A stretch of 63,953 nucleotides of DNA, the filler included, from Stramenopiles sp. TOSAG23-2 (taxonomy: Eukaryota): assembly GCA_900128395.1 (NCBI GenBank). It is 3 parts of 3 records of this genome, joined end to end, with 100 filler letters (N's around TTAATTAATTAA, not from the genome) between each part and the next. Parts side by side here need not be neighbours in the genome. Positions count along the whole stretch, not along the records: positions 1 to 21,259 come from LT649539.1; 2 more parts are not named here. One strand, 5' to 3'. Under the pieces are notes generated by a model. The model did no database searches. It had not been told where the DNA came from and saw nothing but the letters and a program-made list of their open reading frames with translations. Positions 1 through 63,953 of the stretch are shown piece by piece; within the stretch, counting starts at the first letter, position 1; the number at the start of each line of letters is the position of its first letter. The translations under genes and the position numbers were made by a program.

Positions 1-77
1 ATTGAACACGAAAGCACCCAACCGCCTTTAAAGAGAAGAAACATCATATCATATGATGATGTTGATGGTGGTGTTTA

Positions 78-425
78 AGGGAGTGAAAAAAGATTTAGTG
101 GAGTGAAAAAACATTTATAGGGGAGTGAAAAAACATTTATAGGGGAGTGAAAAAACATTTAATTGAACACGAAAGCACCCAACCGCCTTTAAAGAGAAGA
201 AACATCATATCATATGATGATGTTGATGGTGGTGTTTAAGGGAGTGAAAAAGATTTAGTGGAGTGAAAAAACATTTATAGGGGAGTGAAAAAACATTTAT
301 AGGGGAGTGAAAAAAAAATTATATAGGGGAGTGAAAAAACATTTATCTAGGGGAGTGAAAAAACATTTATATGTGGGAGAGTGAAAAAAAGAGAGAGGGG
401 AGTGAAAAAAGAGAGAGAGGGAGTG
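78..425. repeat. Minisatellite of ~21-24 bp units, consensus GGGAGTGAAAAAACATTTATA, degenerating into GA-rich units
   Basis: More than a dozen consecutive GAGTGAAAAAA-cored units are visible; part of the array lies inside the 1-161/162-~320 duplication. Confidence 0.85.
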
Positions 426-677
426 CCGTGTATATTTTTGTTGGTGAATAATATTATACACGACGGGTACACTTTGGTTGTGTCCATCTACGTACACACA
501 TGTGTACTCGTATTAAAATATGCGAGAGGAGTAAAAATTAAAAACGTAGTATGTTTATCTATAGTTATGAAATGGAGTGAAAAACAAACACATCATGTAT
601 AAATTGAGAAATAATTTCTCTAAAAATATACATCTCTAGAAAAAAAACTTATTTTTTTTACTCGTATTTTTTAAAAA

Positions 678-3600
678 TTAAAACTCTTTATCATCCGTCA
701 CTACATAAGGTGTAAAGCCTGGTTTTAATCTATGTGCATTAAATGTCACTCCACCATGCATTTTAGATTTTACTGTTGGGGCTAGTACACCACTACTAAT
801 CCGTCACTACATAAGGTGTAAAGCCTGGTTTTAATCTATGTGCATTAAATGTCACTCCACCATGCATTTTAGATTTTACTGTTGGGGCTAGTACACCACT
901 ACTACCATGTCTCAACCCTTGATCTCGAGCATGCGATGTAGAATGTGTTAATGATAATGCTTGTCCTACTCGGTTTGCCATTCGATTTAAACTAGGTTCA
1001 AAGCTAGGCCAATGAGCCGATACTGCACCAAGTAATGTTTGTAACCGTCGTTCCAATGATATTTTATTATCAGGATCATATGGATCATTAATTCTAGCAT
1101 GTGGTAATAAAAATGTATGGGACCACATTTGTGTGCTTAATTTCACCAACGTTTTACCAGGTACGCGTGTTGTTTCCGTAGTTGAAAATCCATCTTTTTC
1201 ACGTACATTTTGTACTTGTGTTTTGCCTTGACCAAATATCATACCAACCTCATTATTTGACCACGTAGGGACCAAGGGCATGATTGAATCTGAAAACTCT
1301 CGCTCTGTAATTGCATCATACCCGGAACTTAAATCAGCACTTTTTAATGTTTCACGCAAATTGCGCTTGAATCTACGCTGCGCAGAACGAAATTCCCGCA
1401 AACATAAATATAAAAATCGTTGTGCATCAATCTCACGCTCGCCACTTTGCGTTATAACCATATTGCTGTTAGCATCCCTACCACATGATGCTAATATCCT
1501 TTCCTTGAATTGTATAAATACTGCACGTTCTTTCTTTTTGCGATCTCGTTCCCCTTTCATCAATTGCTCATTCGATACGTATGATTTCGACATAGCGTCA
1601 TTTTCTTGTATATTAGCAAATAACGTATCCACGTCAACCATGGAAGTAAGATCATTTGGTCTATCTGGCTTAGCATTACGTTCCATTTTATGCAATGCGT
1701 GTGCAAGAAATACTGGTTTAAGACCAGCCAATACACGAGTAGCAATTCTTACAGCGACTGAAAGAGGCAATGGTGTTGGCGCTAAATTGTTCTGTGCAGC
1801 CGATGAAGCTTCACCGACTGTGTCTAAGACTAGTGCACGGGTAAACATGTAAAATGATAATTCAGCTGTACCGTAAACTTCATCCATGAAATTTGAAAAA
1901 ATGTCAACTTCAAGACTATATTGTCTATAAAATTGGCAACTACGGTATAAATCCCAACACATCTGTTCAATTAACTGCGGGACCCCGTACCGGACAGAAG
2001 CCCATTCGCATAGGTATTCAGGCAAAGTAGGTGCTTGGAAACCATTTCGAAATGCAGCACATTCAGCCAAGAGTTTATCGTCATAAATACAACGCAAGGT
2101 TTTCATAACCCACGCAATTTGACGAGGCTCGAGACTTTTTTTCGGCTCCGTTGTTGTCATTTCCATCGATTCCATGTTGTTGTCATCTACATCATTCAAT
2201 AAACCAGGTGTAGTTGCACGACTACCACCCCATTCTTTTGGCATACCTAATTGATTTGAAACAGTCTTAGACAAATCATCATGAGTATCCCCCAATCCTT
2301 TTGCTCCATCAGATATCTTAGCAGGAGTTAAACCGGCACGTTTGCGCAATAATTCATGGAACGATCGTTTATTCATTTTATAACGCTCCACACGGTTTGC
2401 CCATCCATCACGTGCATATTTTATTTTATCTCTCCATTCATTTGGATTTGCACCACCAGGTGATGAATATTTAGCCATAGTTGAAGGATAATTTTTGCGT
2501 AAACCTGGCATAGTGGAATCCCAAGATGGTTTCTCCATCCACTTATCCTCCTCACCCATTTCATCGAATAGAATAGATGATCCTGGTGTCATGCCTGGTG
2601 TCCTTGTATTGAATCCTCGAGGATCATGGATTGAGTGCACACTACCAGGTGTATTTGCTAAACGCACAGCATCGCTTGACATATCTGTACCACTGTTTGC
2701 ATCTCCATCAATATTAGCGTCCTTCGAAAAACCACCTTTCATCGCCTTTAATGAGGAGGCAAGGCCACCACCAGACGATGAACCACCACCTTTTGACGCT
2801 TTCATTTTAAATTTACTGGCAAACTTTCTGGTCAAGATGTTTTCTAATTCCTTTACCCTACGCTCGATCATAATGACACGTTTGCGCATTTTAATGGAAC
2901 GTTCCATTTGTGCTTTTTGTGCTTGTCGAGCTTGTTCAGTCATTTTTGCTTCAAGTTTTCGAGTGGCCTCAGCTTCTTTAATTAACTTTTGTTCCCAAGC
3001 GCCTGGATCTGCTTCCTGTGCACGCTTCAAGTTATTTTTATTTTCCATTTTCGATAATTTTGAATCTACGCCCATCATACGCCTCATAGAATCTAATTGT
3101 ATGTCGCCAACGTCTTCATCTTGCGAAGCACCAAATTCTAATAATGCTGCAGTTGCATCTTCCTCCTTTTGTTTTTGGTTTCTAATTTCTTGTACAATCA
3201 GACGACCGTGTCTTGCCCGTGCCATGGCTTGAATTTTCGTCGCTGCAGCATCATGGATTTTTCGTTGTTCAGCTGACAATGAATTAATTTCTTCATTCAT
3301 TTGATCTTTCACTTTGTTAAATTCCTCCAATGCACCGGCATTATTGGCAAGCCAAGCAGCTGTTCCTGGTATGTTCTTATCTAATTGGGATTGTATTTCT
3401 TTTGACACTTTTCCACCACCACCAATTGGACTGATAGGACCACGACCACGGTTGCCTCCGCCGCCACCACCTGCACCAAGGGAAAGTTTTGATGGAGAAT
3501 CGCGTTTTGGTGGTGGCGTTGGCGGTGCTTTAATTGCTATTTTTTCCACGACAAGAGTCATTCCCATAGCATCGCCAAGTTTTGTTGCAAATGACGAAAG

Positions 3601-6600
3601 TTCACCTCCCATACGTTGCAACTTACTACGTGTATCTTTACGCAAGGTATCTAAAAATGTGCGTTCATCTAAAATACGCCCTTGCAAAGTTCTCAACATT
3701 GGCAAAGCAGCATTTGCAGCTGCCTTTGAAACCACAAGTTTTGTTTGCGTGCCTCTGGAACGTGCCGGTTTCATTTTGATTTTTCGTTTGACCTTTTTCT
3801 TTACTTCACGTTTTGTTCCATCAGCATCTATAACAATTTCAGTTATCTCCTCTTCGATTTCAATTTCACGTGGCTTAGATGCTTCCAGCTGTGCTTGTCG
3901 CTCACGTTTTGCAGCAGCTCGTTTTTGTCTTAATCGTTCTTCTTCTTTTTCTTGAATTTCAGCACTTTCCGTATCAAGGAGCTCCACTGCAGCTTGAGTC
4001 GCTGCAACTTCGTCCCAAACTTCTAATTCTTCTTCCATGGCCTCTTGATAGTCATTCCTTACAGCTTGTATGCTGAAATCCTCGCTTTCAATTGAAACAA
4101 TTTCGTCTTCCAATCGATCTACTTCTTGATCTAGCTCTTCGATTTTAGTTTCTTTTGTTTTAAGATTTGTAGATATCTCTTCACTTTTTTTATGTATATT
4201 TTGTAATTTCTCCTCAGCTGCATCCCAAGACGCTTTGCATTCTTCTAACATCGCTTTGACATCTACTAAATGCGTTTCTAAATCCATCTCTTCTTCATCA
4301 GGTTCGTTAAATGAGGGTGGTAATGATTCTCCAGCTTCTAAAATTTGTTTTTTACTTTGTTCCTTGATACTCATTTTCATGTCATATTTTAATTGGGATT
4401 TTCGTACTTCTTCTTGAATTTTTGAAATTCTCATATCCAAATCTTGTTTTTCAATATTAACGTCTTCTTCTCCATTTAAAGTAATTTTTAACTCTTTTCG
4501 TAAATTTATTAAATATAATTCTGATTTTTCCCTTTCCATTCTCATTTCTTCAAGACGATTCAAAGTCTTGTTTAATTCAGGGTTTGTTTCTGCTGCCTTT
4601 TTCCGTGCTTCATCAAGTTTTTTCTCCATCAATTCCACTTTATTTTCTGCAAATAAAGCTTTCGCTTGCTTCGCAGCTAATGCTTTAATAGTATCTGCTC
4701 GATGGGCTTCATGTTGCTCTGGAGAAGTAATATTTTGTTTTTCCTCATCAATTCCTTTTCTACCAGCATTTTTCAACACGGCAGTCGCTTTGTTTCTTAA
4801 ATGACCGACGTCATCAAGATCATGTTTTATGCGTCTCAAGCGCCTTCGCGTTCCACCAAGCTGTTTCAAGGCAGTTATTTCAGTATTCTCAGTAGCATTT
4901 ATTACAGTGCGTATACGTTTCAAATCTGGGTCTTCCTCTTCAATTTTTTTTGATGCATTGATAGTTTCTTCATGTTCTTTTTCAAGTTTACCAACATCTT
5001 CCGTTAATCGATTAAATTCAATATTGATTAATTTCAAATCTTGATTCAATTTTTTCACATCTCCTTCTAATTTTTTACAAATACCTTGATTGTTTGAAAT
5101 AACAACTTTTTGTTCATCTTTTAGTGCAGAATCTGTAATGTCTTCCAATCGAAGTTCTTCCTCTTGGGTCCTAACAATTGCATCTTCAAGTTGTTTTGTT
5201 ACCTCTTCAATTTCTGCTTGTTTCTTTGCCTTTGATTCTTCCACAGCTTTTAATTCATCTCTTCTGGTAGTCAATTCCTCGCTTTCTAAAACTTCCTTTG
5301 CCTTGATAGCTTGTAATTCGGCATGATTTTTTAATGCTTCTTCCAGTTCTTTCCTAGATTTCTCTAGCGTTTCTTCTTTCTTTTTCGTTGCTGCTTCAAA
5401 TTCTAATTGCATCATCATGATTTTATTTTCTAAGACTTCCTTCTCGCGCTTTAATGTATTTTTTGAAAGTTCCACAGCCATTTCAAATTTTTCATCGTTT
5501 TCAGCATCTTCCTCTGTAAACTTCTTATCCAACTTCATTCGCCGTTTTCTTACCCTTTTCTTCGCACGCTTTTTTGACTTCAAATTATTAATTGATCGCC
5601 TGCGACCTATTGGTTTAGTTACTGGACTAGGCTGTGCAGCATCTAGAATGGCATCTGTGAACATTTTAATTTGATTTTTTTGTACCGGGGTTTCATGTAT
5701 ACGGACGGCAAGACTAGCAAATAAACCTTCGAATTCTAAAAGCATGTCAGTAGTGTCCGACATAATGCTATCTTGTTCTTTTTTAATTTTCGTACAATCA
5801 CGTTTCAATGCCAAGACGGCATCTTCAGTTACTTCTATGCGACTGCTATCCTCATCTGCTGTAGATGCATGTTCCATTAAAAATGTCTTTTCTTTTGTTA
5901 ATTGTTCTACTTGGTCCTTATACATTGCATTTGCCTCTCGCAATTCCCCGACGACGGAATCAAATTCTTCATGCAATTCAAAAAGTTCAACCTCTAAACG
6001 ACTTTGCGCCTCCCTGGCATCAAGTACCTGCTGGCCTTGAATTGCAACTTTCTGTTGCTCCAAAGATAAATTACGAATCAATTTATCACGATGTACAATA
6101 ACTTCATTCATTTTTTTCTCAGCCTCTATTGCTTTTGCAGTCATCCTATTAACAACCTCTTGCATTACCGCTGGATCACCACTTAATTTGCTGACCGGAA
6201 TATTGTGTCGAATAGCAACAGAAGCTCTACGAATAGATTCAACTTTTCCCATCATCCCTTGCATCATGTTTTGAAACCCTTTCAAATCTCGAATGTTTCC
6301 CTCCATATTTGCCGTGAATTCTTCTAAATCTTTTACTTTACTATATAGTGCCAGTTCTGTACGGTTAGCATTGTGTAATTTTTTCTTTGCATTTTCTTCT
6401 ATTTCCCTAGCTTTTTTTAGTTGCTCTTCCGCAGCGCGAATTTGTCCAGGATAATCTTGATCATCTACCCATTTTTCATTTTCTTCTGCTTGTGCAACTT
6501 TTGTCAAGGCAACCGTCAATTGTTTCCGCAAATCAATTGATTTTTCCTTTGCCGCTTTTACTTTATGTATGCTTTCATCTTCCCTCGCTCGCAATGTCCC

Positions 6601-8658
6601 TCTAACAGTTTCTAATTCAATCGCTTGGTTATTAGCAGTCAATTGTGATTGTTCCAACGAACGCTTTAAAGAAGCATTTTGACGTCTTAACGCAATAAGT
6701 TCTGCATCTCTTGACGTAACAAGACGTTGTGCATTTTCCGCTTTTTGTAGTAATTCATTTGATGATGCCGTTGGCGGTGATATAGCAATTGTTGCAACTT
6801 CCTCTCTAATCCGTTTTATTTCATCCTTTAAATTATGATTTTCTTCTGTTAATCGTGTCATTTCTTTCTTTTGAGAGGACATAAGGGTATCTTTTGATCC
6901 AACTGCTAATGGAAGTGCATCCCCCACAACATCTTGAAAATGACTTGTAATCATTTCCAATAATGTCCCACGAGTCGTAGTTTGAGCTGCAACTTGTCCA
7001 CTCAATTCATCTACTACAATATTATATACTTGTCTTTCTAATTCTGCACGATCTGGCGTTGTCCACCCTTCCGCTTGGCATGCGTAACGTACATGTTGTA
7101 CAGCACTCGATAGAAATTCAGCGAGTCGTCTTAAATTTTCCTTTCCTCTCCATCCACCTTCACCAACACCTTGTTTTAAATTATGAGTACGTAATAAGTT
7201 TCTTAACCAAAATTGTGCTGCAGATTTAGCAGTGTGAAATGCTGGATTATGTACAACTTCTTCTTCTTCTTCAGTATCTTTAATAATTTCTGGCTTAAGA
7301 ACAGGCTCTGGCAACACGTCAACAGATTGTTTTAAATGTATACCACCTAAACGCATTGTAAAATTTTCCAAACCTTTCGATAATGTCGGCAACGTTCGAT
7401 CATATGGAACATGCGCCGATGCTGCTGCACCATGCGCTGCTTTACTTGGCAACATAAAATTTGATCGCGTCCATTGTACTTCTTTTGGCATATTTCTTAA
7501 TATAAGTTCTTTTCGCGCATTTACTTTATTTAACCTATATTTTCTTTCATTATTATTATTAGTCGTCGTAGTATCCTTATCAATACGCATTGGGCTAAAC
7601 CGTATATTTGTTTGTTTCGGGACTCCTGGTACTAATTTGCTATCATCATTTCGCTTTCTATTACTATTATACATTTCCTTTGTTTCCTCAAATTGAAGTG
7701 GCAATTCACGTTCTACTTTTTGCCTATCTGCACTGAAAGTAAATCGTACATCTGGCATTTCAGAAATTTTATCTGTCGTATCACTTATCTTTAAATTAAC
7801 TTCATGAGGTCTTTTAGTTTTACTACTTGAAGGCTTTCTTTTACTACCGCTTAAAGGTGGCTTTTTTGATATATTCTTATTATAATTATCTTTCGTCTCT
7901 GCATCATTCTTATTACCATTACGTGTTGGTGATAAAAGATGTGGATCTGTATCCCAACCAGATAAATTATTCCCATTTTGAAAACCGGCGAAATCGTTTG
8001 TGTCTTTACCACGAGATTGACCTTTTTCCCTTGGCATTGTTACAGTTCCCATTCCTTTGTTACTATTATTATTATTATTATTATTTCTATTATTTGGTAT
8101 TTTTTTATCAGATACTTTACGTTGTGGTGCATTAGGCACGGGAGATGTGATTTGTTCTAGTAATTGATTTACAGTTTCATTGGTAGTTTTGGCTACACTA
8201 TTTTTCATATGATTGATATTATTTGTTTGTCCTAATTTTAAGCCACTCTTGGTAATCCCTAGATTGTTGCTTCCACCACCCATTAATCCAGAAGAACTTA
8301 ATGGAGTACCAACTCTTTCTATACGTTTTTTTGCTTCATATTTTTTCTTACGACTCCGTCTATTACTACTACTACTGCCTTTTTGTCCACCACCCATACG
8401 TTTGCGAAAAATGGCTTGTGTTAATTTAGTTACATCTATTTCCTCTCTGGAATTTATTGATGGTCTTCCACCCATTGGTCCAGGTTGAGAAAATAAAATA
8501 TCCCCGTTTTTATTAGGTGTACTACGTCGATTTCTTTTATTATTATTTCTACTTCCAGCTTCCCTAGATTTATTATTATTATTTGACATTGGTCTCATTT
8601 TTTCTTTCGGGCTATCTATAGAAGCATAAAGGGTTTCATTTTTTACATTTGTCGACAT
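678..8658 (-). CDS. Giant coiled-coil protein (~2620 aa), probably flagellar, with an axonemal dynein light chain (p28)/TSNAXIP1_N-like segment, one IQ motif and a conserved helical C-terminal domain
   Basis: 7.9-kb intronless ORF. QVYNIVVDELSGQVAAQTTTRGTLLEMI resembles p28 FDELIRQVTINCxERGLLL; IQ motif AATKIQAMARARHGR. The ORF-track stop at 796 comes from the 106-bp duplication 693-798/799-904; collapsing it gives ...PYVVTDDKEF* with TAA at 680-678. Confidence 0.75.
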
Positions 8659-9048
8659 CTTTTATATTTATTTATATATTGAATTAAAATCTTGTTATAC
8701 TTTGGATATATTTGTATTAATTATATATGTTTGTCTCGTGGATATATTTCTCTCTGTGCTATAAATTATATATCCTATATATAATTGTTGTTGTTGTATT
8801 TATTGGTGCAATTGATGAAGCAAGAAAGAAGAAAAATGAAGCAAACCAGCAAACAACGCAAACGGCTTTTTTTCAGAGAGAATTCTCTCTGCTTTTTTGT
8901 AGCTTATACGACCTTAAATTCCTGCAAAGATTCCGATCAATGTCCTTAAAGAATTAAAAAGGCTTGCATAATAAGAAGAAAATGGGAATTTTTTTTTTCT
9001 GCAGAAATTTTTCCAATTTTTTTTCCGTTATTAATATCATCTGTCCAG

Positions 9049-9854
9049 CCCAACCACAGCTGTGTGGTTACATCATTATCAATTATTTGTATTTTGTGCT
9101 ATTATTTATATCAAAAACAAATTATTGCAAATCGAGATAAGTTAGTGTACACATTCACAGACATTATTGGAAACAAAATGTTGAAGAGATCAGACTAGAT
9201 ACAATTATAACATAATATTCTACCAGGTTCAAACGTCTTGATGCTCAACATGTACTCAATATACATACGTTGGAAGACAAATACAATAAATTATTGAAGG
9301 CAAAGGTTGATGAAAATAACAAGCTAACAAAAAATTTGTATGGTTTGAAAAAAGCAAAAGAGGATGAGATTAATGATTTGAAATTTAAGCACGATCGTAT
9401 ATATAGTAGTGAAAAAATTTTGAAACGGCGTTTGAAAGTACAAACAGAAGCAACAATGGAACAAACTCAAGATGCTTTAAATTCAATTGTAACTTTACAA
9501 AAGCAATTGGCTACACATAACGCTTTGATACTTCAAAAAAATGATGGAAATAAATCTATTCCATTGAATCAAAAAAGAGCTAAAGATCCATTTTGGTTTG
9601 TAATACCAAATTTTTTAGTTCAAGTATCATCGCCAGATGGTCATATGAAAAATGTTAAATGGCAAGGTCACGTTGGTGAGAAAAAATCAATGAGTTTAGA
9701 ACATTTTCAAGCAATTATGATGGAAAATCAAATGAATGACTTTGATGATGAGGAGGAGGACGATGCAACTGATCAAACGGACGAATTGAATGAAGATGCG
9801 AAGAAATGGTTTGAAGAAATGGGAAAGCAAAGAAGTGATAGTGTTTTGGTTTAA
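9049..9854 (+). CDS. Membrane-anchored coiled-coil protein, probably spliced (intron 9141-9226); true start unresolved
   Basis: ORF 9270-9854 has no ATG near its start. Removing GTTAGT(9141)...TACCAG(9226) joins it in frame to a hydrophobic stretch CVVTSLSIICILCYYLYQKQIIANRDK-FKRLDAQH. Confidence 0.5.
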
Positions 9855-10069
9855 AAGAGAAAAAAACTTTTTTTTATTTTTTTTAATAATTTTAAAAGGC
9901 GCTCCTTCCCGTGTACGCTTCGTAAATTTTTTTCACCGCACCTTTTTTACGAATATATACGACGCGTATATATAATATCTCTCTTGATAATCTCTCAGCA
10001 GATATTTTAAAAAACAAATTATTTAATTTTTTATTTATACACAGACAACAAAAAACGCCTCTTTTTATT

Positions 10070-11086
10070 TTACGACTTCTCTCTCAACGCATTTAATAAC
10101 ACTATTCCATTATCACATACATTATTAATTTCCAACACATTTACATGACTAACATCAAATTCATTATTCATAATTTTTTTCGCTATTAAAAGATTTATTT
10201 GACTTTTTGTCTCATCTAATAGTAAGCTGGAACCGTGTAGACCTGATACAATAACAGAATCTACAGTTTCCTGCCAAATGCATTGCACCGTAAACATTTG
10301 GACTGGATTGGTCATATTTGTTAATGTCTTATTGATGTAATCATACATACGATTCAATGGAAATGATTTAGAATCACTATCGTTGTAACAAGTATACTCA
10401 ACCCGATTTGGTGATGATAAAGACGTGGTAATTCTTGCATCATTTTTCATATTATAACTATTACCAAAACCAGAACATGCAATATGTTTATCATAATTTT
10501 CATCCCAACAACTTTGGAATCCCAAAACAGGTAGTTTAGACAATTTCATAGCGGTAGATACGGTCATATTGTGAGTTAATGTGCAATTTCGTATAAATGC
10601 CATATTATGTTTTTGTAATTCCTGTGCAGCAGCATCATAACATTGCTGTTCTGTCTTTGGATGTTGTGCATCGCAATCTGTTATACCAAGTACTACAAAA
10701 TTATTTTCAGGTGCTTCTTGGTCGGTATTGTTAGATAACCATTCACTTAAATCATCTAAAACTTTTGACATAGGATATTTTACATCAATGGCTGAGTGAT
10801 GCATGATCAAATTCCCATTGCTTAATAATTTTGGACGCCAATCAAAAAATCTGACGCCACAATCCAACAACTGCTTAATACCACCACTTGGTTGGGTCTT
10901 TGCCCATCTGTTTATCAACCCTTCCGGTAAATATGTCGTAGCAGCATCGTGTGCTCCTAACATTGGCCATTGTTTTAAAACTGTCACATTTGGTTGTTTT
11001 TTTGAAAAACAATTATTTATAATAATTATTAGAAAACAAATACATACTACCAATTGTCGTGGTATGACAATAGAAAAATATTTCAT
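10070..11086 (-). CDS. Secreted PI-PLC X domain / PLC-like phosphodiesterase
   Basis: Signal peptide; MLGAHDA (catalytic His), WAKTQ, QLLDCGVRFFDWRP and LIMHH are typical PI-PLC X-box motifs. Confidence 0.85.
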   Translation of the reverse strand: MKYFSIVIPRQLVVCICFLIIIINNCFSKKQPNVTVLKQWPMLGAHDAATTYLPEGLINRWAKTQPSGGIKQLLDCGVRFFDWRPKLLSNGNLIMHHSAIDVKYPMSKVLDDLSEWLSNNTDQEAPENNFVVLGITDCDAQHPKTEQQCYDAAAQELQKHNMAFIRNCTLTHNMTVSTAMKLSKLPVLGFQSCWDENYDKHIACSGFGNSYNMKNDARITTSLSSPNRVEYTCYNDSDSKSFPLNRMYDYINKTLTNMTNPVQMFTVQCIWQETVDSVIVSGLHGSSLLLDETKSQINLLIAKKIMNNEFDVSHVNVLEINNVCDNGIVLLNALREKS

Positions 11087-11686
11087 AATTTTTACTCTCT
11101 CTCTTTATATGAAGGTTGAATAACGAAGATGATTATTCTTATTATGTATGAAGAAGGGTTGAAATAGCGAATACCTTCTTCTATTCGTGTTTTTTAAATT
11201 TATATTTATATTATTTCAAAAAAAGGTTCAATTGACGATCTGTATTAATATGCCTGGTGTGCCTATGTTATTAATACTGTATCAGCTGTCCTGTAGCGAT
11301 ACAGTAGATAACCACTACGTGACGACAGCAGCGTTTTTTTTTTTTCCTTTTTTTTTTTATTAAATTTTTTGGGGAGGTATAATAGGCATACCTGTGCGTG
11401 TGGTATTATTGTCAGAAGGCTTCTTCTTAACACTTATACCAACACTTCCCACTTACCAATGGTTATTAGGAGGAAGCAGAGAATATATATATAGATATAT
11501 AGAAGGAAATAGATAAAACTATTGTATATAATAATAAATAAATATTTATAGATACGTAGCGATATATCTAAGAAGGACCCCCTATTGTTACAAAAGTACG
11601 GTATACATTTTGTATTCCGCATATTGATAGATAAAGTCATAAAATCATATTATAATTAGGCAATTACACAATTGCAATTTAAAATA

Positions 11687-12805
11687 ATGGCAAGTTTAAC
11701 CACAAGTGATGAACTAAAAGATATTCAAAAAAAACTTGACAAAACGAGAGAGGAATTAAGAGAAATTCAGCAGCAGAATAATGCACTGAAAAAAAAATCA
11801 AAAATATTAAAGCCATGGATGTGGTGTAGAATCAAATTGGCGAATGGTTCATGGTCTGACCATGGTCCATCAAGTACTTTTTCGAACAATTGGCATGTTG
11901 CACATTTGTGAGTTTATTTGCTTCTTGCTATACTACTTGTTATATCTTTACTAACTCTTTTTGTTTTAACATTTTTTTCACATTTTACATTATCATACAT
12001 TAACAACAGAGATACGGGAAACGCCGGGGGAACTGTTATAAACAAAAAATTGTTTGATTTTATTGGAGCTGATCGGATTCAAGGACATGGCGTTAGTACT
12101 GGCAGGGGTATGAGCCGGGGTGTTCATGGTCCAGCAGTAGTTCTCAACACAATAAGCCTGACGTATCAACTTTATGATGTTCCGATGGTCATTGAAATAA
12201 ACGATGCAACGGTAGTGGATAATGATCAACCTTTTGGATTGCTCATTAGCGTTAAAGATATTGCAAGAATTGAAAATGCATTTGGATATCATATGGAAGA
12301 TTATGAATTTAAGAAAGATGATCTTGTTGGTTCTCCAACTTGGAAAATAGACGAAAAAGATGTAGAAAGACAAAAGTTGTTGGACGAAGAGTTTGATACG
12401 AAGCTAACTAAGAAAAGACATGATGCAGAAGAAGCTAATAAAAAAGACAAAGAATATAGAATATTACGTAATAAACAAAGAAAACGTGCTGCTGAAAGAA
12501 AAAAGGCTAAGAAAACAAATACTGCTGAATCTCCAGAGAAAGTGAGATACAGCGAGCATTATCGATACTCAAATTGTCGATATCCCAATTTAAGAAATTT
12601 TAGAAGTACAGAAAGAAACAATTCGAAGAAACCTATTCCCGTTGTGGTGGATACGTGGGTTGTAGCAATAGGTGTTCTAGGGCTTGCAGCTGCTGCGTAT
12701 GTACTTAGTAATGAACCAGGCCCAGGGAGACCAAGCCATAGAATCATGGCTCCTAGAGAAACATCATTCGAGATATTGTTAACTTCTTTGACAAAATTAG
12801 CATAA
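11687..12805 (+). CDS. Two-exon gene (11687-11907 + 12010-12805, 338 aa): coiled coil, retropepsin-like aspartic protease (LDTGNAG), basic coil, C-terminal TM helix
   Basis: GTGAGT donor at 11908, pyrimidine-rich intron, ACAG acceptor ending at 12009. Splicing gives in-frame WHVAH-L-DTGNAGGTVIN; downstream GLLISVKD resembles the second retropepsin motif; TM WVVAIGVLGLAAAAYVL. Confidence 0.75.
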
Positions 12806-13028
12806 AGTTTTTTAACTGTGGTAGAAAAATGAGACCCCGCTTCATAGCACAAAAAAAAAATAATATATATATTATTATATACTCGTATTTTATTAAAAAA
12901 TTAAATTTTTTTTTTACATAAATACCAACGTTGGTAATTAAATACCACACCGAACAGTATAAAATTTTAATATCTTCTTTTTCTTATCATACGACTCGAT
13001 ATTAATATTAAACTTCTAACATATGTAT

Positions 13029-14774
13029 TTATTCTTCATCACCACCTTCCTCAGCTTCACCATCACCTTCCTCAGCTGCTTTTTTTGCTTCTTCCTCAGC
13101 AGCTACACGTGCAGCTAATGCTTCTTTAGCAATTCTTGCTGCATCAGCCCATTCAATAGATGCATTTATTGCATCAACTAACATACCTACCGCAACATAA
13201 TCATCTGATTTCTCTGCAGCACTACAAATTTCACGCCATTTACCAATATCTTCTTCTGTTGCACCAAATGAATCTTGGTTCAATGCATTAATATTTTCAT
13301 AAAATTTTTCGACATCCATACTTTTAATTGCTGACCATGACAAGGCACCAGTTGCACCATCATTTAATGTATTTTTATCAATACCAGTAACACTCAATGC
13401 GATTGCTAATGCATTTTCTACCGCTGCACCTGGTGAAATTTGTAATCCTAATACACGTGTAACATGATCTTTAACATTTGCAGCATTTGTTTTTGCTGTC
13501 TGCGCGTCAAATTCTTTATCCGAAGCTGCTTTATCCTCTTCTGGGGTTTCTTCTCCAACTTTGGACATTGCTTCTTCTTTAGCAGCTGCTTCTGTCTCTG
13601 CAGCAGCAGCACGTTCTTCTGCTAATGCAGTATTAGCATTGAAATGTTCACGACGTAACCACACTTCACATTGGAATTGTGATTTTGTAACACTTTCAAC
13701 ATATGCTGACATAGCTTGTGATAAATTTTGTGCAAATAAAACTTCATCTTCATTAAATGGACGGTTTTGTCCCATGGTATCACATGCAATTACCATATGT
13801 CCTTCTTTGACTTCAGCTGCATCCCAAACACGTTTTGGTTTTTCTGGTACAATTGGATTGCCATCTGCATCCAATTCTGGCTCAGCATCTGTTTTCTCTT
13901 CCTTTGCTTCACCTTCCTCGCCACCTTCTTCGCCTTCCTCTCCTTCTTCTTTCACTGGCTCATCGGATGCAGTTAAATATTCTGGATCCATTGCAGCACC
14001 ATGGCATGAGCTTTTGGTTGCAACATCAACGGCTAAATATGCTCCTAACATAGGGAATCTGAAAAATTTAACACCATCGTTACGCAACACGTTTTCTACA
14101 TGCATCATAACTGGAAGTGGTGGAGGTTTCTCAACTTCTATTGGATTACCTTCTTCATCCAGTTCTGGCTCTACTTCTTCCTCTTCGACTGGATCAAATA
14201 CTTTAAATGTCACGCCGCTTCCTTTTACTGGATTACCTTCATCATCCACTTCACCTTTAGCCATACCTGTACCAACCATAAAGGAATTTTCTTCAGTTGC
14301 ATAGTCATATTTAACAAATGGCGTACCTGCTTGTTCATGTCCTTCTGGATATTCTGACAACGTACCGATGTAACAACTTGATGCTTTTAATCTCGTCTTG
14401 ATATGATTAGCACATTTTTGCATTAATGCGGCGATACCTTTTTGTACATCATCACCACTTGTTGCACCACCGATACTTGCCTCACGTAATTCTTCCAATA
14501 ATGCATCATCCGCTGCTTTTTGTGCAGCCCATATTGCTTGTTTCTCAGCAGCAGCTGTTTGTTCTGCTTTTTCTATTTCTGATCTCTCTGCATTAACCGT
14601 TTCCATATTTGCTTTTCTAATAACATCTTGTTCTGCTCTTTCTTGTGCATTAGCATATTGAATTAAAAAATTACCTAAATAATCAATACCATCTTCTGGT
14701 TGATTTACAACAACTTGTGCTAAACCTTTTGATAAGGCTGTACCTACATGTTTTTTTAAAAATTCTGCGTCCAT
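13029..14774 (-). CDS. RSP2: Radial spoke protein 2-like (Dpy-30 dimerisation motif plus GAF-like region)
   Basis: N-terminal Dpy-30 motif MDAEFLKKHVGTALSKGLAQVVVNQPEDGIDYLGNFL, then coiled coil and a GAF-like region (SSCYIG...GVTF...MHVENV...FFRFPMLGAYLA...IACDTMG); architecture matches Chlamydomonas RSP2. Confidence 0.7.
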   Translation of the reverse strand: MDAEFLKKHVGTALSKGLAQVVVNQPEDGIDYLGNFLIQYANAQERAEQDVIRKANMETVNAERSEIEKAEQTAAAEKQAIWAAQKAADDALLEELREASIGGATSGDDVQKGIAALMQKCANHIKTRLKASSCYIGTLSEYPEGHEQAGTPFVKYDYATEENSFMVGTGMAKGEVDDEGNPVKGSGVTFKVFDPVEEEEVEPELDEEGNPIEVEKPPPLPVMMHVENVLRNDGVKFFRFPMLGAYLAVDVATKSSCHGAAMDPEYLTASDEPVKEEGEEGEEGGEEGEAKEEKTDAEPELDADGNPIVPEKPKRVWDAAEVKEGHMVIACDTMGQNRPFNEDEVLFAQNLSQAMSAYVESVTKSQFQCEVWLRREHFNANTALAEERAAAAETEAAAKEEAMSKVGEETPEEDKAASDKEFDAQTAKTNAANVKDHVTRVLGLQISPGAAVENALAIALSVTGIDKNTLNDGATGALSWSAIKSMDVEKFYENINALNQDSFGATEEDIGKWREICSAAEKSDDYVAVGMLVDAINASIEWADAARIAKEALAARVAAEEEAKKAAEEGDGEAEEGGDEE

Positions 14775-15574
14775 CTTATTTTTTTTTTTTATAAATGATT
14801 ATATTTTTAATTATACAACTTTCAAAACAAAACAAAGACAAAAAAATGCAATTGGTTCTTTATTATATATATACGTATATTCCTTTACTGATCAAAGTGC
14901 TACAACAATGAATACACCAAAATAAATAAAAATAAACAAATATTATGTACTTCCTAAATGTCAATATACATCTACATATATATATTGTATATTTCTATGT
15001 TTTTATTTAATCTTAACAGTAATGGAGAAGAAACGGTCAAACAGCATTTTAGCTATACCATTATTATAGCATTGTGAGGGAAGCCAGGAAGCACAAAAGC
15101 AACAAAAATCAACGAAAAAATAATGGAAAACAAAGGTCAAAGTTTGTAGCGTTAGAATACTAATTATTATACTTGAGTAATTTTCCAGATATTCGGGAAT
15201 GGAGATTTGAGATTTAGACTAATTGATTTAGAATACTAATTATTATACTTATATATCAGATATAATCTCCTATATATAGGATTGAGTACGGTAATCTGAT
15301 AGTGATATGTGATATGGACATTTTGTGGAATTCCAGGAATTCTTCTTCCCATTTTTTGCATTTGCTTTTATTATACCAGTACACACTGCACCCACTATAC
15401 TAGACGTTGAAAATTAAAATATATTTATATAATATTTATATTTAGAAGATTGGAAACATATATATTGATTGAATCCATTCTTTTTAAAAAACATTAAAAC
15501 AAAAATTGTACGTTGCTTGTATAATATTATTGAAAACAAAAATATAAATAGTGCATGAATTAAGAACAAAAAAT

Positions 15575-16051
15575 ATGGGATGTGTTAGTAGTCAACAGAA
15601 ATTAGATCAATTTCAAAAAAATTCATATTATAGAGAAGATAAATTTAATCATGGAAAAGAAAATAATGCAAATAAAACGATATCAAATAGATATGCAGTT
15701 TCATCACCAGAGGATAATGAAGAGGAGGAAGAGAATAATAATAATGTAAATAATGGTAATAATAACAACAATAACGGCGATGAATTGTCAATGTATACTA
15801 ACATTAGTGATTTTAAAGTAGAAAAATCAAAAAAGAAGAAAAAAAATAAACGAAATGCAGTGGATGATAGAAACCCACAAGATGTTGACGCTGATATGGA
15901 TGCTTTTAAAAATTCTTTGAAAAACAAAAAAAAGAAAGTAAAAAAAAAGAATCTTATTTTGAATGAGAATTCCGCAAAAATGCCAGGTACTGAATTAGGT
16001 GTGTATGATAATCAAAGTAATGAAGCTATTTTTACTGGCGGTTTGGAATAG
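15575..16051 (+). CDS. Small low-complexity protein with a predicted dual N-acylation motif (MGCVSS)
   Basis: ATG at 15575 gives MGCVSSQQ (Gly2 myristoylation, Cys3 palmitoylation); Asn- and Lys-rich tracts. Confidence 0.7.
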   Translation: MGCVSSQQKLDQFQKNSYYREDKFNHGKENNANKTISNRYAVSSPEDNEEEEENNNNVNNGNNNNNNGDELSMYTNISDFKVEKSKKKKKNKRNAVDDRNPQDVDADMDAFKNSLKNKKKKVKKKNLILNENSAKMPGTELGVYDNQSNEAIFTGGLE

Positions 16052-16283
16052 TAAGTGGAAGAAATGGTGTGTTTTGATAAAAAGTAAAAGAAAAATAAAA
16101 AAGCGTCATAATTTATATATACTGGTATACCCATTTCTTCATTCCAGGCATTCCATCCACACTATCGATAAACACAAAAAATAATATATATACGTCATAT
16201 ACATATATAATATACCTGGTATGCATACGCAAATATATATTTTATACATATATACCACATAATTTCTTCTTCATATATGAATC

Positions 16284-17762
16284 ATGAGCACAGCAACATA
16301 TTCAAATGTAATTAAAGTTGCTACTGCATCAACAGCAGCAGTGGCAGCAGTGGCAGCTTATTATTATTTTACATGGGATCCACGTTGGTGGTGGAATAGA
16401 AGAAAAAATAAATCTACCGAAGTGAATGTGCAGCAAAACTGGAAAAAAACATTAATTAAAGGATATGTGCACAAAGATTTTGAACCTGTTCGAGAAGAGT
16501 TTATTGCTAATTTTGAGAGACGTGGTGAACTTGGTGCAGCTTGTTGTATTTTCTACAAAGGCGAAATGGTAGTAAATTTATGGGGAGGCTATCGAGAATA
16601 TGGCACAAAGAAGGAGTGGGAAAATAATACAATGTCAAATGTATTTTCTGCAACAAAAGGTATTTCAGCAATTGCAATGGCAATATTATGTTCTCAAGGT
16701 AAAATAAATTTTGATGATAAAGTTTGCAAACATTGGCCACAGTTTGCACAGAATGGAAAAGAAGACATTACTATTCGAGCATTAGTGGATCATGCAACTG
16801 GCTTGGCTGGACCATCTCCACCAATTTCCATGGAAATATTGCGAGATAAAGCAAAAACTATTGAATTTTTAGCTGCAGTAAAACCTGATTGGAAAACATC
16901 CTATGAAAAAAAAGGCTACATGGCAATACTTCTAGGAATTTACGAGTCGTGTATTATGCAAATGACTGATGACAAGAAACGTACGATTGGAGAATTTTTA
17001 CAAGAGGAAATTGCTGAACCGCTTGGACTGGATGGTGACATTTACATTGGGCTACCAGATAGCATAACAGATGAAAGATTAACCGTTTTAGATGCTCCTA
17101 ATCTTTTTCAAATGTTATTTTTACAAGATACGTTACCCAAAGGTTTTATGTCATCGATGTTGTTGAATCCTTCCTCTTATTGCAGCAGGGCATTTTTCAA
17201 CCCTAATCTTGGCAATGATGGTATGTTAGATTATAATCGTCGTGATGTGAAGCGATTAGAATTGGCAGCGTCGAATGGACATGCTTCTGCACATGCATTG
17301 GCAACCATTTACAATGCTGTTGAACGTGCAATTAATACAAAATGTCGTATCAATAAATTAAACTTAAGTAATGCAGCATTACTTGAAATTCAACAAGGTG
17401 GAAAACCACAATATGATGAAGTTTTAAAAGTGGAAACAAATATGGCTGGCGGATTCGAAAAACCTGGTTCTTCATCGGAATATGGATGCGATCAACGGGC
17501 ATTTGGTACTCCAGGTGCTGGTGGACAGAATGCATTTGCAGATGTTGAAAGTGAAATGAGCTTTGCATATATCATGAATCGATGCGGTACATACATTTGT
17601 GATGACCCTCGAGAATTTTCTTGTAGAGTGAAAGCATATCAATGCATACAAAAGATACGTGAGAGAAATGGGGAGAAGAAATTACCAATGAAAAAATTAG
17701 AAACAATGAGTACATTTTTAAAAAGTGCAACGGATCAATTTCCAGAATTGCGAATGTTGTGA
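16284..17762 (+). CDS. Beta-lactamase-family serine hydrolase (family VIII esterase-like) with N-terminal membrane anchor
   Basis: SxxK motif FSATKG; WPQFAQNGKEDITIRALVDHATGL; GY motif; AFGTPGAGGQNAFAD; hydrophobic N-terminus. Confidence 0.92.
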   Translation: MSTATYSNVIKVATASTAAVAAVAAYYYFTWDPRWWWNRRKNKSTEVNVQQNWKKTLIKGYVHKDFEPVREEFIANFERRGELGAACCIFYKGEMVVNLWGGYREYGTKKEWENNTMSNVFSATKGISAIAMAILCSQGKINFDDKVCKHWPQFAQNGKEDITIRALVDHATGLAGPSPPISMEILRDKAKTIEFLAAVKPDWKTSYEKKGYMAILLGIYESCIMQMTDDKKRTIGEFLQEEIAEPLGLDGDIYIGLPDSITDERLTVLDAPNLFQMLFLQDTLPKGFMSSMLLNPSSYCSRAFFNPNLGNDGMLDYNRRDVKRLELAASNGHASAHALATIYNAVERAINTKCRINKLNLSNAALLEIQQGGKPQYDEVLKVETNMAGGFEKPGSSSEYGCDQRAFGTPGAGGQNAFADVESEMSFAYIMNRCGTYICDDPREFSCRVKAYQCIQKIRERNGEKKLPMKKLETMSTFLKSATDQFPELRML

Positions 17763-18041
17763 GGGTAAATTAAAAAATAAGTTAATGCAAAGATGTGTTT
17801 TTTTAAAAAAATTAAATTATATAATATATAATTTTCAATATTATGCATTATATGATATATGATATGATATGATAGTAGTGTATGCATATGAGAAATATGA
17901 TCTGATTAATTTACCTTTTGTTAATGATAAAACCACACACACAAACTCTAACTTTGCGTTACAAAACACCAAAACACTACACATCATATATCATATATAT
18001 ATATATATAGTATATATAAAAATATATATACTATTTCTCAT

Positions 18042-19583
18042 CTATTCAAACATTTTCTTCACACGATCGGCTGCATCGCCAAAAAAACTATTTCCATCAG
18101 AACGCCCAGTACTTCCATCAATTGTTTCCCTACCATTATTATTATCGCTATCACCATCATCATCGCCACCACTTCTCCTTGCAATAATTTGTCCATTTTC
18201 TTCTTCTTCCTTTCTAAATTCTTCCAACAATTCTTTTTGTCGGTCTGATAATTTTTGTGGTACAACAACATTAAAATGTACATATTGATGACCACGACGT
18301 CCACCACCATTTAATACTGGTACCCCACGATTACGTAACACTACACGATCACCTGGTTGCGTACCAATTGGTACTTTTAAATCAACTTCACCTTTTAATG
18401 TTGGTAAAGTGATTTTATCACCTAAACTTGCTTGTGATAATGAAATTGGTATTTCCACATGTACATCACTATCATCTCGTTGAAAGAACGGATCTTCCTT
18501 TACAACTACTTCAACATATAAATCACCAGCAGGGCCACTTCGTAAACCATCATCACCTTGTCCACCAACACGTAAATTAATGCCTGTATCAACACCTGGT
18601 GGTATTTTCACATCAACTGTTTTTGTCTCCGGTATACGACCTTGACCACTACATGATGGACATGGATCTTTAATCACTGAACCTGTACCTCTACATGCAT
18701 TACATGTAGTTTGCATATACATAAAACCACGTTTTACCATTTTCACACCTGTGCCTTGACATTCAGTACATGTGGTAGGTCCTGTGCCAGATTTAGCGCC
18801 TGTACCACCACATGGATCGCATTTTTTCATACGACGTATATTCATTTCCCTAGAACAACCTTTCACCGCTTCCATAAAATCTAATGTCACCCGTCCTTGT
18901 AAATCACCACCACGTTGTGGTGCATTTGGATTTTGACGTCTTCCACCACCACCAAATGGACCACCGCCTCCAAATATATCATTTAAATTGCTAAATATAT
19001 CTTCAGGATTTACATTACCTTGAAAGCCACCACCACCACCAAATGGATTGCCACCACCGCCGCCGCCGCCGCCAAATGGATTGCCACCATGTCCAAACGA
19101 ATCATACGCTTGTCTTTTTTCTGCATCACTTAATGTATCATATGCATCTTGTAACTCTGCAAATTTTTCAGTTGCTCCTTCATCTTTATTTACATCTGGG
19201 TGTAACGTTTTTGCTAATTTATAATATGCCTTTTTAATATCAGATTGCGATGCAGATTTCGATACACCAAGAACATCGTAATGATCACGTTTTGAACTTG
19301 GTGTTGTTGTATGTATGAAATGATGTGATGATAAGTTTTTATTGAATAATAAATTTTTATTATTATAATTGTTATATTTTGGTGAATAATTTGTTGTTGA
19401 ATTTTTTGTTATTACATGTTGTTTCGTTCGTTTATTGTTGTTATTGTTATTATTATGTATCATATTATTATTTGATGTAAATATTGTACGATGTACAATC
19501 ATCCAATTGTTATTATTATTATTTTTTGGATGATGTTGACGTCGTATTAATTTTTGTACAATATTACTATATGTAGGCCTCAT
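18042..19583 (-). CDS. dnaJ: Type I DnaJ/Hsp40 chaperone, probably mitochondrial (Mdj1/DNAJA3-like)
   Basis: J domain with HPD, G/F-rich linker, four CxxCxGxG repeats, DnaJ C-terminal domain; basic, acid-free presequence from ATG 19583 (MRPTYSNIVQKLIRR). Confidence 0.95.
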   Translation of the reverse strand: MRPTYSNIVQKLIRRQHHPKNNNNNNWMIVHRTIFTSNNNMIHNNNNNNNKRTKQHVITKNSTTNYSPKYNNYNNKNLLFNKNLSSHHFIHTTTPSSKRDHYDVLGVSKSASQSDIKKAYYKLAKTLHPDVNKDEGATEKFAELQDAYDTLSDAEKRQAYDSFGHGGNPFGGGGGGGGNPFGGGGGFQGNVNPEDIFSNLNDIFGGGGPFGGGGRRQNPNAPQRGGDLQGRVTLDFMEAVKGCSREMNIRRMKKCDPCGGTGAKSGTGPTTCTECQGTGVKMVKRGFMYMQTTCNACRGTGSVIKDPCPSCSGQGRIPETKTVDVKIPPGVDTGINLRVGGQGDDGLRSGPAGDLYVEVVVKEDPFFQRDDSDVHVEIPISLSQASLGDKITLPTLKGEVDLKVPIGTQPGDRVVLRNRGVPVLNGGGRRGHQYVHFNVVVPQKLSDRQKELLEEFRKEEEENGQIIARRSGGDDDGDSDNNNGRETIDGSTGRSDGNSFFGDAADRVKKMFE

Positions 19584-19901
19584 TTTTGTCTTTTTTATCG
19601 TTTGAATTATTATTATTATTTCAATGAGTAGTCTTGTTGTCAATAATTTAGTATCAATGTTCAATAGAAATTAGTATTAAATGACAATAGCTGTATCAGT
19701 TGATAATCTATATGATAATTGTTTGAATATATAGATGTATGTATGTATGTATGTGTTTAATTACTTACACATACACAAGAAAAGAATAATATAAATATTT
19801 TTATTTAATGAATATTTGTGGTTAGTTTGTGTTTTGTGCTTTTATTATTCTTCGTGCACTCGTCGTCGATATTCGAACAATAGCATAGATATAGCATTGT
19901 A

Positions 19902-19980
19902 GATCGGAGGAAAGAAGGAATCATACATTTATTAGATTATTGATCGGAGGAAAGAAGGAATCATACTTATTAGATTATTG
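19902..19980. repeat. Diverged ~40-bp tandem duplication
   Basis: GATCGGAGGAAAGAAGGAATCATAC(ATT/T)TATTAGATTATT occurs twice in tandem with a 2-bp indel. Confidence 0.85.
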
Positions 19981-20148
19981 TATGAAAAAAACAAAATGAA
20001 TTTTATACAGGTCTCTGATCATGAGTTGTAAGAACAACAGGTAGTTAATAAAAAAAAAAAAAGCTGTCATCATCGCGAACAAAACCAGGAAACGGATACC
20101 TGGTATGATACCAAGTATCATGTAATATTATATGAATTATTTGCGAAA

Positions 20149-21259
20149 CTAGCATGTGACGTCATGCGAAACGCTATTAAATCGCGACTTTGTTCGATAT
20201 GAGCGACATTGTGCAGTCCAAGAGTTTTTAGTGCAATGCCTGCAAGCGCTATCGCTACATCCATAAAAGCTAAAGCTACCCCCCCCATTACAAGAGACGC
20301 CTCTTACGTAACCTCTACTACTCCAAGGGTTCTTACGGCAACCAGAAAAGATCGGGTACTTTTTTATATGGGATTCTATTGCGCGACCACTACAAGTACG
20401 ACCATTATAATATTTAGTTATCATAACCGCTTGTCGACCAACACCATACGCTCTTCTCCCGCCTCTGAATCTCGGACTACTCACATCTAGATGTGGAGCT
20501 GGGTTGTATCCACCGCCACCACCTAAATTTGGCCCATCGCCTAAATGCGGAGCTGGATTATATCCACCACCATCACCTAAATTAGGCCCATAATTTTCAT
20601 CCCAGTTGTATTCAGCCCCTGCTTTGTATGGTCCTTTCTCATATTCACCGTACACACGACCACCACCAACATGAGCTTCTTTCTCGTCCCATTTATTCGA
20701 TTGCATCTGACGATGATGATGCATATGCTGATTGTGCCTGTGGGCAGCATTTTCATCCCAGTTGTATTCAGCCCCTGCTTTGTATGGTCCTTTCTCATAT
20801 TCACCGTACACACGACCACCACCAACATGAGCTTCTTTCTCGTCCCATTTATTCGATTGCATCTGACGATGATGATGCATATGCTGATTGTGCCTGTGGG
20901 CAGCATTTTCATCCCAGTTGTATTCACCACCTGCTTTGACTGGTCCTTTGTTGTATTCGCCGTAAACTTTACCACCACCAACATTTTCTTCCATGACGTC
21001 GAAACTTCCACCACATGCTTTCTTTGCATCGTTCATCCATCTTCTGTCACCACCTGCTTTGACTGGTCCTTTGTTGTATTCGCCGTAAACTTTACCACCA
21101 CCTACATTCGATTCTTCCTCGTCCATAAACTTGTTAATCAACTTTTTAGCCCCCCATTTTATAATACGTGTTTGAGGAGAGCCAACATTTTCATCATTGG
21201 CATCTTCATCCCAGTTGTATTCACCACCTGCTTTGACTGGTCCTTTGTTGTATTCGCCG
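20149..21259 (-). CDS. 5'-truncated repeat polyprotein / multi-peptide precursor with a C-terminal 8-Cys cationic domain
   Basis: Frame is open from the gap edge (21259) to TAG at 20149; repeated GG(K/R)VYGEY(N/E)KGP(V/Y)KAG(G/A)EYNW units separated by acidic DE...(N/H)VG spacers. Confidence 0.85.
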
Positions 21260-21359
21260 NNNNNNNNNNNNNNNNNNNNNNNNNNNNNNNNNNNNNNNNN
21301 NNNTTAATTAATTAANNNNNNNNNNNNNNNNNNNNNNNNNNNNNNNNNNNNNNNNNNNN
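21260..21359. other. Artificial scaffold spacer (44N + TTAATTAATTAA + 44N)
   Basis: Exactly 100 bp with a six-frame stop linker at 21304-21315; identical to 42617-42716. Confidence 0.97.
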
Positions 21360-21374
21360 TAATTTTTTTTTTTG

Positions 21375-21419
21375 AAGAGTAGGAATTATCATGAGTAAAT
21401 TAAAAATAAATTATGCGTA
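21375..21419. repeat. Dispersed element, copy 1 (AAGAGTAGGAATTATCATGAGTAAA...TATGCGTA)
   Basis: 25 bp identical to 38235-38259, followed by similar AATAAATT(G)TATGCGTA. Confidence 0.8.
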
Positions 21420-21581
21420 GACTAAATTATGTTTTACTCTTAATAGCCATATGTCTTCAGCCGGACTTAAAATGTGTTCACACAGCGTCACTTCTATAAA
21501 ATGTCAAAATCCATTTTTTTGCGTGCGTTCCGTTTTGAAAGGAGCACATTTTTAAAAAATGTGATATGTGTAAAATGCTTT

Positions 21582-22319
21582 TTAAAATCCTAAAAATGCA
21601 GCTGTCAAATCAACTTCTTCTACAATATCGTCATACAAACGTTCATCGTTGATATTATAAAATGATGGGGTAACAGTATTCATGTTCAAACTTTTTTTTG
21701 CATTAGTATTTTCTAATTTTTTCAGTCTAGCTTTCATTTTCTTTTTTTTATTTGATGATTTTTTTTTTGCAGATTTACCACGTCGTTTTTTCTTTTTTTT
21801 AGTTATTACTTTTTTCACTTCTTGGACTTCAGTAATATCAATATTGAAATTAAATTCAGTATCTGAAACAATTTCTTCTTCTACATTATCGTCGATTTCA
21901 GCGTCTGTATCTACCTCTGATAATTCCTCGACTTCTTCTTCTGGGTTGTATTCGTCATCCTCCTCCCCCTCGTTATCATCAAAAGAGGTGATATTAGTTC
22001 TTTGTTTCAATGGAGTTTTTCTTGGTGTTTTACGTGGTTTCAAGGTCGAAAATTTTCTTGAACGTAGTTTATTTCGAAGAATATTCTTTTTAGCAACAGG
22101 TGAATCTGCTGCTAAGACGTGTGCAGGTAGAATATTTTCTTTCACTGCAAAAAACTCTTTTAATTGTTTCGTGGATAGGGAATATTCTGGATGCTGAGTT
22201 TTGATAAGATTTGCTATTTTCTTATATCCTAACAATTTATATTGACTGGTATAAACACGTGCAGCGTTTTTCATCATTTCGCTTGGCATTTGTGGTTTCA
22301 TTTCTGTTGATGTACTCAT
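21582..22319 (-). CDS. Hypothetical nuclear protein with a small N-terminal helical (HTH-like) domain plus acidic and Lys-rich tracts
   Basis: 245-aa ORF; LGYKKIANLIKTQHPEYSLSTKQLK helical motif; poly-Lys NLS-like tract. Confidence 0.65.
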   Translation of the reverse strand: MSTSTEMKPQMPSEMMKNAARVYTSQYKLLGYKKIANLIKTQHPEYSLSTKQLKEFFAVKENILPAHVLAADSPVAKKNILRNKLRSRKFSTLKPRKTPRKTPLKQRTNITSFDDNEGEEDDEYNPEEEVEELSEVDTDAEIDDNVEEEIVSDTEFNFNIDITEVQEVKKVITKKKKKRRGKSAKKKSSNKKKKMKARLKKLENTNAKKSLNMNTVTPSFYNINDERLYDDIVEEVDLTAAFLGF

Positions 22320-23104
22320 CTTTTCTTATTTCTGTTTTTTATACAGTAGAATTTTGTTTGTATTTGGTAATAATAATATAAATTCTGGATTATTATTAAG
22401 TATTGTATAATTTGATTCTTTTTTGTATAAATCGTTTCTGCTTTGTTTTGTTTATGAATTTCTTTTTATGTACAGTTACAATATTAAATATGATATATAT
22501 GTTTTGTGAGGTGTAAAATCTATTTTCAAGACCGTTTCACTCAAATAAATTGCTCCGACAATGCTATCCCTATTGTAATATGACAGAACAATTTGGGGCC
22601 AACACTTCAAATAATTAAAAAATTAAAAAAATGCCACCCTGAGGCCACCATCATCATCACCCAAAATAAAAAGTATAGAGGGATCTCTAGATCCGGATCC
22701 TCTATACCAGTATCGCTATACTACCAGGTACACTAGTTTTCCTTGTCAGGGTACTGGCAAGTGGCAAAGAAAATCTCTGGTGTCCAGAGTAATCCAGTAT
22801 ACTTCTCTATAAAAAGTGTACTGTTACTCCTATATAGCTTTGCTACCTAGTGAGGTAACGCAGCACAAAAAGATAAAAAGATACAAAAAACACGTGGCCT
22901 TATTTTATTACAATATATATATAAAATATATGAATAAATATTATATCATACATAAATATATATACATTAGATATATTAGATAGATGCATACCAGCATACC
23001 ATCGAAACGCAATTACGATATATAGCAACTTCAAATTTCAACAGAACATAAAATTTCACTATTCAAATAAATTATTAAAAAAGAAAGAAAGTATCGTTGC
23101 AATA

Positions 23105-24865
23105 ATGAAACGTTCGATCTTTTTTCAATCAATACTACTAACTATAATCGTAATAGTATGTACAATATTACCTAATAATAATAACAATCTAATAGTTCAT
23201 GCAAAAAAAAGAAGTAAAAAAAAGAAAAATGCATTAAATCATTTTTCATTACAATTAAAAGTAAAATCAACACAGATTGAAGATACATTAAATGGTGCAA
23301 AAAAATTATTAGAGTATGGTAAAAAAGAAAAAATTGCTGAACCATTATTGATTTCACTACGTGCTGCGGTACAGAAATTGGAAGGTCATCATCGTAATAT
23401 GAAAAAAAAAGAAGCTAATAAAACACCATCAAAATCGAAAAATACACCGACGTCAGATGAAGGTGGCGCAACACCAGACCACGAGGAAAGCGAAGATGCA
23501 ATTAGTTTTTCAGCTGGAAGACGAAGGACAAGACCATTAAAATCATCGATGCAAGCACAAAAATGCAATTTTCCTACGTACAACTACAATGATTTTCAAG
23601 GAAAATGGGAAAAAGGTGAAGTAAGTATCCATTCACCGTTTAAAATTGTTGGCGCAGATGGAGATTTTAAACGATTGCGTGAATTGTGGCAGTTATCACG
23701 TTTAAGAAAAAAAGAAAATAGTACTATTAAATATTTAAGTCCTATGATGGCAAAAATGCAAATGCAAGGTCAACGTGATCCTGAAGCTGGTCAAACAGTA
23801 GAAATGTTGCAACCCCAAATGGTACCACCAGCAGAATATTTTGCAAAATGTTTTGGCAATACTAAAAAAACTGGTACAGATACGGAGTATTGTGAGCAAG
23901 TAGTACCAGCATTGCATTTTGGTGACGATGAAATTATTGATGGTGTATCTATTGAAGCAGTTGGTGGTATTGCGTTAAAATCAGTAATGGATGTGGCGAC
24001 ACGTAAATTATTAAAAGCTATTAATTCTACAACTGCAAATGGAATGTCAGATTTAGTGGAAAATGTCGCTAATTTTAAAGCCCAATATCAAGCAAAAGAT
24101 AGTCGAAAGATCCGGTTTGGTCCAGCTGGTAGTGGTACATCCATGGTTTATACGGGAGTACCAAATTTAGATGGATTAGTGCATGGTGCGAGACGTATAT
24201 TTGTTATGGGGCAAAAACAACACAGCAAATTCAAGTTGGAAGATGGATATGGTACTGCATTTAATTTTTTCGAAGATAAAATGTCTGAATTGAAAGATGA
24301 TGAAGGATTGGAAATCAATGCAAAGAATAAAATATGGGAATGTTCACAAGAAGCTGGAGAAATTGTATATGTACCAGTTGGTTATTATCGCACATCGTTA
24401 AGTTTGCAAGATAGTATTTCCTATGCACAAGATTTATTGATGCATGTGGGGCATGTAAACGAATGGGTAAAAGCAGCGTTATGGCAGCCACAAAGTCAAG
24501 TATGGACCGCCGCTGTATGTTTAAAAGAGAAAGATATACAAAAGCTCCCAGATATGGATCGATATAGTCAAATGATATCCCCAGGTGATTTAGTAAGAGC
24601 ATTTAATAAACAATTAAGTACACATAAAGCAATGAATGGGCTGATATTTCAAGCTATATTAGTATGCAAAGGTGTTGTATCTATTGAATTAGCAAATCAA
24701 AATTTATGTGGATTAGTATATCCAAAATGTATCAACCGTTTAGCAAAAAATTTCAAGGGAATGAAATTAAAAGTACCAGATTGGTTAAATAAGGAGAAGA
24801 AAATTGGTAAAAAATTGAAAAAACAATTGAAAAATAATAATGGGAAGAGAAAGGAAGAGTTGTAG
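23105..24865 (+). CDS. ER-luminal JmjC-fold protein (JMJD8-like) with degenerate metal ligands
   Basis: Signal peptide; FGPAGSG...GLVHGARRIFV...WECSQEAGEIVYVPVGYYRTSLSL cupin pattern; C-terminal KEEL. Confidence 0.8.
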   Translation: MKRSIFFQSILLTIIVIVCTILPNNNNNLIVHAKKRSKKKKNALNHFSLQLKVKSTQIEDTLNGAKKLLEYGKKEKIAEPLLISLRAAVQKLEGHHRNMKKKEANKTPSKSKNTPTSDEGGATPDHEESEDAISFSAGRRRTRPLKSSMQAQKCNFPTYNYNDFQGKWEKGEVSIHSPFKIVGADGDFKRLRELWQLSRLRKKENSTIKYLSPMMAKMQMQGQRDPEAGQTVEMLQPQMVPPAEYFAKCFGNTKKTGTDTEYCEQVVPALHFGDDEIIDGVSIEAVGGIALKSVMDVATRKLLKAINSTTANGMSDLVENVANFKAQYQAKDSRKIRFGPAGSGTSMVYTGVPNLDGLVHGARRIFVMGQKQHSKFKLEDGYGTAFNFFEDKMSELKDDEGLEINAKNKIWECSQEAGEIVYVPVGYYRTSLSLQDSISYAQDLLMHVGHVNEWVKAALWQPQSQVWTAAVCLKEKDIQKLPDMDRYSQMISPGDLVRAFNKQLSTHKAMNGLIFQAILVCKGVVSIELANQNLCGLVYPKCINRLAKNFKGMKLKVPDWLNKEKKIGKKLKKQLKNNNGKRKEEL

Positions 24866-25576
24866 TTAACGAATACGTATTTAATATTCGTATTTAAGGA
24901 TATTGTGGTTAAAATCTAAGTTAATACGACGTGTTATACATTATATATATATAATCATATATGTGATAAATATTATATCTATATGATAGTGCATATTATT
25001 CAAATATATTATATAAAAATATTTTATAAAATATCATAATTTTATCATACTTCCCATGGTAAATACTATCATAATTGCTCAATACTCTATCTCAGGAATA
25101 ATATTCAATCCTACTATAGTAAAGCTCTAATGCACGTGTGCAAACTAATACTCTCTATGATACGAGTATGAGTAGGTTTCTATCCTTCCATGAGTTCCGT
25201 CGTTGAACGCGCTGGACGTCGGATTCACTCGGAAGTGGTGAGGCTGTCAAAGTGAAAGATCCTGCTGTGAATAACAACTACGAATATTTAATTATCATAT
25301 ATTTAAAAATATGATTTTTCTTTTCTTATTTTTACTACTATGATAAATATAATACGAATCTCCGTATATACTTCGTACGTACATGTACATGATTTAAAAC
25401 GCAGAAAAAATATCCCCACTCTCTCGTACGTACGAACTTTCATGTGTATATATAATCGCAAATTCTACCCCCTCTCTCTAAACATTCATGATTTAAAACG
25501 CAGAAAAAATATCCCCACTCTCTCGTACGTACGAACTTTCATGTGTATATATAATCGCAAATTCTACCCCCTCTCT

Positions 25577-26280
25577 CTAAACATTCAACAATATTTTCTT
25601 CATTTGTTCCTCATCATTTTTATAATATGTTCGAATAACTTGTGAAATTAAATTTCTTTTTGATATTTTTCTTTGTTTATTTGCCTTTAATTGTAGTAAT
25701 CCTTGCAATCTCCAACGTAAATGATCACCTTCTGTACCATCTGAATTTACAATGCAGATATCGACCCAACCACCACTTGATTGTCCAGTACCTAATACAA
25801 TAGCATGTTTACCAATGTACATTTTTTTAACATTATATGATTCACCGAGTAAAACTTCTTTACCAACTAAATCACTTGATATTAAAGCACCACGACTCGT
25901 AGTAGTTTTATTATTTCGAGGACGATTTAATACAGGGCGTCTAGATGATGTTCCGCTTCCATCTGCAACAATTGAAGATGATGATGAGGAGACATACAAA
26001 CGATGCAAACCATTCGTTTTGTTTTGCGATAACGACGATGATAACGATGATGATGATAATGACGACGAACCACTTGCAAAATTATTAAATTTGTCTACAT
26101 GACTGGCTACAATTTCACGCTCAAACGATGGAATATCATTTAAAAAATGTTCATTGATTAAATAATTAGAATGTGTAAACAATGGTCTAACAAGAGTATT
26201 TAAATGTTCTTTCTGTAACAAAACTTGGTTATTGTGTTGCTTTATTGGCCAAATCAAATGTATAATAACACCACGACGTG
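25577..26280 (-). CDS. 3' fragment of an unknown protein (possible KOW/SH3-like C-terminal module); 5' part lost at a chimeric join
   Basis: Open frame without a genuine start; LVGKEVLLG...YIGKHAIVLGTGQSSGGWVDI; begins at the 26281 junction. Confidence 0.5.
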
Positions 26281-26325
26281 GGTCTAACAAGAGTATTTAA
26301 ATGTTCTTTCTGTAACAAAACTTGG

Positions 26326-28464
26326 TTATTGTGTTTGTTGATCATAACGTGTTTCTTTGACTTTTCCTGTATCTATTACATACGAGACATCATCGATTGT
26401 AATACTTGTCTCTGCAATGTTGGTTGACAATATTACTTTCCGATATTTTGGAAAATTTTTAAATACTAAGCGTTGCTCGGCTACTCTTAATGATCCATGA
26501 AGTTGTAAAATTTTCAGTGATAAATAATTACTTTCCTTTTTTATCAGTTGATCATTTAAAGTATTATAACATTGGTTTATTTCAGCAATACCAGGTAAAA
26601 AAATTAAAACAGCTTTCCCAATGCTATTGCTTGTATTTGATAATTTCACATCCTTGCCGTTCATCGCTTGTTGTAGTCGTCGATCCTCCTCTTCTAATTT
26701 GCAAATATATTTAATTATTTCAGCAATTAAATCATAATTAATTTTACTTTCATTAATTTTTTCAATTGTATTTCGTACATTAGGTGAACATTTATTTAAA
26801 GCATTATTAATCTCTACTTGAATCTGTTTCAGTTCTTTCTCATCTATCCTTGTATTATTTCCACCTCCTCCACTAGCAACAGCAACATTGTTGTCGTTGT
26901 TGTTGTTGTTATTAAATCGTTTTTTATGTCCATATGCAAAATATTCTGGACTAGGTGTGTATTTAATCATTGCCAATATATTTTCCAAACCATATTTTTC
27001 AACTGGAAATGTACGGCCTGGTATATCGATTGTTGGGCAATTGTTAAAATATTTCGAAAACATATCAGAATTCAACGTTGCGCTCATTAATACTATTTTT
27101 AAATCTGGTCTTTTCTTTAATAAATCTTTTAAAATGACAAGTATAAAATCCGATAATGTTTCACGTTCGTGTACCTCATCCAATAAAATATGACTGACAC
27201 CATCTAAATTTGGATTAGTTGATAAACGCCTTAATAAAATACCAACAGTACAAAAATTAATACGCGTATGTTTTGATAATCGATTATCTAATCTAATTTG
27301 ATAACCAATAACATCACCAATTTTCTCGCTACGTTCAACAGCAACACGCTCCGCAACCCCTATTGCACTTATACGCCGTGGCTGCGTGCATATAATATTA
27401 CATTGACCACCTTTTTTACTATCGATGAAATGTTCTAAAATAAATTGTGGTATTTGTGTTGTTTTCCCACAACCAGTTGCACCAGATATAACCATTACTT
27501 GGTTTTTTGATAATGTTTCAATCACTTTTGTACGAAATTTAGCTGCTGGTAAATTATTTCGATGCATTACCATCTTTTTATATTCATCCATGTTAGAAAC
27601 ATCATTATTACGATTTAATAAATATTTTGTTTCTATTTCTACCTCTTCGCTTGATAATATATTTTTACTTCTATTTTTTTCATTGTTTTTATGATATTTT
27701 TCACGTAGTTTTAACACTTTTGTTGTATTTTCATCATTTTTTTGTTTTACAGCATCATCATCACCATTTGCTTTTTGATTATTGTTTTTGCTAATCTCGT
27801 TTTGTCCTTTTATATCATCATTTTTATCAACAAAACCTGAGGGAGATTTACCTTCAGTAACAACGATCAAATCATCATTACAAAGAGCATCCGTACTTGT
27901 TATTTCTTCATATCCAATACCTTCAATTTCACAAAATGCACGTGATGGTTTTTTTAATTTTGTTTTCTTTGAAGAAAATTTATTTTTAGTTGTTTTAAAA
28001 ACTTCTTTTAAATTGTCACATCGTTTTAAAACGACTACTTTTTTCTCTGATGTTAAAAGAGTTCCAAGCTTGATTCTTACTTTTGATCCAGTTGGTACAT
28101 TTTTTTGTCTTTCCTCCTGCTTTCGTCTTTTCAAATCATCTTTTTTATCTTGTTTTAATTCTTTTTTCATTTGTTTTAACATATCCTCACGTGCTATTTT
28201 TCTCGGCATAACTTTTGATTTTTTCTTTGATGATGTTCGACTAATTTTTAAAACTTGCAGTTGATTTAATGCTTCTAATATGAAATTCTTATCAGTTGAT
28301 TTCAATGCAAGTCTTGATGCAGTACTACGTTTTGGATCAAATATTTGCTGATGTAGATCATAATTTTTGATGTTTTTTTGATATTTTTTCATTTTTTTAT
28401 CTTTGTCTCCTTTTTTTTTACTATGTTTTGATTTTGATTTTGCATATTTTTTCGATGATGACAT
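26326..28464 (-). CDS. DEAH-box RNA helicase (DHX36/DHX57/DHX29 group), 3'-truncated
   Basis: Motifs GATGCGKTT, TQPRRISA, DEVHER, MSAT, IFLPG, STNIAETSITIDD; ends at KETRYDQQTQ, before motif VI and the HA2 and OB domains. Confidence 0.92.
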   Translation of the reverse strand: MSSSKKYAKSKSKHSKKKGDKDKKMKKYQKNIKNYDLHQQIFDPKRSTASRLALKSTDKNFILEALNQLQVLKISRTSSKKKSKVMPRKIAREDMLKQMKKELKQDKKDDLKRRKQEERQKNVPTGSKVRIKLGTLLTSEKKVVVLKRCDNLKEVFKTTKNKFSSKKTKLKKPSRAFCEIEGIGYEEITSTDALCNDDLIVVTEGKSPSGFVDKNDDIKGQNEISKNNNQKANGDDDAVKQKNDENTTKVLKLREKYHKNNEKNRSKNILSSEEVEIETKYLLNRNNDVSNMDEYKKMVMHRNNLPAAKFRTKVIETLSKNQVMVISGATGCGKTTQIPQFILEHFIDSKKGGQCNIICTQPRRISAIGVAERVAVERSEKIGDVIGYQIRLDNRLSKHTRINFCTVGILLRRLSTNPNLDGVSHILLDEVHERETLSDFILVILKDLLKKRPDLKIVLMSATLNSDMFSKYFNNCPTIDIPGRTFPVEKYGLENILAMIKYTPSPEYFAYGHKKRFNNNNNNDNNVAVASGGGGNNTRIDEKELKQIQVEINNALNKCSPNVRNTIEKINESKINYDLIAEIIKYICKLEEEDRRLQQAMNGKDVKLSNTSNSIGKAVLIFLPGIAEINQCYNTLNDQLIKKESNYLSLKILQLHGSLRVAEQRLVFKNFPKYRKVILSTNIAETSITIDDVSYVIDTGKVKETRYDQQTQ

Positions 28465-28956
28465 ATTTGTTAGATATTATAATGATTTTACACGCACACA
28501 CAATTATAGCTAATAATTAGAAGAAGAAGAAAAAGAACAACAACAGTTGTATTATATCTATTATATCTATATACAACTTCTTTTACTTCTTTGCACCTTT
28601 CAAAACTTTATTTATAATTTTGTTATTGTATTATTGCATGATAAAATTCATTTTCTTAATTATTATTATTCATGAATTCAACAATAGCTTTTGTATCATA
28701 GCACAACACTAATAGTCTAATTAGTATAATTTCTTATTTTCTCGTGTTATTTTTAGGTCTTGGTATGGTAATAATGTTTTTGATCATACCTTCCCATTAT
28801 GACCATTTAATCCTATGTATATATATATCCGAAATTAATATTGATAAAATATTAATACGAATGAAAATACAATTGATGACAAATGTTTGACTACATCAAT
28901 AATTCCATATGCATATCATCTGTAGATTATATTTATTTCAAAGGAATTGAGAGGAC

Positions 28957-28964
28957 TTCCCGCC
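28957..28964 (+). promoter_or_regulatory. Candidate E2F-binding site upstream of RPA3
   Basis: TTCCCGCC about 215 bp upstream of the RPA3 ATG in otherwise very AT-rich DNA. Confidence 0.45.
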
Positions 28965-29176
28965 TTTGTCTTAAGCAATAGCAGGTAAATAGTATTGGCA
29001 AAATTTATTAATATTATTTTTAAATTTTGATGATTGGTGCATTGACTAAAAAAAGAAAAAAAAATATTGAATATGTAGAAACGTACAAACAAACAAAATC
29101 ATAGTGTTGATATTGAAACATTGAAAAACAAATAGTAACAATAATAATAATAACAATTTAATCAAAAGAAAGAAAA

Positions 29177-29512
29177 ATGGCTACTGAAATGGGATATATT
29201 CCAAGAATTGCTGGTGGGGAAATGTCACAATATGATGGGAAAATGGTTATGTTAATGGCACAAGTAATTAGTGATGACGGTACTGTTGCACAAGTTAAAA
29301 GTGCTGATGGCACCACTATCAACGTGCAAAGAGCACAAGAAGGTGGCAATCCATACACGTCTCCATATGTTGAAATTGTAGGTAAAGTATTTGGAAATGG
29401 GTTTACGGAAATTAAATGTAGTGCATGGAATGAATGCGATATGGAACAATATGCAAAATTGGTAGAGCTTCAAAATGGTCAATTTAAAGATTTATTTCAT
29501 CCATCCAAGTAA
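29177..29512 (+). CDS. RPA3: Replication protein A 14-kDa subunit
   Basis: 111-aa OB-fold pattern PRI...MSQYDGKMVMLMAQV...SADG...SPYVEIVGKV...YAKLVEL...FKDLF. Confidence 0.88.
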   Translation: MATEMGYIPRIAGGEMSQYDGKMVMLMAQVISDDGTVAQVKSADGTTINVQRAQEGGNPYTSPYVEIVGKVFGNGFTEIKCSAWNECDMEQYAKLVELQNGQFKDLFHPSK

Positions 29513-29910
29513 ATACCACACATCATATATAATAATATAAATAGTGTGCATATAAGATAAAAGAAGAATACGTGTGAACTAATATTACTTCTATTGAAAG
29601 ATAGATAGATATTGTATTTATAATGGATAGTATACCAGGAATGTGTGTAAGGGAGTTAAAATATGTACATCATATATTATAATAGTACGAACAATAATAT
29701 AATATACCCTGTGTATGTTTACATTCAAATAATACTACAAGAACATAATAATATGTAGTGAAAAAGTCTTCAACACACACTCCCTCATCATCTTCTCAAA
29801 TAGAGTGCGTGTTCAATGGAAGAAAAAGAGAGAGAGGAGAACGAGAGAAAAAGTATTTTGTACAGCGCAGAAACGTATATATTACAATCTAGATAGATAG
29901 AGATGTGTTT

Positions 29911-30771
29911 TTAATTCAAAAATCCTTTTTTAAATCCTCCTTTCTTTTTTTTTTTTACAGGTGATGATTTTTTCTTTTTCAATTTTTTTTTCTTTTCATT
30001 GATATTATTATTTAACATTTTCTCTTCTTCTTCTGCTTCTCTTAAAAGTTCCTCGATGATTTTACTTTGATTTTTAATTTCATCATGTTTACGTTTCACT
30101 TCCTTTTGACGTTCAATTTCTTTTGCATGCTTTTCCTCTGCCATTCGTCTCTTTCGTTCTTTACGATCTTCCACTTCTTGTTTTGCACGTGCTGCTTCAA
30201 CTTCTTTTTGTATTGCTTTTTTCCTTCGGTTCGCCATCATTTCATCAGATGCACGTACTGCTTGTGGTATGATATGTTCACCAGATCCAGGTTGTAAACG
30301 TTCTGCTTCTTGTTTTAAATCCATAAATTCTTCATTCATCCATTCCCTTGCAGCTTTGACTTCTTTCCAATGTTTCTCTTGAACAATACCGCGTTTTTTA
30401 CACCCTTCAAAATCTGGATATTCATTCTCTATCCGGCGAAAAATTGGTATTAATGCAACAGCACGTCGAAACAACAGTTGGTTTATAATTTTTGGATCTG
30501 GACAATTTTCCCTTGCATATTCATATTCTTTTATTTCTTTAATAGGAACTTTTAATTTATAATAATCACCCCATCCCAATTGTTTTTCAACTTCTGTAGT
30601 GCTTTCCGAAACAGTATCTGTAAATGGATCATATGCACTTAAATATTCCGTCGTTGACGTCTCATTTCCACCAGGAAACATTTTTTGTACATATATACCA
30701 ACTTTATATTTAAATGATAAATATACTATTACAAACAAAAATGATATGAATAATATATCATATATATCCAT
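29911..30771 (-). CDS. SEC66: Sec62/63 complex subunit Sec66 (Sec71)-like
   Basis: N-terminal TM helix, then LLFRRAVALI...KRGIVQEKHW...EFMDLKQEAERLQPGSGEHIIPQA, matching the Sec66 family pattern. Confidence 0.75.
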   Translation of the reverse strand: MDIYDILFISFLFVIVYLSFKYKVGIYVQKMFPGGNETSTTEYLSAYDPFTDTVSESTTEVEKQLGWGDYYKLKVPIKEIKEYEYARENCPDPKIINQLLFRRAVALIPIFRRIENEYPDFEGCKKRGIVQEKHWKEVKAAREWMNEEFMDLKQEAERLQPGSGEHIIPQAVRASDEMMANRRKKAIQKEVEAARAKQEVEDRKERKRRMAEEKHAKEIERQKEVKRKHDEIKNQSKIIEELLREAEEEEKMLNNNINEKKKKLKKKKSSPVKKKKKGGFKKGFLN

Positions 30772-31035
30772 GTTGCTGATTTTAATATTATATACGTGTG
30801 TGTTATATATATATATATATATATATTGATTCCTTGCGTTATTTCACTATATACACATTTATATAATGAATATATTAATTCGAATGAACAATATATCGTT
30901 TCTCTATAGAATATTTATATATTCTAATTTGTTGGTTGCGGCTAGAGCTAGGATCTATACAATCTAATATATAATATATATAATACTTATTATTATATAT
31001 ATATTAATTTATTTTGTATTAATATTATTATTAAT

Positions 31036-31240
31036 ATGCTATGACGCTATGACCATGCTAGGATCGTGGTTGAAATAGGTTGCAATAAGTACCAGGTAGA
31101 ATACGAAGAAGATTTGATTGAATGTAGATTCGTAATGCTATGTCTACGTCCTGTTCTTAATGCTACGACCATGCTATGGATCGTTGCAATAAATTTATAT
31201 GTTCAGGAAGAATACGAAGAAGATTTGATTGAATGATGTA
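31036..31240. repeat. Diverged ~110-bp tandem duplication in the Sec66 upstream region
   Basis: GACCATGCTA(T)GGATCGT and AGAATACGAAGAAGATTTGATTGAATG each occur twice with indels between them. Confidence 0.75.
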
Positions 31241-31885
31241 ATTACAGATATTGAATTACCGGATTTTATTTAAAACATTTTTAAATATGATGTATTATGT
31301 ATTATATGTATCACTTCACACCGTGTTTATTTAATTAAATATACTCGTATATATTTGTTTAATTTCATTTTTGTTGTTATTAGTGTTAAATCGAATTTTC
31401 GCTCATTTAAGTGCGTTTCCTTTGCTGTGTTCCTATTAGACCCTTTTGATAGACTCATTTATATACAACTTTAAGTATAAATAAGTGTCATAAATATCAA
31501 GTACAAGGGATAGTAAAGTAAGGGCCCTGACTGAGTGGATAGTGGATACAATGATACAATACGTTTTTATGATTTCACGTTCTGTTCTTTATTTACTAGA
31601 ATATGATAATGATCCTCCTATCTATCTTTGATCGCGGAATACGACTGTATCCTGTATCGATATATATGCGGTAGCTATCTGTTCAGTTTCTGATATCGTC
31701 GCTCGGTTTGTTACACAATTCTGAATTTAGTACCAGTTTCTCCGAATATTTATCGCTCGCTCGTTAGTAGTTTTTTGACCCTAGTAAGGGAACGGAACAA
31801 TACAAAATATTGTACCTAATAATTCGCGTTAATTTACGTTTGAGCTAGATTTTTTGGATCAATAGAAGATATTTCCATCAAATAT

Positions 31886-32930
31886 TTATAATAATAAATA
31901 AAATATTTCCGATGGTGTACATGAAACAACTTTAGTATATCTTGCATGTTCCAAATTATCTTCTGCATTGTTATCTTGATGCCAGTCGAAAAACTTTGAT
32001 GCATTTCCCATTGAAGATTGATCCAATATGGGTTGATCCAATATATGTGCTGCAACTATTTGTAACTTTGATTCCTCCCCATCTAATGAAAGATTATCTT
32101 TTGTAACACTTAATGCCACTGCATACTAGCCGTCCTTGACATAGTGCTTTTACTGAACTGGAATTCATTTAAGGGTTTTTAGATGTATTTGTTTTGTTTG
32201 GATATATGTATATTCAATTATATGTTAATGTTTATATGTTTAAGGATATGCTTCTTCTTGCACAATGTTTCTTTGACATATATATATATGTATCTATTAT
32301 ATGTATTAATATTATGGTCAATAATCCTCATTTTAAAAATTTAATTTTAGCTCTTCAATTTCTGCTAAAAGTTCATGGTTTGATCTAATGGCACCTTTCT
32401 GTTTTTTTGCTTTGTTTTAGCTTTTTTTCTTATTCCTGTGGCTTGTGATGATATGATATACATGTACAACAATATGCCTTTGATCCACTAATCTGGCTGT
32501 CACAATTTATACAACATACTTTGGTACATTTTGGAGGCGGCGGCAAAGTAAATGGGGAGATTATGCCATTTTCAATTATATTGATAACAAATGTACTGGC
32601 ATGAATTGCTTTCCATTTTCATATGCAATAAGTTTGCATGGAACAAAACTAATCTTTGTTGCTTTATATGCAAATGGTGTATCCCTTTCCCTTTAATATT
32701 TTTTCCTCTTTAAAATGTGTGATTGGTCAACACAACCATTATGTTGTGGTATAGTTCCAATTCAACTCTTTCTTACAACTGTACTTTATTTCCTTCACTT
32801 TTAGCTATTTCCATGTTTCTTTCCCAATTATTCTTTAGAATTATGCAGGTAAAGTCCAGAAAATGGGCCAAACTGCTACAGTTCAAATTTCAATCCTGGT
32901 ACAAGTGAGTGGGTTAGAGAAATTATGTCA
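31886..32930 (-). pseudogene. Degenerate coding relic with a 2OG-Fe(II) oxygenase-like fragment (FDWHQD) and a Cys-rich fragment
   Basis: Protein-like minus-strand segments (KLQIVAAHILDQ...FFDWHQD...YTKVV; CINCDSQISGSKAYCCTC) broken by stops and frameshifts; strong CpG depletion. Confidence 0.4.
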
Positions 32931-33216
32931 ACACCGGATCATTTGTATGGTCATTACATACAGATAGATGATGGCAATGCAATGATGTATGTATGTATGT
33001 ATTATCTGTTGTGCATTTTTAGTGTAAGAGGCCGTTTTTTTGCGGCCTGCAGAGAGGCCAATGCTATTCCCCCTATATATAATATTAGTGTTCATATAAG
33101 GTTTCCAGTAATAAGGGTACATAGCATTAACAGTTGGAACACGACGCTATAGCATTATTAATAAATAAGGCAGATACTAATAAATAAGGCAAAAGGCAAA
33201 AAAATATGCAAGTATA

Positions 33217-33292
33217 GCTGGAAAGCCAGATAGCTGGATAGCCTGGGAGCTGGCTGGGCTGGCCAGCTGGCGAGCCAGTGAGCCCAACTGGC
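33217..33292. repeat. GC-rich GCTGG/CCAGC low-complexity patch
   Basis: GCTGGAAAGCCAGATAGCTGGATAGCCTGGGAGCTGGCTGGGCTGGCCAGCTGG; related to 40290-40620. Confidence 0.65.
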
Positions 33293-33449
33293 CAATTTTT
33301 TCGGTGGTGGCAAATTATTATTATTGCGTATTCATCTATTGTGCTATTATATATTATTACAAGTAATTTCATTTATAACTATACTATAGAAGAAAATATC
33401 TTCAGCAATATTTCAATATACATCATAATATCAACTACATTTGCTAATA

Positions 33450-33481
<32 letters not shown>

Positions 33482-33488
33482 ATCAACG

Positions 33489-34154
33489 ATGTTATCTGGA
33501 ATGAATAACAATATGTATTTATCCGGTGAGTGGAGATATGATAAAATAGTGATATTAAAAAATTATAGAAAAGTAGATATATTTCAATTAATTACATGGT
33601 TTATAACGAATATTATTGGACAAGTTTTTGCTACCAAAGCTGCATGTGCGCCTACGTGGCGTGCGCAATTGTGTACGGAAACTATTTTATTTGATTTGAT
33701 TGAACCATTTTTCACATTTGTTATTACAAGCATGTTATTATCTGGTGTATATTGGAAATTAAATAAAGTTGTTAAAGATGATCCAAGAAAAAGTATAAAT
33801 AAAGCAACTGTAGCATGTTTTTTACATTTATATCTTGTTACATTATATTGTTGTTTATGTGCATCACGTTTTTATTGGTGGCTATTAGTATTTGGATTTT
33901 TTGGATTTATGCAAGATTTACATATATTTTTACGTATGAGTTTATATATGCGTTTAGCTGATTATCCAAGTGAAAGTAAAATTGATAAATATAAATTATT
34001 TGGTTGTTTACATATTCCAGTACAATCATTTTTCTTATGGCCATGTGGTATTTGTTGTGGTAGCAATAGTGGAATTAGAAATCGGAATGCAAGTGGTGGT
34101 AATGGTTTTAAAAAGATGGATATTGAAACAAGTCAAGAAAAATCTATGATATGA
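33489..34154 (+). CDS. Hypothetical multi-pass membrane protein
   Basis: 221-aa ORF with 4-5 hydrophobic segments and a Cys cluster near the C-terminus. Confidence 0.7.
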   Translation: MLSGMNNNMYLSGEWRYDKIVILKNYRKVDIFQLITWFITNIIGQVFATKAACAPTWRAQLCTETILFDLIEPFFTFVITSMLLSGVYWKLNKVVKDDPRKSINKATVACFLHLYLVTLYCCLCASRFYWWLLVFGFFGFMQDLHIFLRMSLYMRLADYPSESKIDKYKLFGCLHIPVQSFFLWPCGICCGSNSGIRNRNASGGNGFKKMDIETSQEKSMI

Positions 34155-34425
34155 AAAAGAGGGTGCGTGTAATATATAATGCGCGCGCGCGTTTGTGTGT
34201 GTATTATATATATGTATATGCCTATTTTCAATTTAAAATCAAAATTATATTTATACGTGTGTAATAATATTTTCGAAAAAATATTATACACACGGTGCCA
34301 CGAGTTCTCGTTATTTTTCCTATTTCTCTCCTGTAATAGTAAAAAATGACAATAAAAGTTCGTGTACTAAATATCATTCGTATGATATAGTGTATCATAG
34401 AATTAGTCGTGTCTATTTCACATTT

Positions 34426-35673
34426 TCACAATTTACTACCAAACTCATCTGCACTTTTTTCATTTGTATTAACACTCATTTTATTAAATATTTCACGACG
34501 TTTACTTGCTAGTGGATGCATTATTCCAGCACCTGTTGGTTTAACACCTTTTTTACAAACAACATGTCGACATACATTTTTTGCATATGGTGATAATTGT
34601 TCCCAAATATCATATGGCATTGTTTTTGGTATCCTCCCATTAAATTTCGTTGTTTCACCTAATACCCAACCAGCTTGCCATTCAATATTTGGCATATGCC
34701 GAACTTGATTTGAAACATTTGGTGTTGCACCATGCCAGCAACGATGATCACGGAAGATTCCACTGCCAGCTGGTACACCAGCACATGTACTCAATCGCAT
34801 AAATTCTGGCTCATCTCCTGTAGTTGGTGCATATTGAACATTAGTATGTGTTCCAGGAATTTGCCGTATTGGGCCATTCTCAAACGTTAAATCACTAATA
34901 ACAAAATTAATTGTACCAGTCATTGGCATCATTTCTGATATTAATCTTTTTTGATTTAATGTTAAATCATCTGTTGTATTTTGATTCTTTTTTAATTTAA
35001 GCAATCCTAATTTTATTGCTTCATTCATACGTCGTATTGCCATTTTACCTTTAAATTCCGGTTCCCCTCGCGGCAATGCATCACGATGCAAATGTTGATA
35101 TTCAAATGCACCAGGAATACATAAATCACCACCAGCACCAGTAATAATATAAGATCCATACATTCGTTCAATTAATGGAATAATAGTTGGCAATGCAACA
35201 TTTTTAGCCCAAATTTCATTATGAAGCATTTGTCTTGAAGCGGATGATGTACCATAACTATAACGTCCATGCAAACGACCAGTTTCCCCTGTAAATCGAC
35301 GACCTTCTTGACCGGGGTAAGCTAAGATATCTTTCAATACTAAATCACAAGCATTTTTCCATTCGGTGCATTGTTCTTTTGTTAATAAATTTTTCACAAC
35401 AACAAAACCATCCCTATGAAATATAGAAGCTGCTTTATCAATTTCATGTGGTTCACACATTTCTAAACCATGAATACCTTTATTATTTACACGTAGATAT
35501 TCTCTTAATTTATTTACAGTAGGATGATCATATTTCCTCACAGTTGGCAGCAATGGGGTTTTATCCGGTTGCCCAAACCCTTTTTTCGTTTCTGTATTTA
35601 TGATTTGTCCATATTCATCTAACGTTTCATTAGGTAATACTTTTTCATCCCATCCGTCATACCAATGTTCCAT
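34426..35673 (-). CDS. Phytanoyl-CoA dioxygenase (PhyH) family 2OG-Fe(II) oxygenase
   Basis: FHRDGFVVVKNLL, HxD motif QHLHRD, ENGPIRQIPGTH, distal His in CWHGATPN...R. Confidence 0.9.
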   Translation of the reverse strand: MEHWYDGWDEKVLPNETLDEYGQIINTETKKGFGQPDKTPLLPTVRKYDHPTVNKLREYLRVNNKGIHGLEMCEPHEIDKAASIFHRDGFVVVKNLLTKEQCTEWKNACDLVLKDILAYPGQEGRRFTGETGRLHGRYSYGTSSASRQMLHNEIWAKNVALPTIIPLIERMYGSYIITGAGGDLCIPGAFEYQHLHRDALPRGEPEFKGKMAIRRMNEAIKLGLLKLKKNQNTTDDLTLNQKRLISEMMPMTGTINFVISDLTFENGPIRQIPGTHTNVQYAPTTGDEPEFMRLSTCAGVPAGSGIFRDHRCWHGATPNVSNQVRHMPNIEWQAGWVLGETTKFNGRIPKTMPYDIWEQLSPYAKNVCRHVVCKKGVKPTGAGIMHPLASKRREIFNKMSVNTNEKSADEFGSKL

Positions 35674-36349
35674 TTTTTTTTAAAAGAAAACGGTGAATAT
35701 TATTATTATCGTGATCACTGTAAAGTACCAGTCGTCCGTAGTAGTCAGGTTACTTGACTTAATCTTGTTTAATATTCACTTGATCACTCTCAAACACGAG
35801 TATCCGTCCCCGTACATGCATTGATCTTTTGCCTTTTTCTATTAATATATTTCATATTCAGTGGGCCAGCCAGCCAGGGGTGCGACTTAGCTTTTTTTTG
35901 AGTTTTTTTGGAGCACTGGAGATGAGAAGAAAAAAATGCTTTTGTTTTTTGTATGTACTAGTATACGAGGATGTAGATTCGTCTTTCCACTTCCTACTTC
36001 CTACTTCCTACTTCCTACCCGGTGTTCCGGTGTTAGTGTTAATAGATATCAAATTCCTTTATATATACATAAATTTGTACTTGATCACCAATAAAAAAAT
36101 ATTCCCTCATAACACTTAAAACAAGAGTTTCATCACTTAAAAATGGATGTATGATGGAACCGTTATAATTTAATTTCATTCATACCTGCCAGACGACTGT
36201 GTATATATATTTTATTTCATTTAATTGATGTATGTGGAAGAAAGAAATATATATGATGTTATAAAAAAACAAAAAGTAGAGAGAGAAATAGTATACATCA
36301 ACCGTTGTTGTATGAATAGTATTACTAATAATATTCCATACCGGAACAA

Positions 36350-37645
36350 ATGGAACAAGAATCACCATCAACGAAATTAAAAAAAGACATATTATGGAAA
36401 GCTGGTATTAATGAAATAATAGAATTAGATAAAAATAGAGAAAATGATATAGAAACTTTAAATACTTTTGTAACATTAAATAAATATTTTAAACAACAAG
36501 ATGTTACAAGACTTTTGTATATAGAAGAATGGCGTTCGGAACGAGAAGAACAAGTATTAAATGAATTAGAAAAATTTACAACGTCGTCCAATAGTAAAAA
36601 AAATAATAAAAATGGCAATTACCATAGTACAAATAGAAGAAACTCACCACCACATGGTATTCGTGCAAAACGTTTAAATGAATTTATAGAAATAAAAAGC
36701 AAAATAAGCAAACATAGAGAATTATTTTCCGTTCGTTTTCAAAAATGTTTCAATTTAAAGTTAAATGCAAGTGTAGCGTTGCAACGATCGTTTAAACGTT
36801 TTTTACGGAAGAAAAAAAGTGCACCACATGTTACTCAAGCAAAACATGATACTATATTGAAAAAATATGCAGCAAAACGTATACAAAAATTTTGGCATTT
36901 TTATTATAATAAATATAAATGGCATCATGAATGGGAACTTAATGGTGGACATGAAGCATATGAAAATATGGAAATGCATCATGCACATGATATGCATTTA
37001 TTAAGCGGGGAAGGTTTATCTGGTGTTTACAATGATGAAAATGAGAAAGATCGATCTGAAATGAAAGCAGAATTGATATACGATGTCATACAAATTCAAA
37101 AAATATGTAGACGTTGGTTAGCAAAACGTTATGTAAATGATTTAAAATTAAAAAAATCAATTAAAGAACGTAATCGACGTAGAAATGTTTGGAGGAAATT
37201 ACGTGGTGGAACAACAATAGAAAGTAGACGCCAATTTAGAATGAAACATGATGAAATCATTACATGGTACGTAAATGTTAAAAATGAATGCGCGCGTGTC
37301 GATTATGAACTACAACTAGAACAAAAACGTATGGGTAAAGCATGGAAAAAATGGGATACACAAATGACAAAAATTATAATGGCAAGGCCTTTAGGTAAAG
37401 AATGGTTGCCACAAGTTGATAATGATGGTAATACAACAAGTTATTTAAATTTAAATACAGGACATGAGCAGATTGAACATCCATTTATGCGATACATTAA
37501 AGCATATCGTAAACGAGAATATGTCAAAGCACAAGAAATATTAAATGAACGTGTAAATCATTTAAAAACATATAAAAATGGTTTATTATCAAGTGAACGT
37601 AAACATCGTATGATACTATTTGATGAAGCAGAAGCATTAAGTTGA
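36350..37645 (+). CDS. IQ-motif and WW-domain protein
   Basis: IQ motifs AAKRIQKFWH and VIQIQKICRRWLAKR; WW-like LGKEWLPQVDNDGNTTSYLNLNTGHEQIEHP. Confidence 0.75.
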   Translation: MEQESPSTKLKKDILWKAGINEIIELDKNRENDIETLNTFVTLNKYFKQQDVTRLLYIEEWRSEREEQVLNELEKFTTSSNSKKNNKNGNYHSTNRRNSPPHGIRAKRLNEFIEIKSKISKHRELFSVRFQKCFNLKLNASVALQRSFKRFLRKKKSAPHVTQAKHDTILKKYAAKRIQKFWHFYYNKYKWHHEWELNGGHEAYENMEMHHAHDMHLLSGEGLSGVYNDENEKDRSEMKAELIYDVIQIQKICRRWLAKRYVNDLKLKKSIKERNRRRNVWRKLRGGTTIESRRQFRMKHDEIITWYVNVKNECARVDYELQLEQKRMGKAWKKWDTQMTKIIMARPLGKEWLPQVDNDGNTTSYLNLNTGHEQIEHPFMRYIKAYRKREYVKAQEILNERVNHLKTYKNGLLSSERKHRMILFDEAEALS

Positions 37646-37855
37646 GGCAATGGTGGTGGTGGTTGTAATATTTTTGGATATGAAATGATACGTACGAGCG
37701 TAGGAGATACGAACCTTCGTATAAAATTTTCAACACACAATGAATGTTCTTTTTATTAATATATATATATAATATATAGATAAATATATAGAAATATATT
37801 ACAGTGTGTTCTCTAAATTGTATCTAGACAAACTATCTCTCTATATTTTTATCTT

Positions 37856-38167
37856 TTACTTTACTTTGACCTTCTCTTCTATTTTGTTACAGATAAAAAA
37901 TACAATTATATACAATAAATACAACATGATTATTGATAATATTACATAAACAATAATAGTTGAATTTTCTTCTAATACATCTATTAACAATTTTGAATCT
38001 TTACAAAATATGAAAAATCCGCCTTTGTACACACATTCATAATTGGGCGGGCATGACGTCATTGCAGTACAATCAGTTACAAATGGCAAATGTACAGACA
38101 ATACCTGTCGTACATATTGGTATAAATGTTGCATTATATATGATTTATTATCTGGAAAAATGTACAA
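37856..38167 (-). CDS. Small protein with a 4-Cys segment and C-terminal TM helix; start uncertain
   Basis: DCTAMTSCPPNYECVYKGGFFIFC followed by a hydrophobic helix and basic tail. Confidence 0.45.
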   Translation of the reverse strand: MYIFPDNKSYIMQHLYQYVRQVLSVHLPFVTDCTAMTSCPPNYECVYKGGFFIFCKDSKLLIDVLEENSTIIVYVILSIIMLYLLYIIVFFICNKIEEKVKVK

Positions 38168-38234
38168 CCTATATATATATATAAATACACTAGTGTGAGA
38201 TAGATATTACTGCCTCAGTTATTGTATTCTGTTT

Positions 38235-38282
38235 AAGAGTAGGAATTATCATGAGTAAACTGAGGAATAAATTGTATGCGTA
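38235..38282. repeat. Dispersed element, copy 2
   Basis: 25 bp identical to 21375-21399; bracketed by the inverted repeat CCTCAGTT(38213)/AACTGAGG(38258). Confidence 0.8.
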
Positions 38283-38579
38283 AATTATATTATATATATA
38301 GATATATATATATATTTGTATTATCATTTTCTTCTTTTTATATTTACTATATATGAGTACTTATATTTGCAAAAAGTTGCATTTATTGAATAATAAATGT
38401 GCAAAAAATGCACAAATAGCAATCTGGCAATAAGTGCAATAATATAATAATAATAAAATAATAATAATAATAATATTAGTATACAAATATATATACTTAA
38501 TATATTTTTAAAAAGTATGACGTATGACGGATTTCAGACACCTTTTCCTTATTATTATATGTATTGATATATAGAAGAC

Positions 38580-38595
38580 TACCTGGTACCAGGTA
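38580..38595. promoter_or_regulatory. Double TACCWGGTA palindrome (TACCTGGTACCAGGTA), representative of a recurrent intergenic motif
   Basis: Perfect 16-bp palindrome about 170 bp upstream of the SDR ATG; single copies occur in six other intergenic regions. Confidence 0.55.
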
Positions 38596-38766
38596 TTATA
38601 GCTATAGTATCTTTTTTCTTTCTCCAGAAGAAGAAGATATTATACTACTTTTACTTTATAAATACTAATAATAAAATATAAGAAAAACAAATACATAAAA
38701 TAGATTCAATAATATATATATATACATATACAACCATAAAAAAGAACAAGGAAGCACAATTATATA

Positions 38767-39591
38767 ATGACGAAAACAATTGCAATCACAGGAAGTGCTG
38801 GTTTTATTGGATCATTATTATCTGATGCATTGAAAGCAAAAGGATATAAAGTTATTGGAATTGACCGTGCATTTCCATCCTCACAGCATACAAAAGATAC
38901 AAATGCAAATTTTAATATAGAAAAAGAAAAATATGTAGATATTGTATGTGATTTATCGGATCCAAAAGCATGTGATGGGATATTGAATGGGTGCGATGTG
39001 GTTATACACTTAGCAGGTGATGGTAATCCAAAAGCTGAATTTATAACATCATTGGTACCAAATAATATTGTCTCCGTATATAATATCTGTATGGAAGCGC
39101 AAAAAAGTAATGTTACACGGATGATATTTGGGAGCTCAAATCATACACAAGTTTACGGCTTTGAACAAGGAAATGCAACGAAAGAACGTTTTGCTGGCAC
39201 ATTTCAATTACCAGCAAGTGGTAAAATTAATATGGAAAATAGTAAAAACTGCCCAACAAGTTTATATGGTGCATGTAAAATAGCTGGAGAGGAAATAGGA
39301 CATTTTTTTTCGCTTCGTGAAGATGCATTTGAATTTCTATCATTACGTATTGGTTGGGTAATTTATGATTCTCCAAATGTATATGAAGATACAGCTTTAA
39401 ATGATTATTTACAATCCATGTATTTATCCAAAAATGATTGTATTGGGTATTTCCTTGCAGCAATTGAAACAGCTAATTTAAATAAAAAGAATCCATTTTA
39501 TGTTGGATATGCCGTCTCAAATAATAAAACACGTTTATATGATATTGAACCAACATGCAAATTTTTAAATTTTGAACCAAGTGATGTGTAG
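38767..39591 (+). CDS. Extended SDR / NAD-dependent epimerase-dehydratase, uronate dehydrogenase-like
   Basis: TGSAGFIG, VIHLAG, IFGSSNH, YGACK (YxxxK), LRIG, YLSKND, YAVSNN. Confidence 0.88.
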   Translation: MTKTIAITGSAGFIGSLLSDALKAKGYKVIGIDRAFPSSQHTKDTNANFNIEKEKYVDIVCDLSDPKACDGILNGCDVVIHLAGDGNPKAEFITSLVPNNIVSVYNICMEAQKSNVTRMIFGSSNHTQVYGFEQGNATKERFAGTFQLPASGKINMENSKNCPTSLYGACKIAGEEIGHFFSLREDAFEFLSLRIGWVIYDSPNVYEDTALNDYLQSMYLSKNDCIGYFLAAIETANLNKKNPFYVGYAVSNNKTRLYDIEPTCKFLNFEPSDV

Positions 39592-39913
39592 CAGGATGAT
39601 GGAAAAGCAAAAGATCAAAATGGCCACATGGCCACCATCATGTGATGATTCTATAAAAGTAATGATAATATATACTGTATGTAAATATACGTATATATAT
39701 ATATAATATATACATGTGTGTATAGAGAGCACGCCCCAATAAAAGTTTTCGACAATATTATTATATTTTTACTTTTTTTTAATACAAATGTATATAAAGA
39801 TAATACAGATACACACACACACACACAAATATATATATACACATGTATATACACACAACCATTATTTATCATTATTGAAAAGAATTTCGTAGAAAATATT
39901 AAATTATAAACAC

Positions 39914-40200
39914 ATGGGAAATATATTATTTGATCCAACACCAGTTGATTATCCTGATTATTCCATACCATGTCCAGCAGATATTATTCAAAAACGTTTA
40001 TTAAATTATAATATTGATAATGATAATAAAATGGATTTAGAAAATAATGAAGATAATAATGTGAAAAATACATTGCCACGATCATTATCATTTTAATACT
40101 ATAACTACCAAACATACCACCATCAGGTGGTAGTGCCCTCTAAACGTGTCAAAAATGTACACTATAACAAATTAAAACTATTCACTATGGGAAACACGTG
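39914..40200 (+). pseudogene. Short or disrupted gene fragment next to a minisatellite
   Basis: 60-aa ORF MGNILFDPTPVDYPDYSIPCP... ends early; an out-of-frame TCQKCTL zinc-finger-like remnant follows. Confidence 0.3.
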
Positions 40201-40288
40201 CCAGGCTAGCTAGCTAGAGCTACCGCGCTATTAAATAGCAGCTTTAACCAGGTTAAGATTTAGATCTTGTTTTTTTTCTTCTGTATCT

Positions 40289-40425
40289 GCTTTCCAGTTT
40301 TTTGTATTTGGCTTTCCAGCTTTCCAGGCTTTCCAGCTTTCCAGCTTTCCAGCTTTCCAGGCTTTCGGGCTTTCCTGGCTTTCCAGCTTTCCTGGCTTTC
40401 CAGGCTTTCCAGGCTTTCCAGCTTT
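40289..40425. repeat. GCTTTCCA(G) 8-9 bp tandem repeat
   Basis: More than ten GCTTTCCA/GCTTTCCAG/GCTTTCCTG units; continues in the duplicated block 40546-40696. Confidence 0.9.
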
Positions 40426-40822
40426 CTTTAATAGCACTTTACCTGATAGCTGGCTGGCTGGTAGGTATAGTATTATTATAATTATTATTATCATCATTAA
40501 AGATATCCCAGGTATTATTATACATACTATATCATCGAGGAGGAGGCTTTCCAGGCTTTCCAGGCTTTCCAGCTTTCTTTAATAGCACTTTACCTGCTGG
40601 CTGGCTGGCTGGTAGGTATAGTATTATTATAATTATTATTATCATCATTAAAGATATCCCAGGTATTATTATACATACTATATCATCGAGGAGGAGCATC
40701 TCACAGATAATATCAAATACAATATATACCATAATATGCGATAGTATTGATACTTTTCTGACTTCTCTATTACTAACTTGTGTTGCATTGCTATTTCGTT
40801 ATCATCAACTTCTTCTAGAAGC

Positions 40823-42616
40823 ATGGATACAAATCATACAGCCAAGGCTAGAATGCATAATTTTTTGTATATTCAGTTTAACTTCGAAAGGAAAGTAATT
40901 TGTCTTCAAGCTTGCATTAGAGGATATTTGCTGCGCCTGCGACTGCGAAGGAAGGAAATCCAGAAATCAATAAATCTTGGGTCTTTGATAGGTTTCCAAG
41001 CTTGCGCCAGAGGATTTTTAATACGCCAGCAAATGAAACTAAAACGAAAAGATGAATACAGGGATATACTTTTGCTCGAACGGTTAGTTACCAAGAATAT
41101 AATACGATTGCAGGCATATACGAGAGGGTTTTTATTGCGCCAGCGGATGAGAATAGAAGAACAATACAAGATTGGCAAGCAACAGGAAGAGGAATGTATA
41201 TTACACGTAATGAAGAGTAGGCATAAACAGCAGCTCACTGAGGCAATCATTCATGATTTTTTGTATTATGAGGATATAGTCGCTAGGAATATTATATGTC
41301 TTCAAGCTTGCGTTAGAGGATATTTACTACGCCTGCGACAGAGAAAAAAGGCTTCGATTTGTCTTCAAGCTTGTGCCAGAGGGTTTTTAATACGCCAGCA
41401 GCTGAAACGGGAAAATGAATACAAAAATATTCTTGTTCTCCAAGAGTTAGTGAATAAGAATATAATACGATTTCAAGCATATACGAGAGGATATATAGTG
41501 CGCCATTTTCGAGAAAAGAAAGAAAGTATCATTAAAATTCAAAATGCGTATCGTCGTTATGTCTGTAAAAACCAATATTTGCAAAAAATTGATGCATGCG
41601 TGAAAGTACAATCAATGATACGACGATATATAGCTCGTAAACACTTACGATATGTACTGAAAAATGCAATCAAACTCCAAAGCTACATTCGTAGCCGTAT
41701 GGCAAAAGTTTATGTAAGAGATTTAAGACTTTCAGAGCGACTGAGAATAGAGGAAGAATACGAGAAGTTATTATTATTAGAAAAAAAGCGATTCTATGCT
41801 ACAAATGTCCATCATGTTATCACAGTTCAAACAATTTATCGTGGTAATAAACTCAGAAAGAATTATGTTAAAAAAATCTGTGCAACTGTTACAATACAAT
41901 CAATTATTCGATTGTTCATGGTTCATAAATATTTACAACAGAGACAAATAAATAGCATCAAAATCCAAAGTGTGTATCGTGGTTCTATGCTACAAATGTC
42001 CATCATGTTATCACAGTTCAAACAATTTATCGTGGTAATAAACTCAGAAAGAATTATGTTAAAAAAATCTGTGCAACTGTTACAATACAATCAATTATTC
42101 GATTGTTCATGGTTCATAAATATTTACAACAGAGACAAATAAATAGCATCAAAATCCAAAGTGTGTATCGTGGTTACATATGTAAAAAAACGTACCTACG
42201 AAAAAAACCTATACTTCAAATGATAAATCAATTTAGAGTATCTGTACGTATCCAAAAAGAACAAACTGCAATAAAAATTCAAAGTGTATATCGTAGTTAT
42301 AAATGTAAGAAATATCTTGATTTACATAAATCTTTTGCAACAAAAATACAAGCTCAGTGGCGAAGGTATCTTGATTTACATAAATCACCTGCTGCTATAA
42401 AAATACAAAATCAGTGGCGAGTGTATCTAGCAGATAAAAAAGATGCTATCATGGAACTGTGGATGATAAATGCTGCTTCTACAAAAATACAAAGTTCATA
42501 TCGTGGCCATATCGCACGTAAGAAATATATACAATTGCTTAAATCACTAGCTGCTACAAAGATACAAAGAATGCGACAACATATAGCACGTAAGAAATAT
42601 CTTGATTTACATAAAT
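40823..42616 (+). CDS. IQ-repeat (ASPM/abnormal spindle-like) calmodulin-binding protein; 3'-truncated at the gap and frameshifted by a 191-bp duplication
   Basis: Around 20 IQxxxRGxxxR-type motifs across ORFs 40778-42142 and 42103-42672; collapsing 41792-41982/41983-42173 joins them into one frame. Confidence 0.8.
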
Positions 42617-42716
42617 NNNNNNNNNNNNNNNNNNNNNNNNNNNNNNNNNNNNNNNNNNNNTTAATTAATTAANNNNNNNNNNNNNNNNNNNNNNNNNNNN
42701 NNNNNNNNNNNNNNNN
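42617..42716. other. Artificial scaffold spacer (44N + TTAATTAATTAA + 44N)
   Basis: Exactly 100 bp; linker at 42661-42672. Confidence 0.97.
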
Positions 42717-43130
42717 TGTTCACACACAATAACAAACAAACAAATATATATATATATATATATTTACAACAAAATTTTGTATATTTCAATCAATATGTGT
42801 ATATACTTTTCCTAATTCTTTGTATATTTCTATTATTATCTTCTTTTTCATGAAGAAGAATTTTTCGCTCACCATATCGAAATCAATACTGTGTACCTGG
42901 TATTTTTCAGCCGTTATTTTGAAAAAGAAGAACTTGATAAATATAGCCTTATAGCCTTTAATTATTGAGAATATCAAGCAATAAAGTAAATAGTGATGGG
43001 GAGACGTGTGTCGGGAGAAAGAGAAAAAATATTTTAGGAAGATATAAATATCAATTATTAGAAAAATCAACAATATATAGGCAACTACAATATATATACA
43101 ATATAATATCGAAAAATATATATTTACATT

Positions 43131-46100
43131 ATGATGGATGATATACAAATGTCCTCATCGTCAGAAGATGAATTGTTACAATTACAACGTACGTTAGATT
43201 TATTAACCAAAGATCAAGATAAAATGGAAGCAGGTGTGATTAAATTACATAATAGAAATAGAAATATACATGAAATTGATGTTGAATATGATAGTAAAAT
43301 GAGAAACGAATATTTGAAAGAGACAAGATCAAAAGGTGTATTGCCAGGACCGGGTGAATATGTCTATAAAAGTTCATTTGGTAGTACAATTGGTGGTAAA
43401 ATGAATCCATTACCAAAGAAAAAAAATAATAACATTTTTGACAATAATAATGAAAAAAATAGTAATAACAATAATGAAAATAATAATAACAAAAGTATGA
43501 TTGATTCAAAAGGTATTGAACGTGGTTATAAAGCTACAAAAAAACGTGTGACTGGTATTTCATTTGGTCAACGATCCAAAAAGCCATCCTTCCTAAGTGA
43601 AAAAGATGAATTTAATCTTATTGTAAAATCATTTTTTGGTACGGCTAAACGTAATGATATTGGTAAAGTTTTAATTGTATCAAAATTAGGTGATAAAATC
43701 TTACATCCAGATACAAATTATGATCACATAACTTTAAAAGGTAGCGTGGAAAAGGCGCATCCATCATCCGTTTTTTCTGTTACATTTTTAGGAAAGCATG
43801 TGACGTTCAAAGCATCAAGAGGTAGGCATTTAAATTGCAGCTCAAAAATTGTTAAATGTGAACGTATGGCAGCAAATCGACATGGATCTGAATTTTTAAT
43901 AGAAAAAGTAGATAATATGAAAAAATATTGTAGACTTCAAAGTGAATTTGGTTTATATTTAACGGCAAAATCAGATGGAAAAATAGTATGTGAAGCGCTT
44001 ATAGATGAAACAGATATTGAATTTGATGGGAAATCATCACAATGGTTTTATTCTGTTCCATATACATCCGATAGTAATTCATATAACATCAATGATGATT
44101 TGATTAAACCACGAATTATACGTGGTAATGTTTTATTTGGTACACCAAAATCAAAAATAAATACAACGCCTTCAAATAAAATATTTAACAGTACTGAAGG
44201 TATTCCTAAAACGCCTAAAACGACGAAAGCTAAAGATAAAGCATCTTCATCTTTTTTAGTATTAGATCAAACAAAAGGATACGATCATGTAGAAAGAAAA
44301 GCGCCAGTAGCAAAATTCGGTACATCCTCTCGTTTTGGAACTAGTAAAAAAGCAAATGGTGATGCCTTCGAATCTTTACGAGGTGAAAAATTATTAAATT
44401 GGTTTCAAAATAGCCGGGAACGAAAAGTATATTTAAAATTGAAAAATGGGAAAAAATATTTAAAACCAAAACAACCTGGACCATTAAAAATAGTAGAAAA
44501 GGAAAATGTTGATCAAGAATGTGTCATATCTTTTTGTCACATAGAAGGCAATGAATTTGCATTAAGAAATATACATCGTGATTATATAACTTGTCATGTT
44601 GCTGATCAATCAACGATGGAAACGGATGAAGATGATGATAACAGTGAAATCGTAATTAAAAAAGATAAAGATAGTGATGAAAATGAAATTGGATTTTTAA
44701 TGGAAACAAAAGGTATGCGTATAGCTTTGAAGTCTGTAAAAAATGAAAGTTACCTTTCTGTAAAGGAGCAAAAAATTTCCTCTAGCAAAAAGAAAAGTGA
44801 TGCTGTTTATTTCACCCCAGTACCATATGCACCAATATATAATCCAAATGATAGTATAACACGTCCAACTATACAAACAGGAAAGTGGACAACACCGACA
44901 AATAAAAGTAGAAAAAAGAAACAATCATCAATAGTTGAAAATTCTCCAGCACTTAGTAGTAATAGTGATTCTATTGGATTGGAAACGCCAAGTATTGGTG
45001 CACCTACACCAGGTGGTAATATTAGTTTAATGGATGGAGGTGATGAACCTATGGATGTAGAGCCAAATGTTGCAAATCGTATAACTCCACAGCGTGGTAC
45101 ACCAAATGATAGCTTTACAAGGCCAAGAGTTCTTGGTGGTGCATGGGGTCCAGCTCCTTCCACAGATGATATTGATAAGCAACGACATAAGCGTAAACGT
45201 GAAAATACAGTTCCAGGTCCTGGGGCATATTCAATTGAATCAGGTATTAAAAAATTGACAGAAAAATCAACAAGCACAATCATTGCCCCTCCAGCGGTGA
45301 AACGAACCAAAAACCAAGCTCGTGCATTACGACAGCATAGAAAAAACTTACGACGTGAGCAAAATACTGCTGGTCCTGGAATGTATGACGTTGGTCGTGC
45401 ATCTGAAGTGTTACGACATGGTCCAAATGCATTTGCAGAAAAAGAAAGACCAACTTTTTCAAGAAGCTCCAGAGGAATTATTGAAGATCAAACGAAGAGG
45501 AAGCAGAAGAATAAAGCAAAGAAAGAATATTCTTTGGAGGAAAGCAAATATTCTGAAGATTATTTACGAAATGAAGAAATAATTGCGGATAATGAAGCGT
45601 GGAAAGATGGTGAAATATCTGCTATGTTGCAAAAACCGGATTTAAATGCATCCTATGTAAAGCCACGTGTGAAAGGTGGTGCATGGACTCACAAGTCTAA
45701 GAAATCAACATGGAAGAATTATCATGCATTAAAAAAAGCAAGGCGTGAGAAAGAAAAATTAAAATCTATTGGGCATTATGATGTGAAACATGATAAGGTT
45801 GAAAAGGGTGTCACGGGAGTACCGTTATTAGAGCAGGAAGTAAAATCAAGAAAAGCAACGAAGAAAAAAGTGAAAAAAGCGACATTAAATCGAAAATTAA
45901 AAGAACATTTTGAAGAGGCTATTAGAACGTATGTTGATGATATGCCAGAAAAGGGTGAATTTTTAGATACACAATTACACGATGATTGGGCCAAAAAAGA
46001 AACGAATAAACCGGTATTCCAGTACCGGGAGGAAGAACCATTGACATCGCCAGTTGCACGTTTGAAAAAAGAAAGAGAGCGAGAACTGCGTGGTCCTGAA

Positions 46101-48452
46101 AATTTTATTGGTGACCAATCATTGATTAATTGGAAAGAACAAGCTGAAAAGAGAGACAATGGATTGCAATCAAGTTTACTTGACATGTCAAAACATAAAG
46201 GTCGTGACGTTGTCAAAGTGAAACGTCCAGGTGTGTATAAAGTTGAAAAATTCCATGACCCACCAAAATTAGGTACAGATTCATTTGGCCCGGGACATTA
46301 TGAAAATGTAGATGAACAATACGAAGCGTTGATTAGACGTAAACCTGGCTCAAAAGCATATGTCTCATTTGCTAAAGGAATTGGTAGGAAAGAAGCATTT
46401 GGTCCGTTTGGTGATAAACCGGAAGTTGTATTAGATGAAGATAAACAGTTAGAAATAGAATTTGGAATAGGTGGTGATGGTGAAATTATCGATTTAGAGC
46501 CACCAGTAAACCGACCAAATCAAAAAGATAATACGAAATCATTCACTTGGAGTAAGCTACCACGAGATCCAAGTAAAGAAAAAGATGGAGAGGCGCAAGA
46601 ATTGATATTAGAACCTGATATGGATTGGGGTAAAAAAGGACGAGATGTGATTAAACCAACTGCTAAATTAAAATACGAACCATTTTCAAGACAAACGGGG
46701 CGTCCGGTTGACGTAAAGAAAGGTGGAGGAGATGCTGATCAAGAATATGGAGATGGGTACGACATGGATGATTACGGCATGGAAGGTGATATTGTGGATA
46801 TTGATCCACGGTTAACACCATTAGAAAGACGTGTAAAAACAGCAAAAATATCCTCTAAACCACGATGGAAGACTGAAATAGTATCACAAGATATGTATGA
46901 TCATGAAGGTGAGGAAGGAAGAAACTTGATTCTCTCCCCAAAAGAGGATCCTAGAAAGGAACGTAGAGATCGTCATACCGTTGATTTCACAAAGCAAAAA
47001 CCTCGTTGGGCAGCTGATGAGATAGATTTTGATATGGAAGGAGATATGGCATTTGCACCTAGTGATAATGCATCTAATGTCGTTTACGATGTTGACCGTG
47101 GACATGATGCTTTGAATGGTGATAAATCCAAAGGTAATGTTGGAGTTAGTTGGAATACGCAAAAGCCACGCTTTACACCAAAACAAAAACGTGATGCGTT
47201 AATGGATGATTATGGAGGCGATTCGCCAAAATTAATATTGTCTCCTAAAGAACATGGGCAATCTACCGTAAAACCTGTGAAGCAAGGTGTTGCAATGTCC
47301 AAAAGCAGACCACGATGGGAACCGAAAGATACTATTGCAGTAGATGATTTCGAGTTGCCAAATGAAGGCGAAGGTTTGATATTGAGACCTACGGAAGAGC
47401 GTGAAGCCTTCCAGCAGCCTCGTATACAATCAGCTACTACATTAGAAAAAAGTAGACCAAGATGGACACCAAAAGTAGATAGAAGCAACGTAAATGATAT
47501 TGATCATAGCGATATAAAAGATGGTGAAGCATTAATACTAGAACCAACACGTAAAGGTATTGAAAAACGAGAAGCGCCAACAGCAAAAATGAAACAACAA
47601 CGTGGACGTTCTGAACCAGTTGGTAATGAACGTAATAAAGTTGATACATCTGATCTGGTCTATTCCCCAAATGTTGATTTTGGTCGTAAAAATAATCAAC
47701 CAATGGTACGTAGTGTTCGCGAAGTTCAACGACAACGTAAAAAGGAACTGGAAAACAAAATGGATATGATGGATGATTTGTCGAAGGAGGAACGGAAAAA
47801 AATGCGAAGGGATTTAAAACAAAAATTTTTAAAGGAAAATTTACGGAAAAAAATGACTGAACCATGGAGTAAAAAACCATTAAAATCATCATCATCCTCG
47901 ACAAATAGTTTGAAAAATAAAAAGGATGATATTAATGGATTAAATGTTGGCATGGAAGAGTTAATTATATCACCAAATACGGCAAAAGAGAAATTAAATG
48001 CAAAAACAAAACGTGGTATTAACATGTTAAAACAAGGAATTAGTAGATCTGAGATGAATAACACAACAACTGACTATGATGGTGGTATCGATAATATTCC
48101 AAGATCAGTAAAAATTGATAATAAAGAATATATCAATGACAAACCAAAAACTCCAACAAATAAAGAAAAGTTTATGATGAAAGAAGATTTAACAGGTACA
48201 ATTGCACCTGTGAAAAAAACATTCGCGAGAAAAGTTCCTAAAAATCAAAAACCACCAAAACCAGCTGGTAGATTAAAAAGCAAAGTTAAATTATCTAATA
48301 CATTAATTGGAGGTATACGGAAAACAAAGAAAAAGAAGAAGAAGAAAGATTTGAGTAAAACTATTGCACCAATTCAAAAAACAAAAGCAGAAATAGTTAG
48401 AGATCAAATGTTAAATTTACAATTTGAAAATGATGATGAAGATTGGGATTAA
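43131..48452 (+). CDS. Sperm-tail PG-rich (SHIPPO/STPG, PGPGxY) repeat protein with two fascin-like beta-trefoil domains
   Basis: LPGPGEY, VPGPGAY, AGPGMYDV, FGPGHY; beta-trefoil-like strands VTFKASRGRHL, CRLQSEFGLYLTA, FALRNIHRDYIT, IALKSVKNESYLS; 8-9 LILxP...KPRW repeats. Confidence 0.75.
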   Translation: MMDDIQMSSSSEDELLQLQRTLDLLTKDQDKMEAGVIKLHNRNRNIHEIDVEYDSKMRNEYLKETRSKGVLPGPGEYVYKSSFGSTIGGKMNPLPKKKNNNIFDNNNEKNSNNNNENNNNKSMIDSKGIERGYKATKKRVTGISFGQRSKKPSFLSEKDEFNLIVKSFFGTAKRNDIGKVLIVSKLGDKILHPDTNYDHITLKGSVEKAHPSSVFSVTFLGKHVTFKASRGRHLNCSSKIVKCERMAANRHGSEFLIEKVDNMKKYCRLQSEFGLYLTAKSDGKIVCEALIDETDIEFDGKSSQWFYSVPYTSDSNSYNINDDLIKPRIIRGNVLFGTPKSKINTTPSNKIFNSTEGIPKTPKTTKAKDKASSSFLVLDQTKGYDHVERKAPVAKFGTSSRFGTSKKANGDAFESLRGEKLLNWFQNSRERKVYLKLKNGKKYLKPKQPGPLKIVEKENVDQECVISFCHIEGNEFALRNIHRDYITCHVADQSTMETDEDDDNSEIVIKKDKDSDENEIGFLMETKGMRIALKSVKNESYLSVKEQKISSSKKKSDAVYFTPVPYAPIYNPNDSITRPTIQTGKWTTPTNKSRKKKQSSIVENSPALSSNSDSIGLETPSIGAPTPGGNISLMDGGDEPMDVEPNVANRITPQRGTPNDSFTRPRVLGGAWGPAPSTDDIDKQRHKRKRENTVPGPGAYSIESGIKKLTEKSTSTIIAPPAVKRTKNQARALRQHRKNLRREQNTAGPGMYDVGRASEVLRHGPNAFAEKERPTFSRSSRGIIEDQTKRKQKNKAKKEYSLEESKYSEDYLRNEEIIADNEAWKDGEISAMLQKPDLNASYVKPRVKGGAWTHKSKKSTWKNYHALKKARREKEKLKSIGHYDVKHDKVEKGVTGVPLLEQEVKSRKATKKKVKKATLNRKLKEHFEEAIRTYVDDMPEKGEFLDTQLHDDWAKKETNKPVFQYREEEPLTSPVARLKKERERELRGPENFIGDQSLINWKEQAEKRDNGLQSSLLDMSKHKGRDVVKVKRPGVYKVEKFHDPPKLGTDSFGPGHYENVDEQYEALIRRKPGSKAYVSFAKGIGRKEAFGPFGDKPEVVLDEDKQLEIEFGIGGDGEIIDLEPPVNRPNQKDNTKSFTWSKLPRDPSKEKDGEAQELILEPDMDWGKKGRDVIKPTAKLKYEPFSRQTGRPVDVKKGGGDADQEYGDGYDMDDYGMEGDIVDIDPRLTPLERRVKTAKISSKPRWKTEIVSQDMYDHEGEEGRNLILSPKEDPRKERRDRHTVDFTKQKPRWAADEIDFDMEGDMAFAPSDNASNVVYDVDRGHDALNGDKSKGNVGVSWNTQKPRFTPKQKRDALMDDYGGDSPKLILSPKEHGQSTVKPVKQGVAMSKSRPRWEPKDTIAVDDFELPNEGEGLILRPTEEREAFQQPRIQSATTLEKSRPRWTPKVDRSNVNDIDHSDIKDGEALILEPTRKGIEKREAPTAKMKQQRGRSEPVGNERNKVDTSDLVYSPNVDFGRKNNQPMVRSVREVQRQRKKELENKMDMMDDLSKEERKKMRRDLKQKFLKENLRKKMTEPWSKKPLKSSSSSTNSLKNKKDDINGLNVGMEELIISPNTAKEKLNAKTKRGINMLKQGISRSEMNNTTTDYDGGIDNIPRSVKIDNKEYINDKPKTPTNKEKFMMKEDLTGTIAPVKKTFARKVPKNQKPPKPAGRLKSKVKLSNTLIGGIRKTKKKKKKKDLSKTIAPIQKTKAEIVRDQMLNLQFENDDEDWD

Positions 48453-48766
48453 AAAATATTTTTTTGGAATTGGGGGAGAGAGAGAGAAATTGAAATTAGG
48501 CCCATTCCATAAATGTACACTAAAAATCATGTTTTTTTCTCTAAATATTTTATCAATTAAAATACCCTTTCTACGTGTTGTACCTAGTTTGGATTCGTAA
48601 TAATCATAACGCGCGTATAATTGTTGTCATTTTTTATTTTTTGTGCGGGAGGCCTTTTTACTTTACACAAACAGTACGAAGTATTGAAACCTCTTCTTTC
48701 AGCAGTCACATATACGGATACACGCACACACCAGAGTACTGAACTGCTGCGCGCCATTTTTCGTTT

Positions 48767-49852
48767 TTAACATATAGTACAACATCCCATCTCGTAAACT
48801 GTTCTTAAAAATGGATTTGAACCATTTGAATATCTTAAAAACATGTCTTGGACTTGCATGAAGGCAACAAGAATAAAACGTTTACCTGAGGTTATCCTCC
48901 TTCCGCTATGTGCAAGGAAACCATAATGAGATAAACACATACCTTGTTTCAAATGAACATCAACATCGTATGGGTCACATAAATTTGTTCCACCTCCTTC
49001 AAATTCATTTGGATTAGATAGTAATATATTAAAAGTCATAACACTACCATCTCGATGCTGCAATAAACGATCTTGTCTTCCTGTATTTTCTGCATCATAC
49101 TTTACAACAAATATCTCTTCGAATTTAATTCTGCTGGGATCAATTTTTAAAATATCTTTAGCCAATTTCCTTTTTAAACGATTTAATTCCATCATCGTTC
49201 TGTCATCTGTATTTTCTGCATCATACTTTACAACAAATATCTCTTCGAATTTAATTCTGCTGGGATCAATTTTTAAAATATCTTTAGCCAATTTCCTTTT
49301 TAAACGATTTAATTCCATCATCGTTCTGTCATATATTATAGGGAATGACTTTTCAAGTAGATCTAGTTCTAAATCTGTCGTTGCGGCGTGACAATGTCGT
49401 GCTGTATTCCACCCATCTCTGTCAATAACTTCATGATCGCAAACTGATGATGATAATAATTTATATTTCTTAATTCTACTTTTAGCAATAGATTTGGACG
49501 CATTGATTATGGCAGTACAAAGCTTTGGTGTCAAAAGTTTTGTTGTAAATACACTTTCTTTTGTTTCAAATCGAGAATCTTCACCAGATTTTGTTTTGTC
49601 GTAAAAATAAATTTTATCTATTGAATTTTTCACTTCTAAAAACTTTAGCTCAAATTCATTTTGTTTTTTTCTTTTTGGTATACGAAAATCGAACTTTATT
49701 GATTTTCTTTTTGTAATGTAATTGCTATTATTTGGCAATTTATAATCTTCATCTTCTTTAATTTCCATTTCTTTACTTTTCGGTTTACTAGCACATTGAA
49801 TCATTTCCTTTCCATGTGCCGGGTATGCGTATATTTTATCTGTTTTTCTCAT
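48767..49852 (-). CDS. 2OG-Fe(II) oxygenase, procollagen-lysine hydroxylase C-terminal-like
   Basis: GWNTARH...TTD, FVVKY, HRD, TFNILLS...FEGGGT, HSGRRITSGKRFILVAF; contains an exact in-frame 126-bp duplication (49081-49206/49207-49332). Confidence 0.88.
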   Translation of the reverse strand: MRKTDKIYAYPAHGKEMIQCASKPKSKEMEIKEDEDYKLPNNSNYITKRKSIKFDFRIPKRKKQNEFELKFLEVKNSIDKIYFYDKTKSGEDSRFETKESVFTTKLLTPKLCTAIINASKSIAKSRIKKYKLLSSSVCDHEVIDRDGWNTARHCHAATTDLELDLLEKSFPIIYDRTMMELNRLKRKLAKDILKIDPSRIKFEEIFVVKYDAENTDDRTMMELNRLKRKLAKDILKIDPSRIKFEEIFVVKYDAENTGRQDRLLQHRDGSVMTFNILLSNPNEFEGGGTNLCDPYDVDVHLKQGMCLSHYGFLAHSGRRITSGKRFILVAFMQVQDMFLRYSNGSNPFLRTVYEMGCCTIC

Positions 49853-50276
49853 TGTAATTATTTTGTTCTTTTGATTTTCACAACCAATACGTTTGAATTA
49901 CTCTACCTCTTTAATCTATTTTTTTTCCCTTTTCTAAAATCTAGATATTGTTACATATATATATCTATATATATCTACTACGCACACACAGTGCAAAAAT
50001 AATAAGTCGTGATTTATGTATTGGTGTCGTAAAGTGATAGACAGAATAATTACTGTAGCATGGAATAGCAGGCGCATTGCAAAAAAAAAGGCTTTTACAC
50101 AAACAACAACTTGCAAAACACACACAATCGAGTCAGCAAGTCACACAGCAAAATTCATAATAATAAAAATACATTTTAATTTAATGGAAAAGAGTAGCTA
50201 AGAACTCTGGAAAAGAAATTTTTATAATCAAATCATTTATCCCTTGAGTGTGGGAAATATATATATAGAGAGAGAT

Positions 50277-51587
50277 ATGATGCGGATGTACAATAATACA
50301 TCGTGGAGGAAATCATTTCAATTTATTTATTTATTTATATTATTTATTACAACATGTAATAGTATTATCAATGAAAATAATAATAATAAATATTATAATG
50401 TAGTAGATTTTGGTGCAAAGGGAGATGGAAAAACCTTTGATACAATTGCTATACAAAGAGCCGTACGTGCAGTAGCCCATGAAGGATCAGGGACGATTAT
50501 TTTTCCAAAGAATAAAATATTTTTAACTGGTCCTTTTAATTTGACTTCGTTTTGTACCCTTTTTATTGAAGAAAACACAACAATATTAGGTTCCTTTAAT
50601 AAAGCGGATTATATGCGTATACCTGCACTCCCATCATATGGTCAAGGGAAACATGGCGGTCCAACACGACGAATTTCGTTAATCCATGGAGAAAATTTAA
50701 CAAATGTTATTATTACAGGGAAAAATGGAACGATTGATGGGAATGGCGCTGTATGGTGGGATCATAAAGAAAAAAATGATACTGCACCTCATTTAATTGA
50801 ATTTATGTATAGTTTTAACATTGAGGTATCACATGTCACACTGATAAATACACCTTTTTGGACAGTTCATCCATATATATGTAAAGGATTTCTTGCGCAT
50901 CACGTATGGATTATCAATCCATCAAATGTCACAAATACAGATGGAATTGATCCTGATTCGACACAGGATGTATTGATTCATAATGTATATATTAACACAG
51001 GCGATGATGGGATAGCTATTAAATCTGGTTGGGATGAATATGGATACGATGTCGTCAATATTTCAAGCCGGAATATTACCATTCGTGATTCTACAATTAC
51101 TACACCTTGCGCTGCAATTAGTGTTGGATCGGAAATGAGTGGGGGTGTAGCTGATGTATATATTTCTAATACATATTTGTACGATACAACTGCTGGTGTA
51201 CACATTAAATCTGGACGTGGTCGTGGTGGTTATGTACATAATATCTTCATGGAAAAATTAACAATGAATAACTGTTTCTATGGAATTATGGTTGATACCG
51301 ATAGTGATAAGACACCTGATAATACTCCAGGGCATCATTTTAATTTAAGTGCGATTCCAGATATAAGAAATATATCGGCTCGTAATATAAATGGTAAAAA
51401 AAGCAAAGTTGTTGCAAAATTAATTGGTTTAAAAGAAGATCCAATGCGGGATATCAAATTAGAAAATATACATTTTAATGACGATGCAATATATGAATGT
51501 GGTAATGTTTCTGGTACATATACCAATACATTTCCAAAACCGTGTGATTTATTAATACCGGAGGAGATATATGTGAGGGGGGTGTAG
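50277..51587 (+). CDS. Glycoside hydrolase family 28 (polygalacturonase, exo-type-like), secreted
   Basis: YNVVDFGAKGDG, NTDGIDPDS, GDDGIAIKSG, SVGSEMSGG, HIKSGRGRGG; N-terminal hydrophobic segment. Confidence 0.95.
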   Translation: MMRMYNNTSWRKSFQFIYLFILFITTCNSIINENNNNKYYNVVDFGAKGDGKTFDTIAIQRAVRAVAHEGSGTIIFPKNKIFLTGPFNLTSFCTLFIEENTTILGSFNKADYMRIPALPSYGQGKHGGPTRRISLIHGENLTNVIITGKNGTIDGNGAVWWDHKEKNDTAPHLIEFMYSFNIEVSHVTLINTPFWTVHPYICKGFLAHHVWIINPSNVTNTDGIDPDSTQDVLIHNVYINTGDDGIAIKSGWDEYGYDVVNISSRNITIRDSTITTPCAAISVGSEMSGGVADVYISNTYLYDTTAGVHIKSGRGRGGYVHNIFMEKLTMNNCFYGIMVDTDSDKTPDNTPGHHFNLSAIPDIRNISARNINGKKSKVVAKLIGLKEDPMRDIKLENIHFNDDAIYECGNVSGTYTNTFPKPCDLLIPEEIYVRGV

Positions 51588-51778
51588 AGAGAAAAGTGTA
51601 GAGCACACGAGTACTTTTGTACATTCGCCATCAAATGTTACGTCGTACTCGTACGTAGAAAAATTATTTATATTATAACACAGAGAAAAGGAGTAGTAAA
51701 ATTTAATACGTAACGTCTTACGAATATGTATTTTTTTTTTACAACTGTGCTCTAACACACGCACACTCTGTACTTTCT

Positions 51779-53893
51779 CTACACATATACAATACTGGTT
51801 GCCATCCCATGCTTAATATGCTCAATCATATGACAATGAAATAACCATTGACCTGGATTATTCGTTTGAAAACATATGGTAGCACTATGGCATCTTGGAG
51901 GAATTTGTATCGTATCTCTAACAGGGCCATCTTCAAGTATTTCTCCGTCTAATTCTACCACTTGAAAACTATGTCCATGTAAATGCATTGGGTGCCCCGT
52001 ATGCCCATTATTTTGCATTTTTATACAATACTTCTTATTTTCATATACGACAATTGGTTTTGGATTCATAACAACCATGCCATCTTTTTCAAATTTTGCC
52101 AAGTCCCATAATACATGATTCATACTAAATACATGCAACCATCCACTGGTCAAATTCATTGGTATAATTTCTTCAACTTCATCTGGTCTGTAAGATATTT
52201 TAGGAACATCATCATATTTTGCTTTTAATTTTTTTTCCAAATCATAATATATTAATGGAGATTTCTTATCAGCTAATTCGGATGGAATTTGAAAATTATT
52301 TTCTTCATTTTTTGCATTATTATTATCAGCTGCTGCTGCTGCGGACGACGACGGCGACGATTGTTTCTTTGCTTTTAATATAATACCAGTTCGATTTCGC
52401 TCACCTTGCCATTGTGCTAAGATAGGATGATATGAATACTTGGGTGATTTCTCATCATTACTAGATAATGGAATTGTAAATTTTATATCCATTCGTTGAC
52501 CTGAACAGATAGGAAATTTTTTTTCCGTCACTCCACTTTGAACATTAATACCATCGACACTTTGTACTTCTGCATCTATATTATTTGGCATGTAAATCCA
52601 AAAACATACTGAGCCTGCAGAATTAATAATTCTCAGTACAATTTCATCACCTTCAGCAACATTGATTATTTGTGGATCTTTCAATGTTTTTCCATTTGCT
52701 AATAATCGATCATATGATCCCCATAACGTCCCAAATCTAGCATGAAGCCAATCCAACGATGGTAACTGATTTGCTTTTTCATCATAACGACACATATTAA
52801 ACGCTTCATCTTCCGTATTTGATAGATCCGCATTTGTTACTGACGGGCATTGTTTACAGTTATTGCTTTTCATTTTATTACATAACGATTGCGAGCACAT
52901 GACACCTTTTCTTGGCTTTCCATTACAGGAACATTGTAAATATTCATATCTACCAAGAAAAACGGGGCATATACATGGATTAGATTCATCAAAATCATTT
53001 TGAACAAATTTATATGGTATATCTTTCGTATCAATCGGTATTTTATTTGGACAAAAATCGGCATTTCCAGACGCACATTCCGGATGTCTTGACATTCCAT
53101 CTTCTAAAAATAATAGCAAATCACGTTTTTTATTATTAGTAGCATCATTATATTTGATTTCTTCCTCTACATCTTCACCATCAATAGCAAGGAAAAAAGC
53201 TCCTAAACGTTGTTGATGTTGCCATTTAAAATGCGAATGCATAAAAAATGTACCTGGATGTTCAATATCGAAATCATAGTTTGCCATCCCACCATTTTTA
53301 TCAATTGCTTGTCCAGTTAAACCAGGTACACCATCTTGTTCAAATGGTACGACAATTCCATGCCAATGTAGCATGGTTGGTTCATTTAATAAATTTTCCA
53401 CTTTAAGACTAACATGTTTCCCTTTCTTTAAACGTACAACAATGCCTTCAATACCTTGTCGTTCTTCCCAACACATATTTTTTGTACATGGGATAGCATT
53501 AGGCTTTAACCTGATACCAAGTTCAATATTATATTTATCGTTAATATCAATAAACGGACGTTTATATATTTGTAAATGCAAACGATTGGTATCTGAAAAA
53601 TCTCCAGGTGACATACCACTTTGTATTATTATATATATAATATAAAATGTTCCAACTATTAATCCACAACCAAATAGATGATAAACAAGACTGGATGCAT
53701 TGTTAAATACATTTTTCTTATTATTATTATTATTATTTTCGTCTCCAAAATAATATTCATTATTATCGTTTAATTGCCGATATTGTGTGGAATTACTACT
53801 TAATGGTATGGACAATGTATTATTATTCACACCACTCTTATTAGTCATTTCCATCATTTTATTGTTGTTGTTGTTGTTGTTGTTAAGCATCAT
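51779..53893 (-). CDS. Three-domain multicopper oxidase with N-terminal TM anchor
   Basis: Copper motifs HWHG, MHSH, HPMHLHGH and HCHMIEHIKHGM (axial Met). Confidence 0.95.
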   Translation of the reverse strand: MMLNNNNNNNNKMMEMTNKSGVNNNTLSIPLSSNSTQYRQLNDNNEYYFGDENNNNNNKKNVFNNASSLVYHLFGCGLIVGTFYIIYIIIQSGMSPGDFSDTNRLHLQIYKRPFIDINDKYNIELGIRLKPNAIPCTKNMCWEERQGIEGIVVRLKKGKHVSLKVENLLNEPTMLHWHGIVVPFEQDGVPGLTGQAIDKNGGMANYDFDIEHPGTFFMHSHFKWQHQQRLGAFFLAIDGEDVEEEIKYNDATNNKKRDLLLFLEDGMSRHPECASGNADFCPNKIPIDTKDIPYKFVQNDFDESNPCICPVFLGRYEYLQCSCNGKPRKGVMCSQSLCNKMKSNNCKQCPSVTNADLSNTEDEAFNMCRYDEKANQLPSLDWLHARFGTLWGSYDRLLANGKTLKDPQIINVAEGDEIVLRIINSAGSVCFWIYMPNNIDAEVQSVDGINVQSGVTEKKFPICSGQRMDIKFTIPLSSNDEKSPKYSYHPILAQWQGERNRTGIILKAKKQSSPSSSAAAAADNNNAKNEENNFQIPSELADKKSPLIYYDLEKKLKAKYDDVPKISYRPDEVEEIIPMNLTSGWLHVFSMNHVLWDLAKFEKDGMVVMNPKPIVVYENKKYCIKMQNNGHTGHPMHLHGHSFQVVELDGEILEDGPVRDTIQIPPRCHSATICFQTNNPGQWLFHCHMIEHIKHGMATSIVYV

Positions 53894-54770
53894 TCTCTTT
53901 TTCTTTTACGATTGGTTTTGTTGTGTTAAAACATTTACTAAAACATTTCCTTTTTTTTGTCTATATTTCTGTATATATTAAATTTTGATATTGTATCCAT
54001 CATTCAGTTTTTAGTTTGTACTCCTTTAGGCACGCGATTATTTTTATAATTAATAATATTGATTGTATTGCACTACCTGGTATTCATGTATTCATTTTTT
54101 ACAGAATGAAATATAATACTACCGATAGGTACCTGGTACCTAGTATTATGATTTAAATTATCATGGATATTTATCTTCTTCAAACCATTTCATTAATTAT
54201 ATTACAGGTGAATACGATTAGTGCATTACATCCTTATAGATCATTTTTGTATTTTTGGTCATTTGGTCATTTATAGTCTCTTTACATAGGTAAATAAATA
54301 TGTATGGATTTAAGTATTGTAATATCGATACTTTAACTTGCTTTAAAACTTTCTCACTTTTTACGATTTTGATGAGATTTTGATATAGGTACATTGGGTA
54401 TGTTAAGTATAATAAGGTACATATACTAGATACTAGATACTTAACTTGAAATTTTGAAATTTATAGGTAAATTTTAATATTTAAGTATAGCAAATATACT
54501 GTACTAAAATGCACAAATATTATCACAGCAATTGCTCTCTGGCTCTCTTGCGCAAAACTTGCCATGTCTCGTCTAACCACAACAGGCAAAAAAGGCTAAA
54601 AACACATTTCACAAATTAAAAATGGAATCATTTCACTTCCTTCTCACCACAACTCCGGTTCATAGACGACTATTTCATAATATAAAAGAGTGGAATCGTA
54701 TGTTCCAGTGTGGTATGTAAAAGGTGGTAGCTGCTATAATTATAATATTGTTTGTGGGGGAAAAAAAAAA

Positions 54771-55964
54771 ATGCCGTTTAAAACATGTTATAAAAAATAT
54801 AGTATACAAATTATCTGGTCCGTTTGTTTTGTTTCAACTATTTTTGTAATTATTATGCCATATATATTAGATGCTATATTGAAAGGACGTGGGATTGAAA
54901 TACATGGTGAGAAAAAAGATACATGTAAAACAACTGTGAAAAATTGCACACAGTTTGCCAAAGAAGAACATTGGTGTGCAAGAATACAATGGAATCATTT
55001 TATGAGGACAAAATTCAATAGTACCTCTGCTGTATCATTTTGCATCATGGGTTTTATTATTATTGCATTAGCTGTTACCATGGAAGAAAAAAACAAATTA
55101 TCTGAAAAATTAAAAAAAATGTATTTAATTCGTTGGTTCTTTTTTACACCTCGATCAAACCATATACAATTGTACACACCTTTTTCGTATTACTATGGTT
55201 TAATGATGGTTTGGGGTGGTATTGGTTCATTTTACAACCATGCATCTGTTACACATTTTTCAAGAGAAGTTGACCGTGCATCTATTTGGGCAATGCTTAC
55301 GCCTGTAGTAACATTTTCCTTTTTAAGATATCAAAAAGTAAATAATAATAACCGAAAAATAACAACAACAATCAATAATAATAATAACAATGAAATAATA
55401 AAATTACCATCGGAACAATTAAAATTATATCGATCTATTCTTACATTTCTATGGACGATGACATTTGCAACAATTATAATGCATTTTGTAGGTGGTGACC
55501 ATCCTGTTATTGAACGGCTACCTGGAATAGTTCTCTCGCTTGGAGTTTTGGTTATCATTTTGAATATTGTTATACGTCATTTTATATCAAATAAAGAAGT
55601 TAAAATATGTTCTCGTTGTTTTGGTACAACATGCTGTAATAAATTACCAAAACCAGGTGATGGAAAGACTAATTTATATTTAATATTACCATTTATATGC
55701 TTTGTATTGACTATTGTTGCAGTATTTATGCAAGATCCAAAACGAATATACGGTGGAAAATGCGATCCTGATGGACCAGAACATAAGATGACACATGGTT
55801 ATTGGCATATACTATTGAGCATTATACTATTTAAAATCTGGTTGTTTTTATATACCGAAAATGAAAATGGTATAGTTGTTGTTGTAAATGATGATGATGT
55901 TTTAGTAGAAAGAGGGGGAAAGAACGAGGATGTAAATAATGAATTAACAACTATTAGCAATTAA
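54771..55964 (+). CDS. CREST superfamily multi-pass membrane hydrolase (alkaline ceramidase-like)
   Basis: Multiple TM helices; SxxxH (GSFYNHAS), conserved D (VDRAS) and HxxWH (HGYWH). Confidence 0.8.
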   Translation: MPFKTCYKKYSIQIIWSVCFVSTIFVIIMPYILDAILKGRGIEIHGEKKDTCKTTVKNCTQFAKEEHWCARIQWNHFMRTKFNSTSAVSFCIMGFIIIALAVTMEEKNKLSEKLKKMYLIRWFFFTPRSNHIQLYTPFSYYYGLMMVWGGIGSFYNHASVTHFSREVDRASIWAMLTPVVTFSFLRYQKVNNNNRKITTTINNNNNNEIIKLPSEQLKLYRSILTFLWTMTFATIIMHFVGGDHPVIERLPGIVLSLGVLVIILNIVIRHFISNKEVKICSRCFGTTCCNKLPKPGDGKTNLYLILPFICFVLTIVAVFMQDPKRIYGGKCDPDGPEHKMTHGYWHILLSIILFKIWLFLYTENENGIVVVVNDDDVLVERGGKNEDVNNELTTISN

Positions 55965-56707
55965 CAATAACAAATGCAGTGTAAAAATTATCATGATGGG
56001 TATTTTCTAAATATATATGTACGTATGTATACGTGTACAAACTGTAGAATTCTCTAGTAGTATTATATAGAGATCTAGGATGCAATTACTCGTAGTAAAT
56101 ATTTTCAATATATATATTATATATATATAATTATATATGTACCCCAAAAAAAACAAAATGAAATATATTAGAGTCTATATATACATACAAACATCCAATT
56201 TCAAAATAAGATAAAAAAAAATATACGTATGATGGTGCTGATATCAATCAATTCATTAATAAATAATAGTATATATTTGATAAATAAAAAGGGTTTCTTT
56301 TTCTATAATTCAGTTGTCAAATACGATGTGTACAGCATTATATAGCATTCACACAATAACACACAACACTGTGGTTTTCCTGGCTTTTTTCCTTCTTTCC
56401 ACACAGCAGCTATAAAAGTGTGGATGCCGTAAAAGTCACTATCTAGAGGAGTTTTCCAGCCCCTACAACAAAGTCCTCCATAGTGAGCCCTTAAGAATAT
56501 GACTTTCTTAGGTAAATGTTAAGTACATATACAAGGTATTCTAAAAACGCACGCGATAGATTGAATCCAACATTGCTTCATAGGCATAATATGCTAATAT
56601 ATTCATAGCGTAACAAGTATAATTTATGCTACATTTTTGTGTACCAGTTTTGTCAATCTATTGAAAAGAGTATATTTTACGACTCCAGCAACAGAAAAAC
56701 AAGTACC

Positions 56708-56854
56708 ATGTGCCACTTTTGCAAAAACACAGCAACACACACGTATCACTCCACGTCATTGTGTAAGTTATGCTACACGCAACAAATGCTCGAATATTTG
56801 GTGACGTGGGAAGGTTTATCTTACGAGGAAGCGATTGAAGAAGTATCGAGTTGA
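56708..56854 (+). pseudogene. Tiny ORF with CxxC...CxxC and a truncated chromodomain-like stretch
   Basis: CHFC...CKLC followed by EYLVTWEGLSYEEA (compare chromodomain EYLVKWKGLSYEEATWE). Confidence 0.35.
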
Positions 56855-57008
56855 ATCTGGTTGAGCATCGCGCACAAGCATACTAAGTGGCAGCAGTGTA
56901 TAATAATTATTGTAATTATAATAGTTGTAGTAATCTTTGGTAGTCACTATAGCTTTCCAAAAGTTTATCCGTTTATAAACGCGCACACACAGGAAACCAA
57001 TACAAGCC

Positions 57009-59039
57009 ATGGATACCAAGACTATTGAAATCATAGAGAATCCACAGCATAGTATACAATCTGACAGCGACATCGATCACGAACCTATCCTCGCGAATGC
57101 AAACAGTATGCGCAAGCGAGCACTGTCAGTAAATAGCAAAGAAATTGCACGTGCTGTATTGAATAACTTATCGTGTAAACATATTGGTTGGATCGGTTTT
57201 GCGGCGCTGTTTACAATGCTCTTGGTCAGTGCGGGTCAGTTCGTTATCTTTTTTGTTTACGCAAACAATACCAACAGCAGTAATTTTCAAAAAATCGGAA
57301 GGCCTATGGTATGGATATTTCTTTTATTTTCTATCCTATATTTCCTACGGTTTATGCATATCACAATTACTTGGAAGGACACCCTGAAAGAATCCATTGA
57401 AGCGAAATACGTTCTCGGTACCCCTGAAACCACAACAGACGTAACATTCGTATCCAGAATGAAAGCGAGATACAAAAAGATGACCGCCTACTACGACGAT
57501 AATTTTGATATCAATGGGAAATAGTATCTCTGGATATTGTATGTAGGAGAACTCATGGAGAGTTGGGTTCAGTTCACGAATATCCTTCAAGTCTATTCTT
57601 GTACGTTGCCTGTCGGATGGAATCTAGTGTTTATGTTGATCTTGATTTTTGAATCGTTGAATCGGTGCAAGGTCTTCTACAGAAAAGTGTGCAGCGAGAT
57701 GCCTGACATTAACTTCAACGAACGCAATGTTCAACTGATTCTGGACATTGGAATGGATCTATTCTTCTTGTTTGTACCATTAGCCATCCTGTGGTTTGGT
57801 TTTCGAATTCCAATGTCGATTTCAGAAATCATACGAATTATTATTGTTCCATCCATATCTCTGTTCTCAAAATTACCAACGATTATCGAGCAAGTGGTGT
57901 ACAATCGCGTGAACGAAGATATTGCAGCACAACAGATGAATGTATCAAAATTGGTGAAACGTAAACGCAAATCATTATTTGGGCAATCCGTAAATGAGCA
58001 CGTTGTAGACCTGCAAAATAGATACTTTCCGCGTGCCGCAAAGATGGCGATGTTTTTCTTGAGCATAATCTATAGCATCGTACTGTTGGTACTGATGATC
58101 GGACAATTGGCGAACCTATCGTTAATAGATACATGTGAAAATATGTTTAATGATACGGATGTTTGGAATAATGGATGTGAAATAAAGATACCGTTTTGTA
58201 AGCGGCCATTTTCACCAAAATGCAATTGTGCTTACTTACATATTGAAAATGATTATACGCTGACATTGCCACAGAAAATGACCACGGATATGGATGGACT
58301 GAGGAAAGTTTACGTAAAAAATAGCAACTTGACATCCTTACCAAACAGTATGGAGAATTTAATAGAAATGAGAGATTTTGAAATAGCATTTACTAAGTTA
58401 GAAGCTTTTAATGTTGATGTTAGTAAATGGGAAAACGTTGTTAGGTTATTTTTAATATATAATAATATAAGCCATTACAATGAGGAAGCAATATGGACGC
58501 ATCAAACTCTAGTTAGCCTCGATTTTAGAGACAACGTTGGCTTGAAAATGCCAGGTGCTGATGCTAAAATTTCGATGCCTTCGTTACAATATTTAAATAT
58601 TATGAATAATAGTGTTTCTAGTTACACGATTTTCAACAGTGATCAATTTCCTAGCCTACTTTTATTGTATTTAGATGGTAATGACTTAGTAACGTTTCCA
58701 GACAAATCGATGAAAAAAACATTACGTGAATTAGGCATTGCACGATGTAACTTATTGTCACTCCCGACTTATTTACAAGAGTTTGATAAACTTAAGTATT
58801 TAGACGTACGCTATAACAATATTTCACATGTCGATAGTGGATTGATATCATTAATTAAAAACAAGGACATGGAAACTTATTTTGTTGGAAATGAAATAGC
58901 ATGTCATAAGCACAAAAATTTAGATTGTGAACCATTATGTAGTATATATTGTTCAAGTAGGAATGCGCCAAAAAATAATTATTGTGATACAGAATGTAAT
59001 TCCAAAGAATGTGATTATGATGGCGGTGATTGTAGCTGA
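57009..59039 (+). pseudogene. Multi-TM + LRR + C-terminal Notch/LNR protein interrupted by one in-frame TAG (57522-57524)
   Basis: ORFs 57009-57524 and 57537-59039 share a frame (FDINGK*YLWILYVGE); about 7 TM segments, LxxLxLxxN repeats, LNR-like NNYCDTECNSKECDYDGGDC. Confidence 0.8.
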
Positions 59040-59146
59040 AAGCCGTATAACAGGGGGAATGTTCTACGAACCGCCAAGGTAAAATACACAGAGAAAGTGT
59101 ACTAAAATACATTTTATATTTTCATACGTATTTAATTTGAAATCTC

Positions 59147-62100
59147 TTAACAATCACCATTGCTCCCTCTGCTGAGCAATCTCTTTCTTCTCTTTCCAAT
59201 AGAATTTGTAACTTTATAAATTGTTCCAGTCACCGCAACATTTTTTGAATAATCTTTATTTGATTTATCTTTCAATGCTACCAATTTGTCTTTGCATCCA
59301 GGTTTAGCTTGACAGAGCTTGACATCTCTCAAACCATCGCAGCAACGGTCATTATCGACGTATGCTTTTACTTTCACACTTGCACCAATTAGGTAGTCCC
59401 TAACTTTACAATATGGCAATTCACTTTGTAGGTACCCGTTTTTATCTTCGGTATTCAAATTCACAACGGCAACCCATTCTTTTTCTGTACCTAATGTATC
59501 CATATAAACTTGTTGTATTGAAATATCTTTTGCAGTAAATAATGGTGCAGCTGGACAACTTGTATCTTTGATATCATATCGTAATGATTGTTTCAAATTA
59601 AGCATATAATTTTGATATTCAGATGAAACATCATTTTTCAAATAATGTAATGCAATATTTTTTACATTGGCATTGGATAAATCGATATGACTATACCCTT
59701 TACAACGTGATAGTTTCATCTTTGCTAAATTATCCGATGTCCACGTTGTACCAGCTGTTGCATGCTTGCATTGTTGTTCAGCTTTCGGTATTTTGGATCC
59801 TGGCTTCGCTTGCATAACTTGTTGCATATTCGTATTCCCGTTTTTCCCTAAACGATTTTTAGTATATAATTGGCGTTTACGTAAGAAAGTTTCCATTGTT
59901 TCTAAGAAAGATGTTGATTGTTGTATTTTCATTGGCTTTATTAACAGTGTTTCAATTAACTCATAAAAGTTTCTCATTGCATGTTTATATGGAACAAATA
60001 ATTCACATAATTTAGTTTCGGGATTTCCTGGCTTGTCAACAATACGTGGTCCACATAAGGAAACTTCGTCGAAAAACTCATCTATTGATTTTTCCACTGT
60101 TTTTTTCTGTGATTTATTGATCGATGGAAGCGATTTTATCAAAGCAAGTATACCTTTGTGTAAATAACCATTCTTTTTTATTGAATCGATAACTTCCGCG
60201 TACAAGTTATGACGACTATAATTTCCACCAGATGATAATGCAAATGGTACAATTTCACCACGATTTAATTTACCAGATGGATCTGCACATATTTTCAACG
60301 TTTTATCACGCCGTTCTTTACAACATATATTTGGCCAAAACGATTTTGCTTCTTTATCAATAGATTGTATTTGAAATAAATTATCTAAATCGGAAGTGAA
60401 AGAGCAAAATGATTTTAATAATTCATCACGATTTGTATCAATACATGTTGTATCTTCAATTTTTTCAATTTCATTTGATATTTCAATTGCAGGGAAAATA
60501 ACCGTACCTTTTGCACGTTGTGTTTCACATGATGTTTTCTCATTTGCGTCATCTTGTTTCTTGCGGGATTTCATAAACTGATCATGCCGCATCCTAATTT
60601 GTTCTTTTTGCCACAAACGTGAATTTTTAATAGACAAATCGTTTTGTTTTTCTTTTTGTTGGTCTAATATTTTGAAAATTTTATTGAATCTATCTGTCAT
60701 ACCTTTTGTCAAACCAGGACAATCAGGGGATCCACGTTTGCCACTGGTGGTTGTACCATCTGTGCAAGGCTTACATGGTTCCCCACCTTTGCTTTTATAA
60801 TCTTCCTGGCACATTCGACACGTTCGTTCAGTGGTATTTTGTACATTTTCATATCCATCGGGGCAAGTAGCTTTGCAATCAATTGCTAAACCAGTGGACG
60901 TTTTGATGACATAATTTGCGCATTTTTGGCATTGAATATGATCCCCACCTGGACTATAATGTTGTGATGGGCATTTGTTGCAGATTCTTGTTTTGCATAT
61001 GCATTTATCATCATTGTTACATGCTGTTGTTGAGTGTGAGTTGGTATTAAAGCTGTATTTATTACTATGACCAGAATCATAGAAACAGCCAGGTGGAGAA
61101 TGCGGATAAGCATATTTGCCTACAAATCCTTCATTATTATCAATATTATTCTTACGATTACTTTCAGCTGCTAATTTACATTCTGCTTCTGTTTTTATTT
61201 TCATTTTTTTAGAACTACATTGTGAACCAGATGTACGTATATCGACGGGCAACAAAATACCAAATCCTTCTGTGCAAACGTTTGCCTTTACACATGCATC
61301 AATCGATGTTTGCCCAGTTTTGCCTGCAGTTGATGGTGTATTTCTTGGGCAACTTTTACATTCTTTATTGATACCACCTTTGGAGTATGTATTTATTGGG
61401 CATTTATTACATTTTTTAGTTTTGCATATACATTTATGTCCTTCATAACCACATTGTTTTAACGGTTGAACGTCATTCCAATAATATTTACCAGCACCAT
61501 GAATAGTACTATGAACACATCCAGGTGGTGCATTCGGCCAACTCCCTCGGTGTGCATATCCTTTATTATTATCAATATTATTCTTACTATTATATTCAGC
61601 TGCTGCTATGCATTCTGCTTCTGTGGTTATTTTATAAATTCCACTACATTGGGATGCATCACCAGATGTACGAATATCAGTTGGTAATAAAATACCATAA
61701 CCAGCTTTAACCATAACATCATCTTTTTTGCGCGTGCATGAATCTTCCGAATCTTGTTTACTATTTAAAAATGTATATGGTCGTTCTGCTGGACATGGTG
61801 TACATTTTGGACTAATACCACCTTCACTATATGTATATTTAGGGCACTTCTTACATTTTGATGCTTTGCATATACAGGGACGTTCACCAACACAGTGTGC
61901 AGTTGAATTTGAGTTTGTATTAAAACGATATTTATTAGTATACATGTGATGAAAACATCCAGGTGGATAACCAAATGAAGAAGTTACCGCATATCCTTTA
62001 TTGGTATCAATGCCATTCTCCCTATTAGATTCAGCTGCTGCCTTACATTCTGCTTCCGTTTTTATTTTATTCATACCAGTGCATTGTGGACCGTGCGCAC

Positions 62101-63037
62101 GAATATCTACGGGTTGCAAAACGCCTTCACCAGCTTCGCATACATCTGCTGTTATACATCCATTTATTGATGTTTGCCCTTCTTTGCCTGCGGTTGATGC
62201 TTTATTTGGTGGGCACTTTTCACATTTTGCATTTAGACCGCCTCTTGAATACGTATTCGCTTTGCATGTAGCACATGTAGGTTTTATTTTGCAAATGCAA
62301 TTATAATGAGACGCACAACGAAATTCGGATCCAAAATTTCCATTAAAAGTTACTCCACCATTGCCGCTTATATAACAACCAGGCGGTCTAATTAATTCAT
62401 CAACAACTCTTACTTGCTTCCCCCATCTATATTTAGCAGCTATTTTGCATTCTTCAGCCGACGTTATATATGATGGGCATCTACCAGAAGATTGCATGTT
62501 ATCGGTAACACCTTTCCCTGGTTCGCACATCAGAGCTTTTTCTACATTAACACATGAGTTTGAAGATGTTTGGTTACTACCATCATATGTGAATGGTCTG
62601 TCCACTGGACATGATATACATGTTGCATTGATACCTCCTATACTATATGTATTGATTGGGCATTTGTGACATGTGTTTGGTTTGCAGACACATTTATGTG
62701 TATTTTTACAATTTACTGTTGATTTTGCGTTGTGGTTAAAACTATATGTATTAGAACCAGTTTGTGTAAAATAAAAACATCCAGGTGGGTTAGTCGACCA
62801 AGTCTGATGGATTTTAAATCCTTTATTTTTATCAATACCATTCTTACTATTATATTCAGCTGCTAATTTACATTCTAGCCATGTTGTTATTTTAGATTCA
62901 CCATTACATTGTGATGCTAAACCAGATGTAAATCCATATGGTGCAATACGTTCACCAGCTTTACACTCAAGATCTTCACCTCTAGCAACAGATATTAACA
63001 TAATAAAACATATTTTTAAAACACTAACTTGCTTCAT
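59147..63037 (-). CDS. Secreted Cys-rich protein with five ~130-aa modules (each with an ephrin-receptor-like/GCC2-GCC3 repeat), a coiled coil and an unknown C-terminal domain
   Basis: Signal peptide MKQVSVLKICFIMLISVARG from ATG 63037; repeated ITTxxECxxAA...PPGC...CICK...CxKCPxNTYSxGG; ends KRRKRLLSRGSNGDC. Confidence 0.85.
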   Translation of the reverse strand: MKQVSVLKICFIMLISVARGEDLECKAGERIAPYGFTSGLASQCNGESKITTWLECKLAAEYNSKNGIDKNKGFKIHQTWSTNPPGCFYFTQTGSNTYSFNHNAKSTVNCKNTHKCVCKPNTCHKCPINTYSIGGINATCISCPVDRPFTYDGSNQTSSNSCVNVEKALMCEPGKGVTDNMQSSGRCPSYITSAEECKIAAKYRWGKQVRVVDELIRPPGCYISGNGGVTFNGNFGSEFRCASHYNCICKIKPTCATCKANTYSRGGLNAKCEKCPPNKASTAGKEGQTSINGCITADVCEAGEGVLQPVDIRAHGPQCTGMNKIKTEAECKAAAESNRENGIDTNKGYAVTSSFGYPPGCFHHMYTNKYRFNTNSNSTAHCVGERPCICKASKCKKCPKYTYSEGGISPKCTPCPAERPYTFLNSKQDSEDSCTRKKDDVMVKAGYGILLPTDIRTSGDASQCSGIYKITTEAECIAAAEYNSKNNIDNNKGYAHRGSWPNAPPGCVHSTIHGAGKYYWNDVQPLKQCGYEGHKCICKTKKCNKCPINTYSKGGINKECKSCPRNTPSTAGKTGQTSIDACVKANVCTEGFGILLPVDIRTSGSQCSSKKMKIKTEAECKLAAESNRKNNIDNNEGFVGKYAYPHSPPGCFYDSGHSNKYSFNTNSHSTTACNNDDKCICKTRICNKCPSQHYSPGGDHIQCQKCANYVIKTSTGLAIDCKATCPDGYENVQNTTERTCRMCQEDYKSKGGEPCKPCTDGTTTSGKRGSPDCPGLTKGMTDRFNKIFKILDQQKEKQNDLSIKNSRLWQKEQIRMRHDQFMKSRKKQDDANEKTSCETQRAKGTVIFPAIEISNEIEKIEDTTCIDTNRDELLKSFCSFTSDLDNLFQIQSIDKEAKSFWPNICCKERRDKTLKICADPSGKLNRGEIVPFALSSGGNYSRHNLYAEVIDSIKKNGYLHKGILALIKSLPSINKSQKKTVEKSIDEFFDEVSLCGPRIVDKPGNPETKLCELFVPYKHAMRNFYELIETLLIKPMKIQQSTSFLETMETFLRKRQLYTKNRLGKNGNTNMQQVMQAKPGSKIPKAEQQCKHATAGTTWTSDNLAKMKLSRCKGYSHIDLSNANVKNIALHYLKNDVSSEYQNYMLNLKQSLRYDIKDTSCPAAPLFTAKDISIQQVYMDTLGTEKEWVAVVNLNTEDKNGYLQSELPYCKVRDYLIGASVKVKAYVDNDRCCDGLRDVKLCQAKPGCKDKLVALKDKSNKDYSKNVAVTGTIYKVTNSIGKRRKRLLSRGSNGDC

Positions 63038-63321
63038 TATTATCCACACACAATAAATACAATACAAACAAACTTTCGAAACCAATGTTCTATGTATTCG
63101 TTTCAAACTACTAACTATAGCTACAACGAATGCAACTACGATACCTGTCTCCAATCTCCAAGAAACAGTAAAAAATAATGTCAACGAAAAATGCCAACAA
63201 TTACAAACAATTACGTAGAACCTCCCAAAGCTATGCGTGTCTGATACCGTGTTCTATGTTCACGATAAAAGTATTCGTGTGTTTGGTTACTTCTACGTGT
63301 ACGTGTGTTTTTGCTTTACGT

Positions 63322-63402
63322 GTGTTTTGTTGTTTCTTAATTTGTGTATTATTATCCGTGTTTTGTTGTTTCTTAATTTGTGTAGTATTATCCGTGTTTT
63401 GT
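63322..63402. repeat. 36-bp tandem repeat (~2.2 copies)
   Basis: GTGTTTTGTTGTTTCTTAATTTGTGTA(T/G)TATTATCC twice plus a partial third copy. Confidence 0.85.
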
Positions 63403-63953
63403 GTGTATGTGTTAGTACGTGTGTACCTAATATCTTCATCGTCCTGTCCAGTCTGCTCCTGGAAAATCCCAAAATCCCCCTCTTTTTCCTTTAGAAATCA
63501 CTTCGTATGTCGTTGTAAAGACAACTTACGTATATTGTTAGCTTTCCTATTTGCGTTGTCTTTTTTTTTCGCAGAGGGTCTAACTGGTTGTATTAATTGT
63601 GGATTTTGCCAGCCTTCGATTTCTTCAGCATTAGAAGTCATATTTCTATACTCAAGACTTTAGTTGTTAAGTGTGTGGCAATTATGTTAATATTATTTTA
63701 CTAATCTTTCACGTTATAGCTAAATCTACGAAGTGGGGGTATAATTAGTATTTTTGAAACAGTTTTGTCATTGCGTTCAAGTCTTTTCTTTATTGTGTAA
63801 GAATATTTAGTTCCTCATATATAATTATTGGAAGATCAATGTAATAAAGAGCACAAGCCTGGCTATGGCAAGAACGAAAAGTAACAGCCTTTTTTTTCTT
63901 GCATTCTAGCATTGCTGGGCATTCCAGGCATTAGCTATAGAGCTAGAGATTGA

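What the first reader, a model, noticed from the sequence alone, without database searches (positions are those of the whole stretch)
20149..21259. Candidate multi-peptide polyprotein: acidic DE...(N/H)VG spacers separating several AMP-like cores
Seen: the minus frame is open from the gap and reads ...GEYNKGPVKAGGEYNW | DEDANDENVG | SPQTRIIKWGAKKLINKFM | DEEESNVG | GGKVYGEYNKGPVKAGG-DRRWM... | EENVG | GGKVYGEYNKGPVKAGGEYNW | DEN | AAHRHNQHMHHHRQMQSNKW | DEKEAHVG | GGRVYGEYEKGPYKAGAEYNW | DEN ... then Gly/Pro repeats and GVG | an 8-Cys cationic domain. Most cores begin after (N/H)VG and end at W or M directly before DE, which looks like a consistent processing grammar. Established: acidic spacers alternating with cores is the layout of polyprotein precursors such as prepromagainin and apidaecin. 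Inference: this is a precursor releasing a cocktail of different peptides, possibly for killing engulfed bacteria, with no dibasic (kexin) sites at the core boundaries. The N-terminus and any signal peptide are lost in the gap.
Basis: partly seen in the sequence, partly recalled or inferred. Interest (0 to 1): 0.85.

Follow-up and report, generated by a model that had tools for sequence, protein, structure and literature searches.

The report
Modular secreted precursor of marine protist
This is the tail end of a gene from an uncultured marine protist that joins short cationic and histidine-rich peptides and a cysteine-rich domain with a conserved acidic spacer and a 21-residue unit; it looks like a multi-product antibacterial precursor, but cutting has not been shown.

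Summary
The minus strand is open from the stop at 20149-20151 to the piece end at 21259 (369 codons) and reads as quoted. Five acidic x-V-G spacers occur, against 0.39 in shuffles.

- The segment belongs to a narrow, unnamed family: 47 hits in 5.8 billion proteins, and about 46 clusters in 1.84 billion representatives. All are environmental, mostly marine.
- Full-length relatives start with a signal-peptide-like N-terminus. Many carry an SLT_3 lysozyme-like domain.
- Diverse cargo follows: cationic 18-19-mers, His-rich peptides, Cys-rich domains and a roughly 300-residue unknown domain. The same grammar separates them: aromatic or hydrophobic residue, then D-E-acidic, then x-V/I-G.
- The commonest "core", GG[KR]VYGEYNKGPxKxGxExx[WF], is not AMP-like. 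It is the family's conserved module, about neutral in charge, with strand-type amphipathicity.
- One "core" is a relic of the lysozyme-like domain's tail.
- The "gap" is an artificial joint between window pieces.
- Metatranscriptome contigs cover the unique 3' part.

Proteolytic processing remains inferred. A non-processed reading, with the module as a binding or membrane hairpin, is not excluded. Both structure predictions were uninformative.

The parts
21211..21258 (-). Module copy 1, cut by the piece end (GEYNKGPVKAGGEYNW, residues 1-16)
   Evidence: Its DNA is identical to the matching part of copy 3.
21181..21210 (-). Acidic spacer DEDANDENVG (residues 17-26)
   Evidence: The same spacer stands at the same place in P0002, P0063 and L001.
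21124..21180 (-). Cationic 19-mer SPQTRIIKWGAKKLINKFM (net +5, pI 11.3)
   Evidence: Variants of this core occupy the same slot in P0002/P0063 and P0006. Helical hydrophobic moment is 0.40, reached by 13.8% of shuffles, so amphipathicity is only modest.
21100..21123 (-). Acidic spacer DEEESNVG (residues 46-53)
21049..21099 (-). Module copy 2, truncated after ...KAGG (residues 54-70)
21001..21048 (-). Relic of the C-terminal tail of the lysozyme-like domain (DRRWMNDAKKACGGSF, residues 71-86), joined in frame to the truncated module
   Evidence: The same tail follows the lysozyme-like domain in P0002, P0063 and P0064. Contigs of DNA run X1 and RNA run X3 leave the window at 21047. Read by hand, they continue upstream as the end of that domain.
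20977..21000 (-). Spacer DVMEENVG (residues 87-94)
20914..20976 (-). Module copy 3, K-type (GGKVYGEYNKGPVKAGGEYNW)
20845..20913 (-). DEN plus His-rich 20-mer AAHRHNQHMHHHRQMQSNKW (6 His in the 23-residue segment)
   Evidence: Relatives occupy the same slot in P0002, P0063 and P0015.
20821..20844 (-). Spacer DEKEAHVG
20758..20820 (-). Module copy 4, R-type (GGRVYGEYEKGPYKAGAEYNW)
20602..20757 (-). Exact second copy of the 156-bp unit (His-rich peptide, spacer, module copy 5)
   Evidence: 0 of 156 bases differ from 20758-20913. Tandem Repeats Finder reports period 156.
20437..20601 (-). DEN plus Gly/Pro-rich repeats (YNPAPHLGDGPNLGGGGG x2) and the basic stretch PRFRGGRRAYGVG (residues 220-274)
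   Evidence: The same repeats occur in P0003, P0051 and P0064.
20152..20436 (-). C-terminal cationic domain with 8 Cys (residues 275-369)
   Evidence: The only relative found is the P0003 cluster (72% identity). No Pfam, PDB or Atlas lead.
20149..20151 (-). Stop codon TAG
20013..20148 (-). 3' untranslated stretch covered by contigs of RNA runs
   Evidence: X3 record 16 covers 20013-20189. X6 record 24 covers 20093-20524 with 1 other letter. The DNA contig of X1 runs on to 19770.

Best explanation
Window 20149-21259 (minus strand) is the 3' part of an intronless gene of an uncultured marine protist. The gene belongs to a lineage-restricted, undescribed family of secretory "beads-on-a-string" proteins.

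Full-length members have this layout:
- a signal peptide;
- often a short stretch ending in R-L and an SLT_3 lysozyme-like domain;
- a chain of cargo units: cationic peptides, His-rich peptides, Cys-rich domains and a roughly 300-residue unknown domain.

Each cargo unit ends in an aromatic or hydrophobic residue. It is followed by an acidic spacer that ends in x-V/I-G. A conserved 21-residue module, probably a beta-hairpin, is the commonest bead.

Inferred mechanism:
- The chain enters the secretory or digestive pathway.
- An unknown non-kexin protease cuts it at the spacer boundaries, after the aromatic residue and/or after V-G.
- This releases a mixture that acts on ingested bacteria.
- The acidic spacers and neutral modules keep the cationic cargo harmless and soluble until then.
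- The near-identical module DNA also serves as a recombination handle that shuffles cargo between genes.

Shown: the gene, the family, the grammar, the signal peptides of relatives, the presence in RNA libraries, and the shuffling footprints.

Inferred: cleavage, the compartment, and antibacterial activity.
For: Real gene and family:
- 47 of 5438 candidates scored E <= 0.01 in 5.8 billion proteins. All are environmental and unnamed.
- Three longer members were found, including the full-length P0063 and P0064.
- A profile of three window modules finds only 47 of 1.84 billion representatives. I judge one of them (P0068) spurious.

Grammar:
- 164 distinct spacer contexts; 259 spacers against 25.4 in shuffles.
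- The residue before the spacer is W, F, Y, M or L in 141 of 164. G follows V-G in 100 of 164. The commonest spacer length is 8.
- Non-module cores obey the same end rule: 21 of 27 families, P 1.8e-11.

Secretory route:
- 47 of 96 relatives have a signal-peptide-like N-terminus, of at least ten different types.

A second processing-type motif in relatives:
- RRL occurs 85 times against 5.0 in shuffles. 34 of 97 proteins end in R-[LI].
- In diatoms, RXL after the signal peptide and at repeat ends is reported as a cleavage motif (passages of PMC5525289 and PMC4557024).

Cargo nature:
- SLT_3 matches at E 1e-23 to 1e-24 in P0002, P0054 and P0063.
- In the window: a +5 19-mer, His-rich peptides, and a C-terminal part (residues 220-369) with net +12 and 8 Cys.

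Constraint on the module:
- Among 9 R-type copies from 5 sources, 7 codons vary only synonymously and 3 vary in residue.
- Between the two clades, modules share 16 of 21 residues. The lysozyme-like region shares 92 of 119.

Intronless genes and shuffling:
- L002 holds one 662-codon open frame.
- The window joins a truncated module to the lysozyme tail. P0015, P0048, P0023 and P0028 show similar breakpoints.

Presence in RNA libraries:
- Contigs of two metatranscriptome runs cover 20013-20524 with 0-1 other letters. One of them (X3 record 17) also lacks 9 letters at 20195.
- An oligo-dT run of another study covers 20183-20440 with 7 other letters.
Against: - No peptide-level data exist. Cleavage at the spacers is inferred from sequence alone.
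- The window's own N-terminus and signal peptide are not visible.
- The module is about as conserved as the enzyme domain, so it probably has a function of its own and is not a mere spacer.
- The module has strand-type amphipathicity: moment 0.37-0.40, reached by 1.1-1.3% of shuffles.
- Tandem modules give sub-threshold matches to Pfam Porin_4. P0013 scores E 1.7e-4 and 22 bits against a cut-off of 27. This fits a folded beta structure that need not be cut.
- Window against L001: 32 residue changes against 8 synonymous changes in 184 aligned codons. Spacers changed at 6 of 42 codons. That pair therefore does not show "conserved spacers, hypervariable cores".
- The residue before V-G is variable: N in 94 of 164 contexts. 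No known protease specificity is matched.
- The visible part of the window protein has no RxL motif.
- The laid contigs break at the repeats. None shown bridges 21047, and none covers 21104-21155. The exact order of beads in 21000-21259 rests on the assembly and on the same order in L001 and P0063.
Confidence: 0.5

Rival explanations
1. The protein is not processed. It works as one multi-domain secreted protein. The 21-residue modules are amphipathic beta-hairpins that bind the prey envelope, as wall-binding repeats do for bacterial and phage lysins, or that insert into membranes. The acidic stretches are loops or flexible linkers.
For: - The module shows strand-type amphipathic periodicity.
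- Tandem modules give sub-threshold Porin_4 matches in P0013 and P0014.
- P0001 residues 196-240 give a weak match to a designed transmembrane beta-barrel (6x9z_A, E 0.51).
- The module's residues are under purifying constraint.
- The module sits next to a lysozyme-like domain, as binding repeats do in lysins. That comparison is recalled, not tested.
Against: - No Pfam match to wall-binding repeats at E <= 10 in P0001, or at E <= 1 in P0013, P0014 and P0054.
- The Porin_4 scores are below the cut-off.
- The aromatic-before-spacer rule also holds for 21 of 27 unrelated non-module cores. A linker model does not predict that.
- Beads as short as 10-13 residues, and a relic fragment, sit between spacers.
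- Module number and position vary freely, from 0 to 5.
Confidence: 0.28
2. The module, the spacer and the C-terminal [WF]-R-L tails of relatives form a sorting or packaging device. It takes varied cargo to a digestive vacuole or a dense secretory granule, for example by receptor binding or by acid- and calcium-driven condensation. Cutting is secondary or absent.
For: - The same module and the same few C-terminal tails are attached to many unrelated cargo domains.
- 34 of 97 proteins end in R-[LI], with about 19 distinct tails.
- Acidic stretches sit next to cationic cargo.
Against: - The window protein ends in its Cys domain and has no R-L tail.
- No receptor or granule evidence exists.
- A sorting tag is usually needed once per protein, not up to five times.
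- This reading overlaps with the best explanation and is not exclusive of it.
Confidence: 0.14
3. The bead order seen in the window, including the junction of the truncated module with the lysozyme tail and the exact 156-bp duplication, is an assembly or amplification chimera of several paralogous genes.
For: - The laid contigs are short and break at every module. None shown bridges 21047, and none covers 21104-21155.
- Contigs of DNA run X1 and RNA run X3 carry the lysozyme-to-tail version instead.
- Modules 1-3 are DNA-identical, and the two 156-bp units differ at 0 of 156 bases.
Against: - By my reading, the two sides of the junction share at most one base. A repeat-driven misjoin is therefore unlikely.
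- The order module, DEDANDENVG, 19-mer, DEEESNVG, module, His-rich peptide is found independently in L001, P0002 and P0063.
- The Gly/Pro repeats with the Cys domain occur together in P0003 and P0051.
- The frame stays open through all junctions.
Confidence: 0.08

Closest known systems
Antimicrobial-peptide polyprotein precursors of animals and plants (prepromagainin, apidaecin, Impatiens Ib-AMP).
   Same: A signal peptide is followed by several peptide units separated by acidic spacers, and cationic cargo sits next to anionic pro-pieces.
   Different: - Those precursors are cut at dibasic sites and/or trimmed by dipeptidyl aminopeptidase.
- Here KR is not enriched. The boundaries are aromatic-D-E and x-V-G.
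- Cargo here includes a whole enzyme domain and folded Cys-rich domains.
- The commonest unit is a neutral conserved module, not an antimicrobial peptide.
Ece1p, the candidalysin precursor of Candida albicans, and Ustilago Rep1 (passage of PMC12153327)
   Same: A secreted polyprotein in which one membrane-active peptide is embedded among other non-toxic peptides.
   Different: - Ece1p units are separated by KR and cut by Kex2p and Kex1p.
- There is no sequence similarity and no enzyme cargo.
- Processing of Ece1p is shown by experiment. Here it is not.
Diatom RXL-processed precursors: silaffins, silacidins, cingulins and Sin1 (passages of PMC4557024 and PMC5525289)
   Same: Relatives of the window protein have R-L or RRL shortly after the signal peptide. 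They also carry many internal RRL motifs and C-terminal R-L ends. This resembles the RXL motif after the signal peptide and at repeat ends in diatom precursors.
   Different: - The visible part of the window protein has no RxL.
- The cargo is lysozyme-like and peptide-like, not related to silica.
- The acidic x-VG spacer and the 21-residue module are not described there.
- The organism's lineage was not determined.
Saposin-like multi-peptide precursors of amoebae: naegleriapore B and Dictyostelium Apl proteins (passage of PMC11542183)
   Same: A protist precursor that yields several antimicrobial polypeptides for killing bacteria.
   Different: No saposin B domain was detected in P0001, P0003 or the other members scanned. 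The spacers and the module are unrelated.
Pfam SLT_3 (PF18896) lysozyme-like domain proteins
   Same: Full-length relatives carry this domain at E about 1e-24. The window keeps the 16-residue tail that follows it.
   Different: The visible window segment has no SLT_3 domain. In this family the domain is only one of many interchangeable beads.

Membership tests
Polyprotein precursor of antimicrobial peptides (general kind) | N-terminal signal peptide | tested here: inconclusive
   The window's N-terminus lies beyond the piece end. 47 of 96 relatives have a signal-peptide-like N-terminus by a hydrophobicity rule. No dedicated predictor was available.
Polyprotein precursor of antimicrobial peptides (general kind) | Several distinct product units separated by recurring spacers | tested here: met
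   5 spacers in P0001 against 0.39 in shuffles. 164 distinct spacer contexts and 84 distinct internal cores in the family.
Polyprotein precursor of antimicrobial peptides (general kind) | Dibasic (kexin or furin) cleavage sites at unit boundaries | tested here: not met
   No K/R pair at the spacer boundaries of P0001. KR occurs 101 times against 102.7 in shuffles across the family.
Polyprotein precursor of antimicrobial peptides (general kind) | Release of the units by proteolysis, and antimicrobial activity of the units | not testable with these tools
   This needs peptidomics and assays.
Diatom-type RXL-processed secretory precursors | RXL motif after the signal peptide and/or at unit ends | tested here: inconclusive
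   Relatives: RRL 85 against 5.0 in shuffles, and 34 of 97 end in R-[LI]. P0001 has no RxL in its 369 visible residues.
SLT_3 lysozyme-like domain proteins (PF18896) | Match to the Pfam model above its cut-off | tested here: not met
   P0001 has no match. Relatives P0002, P0054 and P0063 score 83-87 bits against a cut-off of 27. The window keeps only the tail that follows the domain.
Saposin-like multi-peptide precursors (naegleriapore type) | Saposin B-type domain | tested here: not met
   No Pfam saposin match in P0001 (E <= 10) or in P0003 and eight other members (E <= 0.01).
Cell-wall-binding repeats of lysins (Pfam CW_binding_1; family name recalled) | Match to the repeat model | tested here: not met
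   No such match in P0001 at E <= 10, nor in P0013, P0014 and P0054 at E <= 1.
Beta-barrel porin-like repeats (Pfam Porin_4) | Match above the curated cut-off | tested here: inconclusive
   P0013 scores 22.0 bits (E 1.7e-4) and P0014 15.9 bits, against a cut-off of 27. Repeats and composition may inflate these scores.

The most novel reading that the evidence does not exclude
An uncultured marine protist lineage runs a cut-and-shuffle system for its prey-killing arsenal.
- A new, non-kexin processing code (aromatic | D-E-acidic...x-V-G |) is read by an unknown protease. It releases combinatorial cocktails from single intronless genes: lysozyme, cationic and His-rich peptides, Cys-rich domains and a large unknown domain.
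- The DNA-conserved 21-residue module flanked by this code acts as a recombination handle. It moves cargo between genes without introns.
- The module may itself be released as the most abundant product.
- C-terminal [WF]-R-L tails and RRL sites would form a second layer, of the diatom RXL type, for sorting or cleavage.
Probability: 0.25. Interest if true: 0.8.

Novelty: new variant of a known kind. Interest (0 to 1): 0.62.

Why it matters
Small uncultured marine predators control bacterial numbers in the sea, yet how they kill and digest prey is largely unknown at the molecular level.

If this family is a processed precursor, it would define three things:
- a new processing signal;
- a new source of peptide and protein antibacterials;
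- a way in which a microbe diversifies its arsenal by shuffling beads between intronless genes.

The module and spacer form a compact sequence tag. With it, further cargo of the same organisms can be found in metagenomes and metatranscriptomes. Even if the chain is not cut, the 21-residue module is an undescribed conserved unit attached to a lysozyme-like enzyme and to many Cys-rich domains.

Tried and rejected
Structure and binding predictions
- AlphaFold2 on P0001 alone gave mean pLDDT 33.5. On P0063 with a 26-row alignment it gave 34.4, and even the lysozyme-like domain reached only about 55-67. Both are uninformative, so I ran no fold search.
- Complex prediction on three copies of P0005 residues 183-312 gave no verdict.

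Database searches without a lead
- Protein Atlas: the DnaJ query gave no useful taxon. The Cys-domain query gave a best score of 0.79, which is no lead.
- PDB by sequence gave nothing usable.
- Rfam and tRNA scans of the window found nothing.
- No whole genome is held for this window.

Ideas rejected
- Alternative splicing as the source of shuffled forms. The joints also appear in DNA run X1, and L002 holds one uninterrupted open frame.
- Asparaginyl endopeptidase cutting at N-V-G. The residue is N or D in only 107 of 164 contexts.
- Stepwise dipeptide trimming of the spacer. Odd spacer lengths of 5, 7 and 9 are common: 18, 13 and 15 of 164.
- Tandem gene clusters. No second family member lies in the 6-kb flanks of L001 or L002, nor elsewhere in the window.

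Left open
- Lineage of the organism. I found no labelled relatives, so it is undetermined. The RRL usage is only a hint towards diatom-like processing.
- Parts of the stretch without contig cover (21104-21155) say nothing.

Literature
- A full-text search for the module motif found 0 papers.
- A search on polyprotein, antimicrobial peptides, acidic spacer and protist found nothing relevant among 13 papers, judged from titles and abstract starts.
- Supplementary files were not consulted.
Full report
**1. What is in the sequence**

On the minus strand the frame is open from the TAG at 20149-20151 to the N run that starts at 21260. Translation of 20152-21258 gives 369 residues, kept as P0001.

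- partial module;
- DEDANDENVG;
- SPQTRIIKWGAKKLINKFM (net +5);
- DEEESNVG;
- a module truncated after KAGG and fused to DRRWMNDAKKACGGSF;
- DVMEENVG;
- module;
- DEN plus a His-rich 20-mer;
- DEKEAHVG;
- module;
- the same three elements again;
- DEN plus Gly/Pro repeats ending in RRAYGVG;
- a 95-residue domain with 8 Cys.

Five acidic x-VG spacers occur, against 0.39 in shuffles. [WFM]DE occurs 7 times, against 0.08.

Part of the regularity is young DNA duplication:
- A 156-bp unit is present 2.5 times and a 54-bp unit 1.9 times.
- The two full 156-bp units are identical, with 0 of 156 differences.
- Module copies 1-3 share identical DNA.

The "gap" is N44-TTAATTAATTAA-N44. It recurs at 42617-42716 and splits the window into three pieces of about 21.25 kb. 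The gene therefore runs off a piece, and the sequence on the other side need not be its neighbour.

**2. It is a real gene of a marine protist**

P0001 has no Pfam family. No whole genome is held for the window. The window is 27-42% G+C with long uninterrupted frames of up to 2621 codons.

A search of 5.8 billion proteins gave 47 hits (E <= 0.01). All come from metagenome or metatranscriptome sources, or from two unnamed NCBI records. 12 of the 47 have a precomputed SLT_3 domain.

20 public runs from 11 studies hold the stretch or a part of it. All with an uncoded label are marine, seawater or aquatic, and seven are on record as RNA.

When four runs were laid on the stretch:
- Contigs of two metatranscriptome runs cover the unique 3' part, 20013-20524. 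X6 record 24 is 432 letters long with 1 difference.
- An oligo-dT run of another study covers 20183-20440 with 7 differences.
- The contig of DNA run X1 continues to 19770. That is a weak hint of a transcript end near 20013-20093.
- DNA can be present in RNA libraries, so this is presence in RNA libraries, not proof of transcription.

**3. The family**

Full-length relatives are P0063 (675 residues), P0064 (662) and P0002. They read as follows:
- a hydrophobic signal-peptide-like start;
- ...AERL;
- an SLT_3 lysozyme-like domain (83-87 bits);
- the tail ...RRWMNDAKKACGGSFDVMEENVG;
- the same beads as the window (module, DEDANDENVG, a 19-mer variant, DEEESNVG, module, His-rich peptide);
- different C-terminal cargo.

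The window's Gly/Pro repeats and Cys domain recur only in the P0003 cluster. There they sit behind another signal peptide and another Cys-rich domain.

47 of 96 relatives pass a simple signal-peptide rule, with at least ten unrelated N-terminal types. Most of the others look like fragments by eye.

A profile of three window modules found only 47 of 1.84 billion representatives (25 at E <= 1e-10). One of them, a Gly-rich 2445-residue protein, I judge spurious. The module is therefore confined to a narrow lineage.

**4. The grammar holds, and the cores vary**

In 97 family proteins I found 164 distinct spacer contexts and 259 spacers, against 25.4 +/- 4.5 in shuffles:
- The residue before the spacer is W 63, F 54, Y 10, M 9, L 5.
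- G follows V-G in 100 contexts.
- N precedes V-G in 94 contexts.
- The commonest spacer length is 8, in 85 contexts.

Between spacers lie 84 distinct cores:
- 34 are variants of the module.
- 50 are others, from 10-residue peptides to domains of about 300 residues.
- The others include +5 peptides of 18-19 residues, Pro-rich peptides, His-rich peptides and Cys-rich units.

The end rule is not a by-product of the module. Of 27 unrelated non-module core families, grouped by eye, 21 end in W, F, M, L or Y (background 0.178, P 1.8e-11). 16 end in W or F (background 0.056). This is the strongest sequence argument for a boundary that something reads.

Dibasic KR is not enriched: 101 against 102.7.

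**5. The module is not an AMP-like core**

Its net charge is 0 to +1.

Its hydrophobic moment is strand-type: 0.37-0.40 at 170 degrees, reached by 1.1-1.3% of shuffles. It is not helical.

It is constrained at the residue level:
- Among nine R-type copies from five sources, seven codons vary only synonymously and three vary in residue.
- Between the two main clades, modules share 16 of 21 residues. The lysozyme-like region shares 92 of 119.

Tandem modules give sub-threshold Porin_4 matches: 22 bits against a cut-off of 27. The module probably forms a beta-hairpin with a function of its own. Possible roles are a released peptide, a handle for a protease or receptor, a binding unit, or a membrane hairpin. 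I could not decide between these. Both structure predictions were poor.

**6. Shuffling**

The metagenome loci L001 and L002 hold intronless full-length genes. L002 has one open frame, and L001 has a 1-base frameshift. Their neighbours differ from the window's. No second family member lies in their flanks or elsewhere in the window.

At 21047 the window joins a truncated module to the lysozyme tail. Contigs of DNA run X1 and RNA run X3 leave the window exactly there. Read by hand, they continue upstream as ...PWATYNDGLH, the end of the lysozyme-like domain. The same organism therefore also holds the lysozyme-to-tail version, either further upstream in this gene or in a paralogue.

Similar breakpoints inside modules, and precise domain losses, are seen in P0015, P0023, P0028 and P0048. 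Because the joints are also in DNA, they are not splicing.

Window against L001 gives 8 synonymous and 32 residue changes in 184 aligned codons. That pattern suggests diversifying change or module-type conversion. It does not show spacers to be more conserved than cores in that pair.

**7. A second motif in relatives**

RRL is about 17-fold enriched: 85 against 5.0 in shuffles. It often follows the signal peptide. 34 of 97 proteins end in R-[LI], mostly [FW]RL.

In diatoms, RXL after the signal peptide and at repeat ends is described as a cleavage motif for an unknown endopeptidase (passages of PMC5525289 and PMC4557024).

The visible part of the window protein has no RxL, so this bears on the family and not on the segment. 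The protein set is redundant, so the counts overstate independence.

**8. Verdict**

The "cocktail precursor" reading is the best available (about 0.5). It needs three corrections:
- The commonest bead is a conserved neutral module.
- One bead is a relic of the lysozyme-like domain's tail.
- The cargo of the family includes a whole lysozyme-like enzyme and folded domains.

Cleavage, the compartment and the activity are inferred. A non-processed binding or membrane-hairpin reading (about 0.28) and a sorting or packaging reading (about 0.14) remain open.

I found no description of the module in the searchable literature: 0 papers for the motif and nothing relevant among 13 papers. Supplements were not consulted.

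Noticed in passing
window 21260-21359 and 42617-42716: Two identical joints (N44, TTAATTAATTAA, N44) split the window into three pieces of about 21.25 kb. Sequence across a joint need not be contiguous in the genome.
   Followed up: partly
window 59147-63253 (-): A 1368-residue frame with Ephrin_rec_like / TNFR-like Cys-rich repeats. It is 34-48% identical over segments to the N-terminal 630 residues of family member P0065. P0065 ends in four modules and a Cys-rich domain, but the window protein has no module.
   Followed up: partly
window 18042-19670 (-): The downstream neighbour is a complete DnaJ-type chaperone (DnaJ, CXXCXGXG and C-terminal domains). It has Asn-rich and Gly-rich low-complexity inserts. 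Its nearest Atlas cluster is mitochondrial DnaJ.
   Followed up: partly
window 796-8661 (-): A 2621-codon uninterrupted frame with no Pfam family at E <= 1e-5.
   Followed up: no
window 50202-51587 (+), 51779-53905 (-), 57525-59039 (+), 16281-17762 (+): Frames for a glycoside hydrolase family 28 enzyme, a multicopper oxidase, an LRR protein ending in a Notch LNR domain, and a beta-lactamase-family protein.
   Followed up: no
L001 about 5942-5944: The lysozyme-like domain of the L001 gene is split over two frames by a 1-base shift. This is either a sequencing error in the metagenome contig or a real frameshift. L002 is intact.
   Followed up: no
P0063 about residues 390-650; also P0004, P0019, P0026, P0039, P0059, P0064 and, at its N-terminus, P0038: A conserved, mostly helical domain of about 300 residues with no Pfam family. 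It contains a Gly/Ala/Ser-rich hydrophobic stretch. It is a frequent C-terminal cargo of the family and ends in ...SPFRL. Its function is unknown.
   Followed up: partly
P0024 and P0041: Two family members carry modules and DENIG-type spacers in front of a predicted transmembrane stretch and a short tail. The module therefore also occurs in membrane-anchored proteins.
   Followed up: no

What the first reader, a model, noticed from the sequence alone, without database searches (positions are those of the whole stretch)
20598..21100. Repeated 21-aa beta-hairpin core ending in an outer-membrane-protein beta-signal-like Y-x-W
Seen: GG(K/R)VYGEY(N/E)-KGP-(V/Y)KAG(G/A)EYNW occurs as 3 full copies, one C-truncated copy and one copy cut by the gap, in two sequence variants. 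It has an alternating strand pattern around a KGP turn and a terminal aromatic residue. Established: bacterial OMP beta-signals and Gly-rich insect AMPs (attacin/diptericin) have similar G-x-x-Y-x-F/W strands, and darobactin inhibits BamA by mimicking the beta-signal. Inference: the hairpins could oligomerise into a beta-barrel pore or amyloid-like sheet, or act as BamA decoys.
Basis: inference. Interest (0 to 1): 0.7.

Follow-up and report, generated by a model that had tools for sequence, protein, structure and literature searches.

The report
Repeat cassette of protist lysozyme proteins
The repeated 21-residue motif is the core of a 29-residue building block found in secreted lysozyme-type and peptide-like proteins of uncultured marine protists; it probably helps them attack the bacteria they eat, and its likeness to a bacterial membrane-protein signal holds letter for letter but has not been tested for function.

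Summary
Five copies of the motif lie in one minus-strand ORF (20149-21259): three full, one truncated, and one cut at an artificial N-linker joint.

The window is eukaryotic. The ORF is a partial gene of a rare family: 47 representative clusters among 1.84 billion proteins, none longer than 454 aa. The family occurs only in marine metagenomes and metatranscriptomes.

The motif is the core of a roughly 29-aa cassette: V-G-G-G-[KR]-[VI]-Y-G-E-Y-N-K-G-P-x-K-x-G-x-E-arom-N-arom-D-E plus an acidic spacer. It occurs 1-6 times per protein. It sits after an SLT_3 lysozyme-like domain and between cationic Cys-rich modules, in proteins with signal-peptide-like N-termini. There is no Pfam or PDB relative.

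Unit DNA shows purifying selection (pN/pS 0.27). AlphaFold2 models each unit as strand-loop-strand, but at pLDDT below 50.

The second strand fits the OMP beta-signal descriptor in 95 of 109 family units. However, 4.5% of composition-preserving shuffles of the unit fit it too. The motif is also internal and followed by D-E.

The truncated copy sits exactly where independent DNA contigs continue into a lysozyme domain instead.

Best reading (0.4): a prey-envelope-binding module. Main rival (0.3): a processed polyprotein spacer. A BamA decoy role remains untested.

The parts
20149..21259 (-). Partial ORF (369 codons plus TAG stop). Its 5' end is lost at the artificial joint. It encodes a mosaic secreted protein of the cassette family.
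   Evidence: homologues
21202..21259 (-). Unit copy cut by the window's joint (GEYNKGPVKAGGEYNWDED).
21106..21204 (-). Linker module DANDENVGSPQTRIIKWGAKKLINKFMDEEESN, shared with P0002, P0004 and L030.
21046..21105 (-). C-truncated unit (VGGGKVYGEYNKGPVKAGGD). Its 3' junction at 21047/21048 is where independent contigs diverge into a lysozyme-like domain.
20983..21045 (-). RRWMNDAKKACGGSFDVMEEN. In homologues this segment directly follows the SLT_3 lysozyme-like domain.
20908..20982 (-). Full unit, variant A.
20827..20907 (-). His-rich linker NAAHRHNQHMHHHRQMQSNKWDEKEAH (copy 1).
20752..20826 (-). Full unit, variant B.
20671..20751 (-). His-rich linker (copy 2). Together with the next unit it forms a 156-bp copy identical to the preceding one.
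20596..20670 (-). Full unit, variant B.
20488..20595 (-). Gly/Pro-rich module, two copies of GDG(P)NLGGGGGYNPAPHL (54-bp period). The unit-to-module junction is bridged without differences by contigs of X1 and X6.
   Evidence: also in P0003, P0049, L031
20152..20487 (-). Cationic (+16) C-terminal module with 8 Cys. It is shared with P0003 (77% identity by tblastn), P0064 and P0079. Contigs of an RNA run (X3) and a PolyA RNA run (X18) cover it.
21260..21359 (.). Artificial joint N44-TTAATTAATTAA-N44 between two equal-sized pieces of the window. It is not part of the gene.

Best explanation
The 21-aa motif is the core of a roughly 29-aa extracellular cassette. The cassette consists of V-G-G-G-[KR]-[VI]-Y-G-E-Y-N-K-G-P-[YVI]-K-[AV]-G-[GA]-E-[YWH]-N-[WF]-D-E plus a short acidic spacer that usually ends in N.

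Shown:
- The cassette is specific to a small family of mosaic proteins of uncultured marine protists. Most full-length members have a signal-peptide-like N-terminus.
- It occurs 1-6 times per protein. It sits typically after a GH23-type (SLT_3) lysozyme-like domain and between or before cationic Cys-rich modules.
- The window's gene is a 5'-truncated member: units, then a Gly/Pro module, then a cationic 8-Cys module.

Inferred:
- Each unit is an independent hairpin-prone element without Cys. One face carries Y/A/A/Y/W or V/V/G/W/F.
- The units stay attached to the effector domains and bind a conserved component of the prey cell envelope, most simply the glycan or peptidoglycan layer.
- They would thus hold lysozyme and cationic modules on the bacterium in the food vacuole, with tandem copies giving avidity. 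This is how Gly/aromatic hairpin repeats work in bacterial and phage cell-wall hydrolases.

The unit is not itself an OMP beta-signal.
For: Family and architecture:
- 47 hits in the word-index search, 12 of them with a precomputed PF18896 domain.
- PF18896 confirmed at E 4e-24 in P0002 and 3e-25 in P0005.
- The Glu of AWAESRGD is invariant in 10 of 10 aligned members.
- Genomic single ORFs: signal peptide + SLT_3 + 6 tandem units + a 300-aa domain (L032); SLT_3 + 4 units with other modules between them (L031).
- Contigs of X1 and X6 place the lysozyme-domain end directly upstream of the window's RRWMND... segment.
- 36 of 53 proteins of at least 150 aa that start with M have an N-terminal hydrophobic stretch.

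Constraint on the peptide:
- 79 units with full flanks show invariant G, Y-G-E, G-P and G positions.
- pS 0.46 against pN 0.13 among 27 distinct unit DNAs.

Hairpin:
- All 3 units are modelled as strand-loop-strand (low confidence).
- Residues at i, i+2 positions of the second strand change together: YAAYW in 41 and VVGWF in 40 of 112 units.

Avidity-like copy numbers and membrane-anchored members (P0024, P0041: units, then Ser/Thr-rich stalk, then a hydrophobic segment) suggest the unit works within intact ectodomains.

Expression:
- 7 of the 20 runs that hold the stretch are recorded as RNA, including PolyA and oligo-dT libraries.
- PolyA-run contigs cover 20183-20463 with no differences.
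Against: - No ligand binding was tested. No similarity to any known binding repeat was found: Pfam gave nothing meaningful at E up to 10, and the PDB sequence and profile searches gave nothing significant.
- Both structure models are of low confidence: mean pLDDT 32.9 and 38.3. Even the lysozyme domain failed to fold, so the models neither show nor exclude a stable fold.
- A 25-aa unit without disulfides may not fold on its own.
- In one search, 37 of 71 unit-bearing proteins have a single unit.
- The unit with its flanks is net negative in 70 of 71 proteins, which is unusual for binding anionic envelopes.
- The motif acidic-(N)-V-G also precedes unrelated modules: 101 of 194 junctions. Outside units there are 73 observed against 8.8 +/- 2.9 in shuffles. 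This is more easily read as a processing or junction signal than as part of a binding fold.
- Copies within one protein are almost identical, as in multi-copy peptide precursors.
- The co-variation may only reflect two lineages.
Confidence: 0.4

Rival explanations
1. Processed polyprotein. The cassette is a conserved acidic spacer or pro-region. The junction aromatic-D-E-acidic-(N)|V-G is a cleavage site, perhaps for an Asn/Asp-directed lysosomal protease. Cleavage would free the lysozyme, the cationic Cys-rich modules and the small peptides in the food vacuole. Until then the anionic cassettes would neutralise and escort the cationic modules.
For: - The junction motif precedes every kind of module: 194 junctions in 79 proteins, 101 not followed by the unit core. 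Outside units there are 73 against 8.8 +/- 2.9 in 500 shuffles.
- The residue before V/I-G is N in 115 and D in 12 of 194 junctions.
- The unit span is net negative in 70 of 71 proteins. 24 of the 26 C-terminal parts of at least 100 aa are net positive and often Cys-rich.
- A second family syntax points to proteolytic or sorting signals: internal RRL occurs 82 times against 4.5 +/- 2.2 expected, and 24 of 79 proteins end in -RL.
- The mosaic architecture recalls multi-peptide precursors (PMC5850478, abstract seen in the listing; plant and insect AMP polyproteins are recalled only).
Against: - There are no dibasic or other established processing sites at the junctions.
- The residue before V-G is S, Q, R, E, G or H in about a third of junctions. 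It is H in the window's two variant-B units.
- Tandem arrays of up to six units with nothing between them (L032) are pointless for a mere spacer.
- Near-invariance over about 23 residues is far more than a spacer needs.
- The counted proteins are related, so the enrichment counts are not independent. Partial units left by recombination inside repeats could also produce 'NVG' before other modules.
- No cleavage data exist.
Confidence: 0.3
2. First reader's reading. The unit, free or tethered, acts on the Gram-negative outer membrane. It would do so as a beta-signal mimic that beta-augments BamA, BamD or nascent OMPs, or by self-assembling into a beta-sheet pore or amyloid.
For: - The second strand fits zeta-x-G-x-x-arom-x-arom in 95 of 109 family units, and the 9-residue internal-signal descriptor in 97 of 109 (descriptors from passages of PMC10945584).
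- The strict motif occurs once in 15,873 aa of the window's other long ORFs.
- Precedents exist for beta-signal mimicry by peptides and protein antibiotics: OmpC-derived peptides inhibit assembly (PMC10945584, passages). Llp/L-type pyocin C-terminal peptides bind BamA strand 1 (bioRxiv 10.64898/2026.09.25.754295, passages; PMC13463100, abstract in the listing).
- Family tails such as ...SIGNWINFRL carry an aromatic/hydrophobic dyad near the true C-terminus.
Against: - The descriptor carries little information: 4.5% of composition-preserving shuffles of the unit fit it.
- Because the copies are repeats, the matches amount to one independent event.
- The motif is internal, followed by D-E and an acidic spacer, and sits in a net-negative soluble context.
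- The cap position of the Llp motif (aromatic or His) is E in the units.
- No lectin or other BamA-docking domain was detected.
- There is no evidence of release, oligomerisation or membrane activity.
Confidence: 0.08
3. Structural or adhesive material. The Gly/Tyr/Lys-rich cassettes would be cross-linked (for example through tyrosines) or serve as sticky elements of a secreted matrix, prey-capture mucus or cyst wall. The enzyme and peptide modules would be embedded in that material.
For: - The composition of the unit is G, Y, K, N, P and W rich, with four conserved aromatic positions.
- It occurs in many unrelated secreted and membrane-anchored proteins.
- Resemblance in composition to Tyr/Gly-rich structural and adhesive proteins is recalled, not tested.
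Against: - Structural repeats usually tolerate much sequence drift, whereas here about 20 positions are nearly invariant.
- Copy numbers are low (1-6).
- The partner modules are lytic or cationic rather than structural.
- The multicopper oxidase in the window lies in another, unlinked piece, so it is no evidence.
Confidence: 0.1
4. Part of what the reader saw is an assembly artefact. The truncated copy, and possibly the exact duplication of the 156-bp unit, would come from a chimeric or collapsed assembly of paralogous repeat genes. The true gene would then start with signal peptide plus lysozyme-like domain directly before RRWMND...
For: - At 21047, contigs of X1 and X6 continue into lysozyme-domain sequence instead of the truncated unit.
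- None of the pieces listed bridges the window's junction.
- The two 156-bp copies are 100% identical.
- Many 'skip' joints between unit copies appear in all four runs (table 5).
Against: - The family is genuinely mosaic, so a paralogue with this junction could exist.
- Logan contigs break at repeats and 98 pieces were not listed, so absence proves nothing.
- The three full units and their link to the C-terminal modules are corroborated (X1 and X6 contigs across about 20590; P0049 and L031).
Confidence: 0.5

Closest known systems
Cell-wall (choline-) binding repeats, CW_binding_1, of pneumococcal LytA and phage Cpl-1 lysozyme (properties recalled, not fetched here)
   Same: Short Gly/aromatic-rich repeats thought to form beta-hairpins. 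They are present in tandem, C-terminal to a peptidoglycan hydrolase domain, with copy number giving avidity.
   Different: - No sequence relationship: there was no Pfam hit of this family.
- The period is 29 aa, not about 20, and the inter-unit spacers are acidic.
- Copies are nearly identical, and single copies are common.
- The units are also fused to non-enzymatic cationic Cys-rich modules.
- The family is eukaryotic and lineage-restricted.
- The ligand is unknown.
OMP beta-signal and its mimics (darobactin; C-terminal peptides of lectin-like bacteriocins / L-type pyocins)
   Same: The second strand of the unit fits zeta-x-G-x-x-arom-x-arom and has the alternating amphipathic pattern of a barrel strand. 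The antibacterial context is shared.
   Different: - The motif is internal, repeated and followed by acidic residues, not at a C-terminus.
- The context is soluble and net negative.
- There is no BamA-docking domain.
- The cap residue of the Llp motif is absent (passages).
- Binding is untested.
Multi-copy peptide and AMP polyprotein precursors (for example yeast alpha-factor-type and AMP polyproteins; PMC5850478 abstract, the rest recalled)
   Same: Signal peptide, near-identical short peptides in tandem, a conserved spacer syntax, and anionic segments next to cationic Cys-rich modules.
   Different: - There are no dibasic or other established cleavage sites.
- Large enzyme domains sit in the same chain.
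- Processing has not been shown.
SLT_3 (PF18896) / GH23 lysozyme-like proteins of protists, giant viruses and phages
   Same: Family members carry this domain at E about 1e-24 with the conserved Glu. Viral contigs encode relatives of the domain at 33-57% identity.
   Different: - None of the 29 viral loci carries the cassette.
- The window's ORF itself holds only the last 21 residues that follow the domain.
HNH beta-hairpin of colicin E9 DNase
   Same: This was the only PDB sequence picked up by the family profile. The aligned stretch [25 protein letters not shown] lies over a unit.
   Different: E = 0.31, which is not significant. The catalytic His and Asn positions are not conserved in the unit. 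It is a curiosity, not a relationship.

Membership tests
OMP beta-signal (BAM substrate signal) | Sequence descriptor zeta-x-G-x-x-[arom/hydrophobic]-x-[arom/hydrophobic] | tested here: met
   It fits in 95 of 109 family units and in the window's four units with an intact second strand (cut copy plus three full units), under the strict aromatic form. The descriptor comes from passages of PMC10945584. However, 4.5% of shuffles of the unit also fit.
OMP beta-signal (BAM substrate signal) | Lies in the last (or -5) strand of a beta-barrel outer-membrane protein of a diderm bacterium | tested here: not met
   The motif is an internal repeat in a eukaryotic secreted mosaic protein, always followed by D-E and an acidic spacer.
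OMP beta-signal (BAM substrate signal) | Recognised by BamA or BamD | not testable with these tools
   The complex prediction was not folded by the tool.
Beta-signal-mimic protein antibiotics (Llp / L-type pyocins) | Extreme C-terminal peptide with [arom/hydrophobic]-x-[arom/hydrophobic]-x-[arom/His] | tested here: not met
   The units read Y-N-W-D-E and are internal. The window protein ends ...SHDVTC. Some relatives end ...WINFRL or ...GGWRL, with the dyad present but Leu at the cap. The motif comes from passages of the preprint.
Beta-signal-mimic protein antibiotics (Llp / L-type pyocins) | Lectin domain that docks on BamA loop 6 | tested here: not met
   No lectin family was found in the Pfam scans of P0001 and 13 relatives or locus ORFs.
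CW_binding_1 / choline-binding repeats | Match to the family profile | tested here: not met
   No such hit for P0001 at E up to 10, nor for the relatives scanned at E up to 0.01.
CW_binding_1 / choline-binding repeats | Tandem Gly/aromatic hairpin repeats attached to a peptidoglycan hydrolase | tested here: met
   SLT_3 plus 2-6 units in P0005, P0009, L031 and L032. For the window's gene this holds only through the contigs. The hairpin itself is modelled at low confidence.
CW_binding_1 / choline-binding repeats | Binds a cell-wall ligand | not testable with these tools
   This needs binding assays.
SLT_3 (PF18896) lysozyme-like proteins | Domain present in the same protein | tested here: inconclusive
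   The domain is absent from the window (tblastn) because the 5' end is missing. It is present in 12 of 47 relatives. It also lies directly upstream in contigs of X1 and X6.
SLT_3 (PF18896) lysozyme-like proteins | Conserved catalytic Glu (role recalled) | tested here: met
   E55 of AWAESRGD is invariant in 10 of 10 aligned relatives. This cannot be assessed for the window's own gene.
Gly-rich insect AMPs (attacin / diptericin) | Match to a family profile | tested here: not met
   The Pfam scan at E up to 10 gave only two sub-threshold, unrelated hits.
Multi-copy peptide / AMP polyprotein precursors | Signal peptide and near-identical peptides separated by a conserved spacer | tested here: met
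   36 of 53 proteins have a hydrophobic N-terminus.
Multi-copy peptide / AMP polyprotein precursors | Established processing sites and demonstrated cleavage | tested here: inconclusive
   No dibasic sites occur at the junctions. N precedes V/I-G in 115 of 194. Cleavage is not testable here.

The most novel reading that the evidence does not exclude
A eukaryotic predator has evolved its own beta-signal mimic. The second strand of the cassette would beta-augment BamA, BamD or nascent OMPs of Gram-negative prey inside the food vacuole. It could act while tethered to the lysozyme, or after trimming of the acidic tail exposes the terminal aromatic residue. Either way it would block envelope repair or dock the lytic modules at the outer membrane. 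This would be a protist counterpart of darobactin and the L-type pyocins.
Probability: 0.07. Interest if true: 0.9.

Novelty: new variant of a known kind. Interest (0 to 1): 0.5.

Why it matters
Small uncultured marine protists are a main cause of bacterial death in the sea, and their lysozyme families are among their most expressed glycoside hydrolases (passages of PMC8237690). I do not know whether this organism belongs to the group studied there. How such predators breach Gram-negative envelopes is poorly known.

The cassette is an undescribed, strongly conserved module. An exact search for its 8-letter motif found 0 papers, and it has no Pfam or PDB relative. It links a lysozyme-like domain, cationic Cys-rich peptides and unknown domains in one gene family.

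Its sequence could serve as a tag for finding further secreted effector genes in metagenomes.

If it binds the envelope, or is a processing signal, it shows how these proteins are aimed or activated. If the beta-signal likeness is functional, it would be a new natural source of outer-membrane-directed peptides.

Tried and rejected
- **AlphaFold2 of P0005 with 9 relatives.** Mean pLDDT was 32.9 and even the lysozyme domain failed, so the result is uninformative.
- **AlphaFold2 of the window's 3-unit segment with 17 relatives.** Mean pLDDT was 38.3. Only the secondary-structure pattern is used, as a weak hint.
- **Fold searches.** Not run, because models this poor give meaningless matches.
- **Complex prediction, E. 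coli BamA barrel with one unit.** Not folded by the tool, so there is no result either way.
- **ESM Atlas.** P0005 gave only SLT_3-type clusters at scores of 0.82 or lower. The 300-aa C-terminal domain of P0019 gave no usable hit.
- **PDB by sequence.** P0013 gave 0 hits at E up to 10. P0003 gave only chance hits. The family profile gave only colicin E9 at E 0.31.
- **Pfam.** Nothing meaningful for P0001, P0003, P0010, P0014, P0030, P0031, P0037, P0038, P0048 or the L045 ORF. My guess that the N-terminal part of P0003 is saposin-like got no support.
- **Whole genome.** None is held.
- **Earlier findings of this scan.** None.
- **Giant-virus origin of the window.** Considered and rejected. The window encodes Sec66, IQ, fascin-like, Dpy-30, GH28, multicopper oxidase and LRR/Notch-LNR proteins. 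Viral contigs share only the lysozyme domain.
- **Asn-endopeptidase cleavage as the specific junction mechanism.** Weakened because the window's two variant-B units have His before V-G.
- **Coverage in X1.** No contig covers 21114-21191. This is a hole and proves nothing.
- **Depth figures.** Not used to judge expression level.
Full report
**What is in the sequence**

The finding lies on the minus strand, in one open frame from 21259 down to a TAG stop at 20149-20151. Five copies of the motif are present:
- three full units, at 20908-20982, 20752-20826 and 20596-20670;
- one copy truncated after ...KAGG, at 21046-21105;
- one copy cut at 21259.

At the DNA level there is a 156-bp period (2.5 copies, score 700). 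Its two complete copies are identical.

The 'gap' is N44-TTAATTAATTAA-N44. A second such joint lies at 42617-42716, and the three pieces measure 21259, 21257 and 21237 bases. The window is therefore three equal pieces stitched together, and the gene's 5' part is simply outside it.

**What kind of genome this is**

No prokaryotic genome is held for the window. The other long ORFs encode Sec66, IQ-motif, fascin-like, Dpy-30, DEAD-box, DnaJ (with poly-Asn), GH28, multicopper oxidase, LRR/Notch-LNR and ephrin-receptor-like Cys-rich proteins. GC content is 27-42%.

This is a compact, AT-rich eukaryote. Twenty of the 24 public runs listed hold the stretch or a part of it, from 11 studies. All are marine or aquatic metagenomes or metatranscriptomes, apart from three small DNA runs labelled with coded organisms. 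Seven of the 20 are RNA, some of them PolyA or oligo-dT libraries.

**The family**

P0001, the window's partial protein, has no meaningful Pfam match. A word-index search of 5.8 billion proteins found 47 relatives. A full HMMER pass over 1.84 billion representatives also found 47 with E up to 1e-3, none longer than 454 aa. The family is therefore rare and lineage-restricted.

Twelve of the 47 carry an N-terminal SLT_3 (PF18896) lysozyme-like domain. This was confirmed at E 4e-24 and 3e-25. The Glu of AWAESRGD is invariant in 10 of 10 aligned members.

In these proteins the segment (K/R)RWMNDAKKACGGS... follows the lysozyme domain and leads into the first unit. The same segment is what follows the truncated copy in the window.

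Seventeen metagenome loci give the genomic picture. They show long single ORFs:
- L032: signal peptide, SLT_3, six tandem units, then a 300-aa unknown domain.
- L031: signal peptide, SLT_3, unit, small Cys module, unit, Gly/Pro (YNPAPHLGDG) repeats, two units, then the 300-aa domain ending SPFRL.
- L033: four ephrin-receptor-like Cys-rich repeats, four units, then a cationic Cys-rich tail.

The window's own C-terminal half is a Gly/Pro repeat followed by a cationic 8-Cys module (+16). It recurs in P0003 (77% identity), P0064 and P0079.

The join from unit to Gly/Pro repeat has independent support. It appears in P0049 and L031, and error-free contigs of X1 and X6 cross it.

Twenty-nine viral contigs share the lysozyme domain, but none of them carries the unit.

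**The unit**

Seventy-nine units with full flanks give the profile [DE]-x-E-[EQ]-N-V-G-G-G-[RK]-[VI]-Y-G-E-Y-N-K-G-P-[YVI]-K-[AV]-G-[GA]-E-[YWH]-N-[WF]-D-E. G, Y-G-E, G-P and G are invariant. The shortest period is 29 aa.

Among 27 distinct unit DNAs from the window and 13 loci, pS is 0.46 and pN is 0.13, a ratio of 0.27. Several synonymous codons are used at invariant Gly and Pro positions. The peptide, not the DNA, is therefore conserved. One caveat is that the units were picked by a peptide pattern.

The same-face residues of the second strand occur mainly as two sets: YAAYW (41 of 112 units) and VVGWF (40 of 112). This fits a strand with one packed face, but may only reflect two lineages.

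AlphaFold2 on the window's three-unit segment modelled every unit as strand-loop-strand, but at mean pLDDT 38. A first model of a lysozyme-plus-units protein failed altogether. I take the hairpin as plausible, not shown.

**Syntax around the unit**

With its flanks, the unit span is net negative in 70 of 71 proteins. In contrast, 24 of the 26 C-terminal parts of at least 100 aa are net positive, and many are Cys-rich.

The element 'acidic residues, then usually N, then V/I-G' occurs 194 times in 79 proteins. In 101 of these it is followed by something other than the unit. Outside units it is seen 73 times, against 8.8 +/- 2.9 in shuffles. Small modules also tend to end aromatic-D-E.

A second syntax is RRL: 82 occurrences against 4.5 expected. 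Twenty-four of 79 proteins end in -RL, and 22 of those have an aromatic residue or His at -3.

Thirty-six of 53 proteins of at least 150 aa that start with M have a hydrophobic N-terminus.

These regularities show a family of secreted mosaics built from modules joined by a fixed junction.

**The beta-signal likeness**

The descriptor zeta-x-G-x-x-[arom/hydrophobic]-x-[arom/hydrophobic], and the 9-residue internal-signal descriptor, are given in PMC10945584 (passages).

- The unit's second strand fits the strict aromatic form in 95 of 109 family units, and the internal form in 97 of 109.
- The strict form occurs once in 15,873 aa of the window's other long ORFs.
- It appears in 4.5% of composition-preserving shuffles of the unit.
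- The repeated copies count as one event.

The motif is internal and followed by acidic residues. Precedents for beta-signal mimicry by antibacterial proteins do exist (preprint 10.64898/2026.09.25.754295, passages). However, their defining C-terminal position, cap residue and docking domain are not met here.

The reading is therefore not excluded, but it has no positive support beyond the letters.

**The truncated copy**

At 21047, contigs of two DNA runs (X1, which holds most of the stretch, and X6) leave the window. They continue into sequence that I read by eye as ...PWATYNDGLH followed by RRWMND..., which is the normal lysozyme-to-unit transition.

None of the pieces listed bridges the window's version; 98 pieces were not shown. 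I put even odds on this junction being a chimeric join rather than a true paralogue.

**Mechanism**

I commit, at 0.4, to a prey-envelope-binding module that stays attached to the effectors. The arguments for it are:
- the lysozyme-plus-tandem-repeat architecture;
- copy numbers of 1-6;
- the aromatic face;
- near-identical independent units;
- membrane-anchored members.

The main rival, at 0.3, is a processed polyprotein in which the cassette and its junction are cleavage or escort elements. The junction statistics, the charge pattern and the RRL/-RL syntax argue for it. The tandem arrays and the long invariant core argue against a mere spacer.

**Novelty**

The cassette has no Pfam or PDB relative. 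Its 8-letter motif is absent from the searchable papers. It is a new module within a known kind of system, namely modular secreted antibacterial hydrolases and peptides.

Noticed in passing
family proteins P0004-P0076 (not the window's own ORF): 24 of 79 family proteins end in -RL, 22 of them with an aromatic residue or His at -3 (WINFRL, GGWRL, QWRL, SPFRL). Internal RRL occurs 82 times against 4.5 expected. This may be a sorting or cleavage signal; the likeness to RxL-type export motifs is recalled only.
   Followed up: partly
family-wide; in the window e.g. 21106-21129 and 20983-20991: A fixed junction syntax, aromatic-D-E-acidic-(N)-V-G, precedes every module type, not only the unit.
   Followed up: yes
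window 21260-21359 and 42617-42716: The window is three pieces of 21259, 21257 and 21237 bases joined by N44-TTAATTAATTAA-N44. Genes in different pieces are therefore not neighbours.
   Followed up: yes
window 59147-63184 (-): A 1345-aa ORF of ephrin-receptor-like / TNFR-like Cys-rich repeats. The N-terminus of P0037 matches it at 48-76% identity. In L033 and P0037 such repeats are fused to the cassette and a cationic tail.
   Followed up: partly
window 20152-20487 (-): The cationic 8-Cys C-terminal module (...FSFYGCSDSACRHCTKN...) is a small family of its own (P0003, P0064, P0079), with no Pfam or PDB relative.
   Followed up: partly
P0019 residues 175-454; L030, L031, L032: A domain of about 300 aa of unknown function, with a Gly/Ala/Ser-rich amphipathic-looking stretch, ends many lysozyme-cassette proteins. 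Neither Pfam nor the Atlas gave a hit.
   Followed up: partly
P0024, P0041: Variant units (KVYAEYQKGPYTAG) sit in what looks like a type-I membrane protein: Ser/Thr-rich stalk, hydrophobic segment, short tail.
   Followed up: no
L030 5677-7404: The lysozyme-like domain of this locus is interrupted upstream of ...VRISSNGGKW (intron or frameshift), whereas L031 and L032 have it in one ORF.
   Followed up: no
window 18042-19664 (-): A DnaJ-type ORF with poly-Asn tracts in a long N-terminal extension, plus Gly-rich and CxxCxGxG regions.
   Followed up: no
window 50244-51587 (+) and 51779-53893 (-): A GH28 polygalacturonase-like ORF and a three-domain multicopper oxidase ORF lie side by side in the third piece.
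   Followed up: no
PDB hit: The family profile weakly aligns (E 0.31) a unit with the HNH hairpin region of colicin E9. This is probably chance.
   Followed up: no
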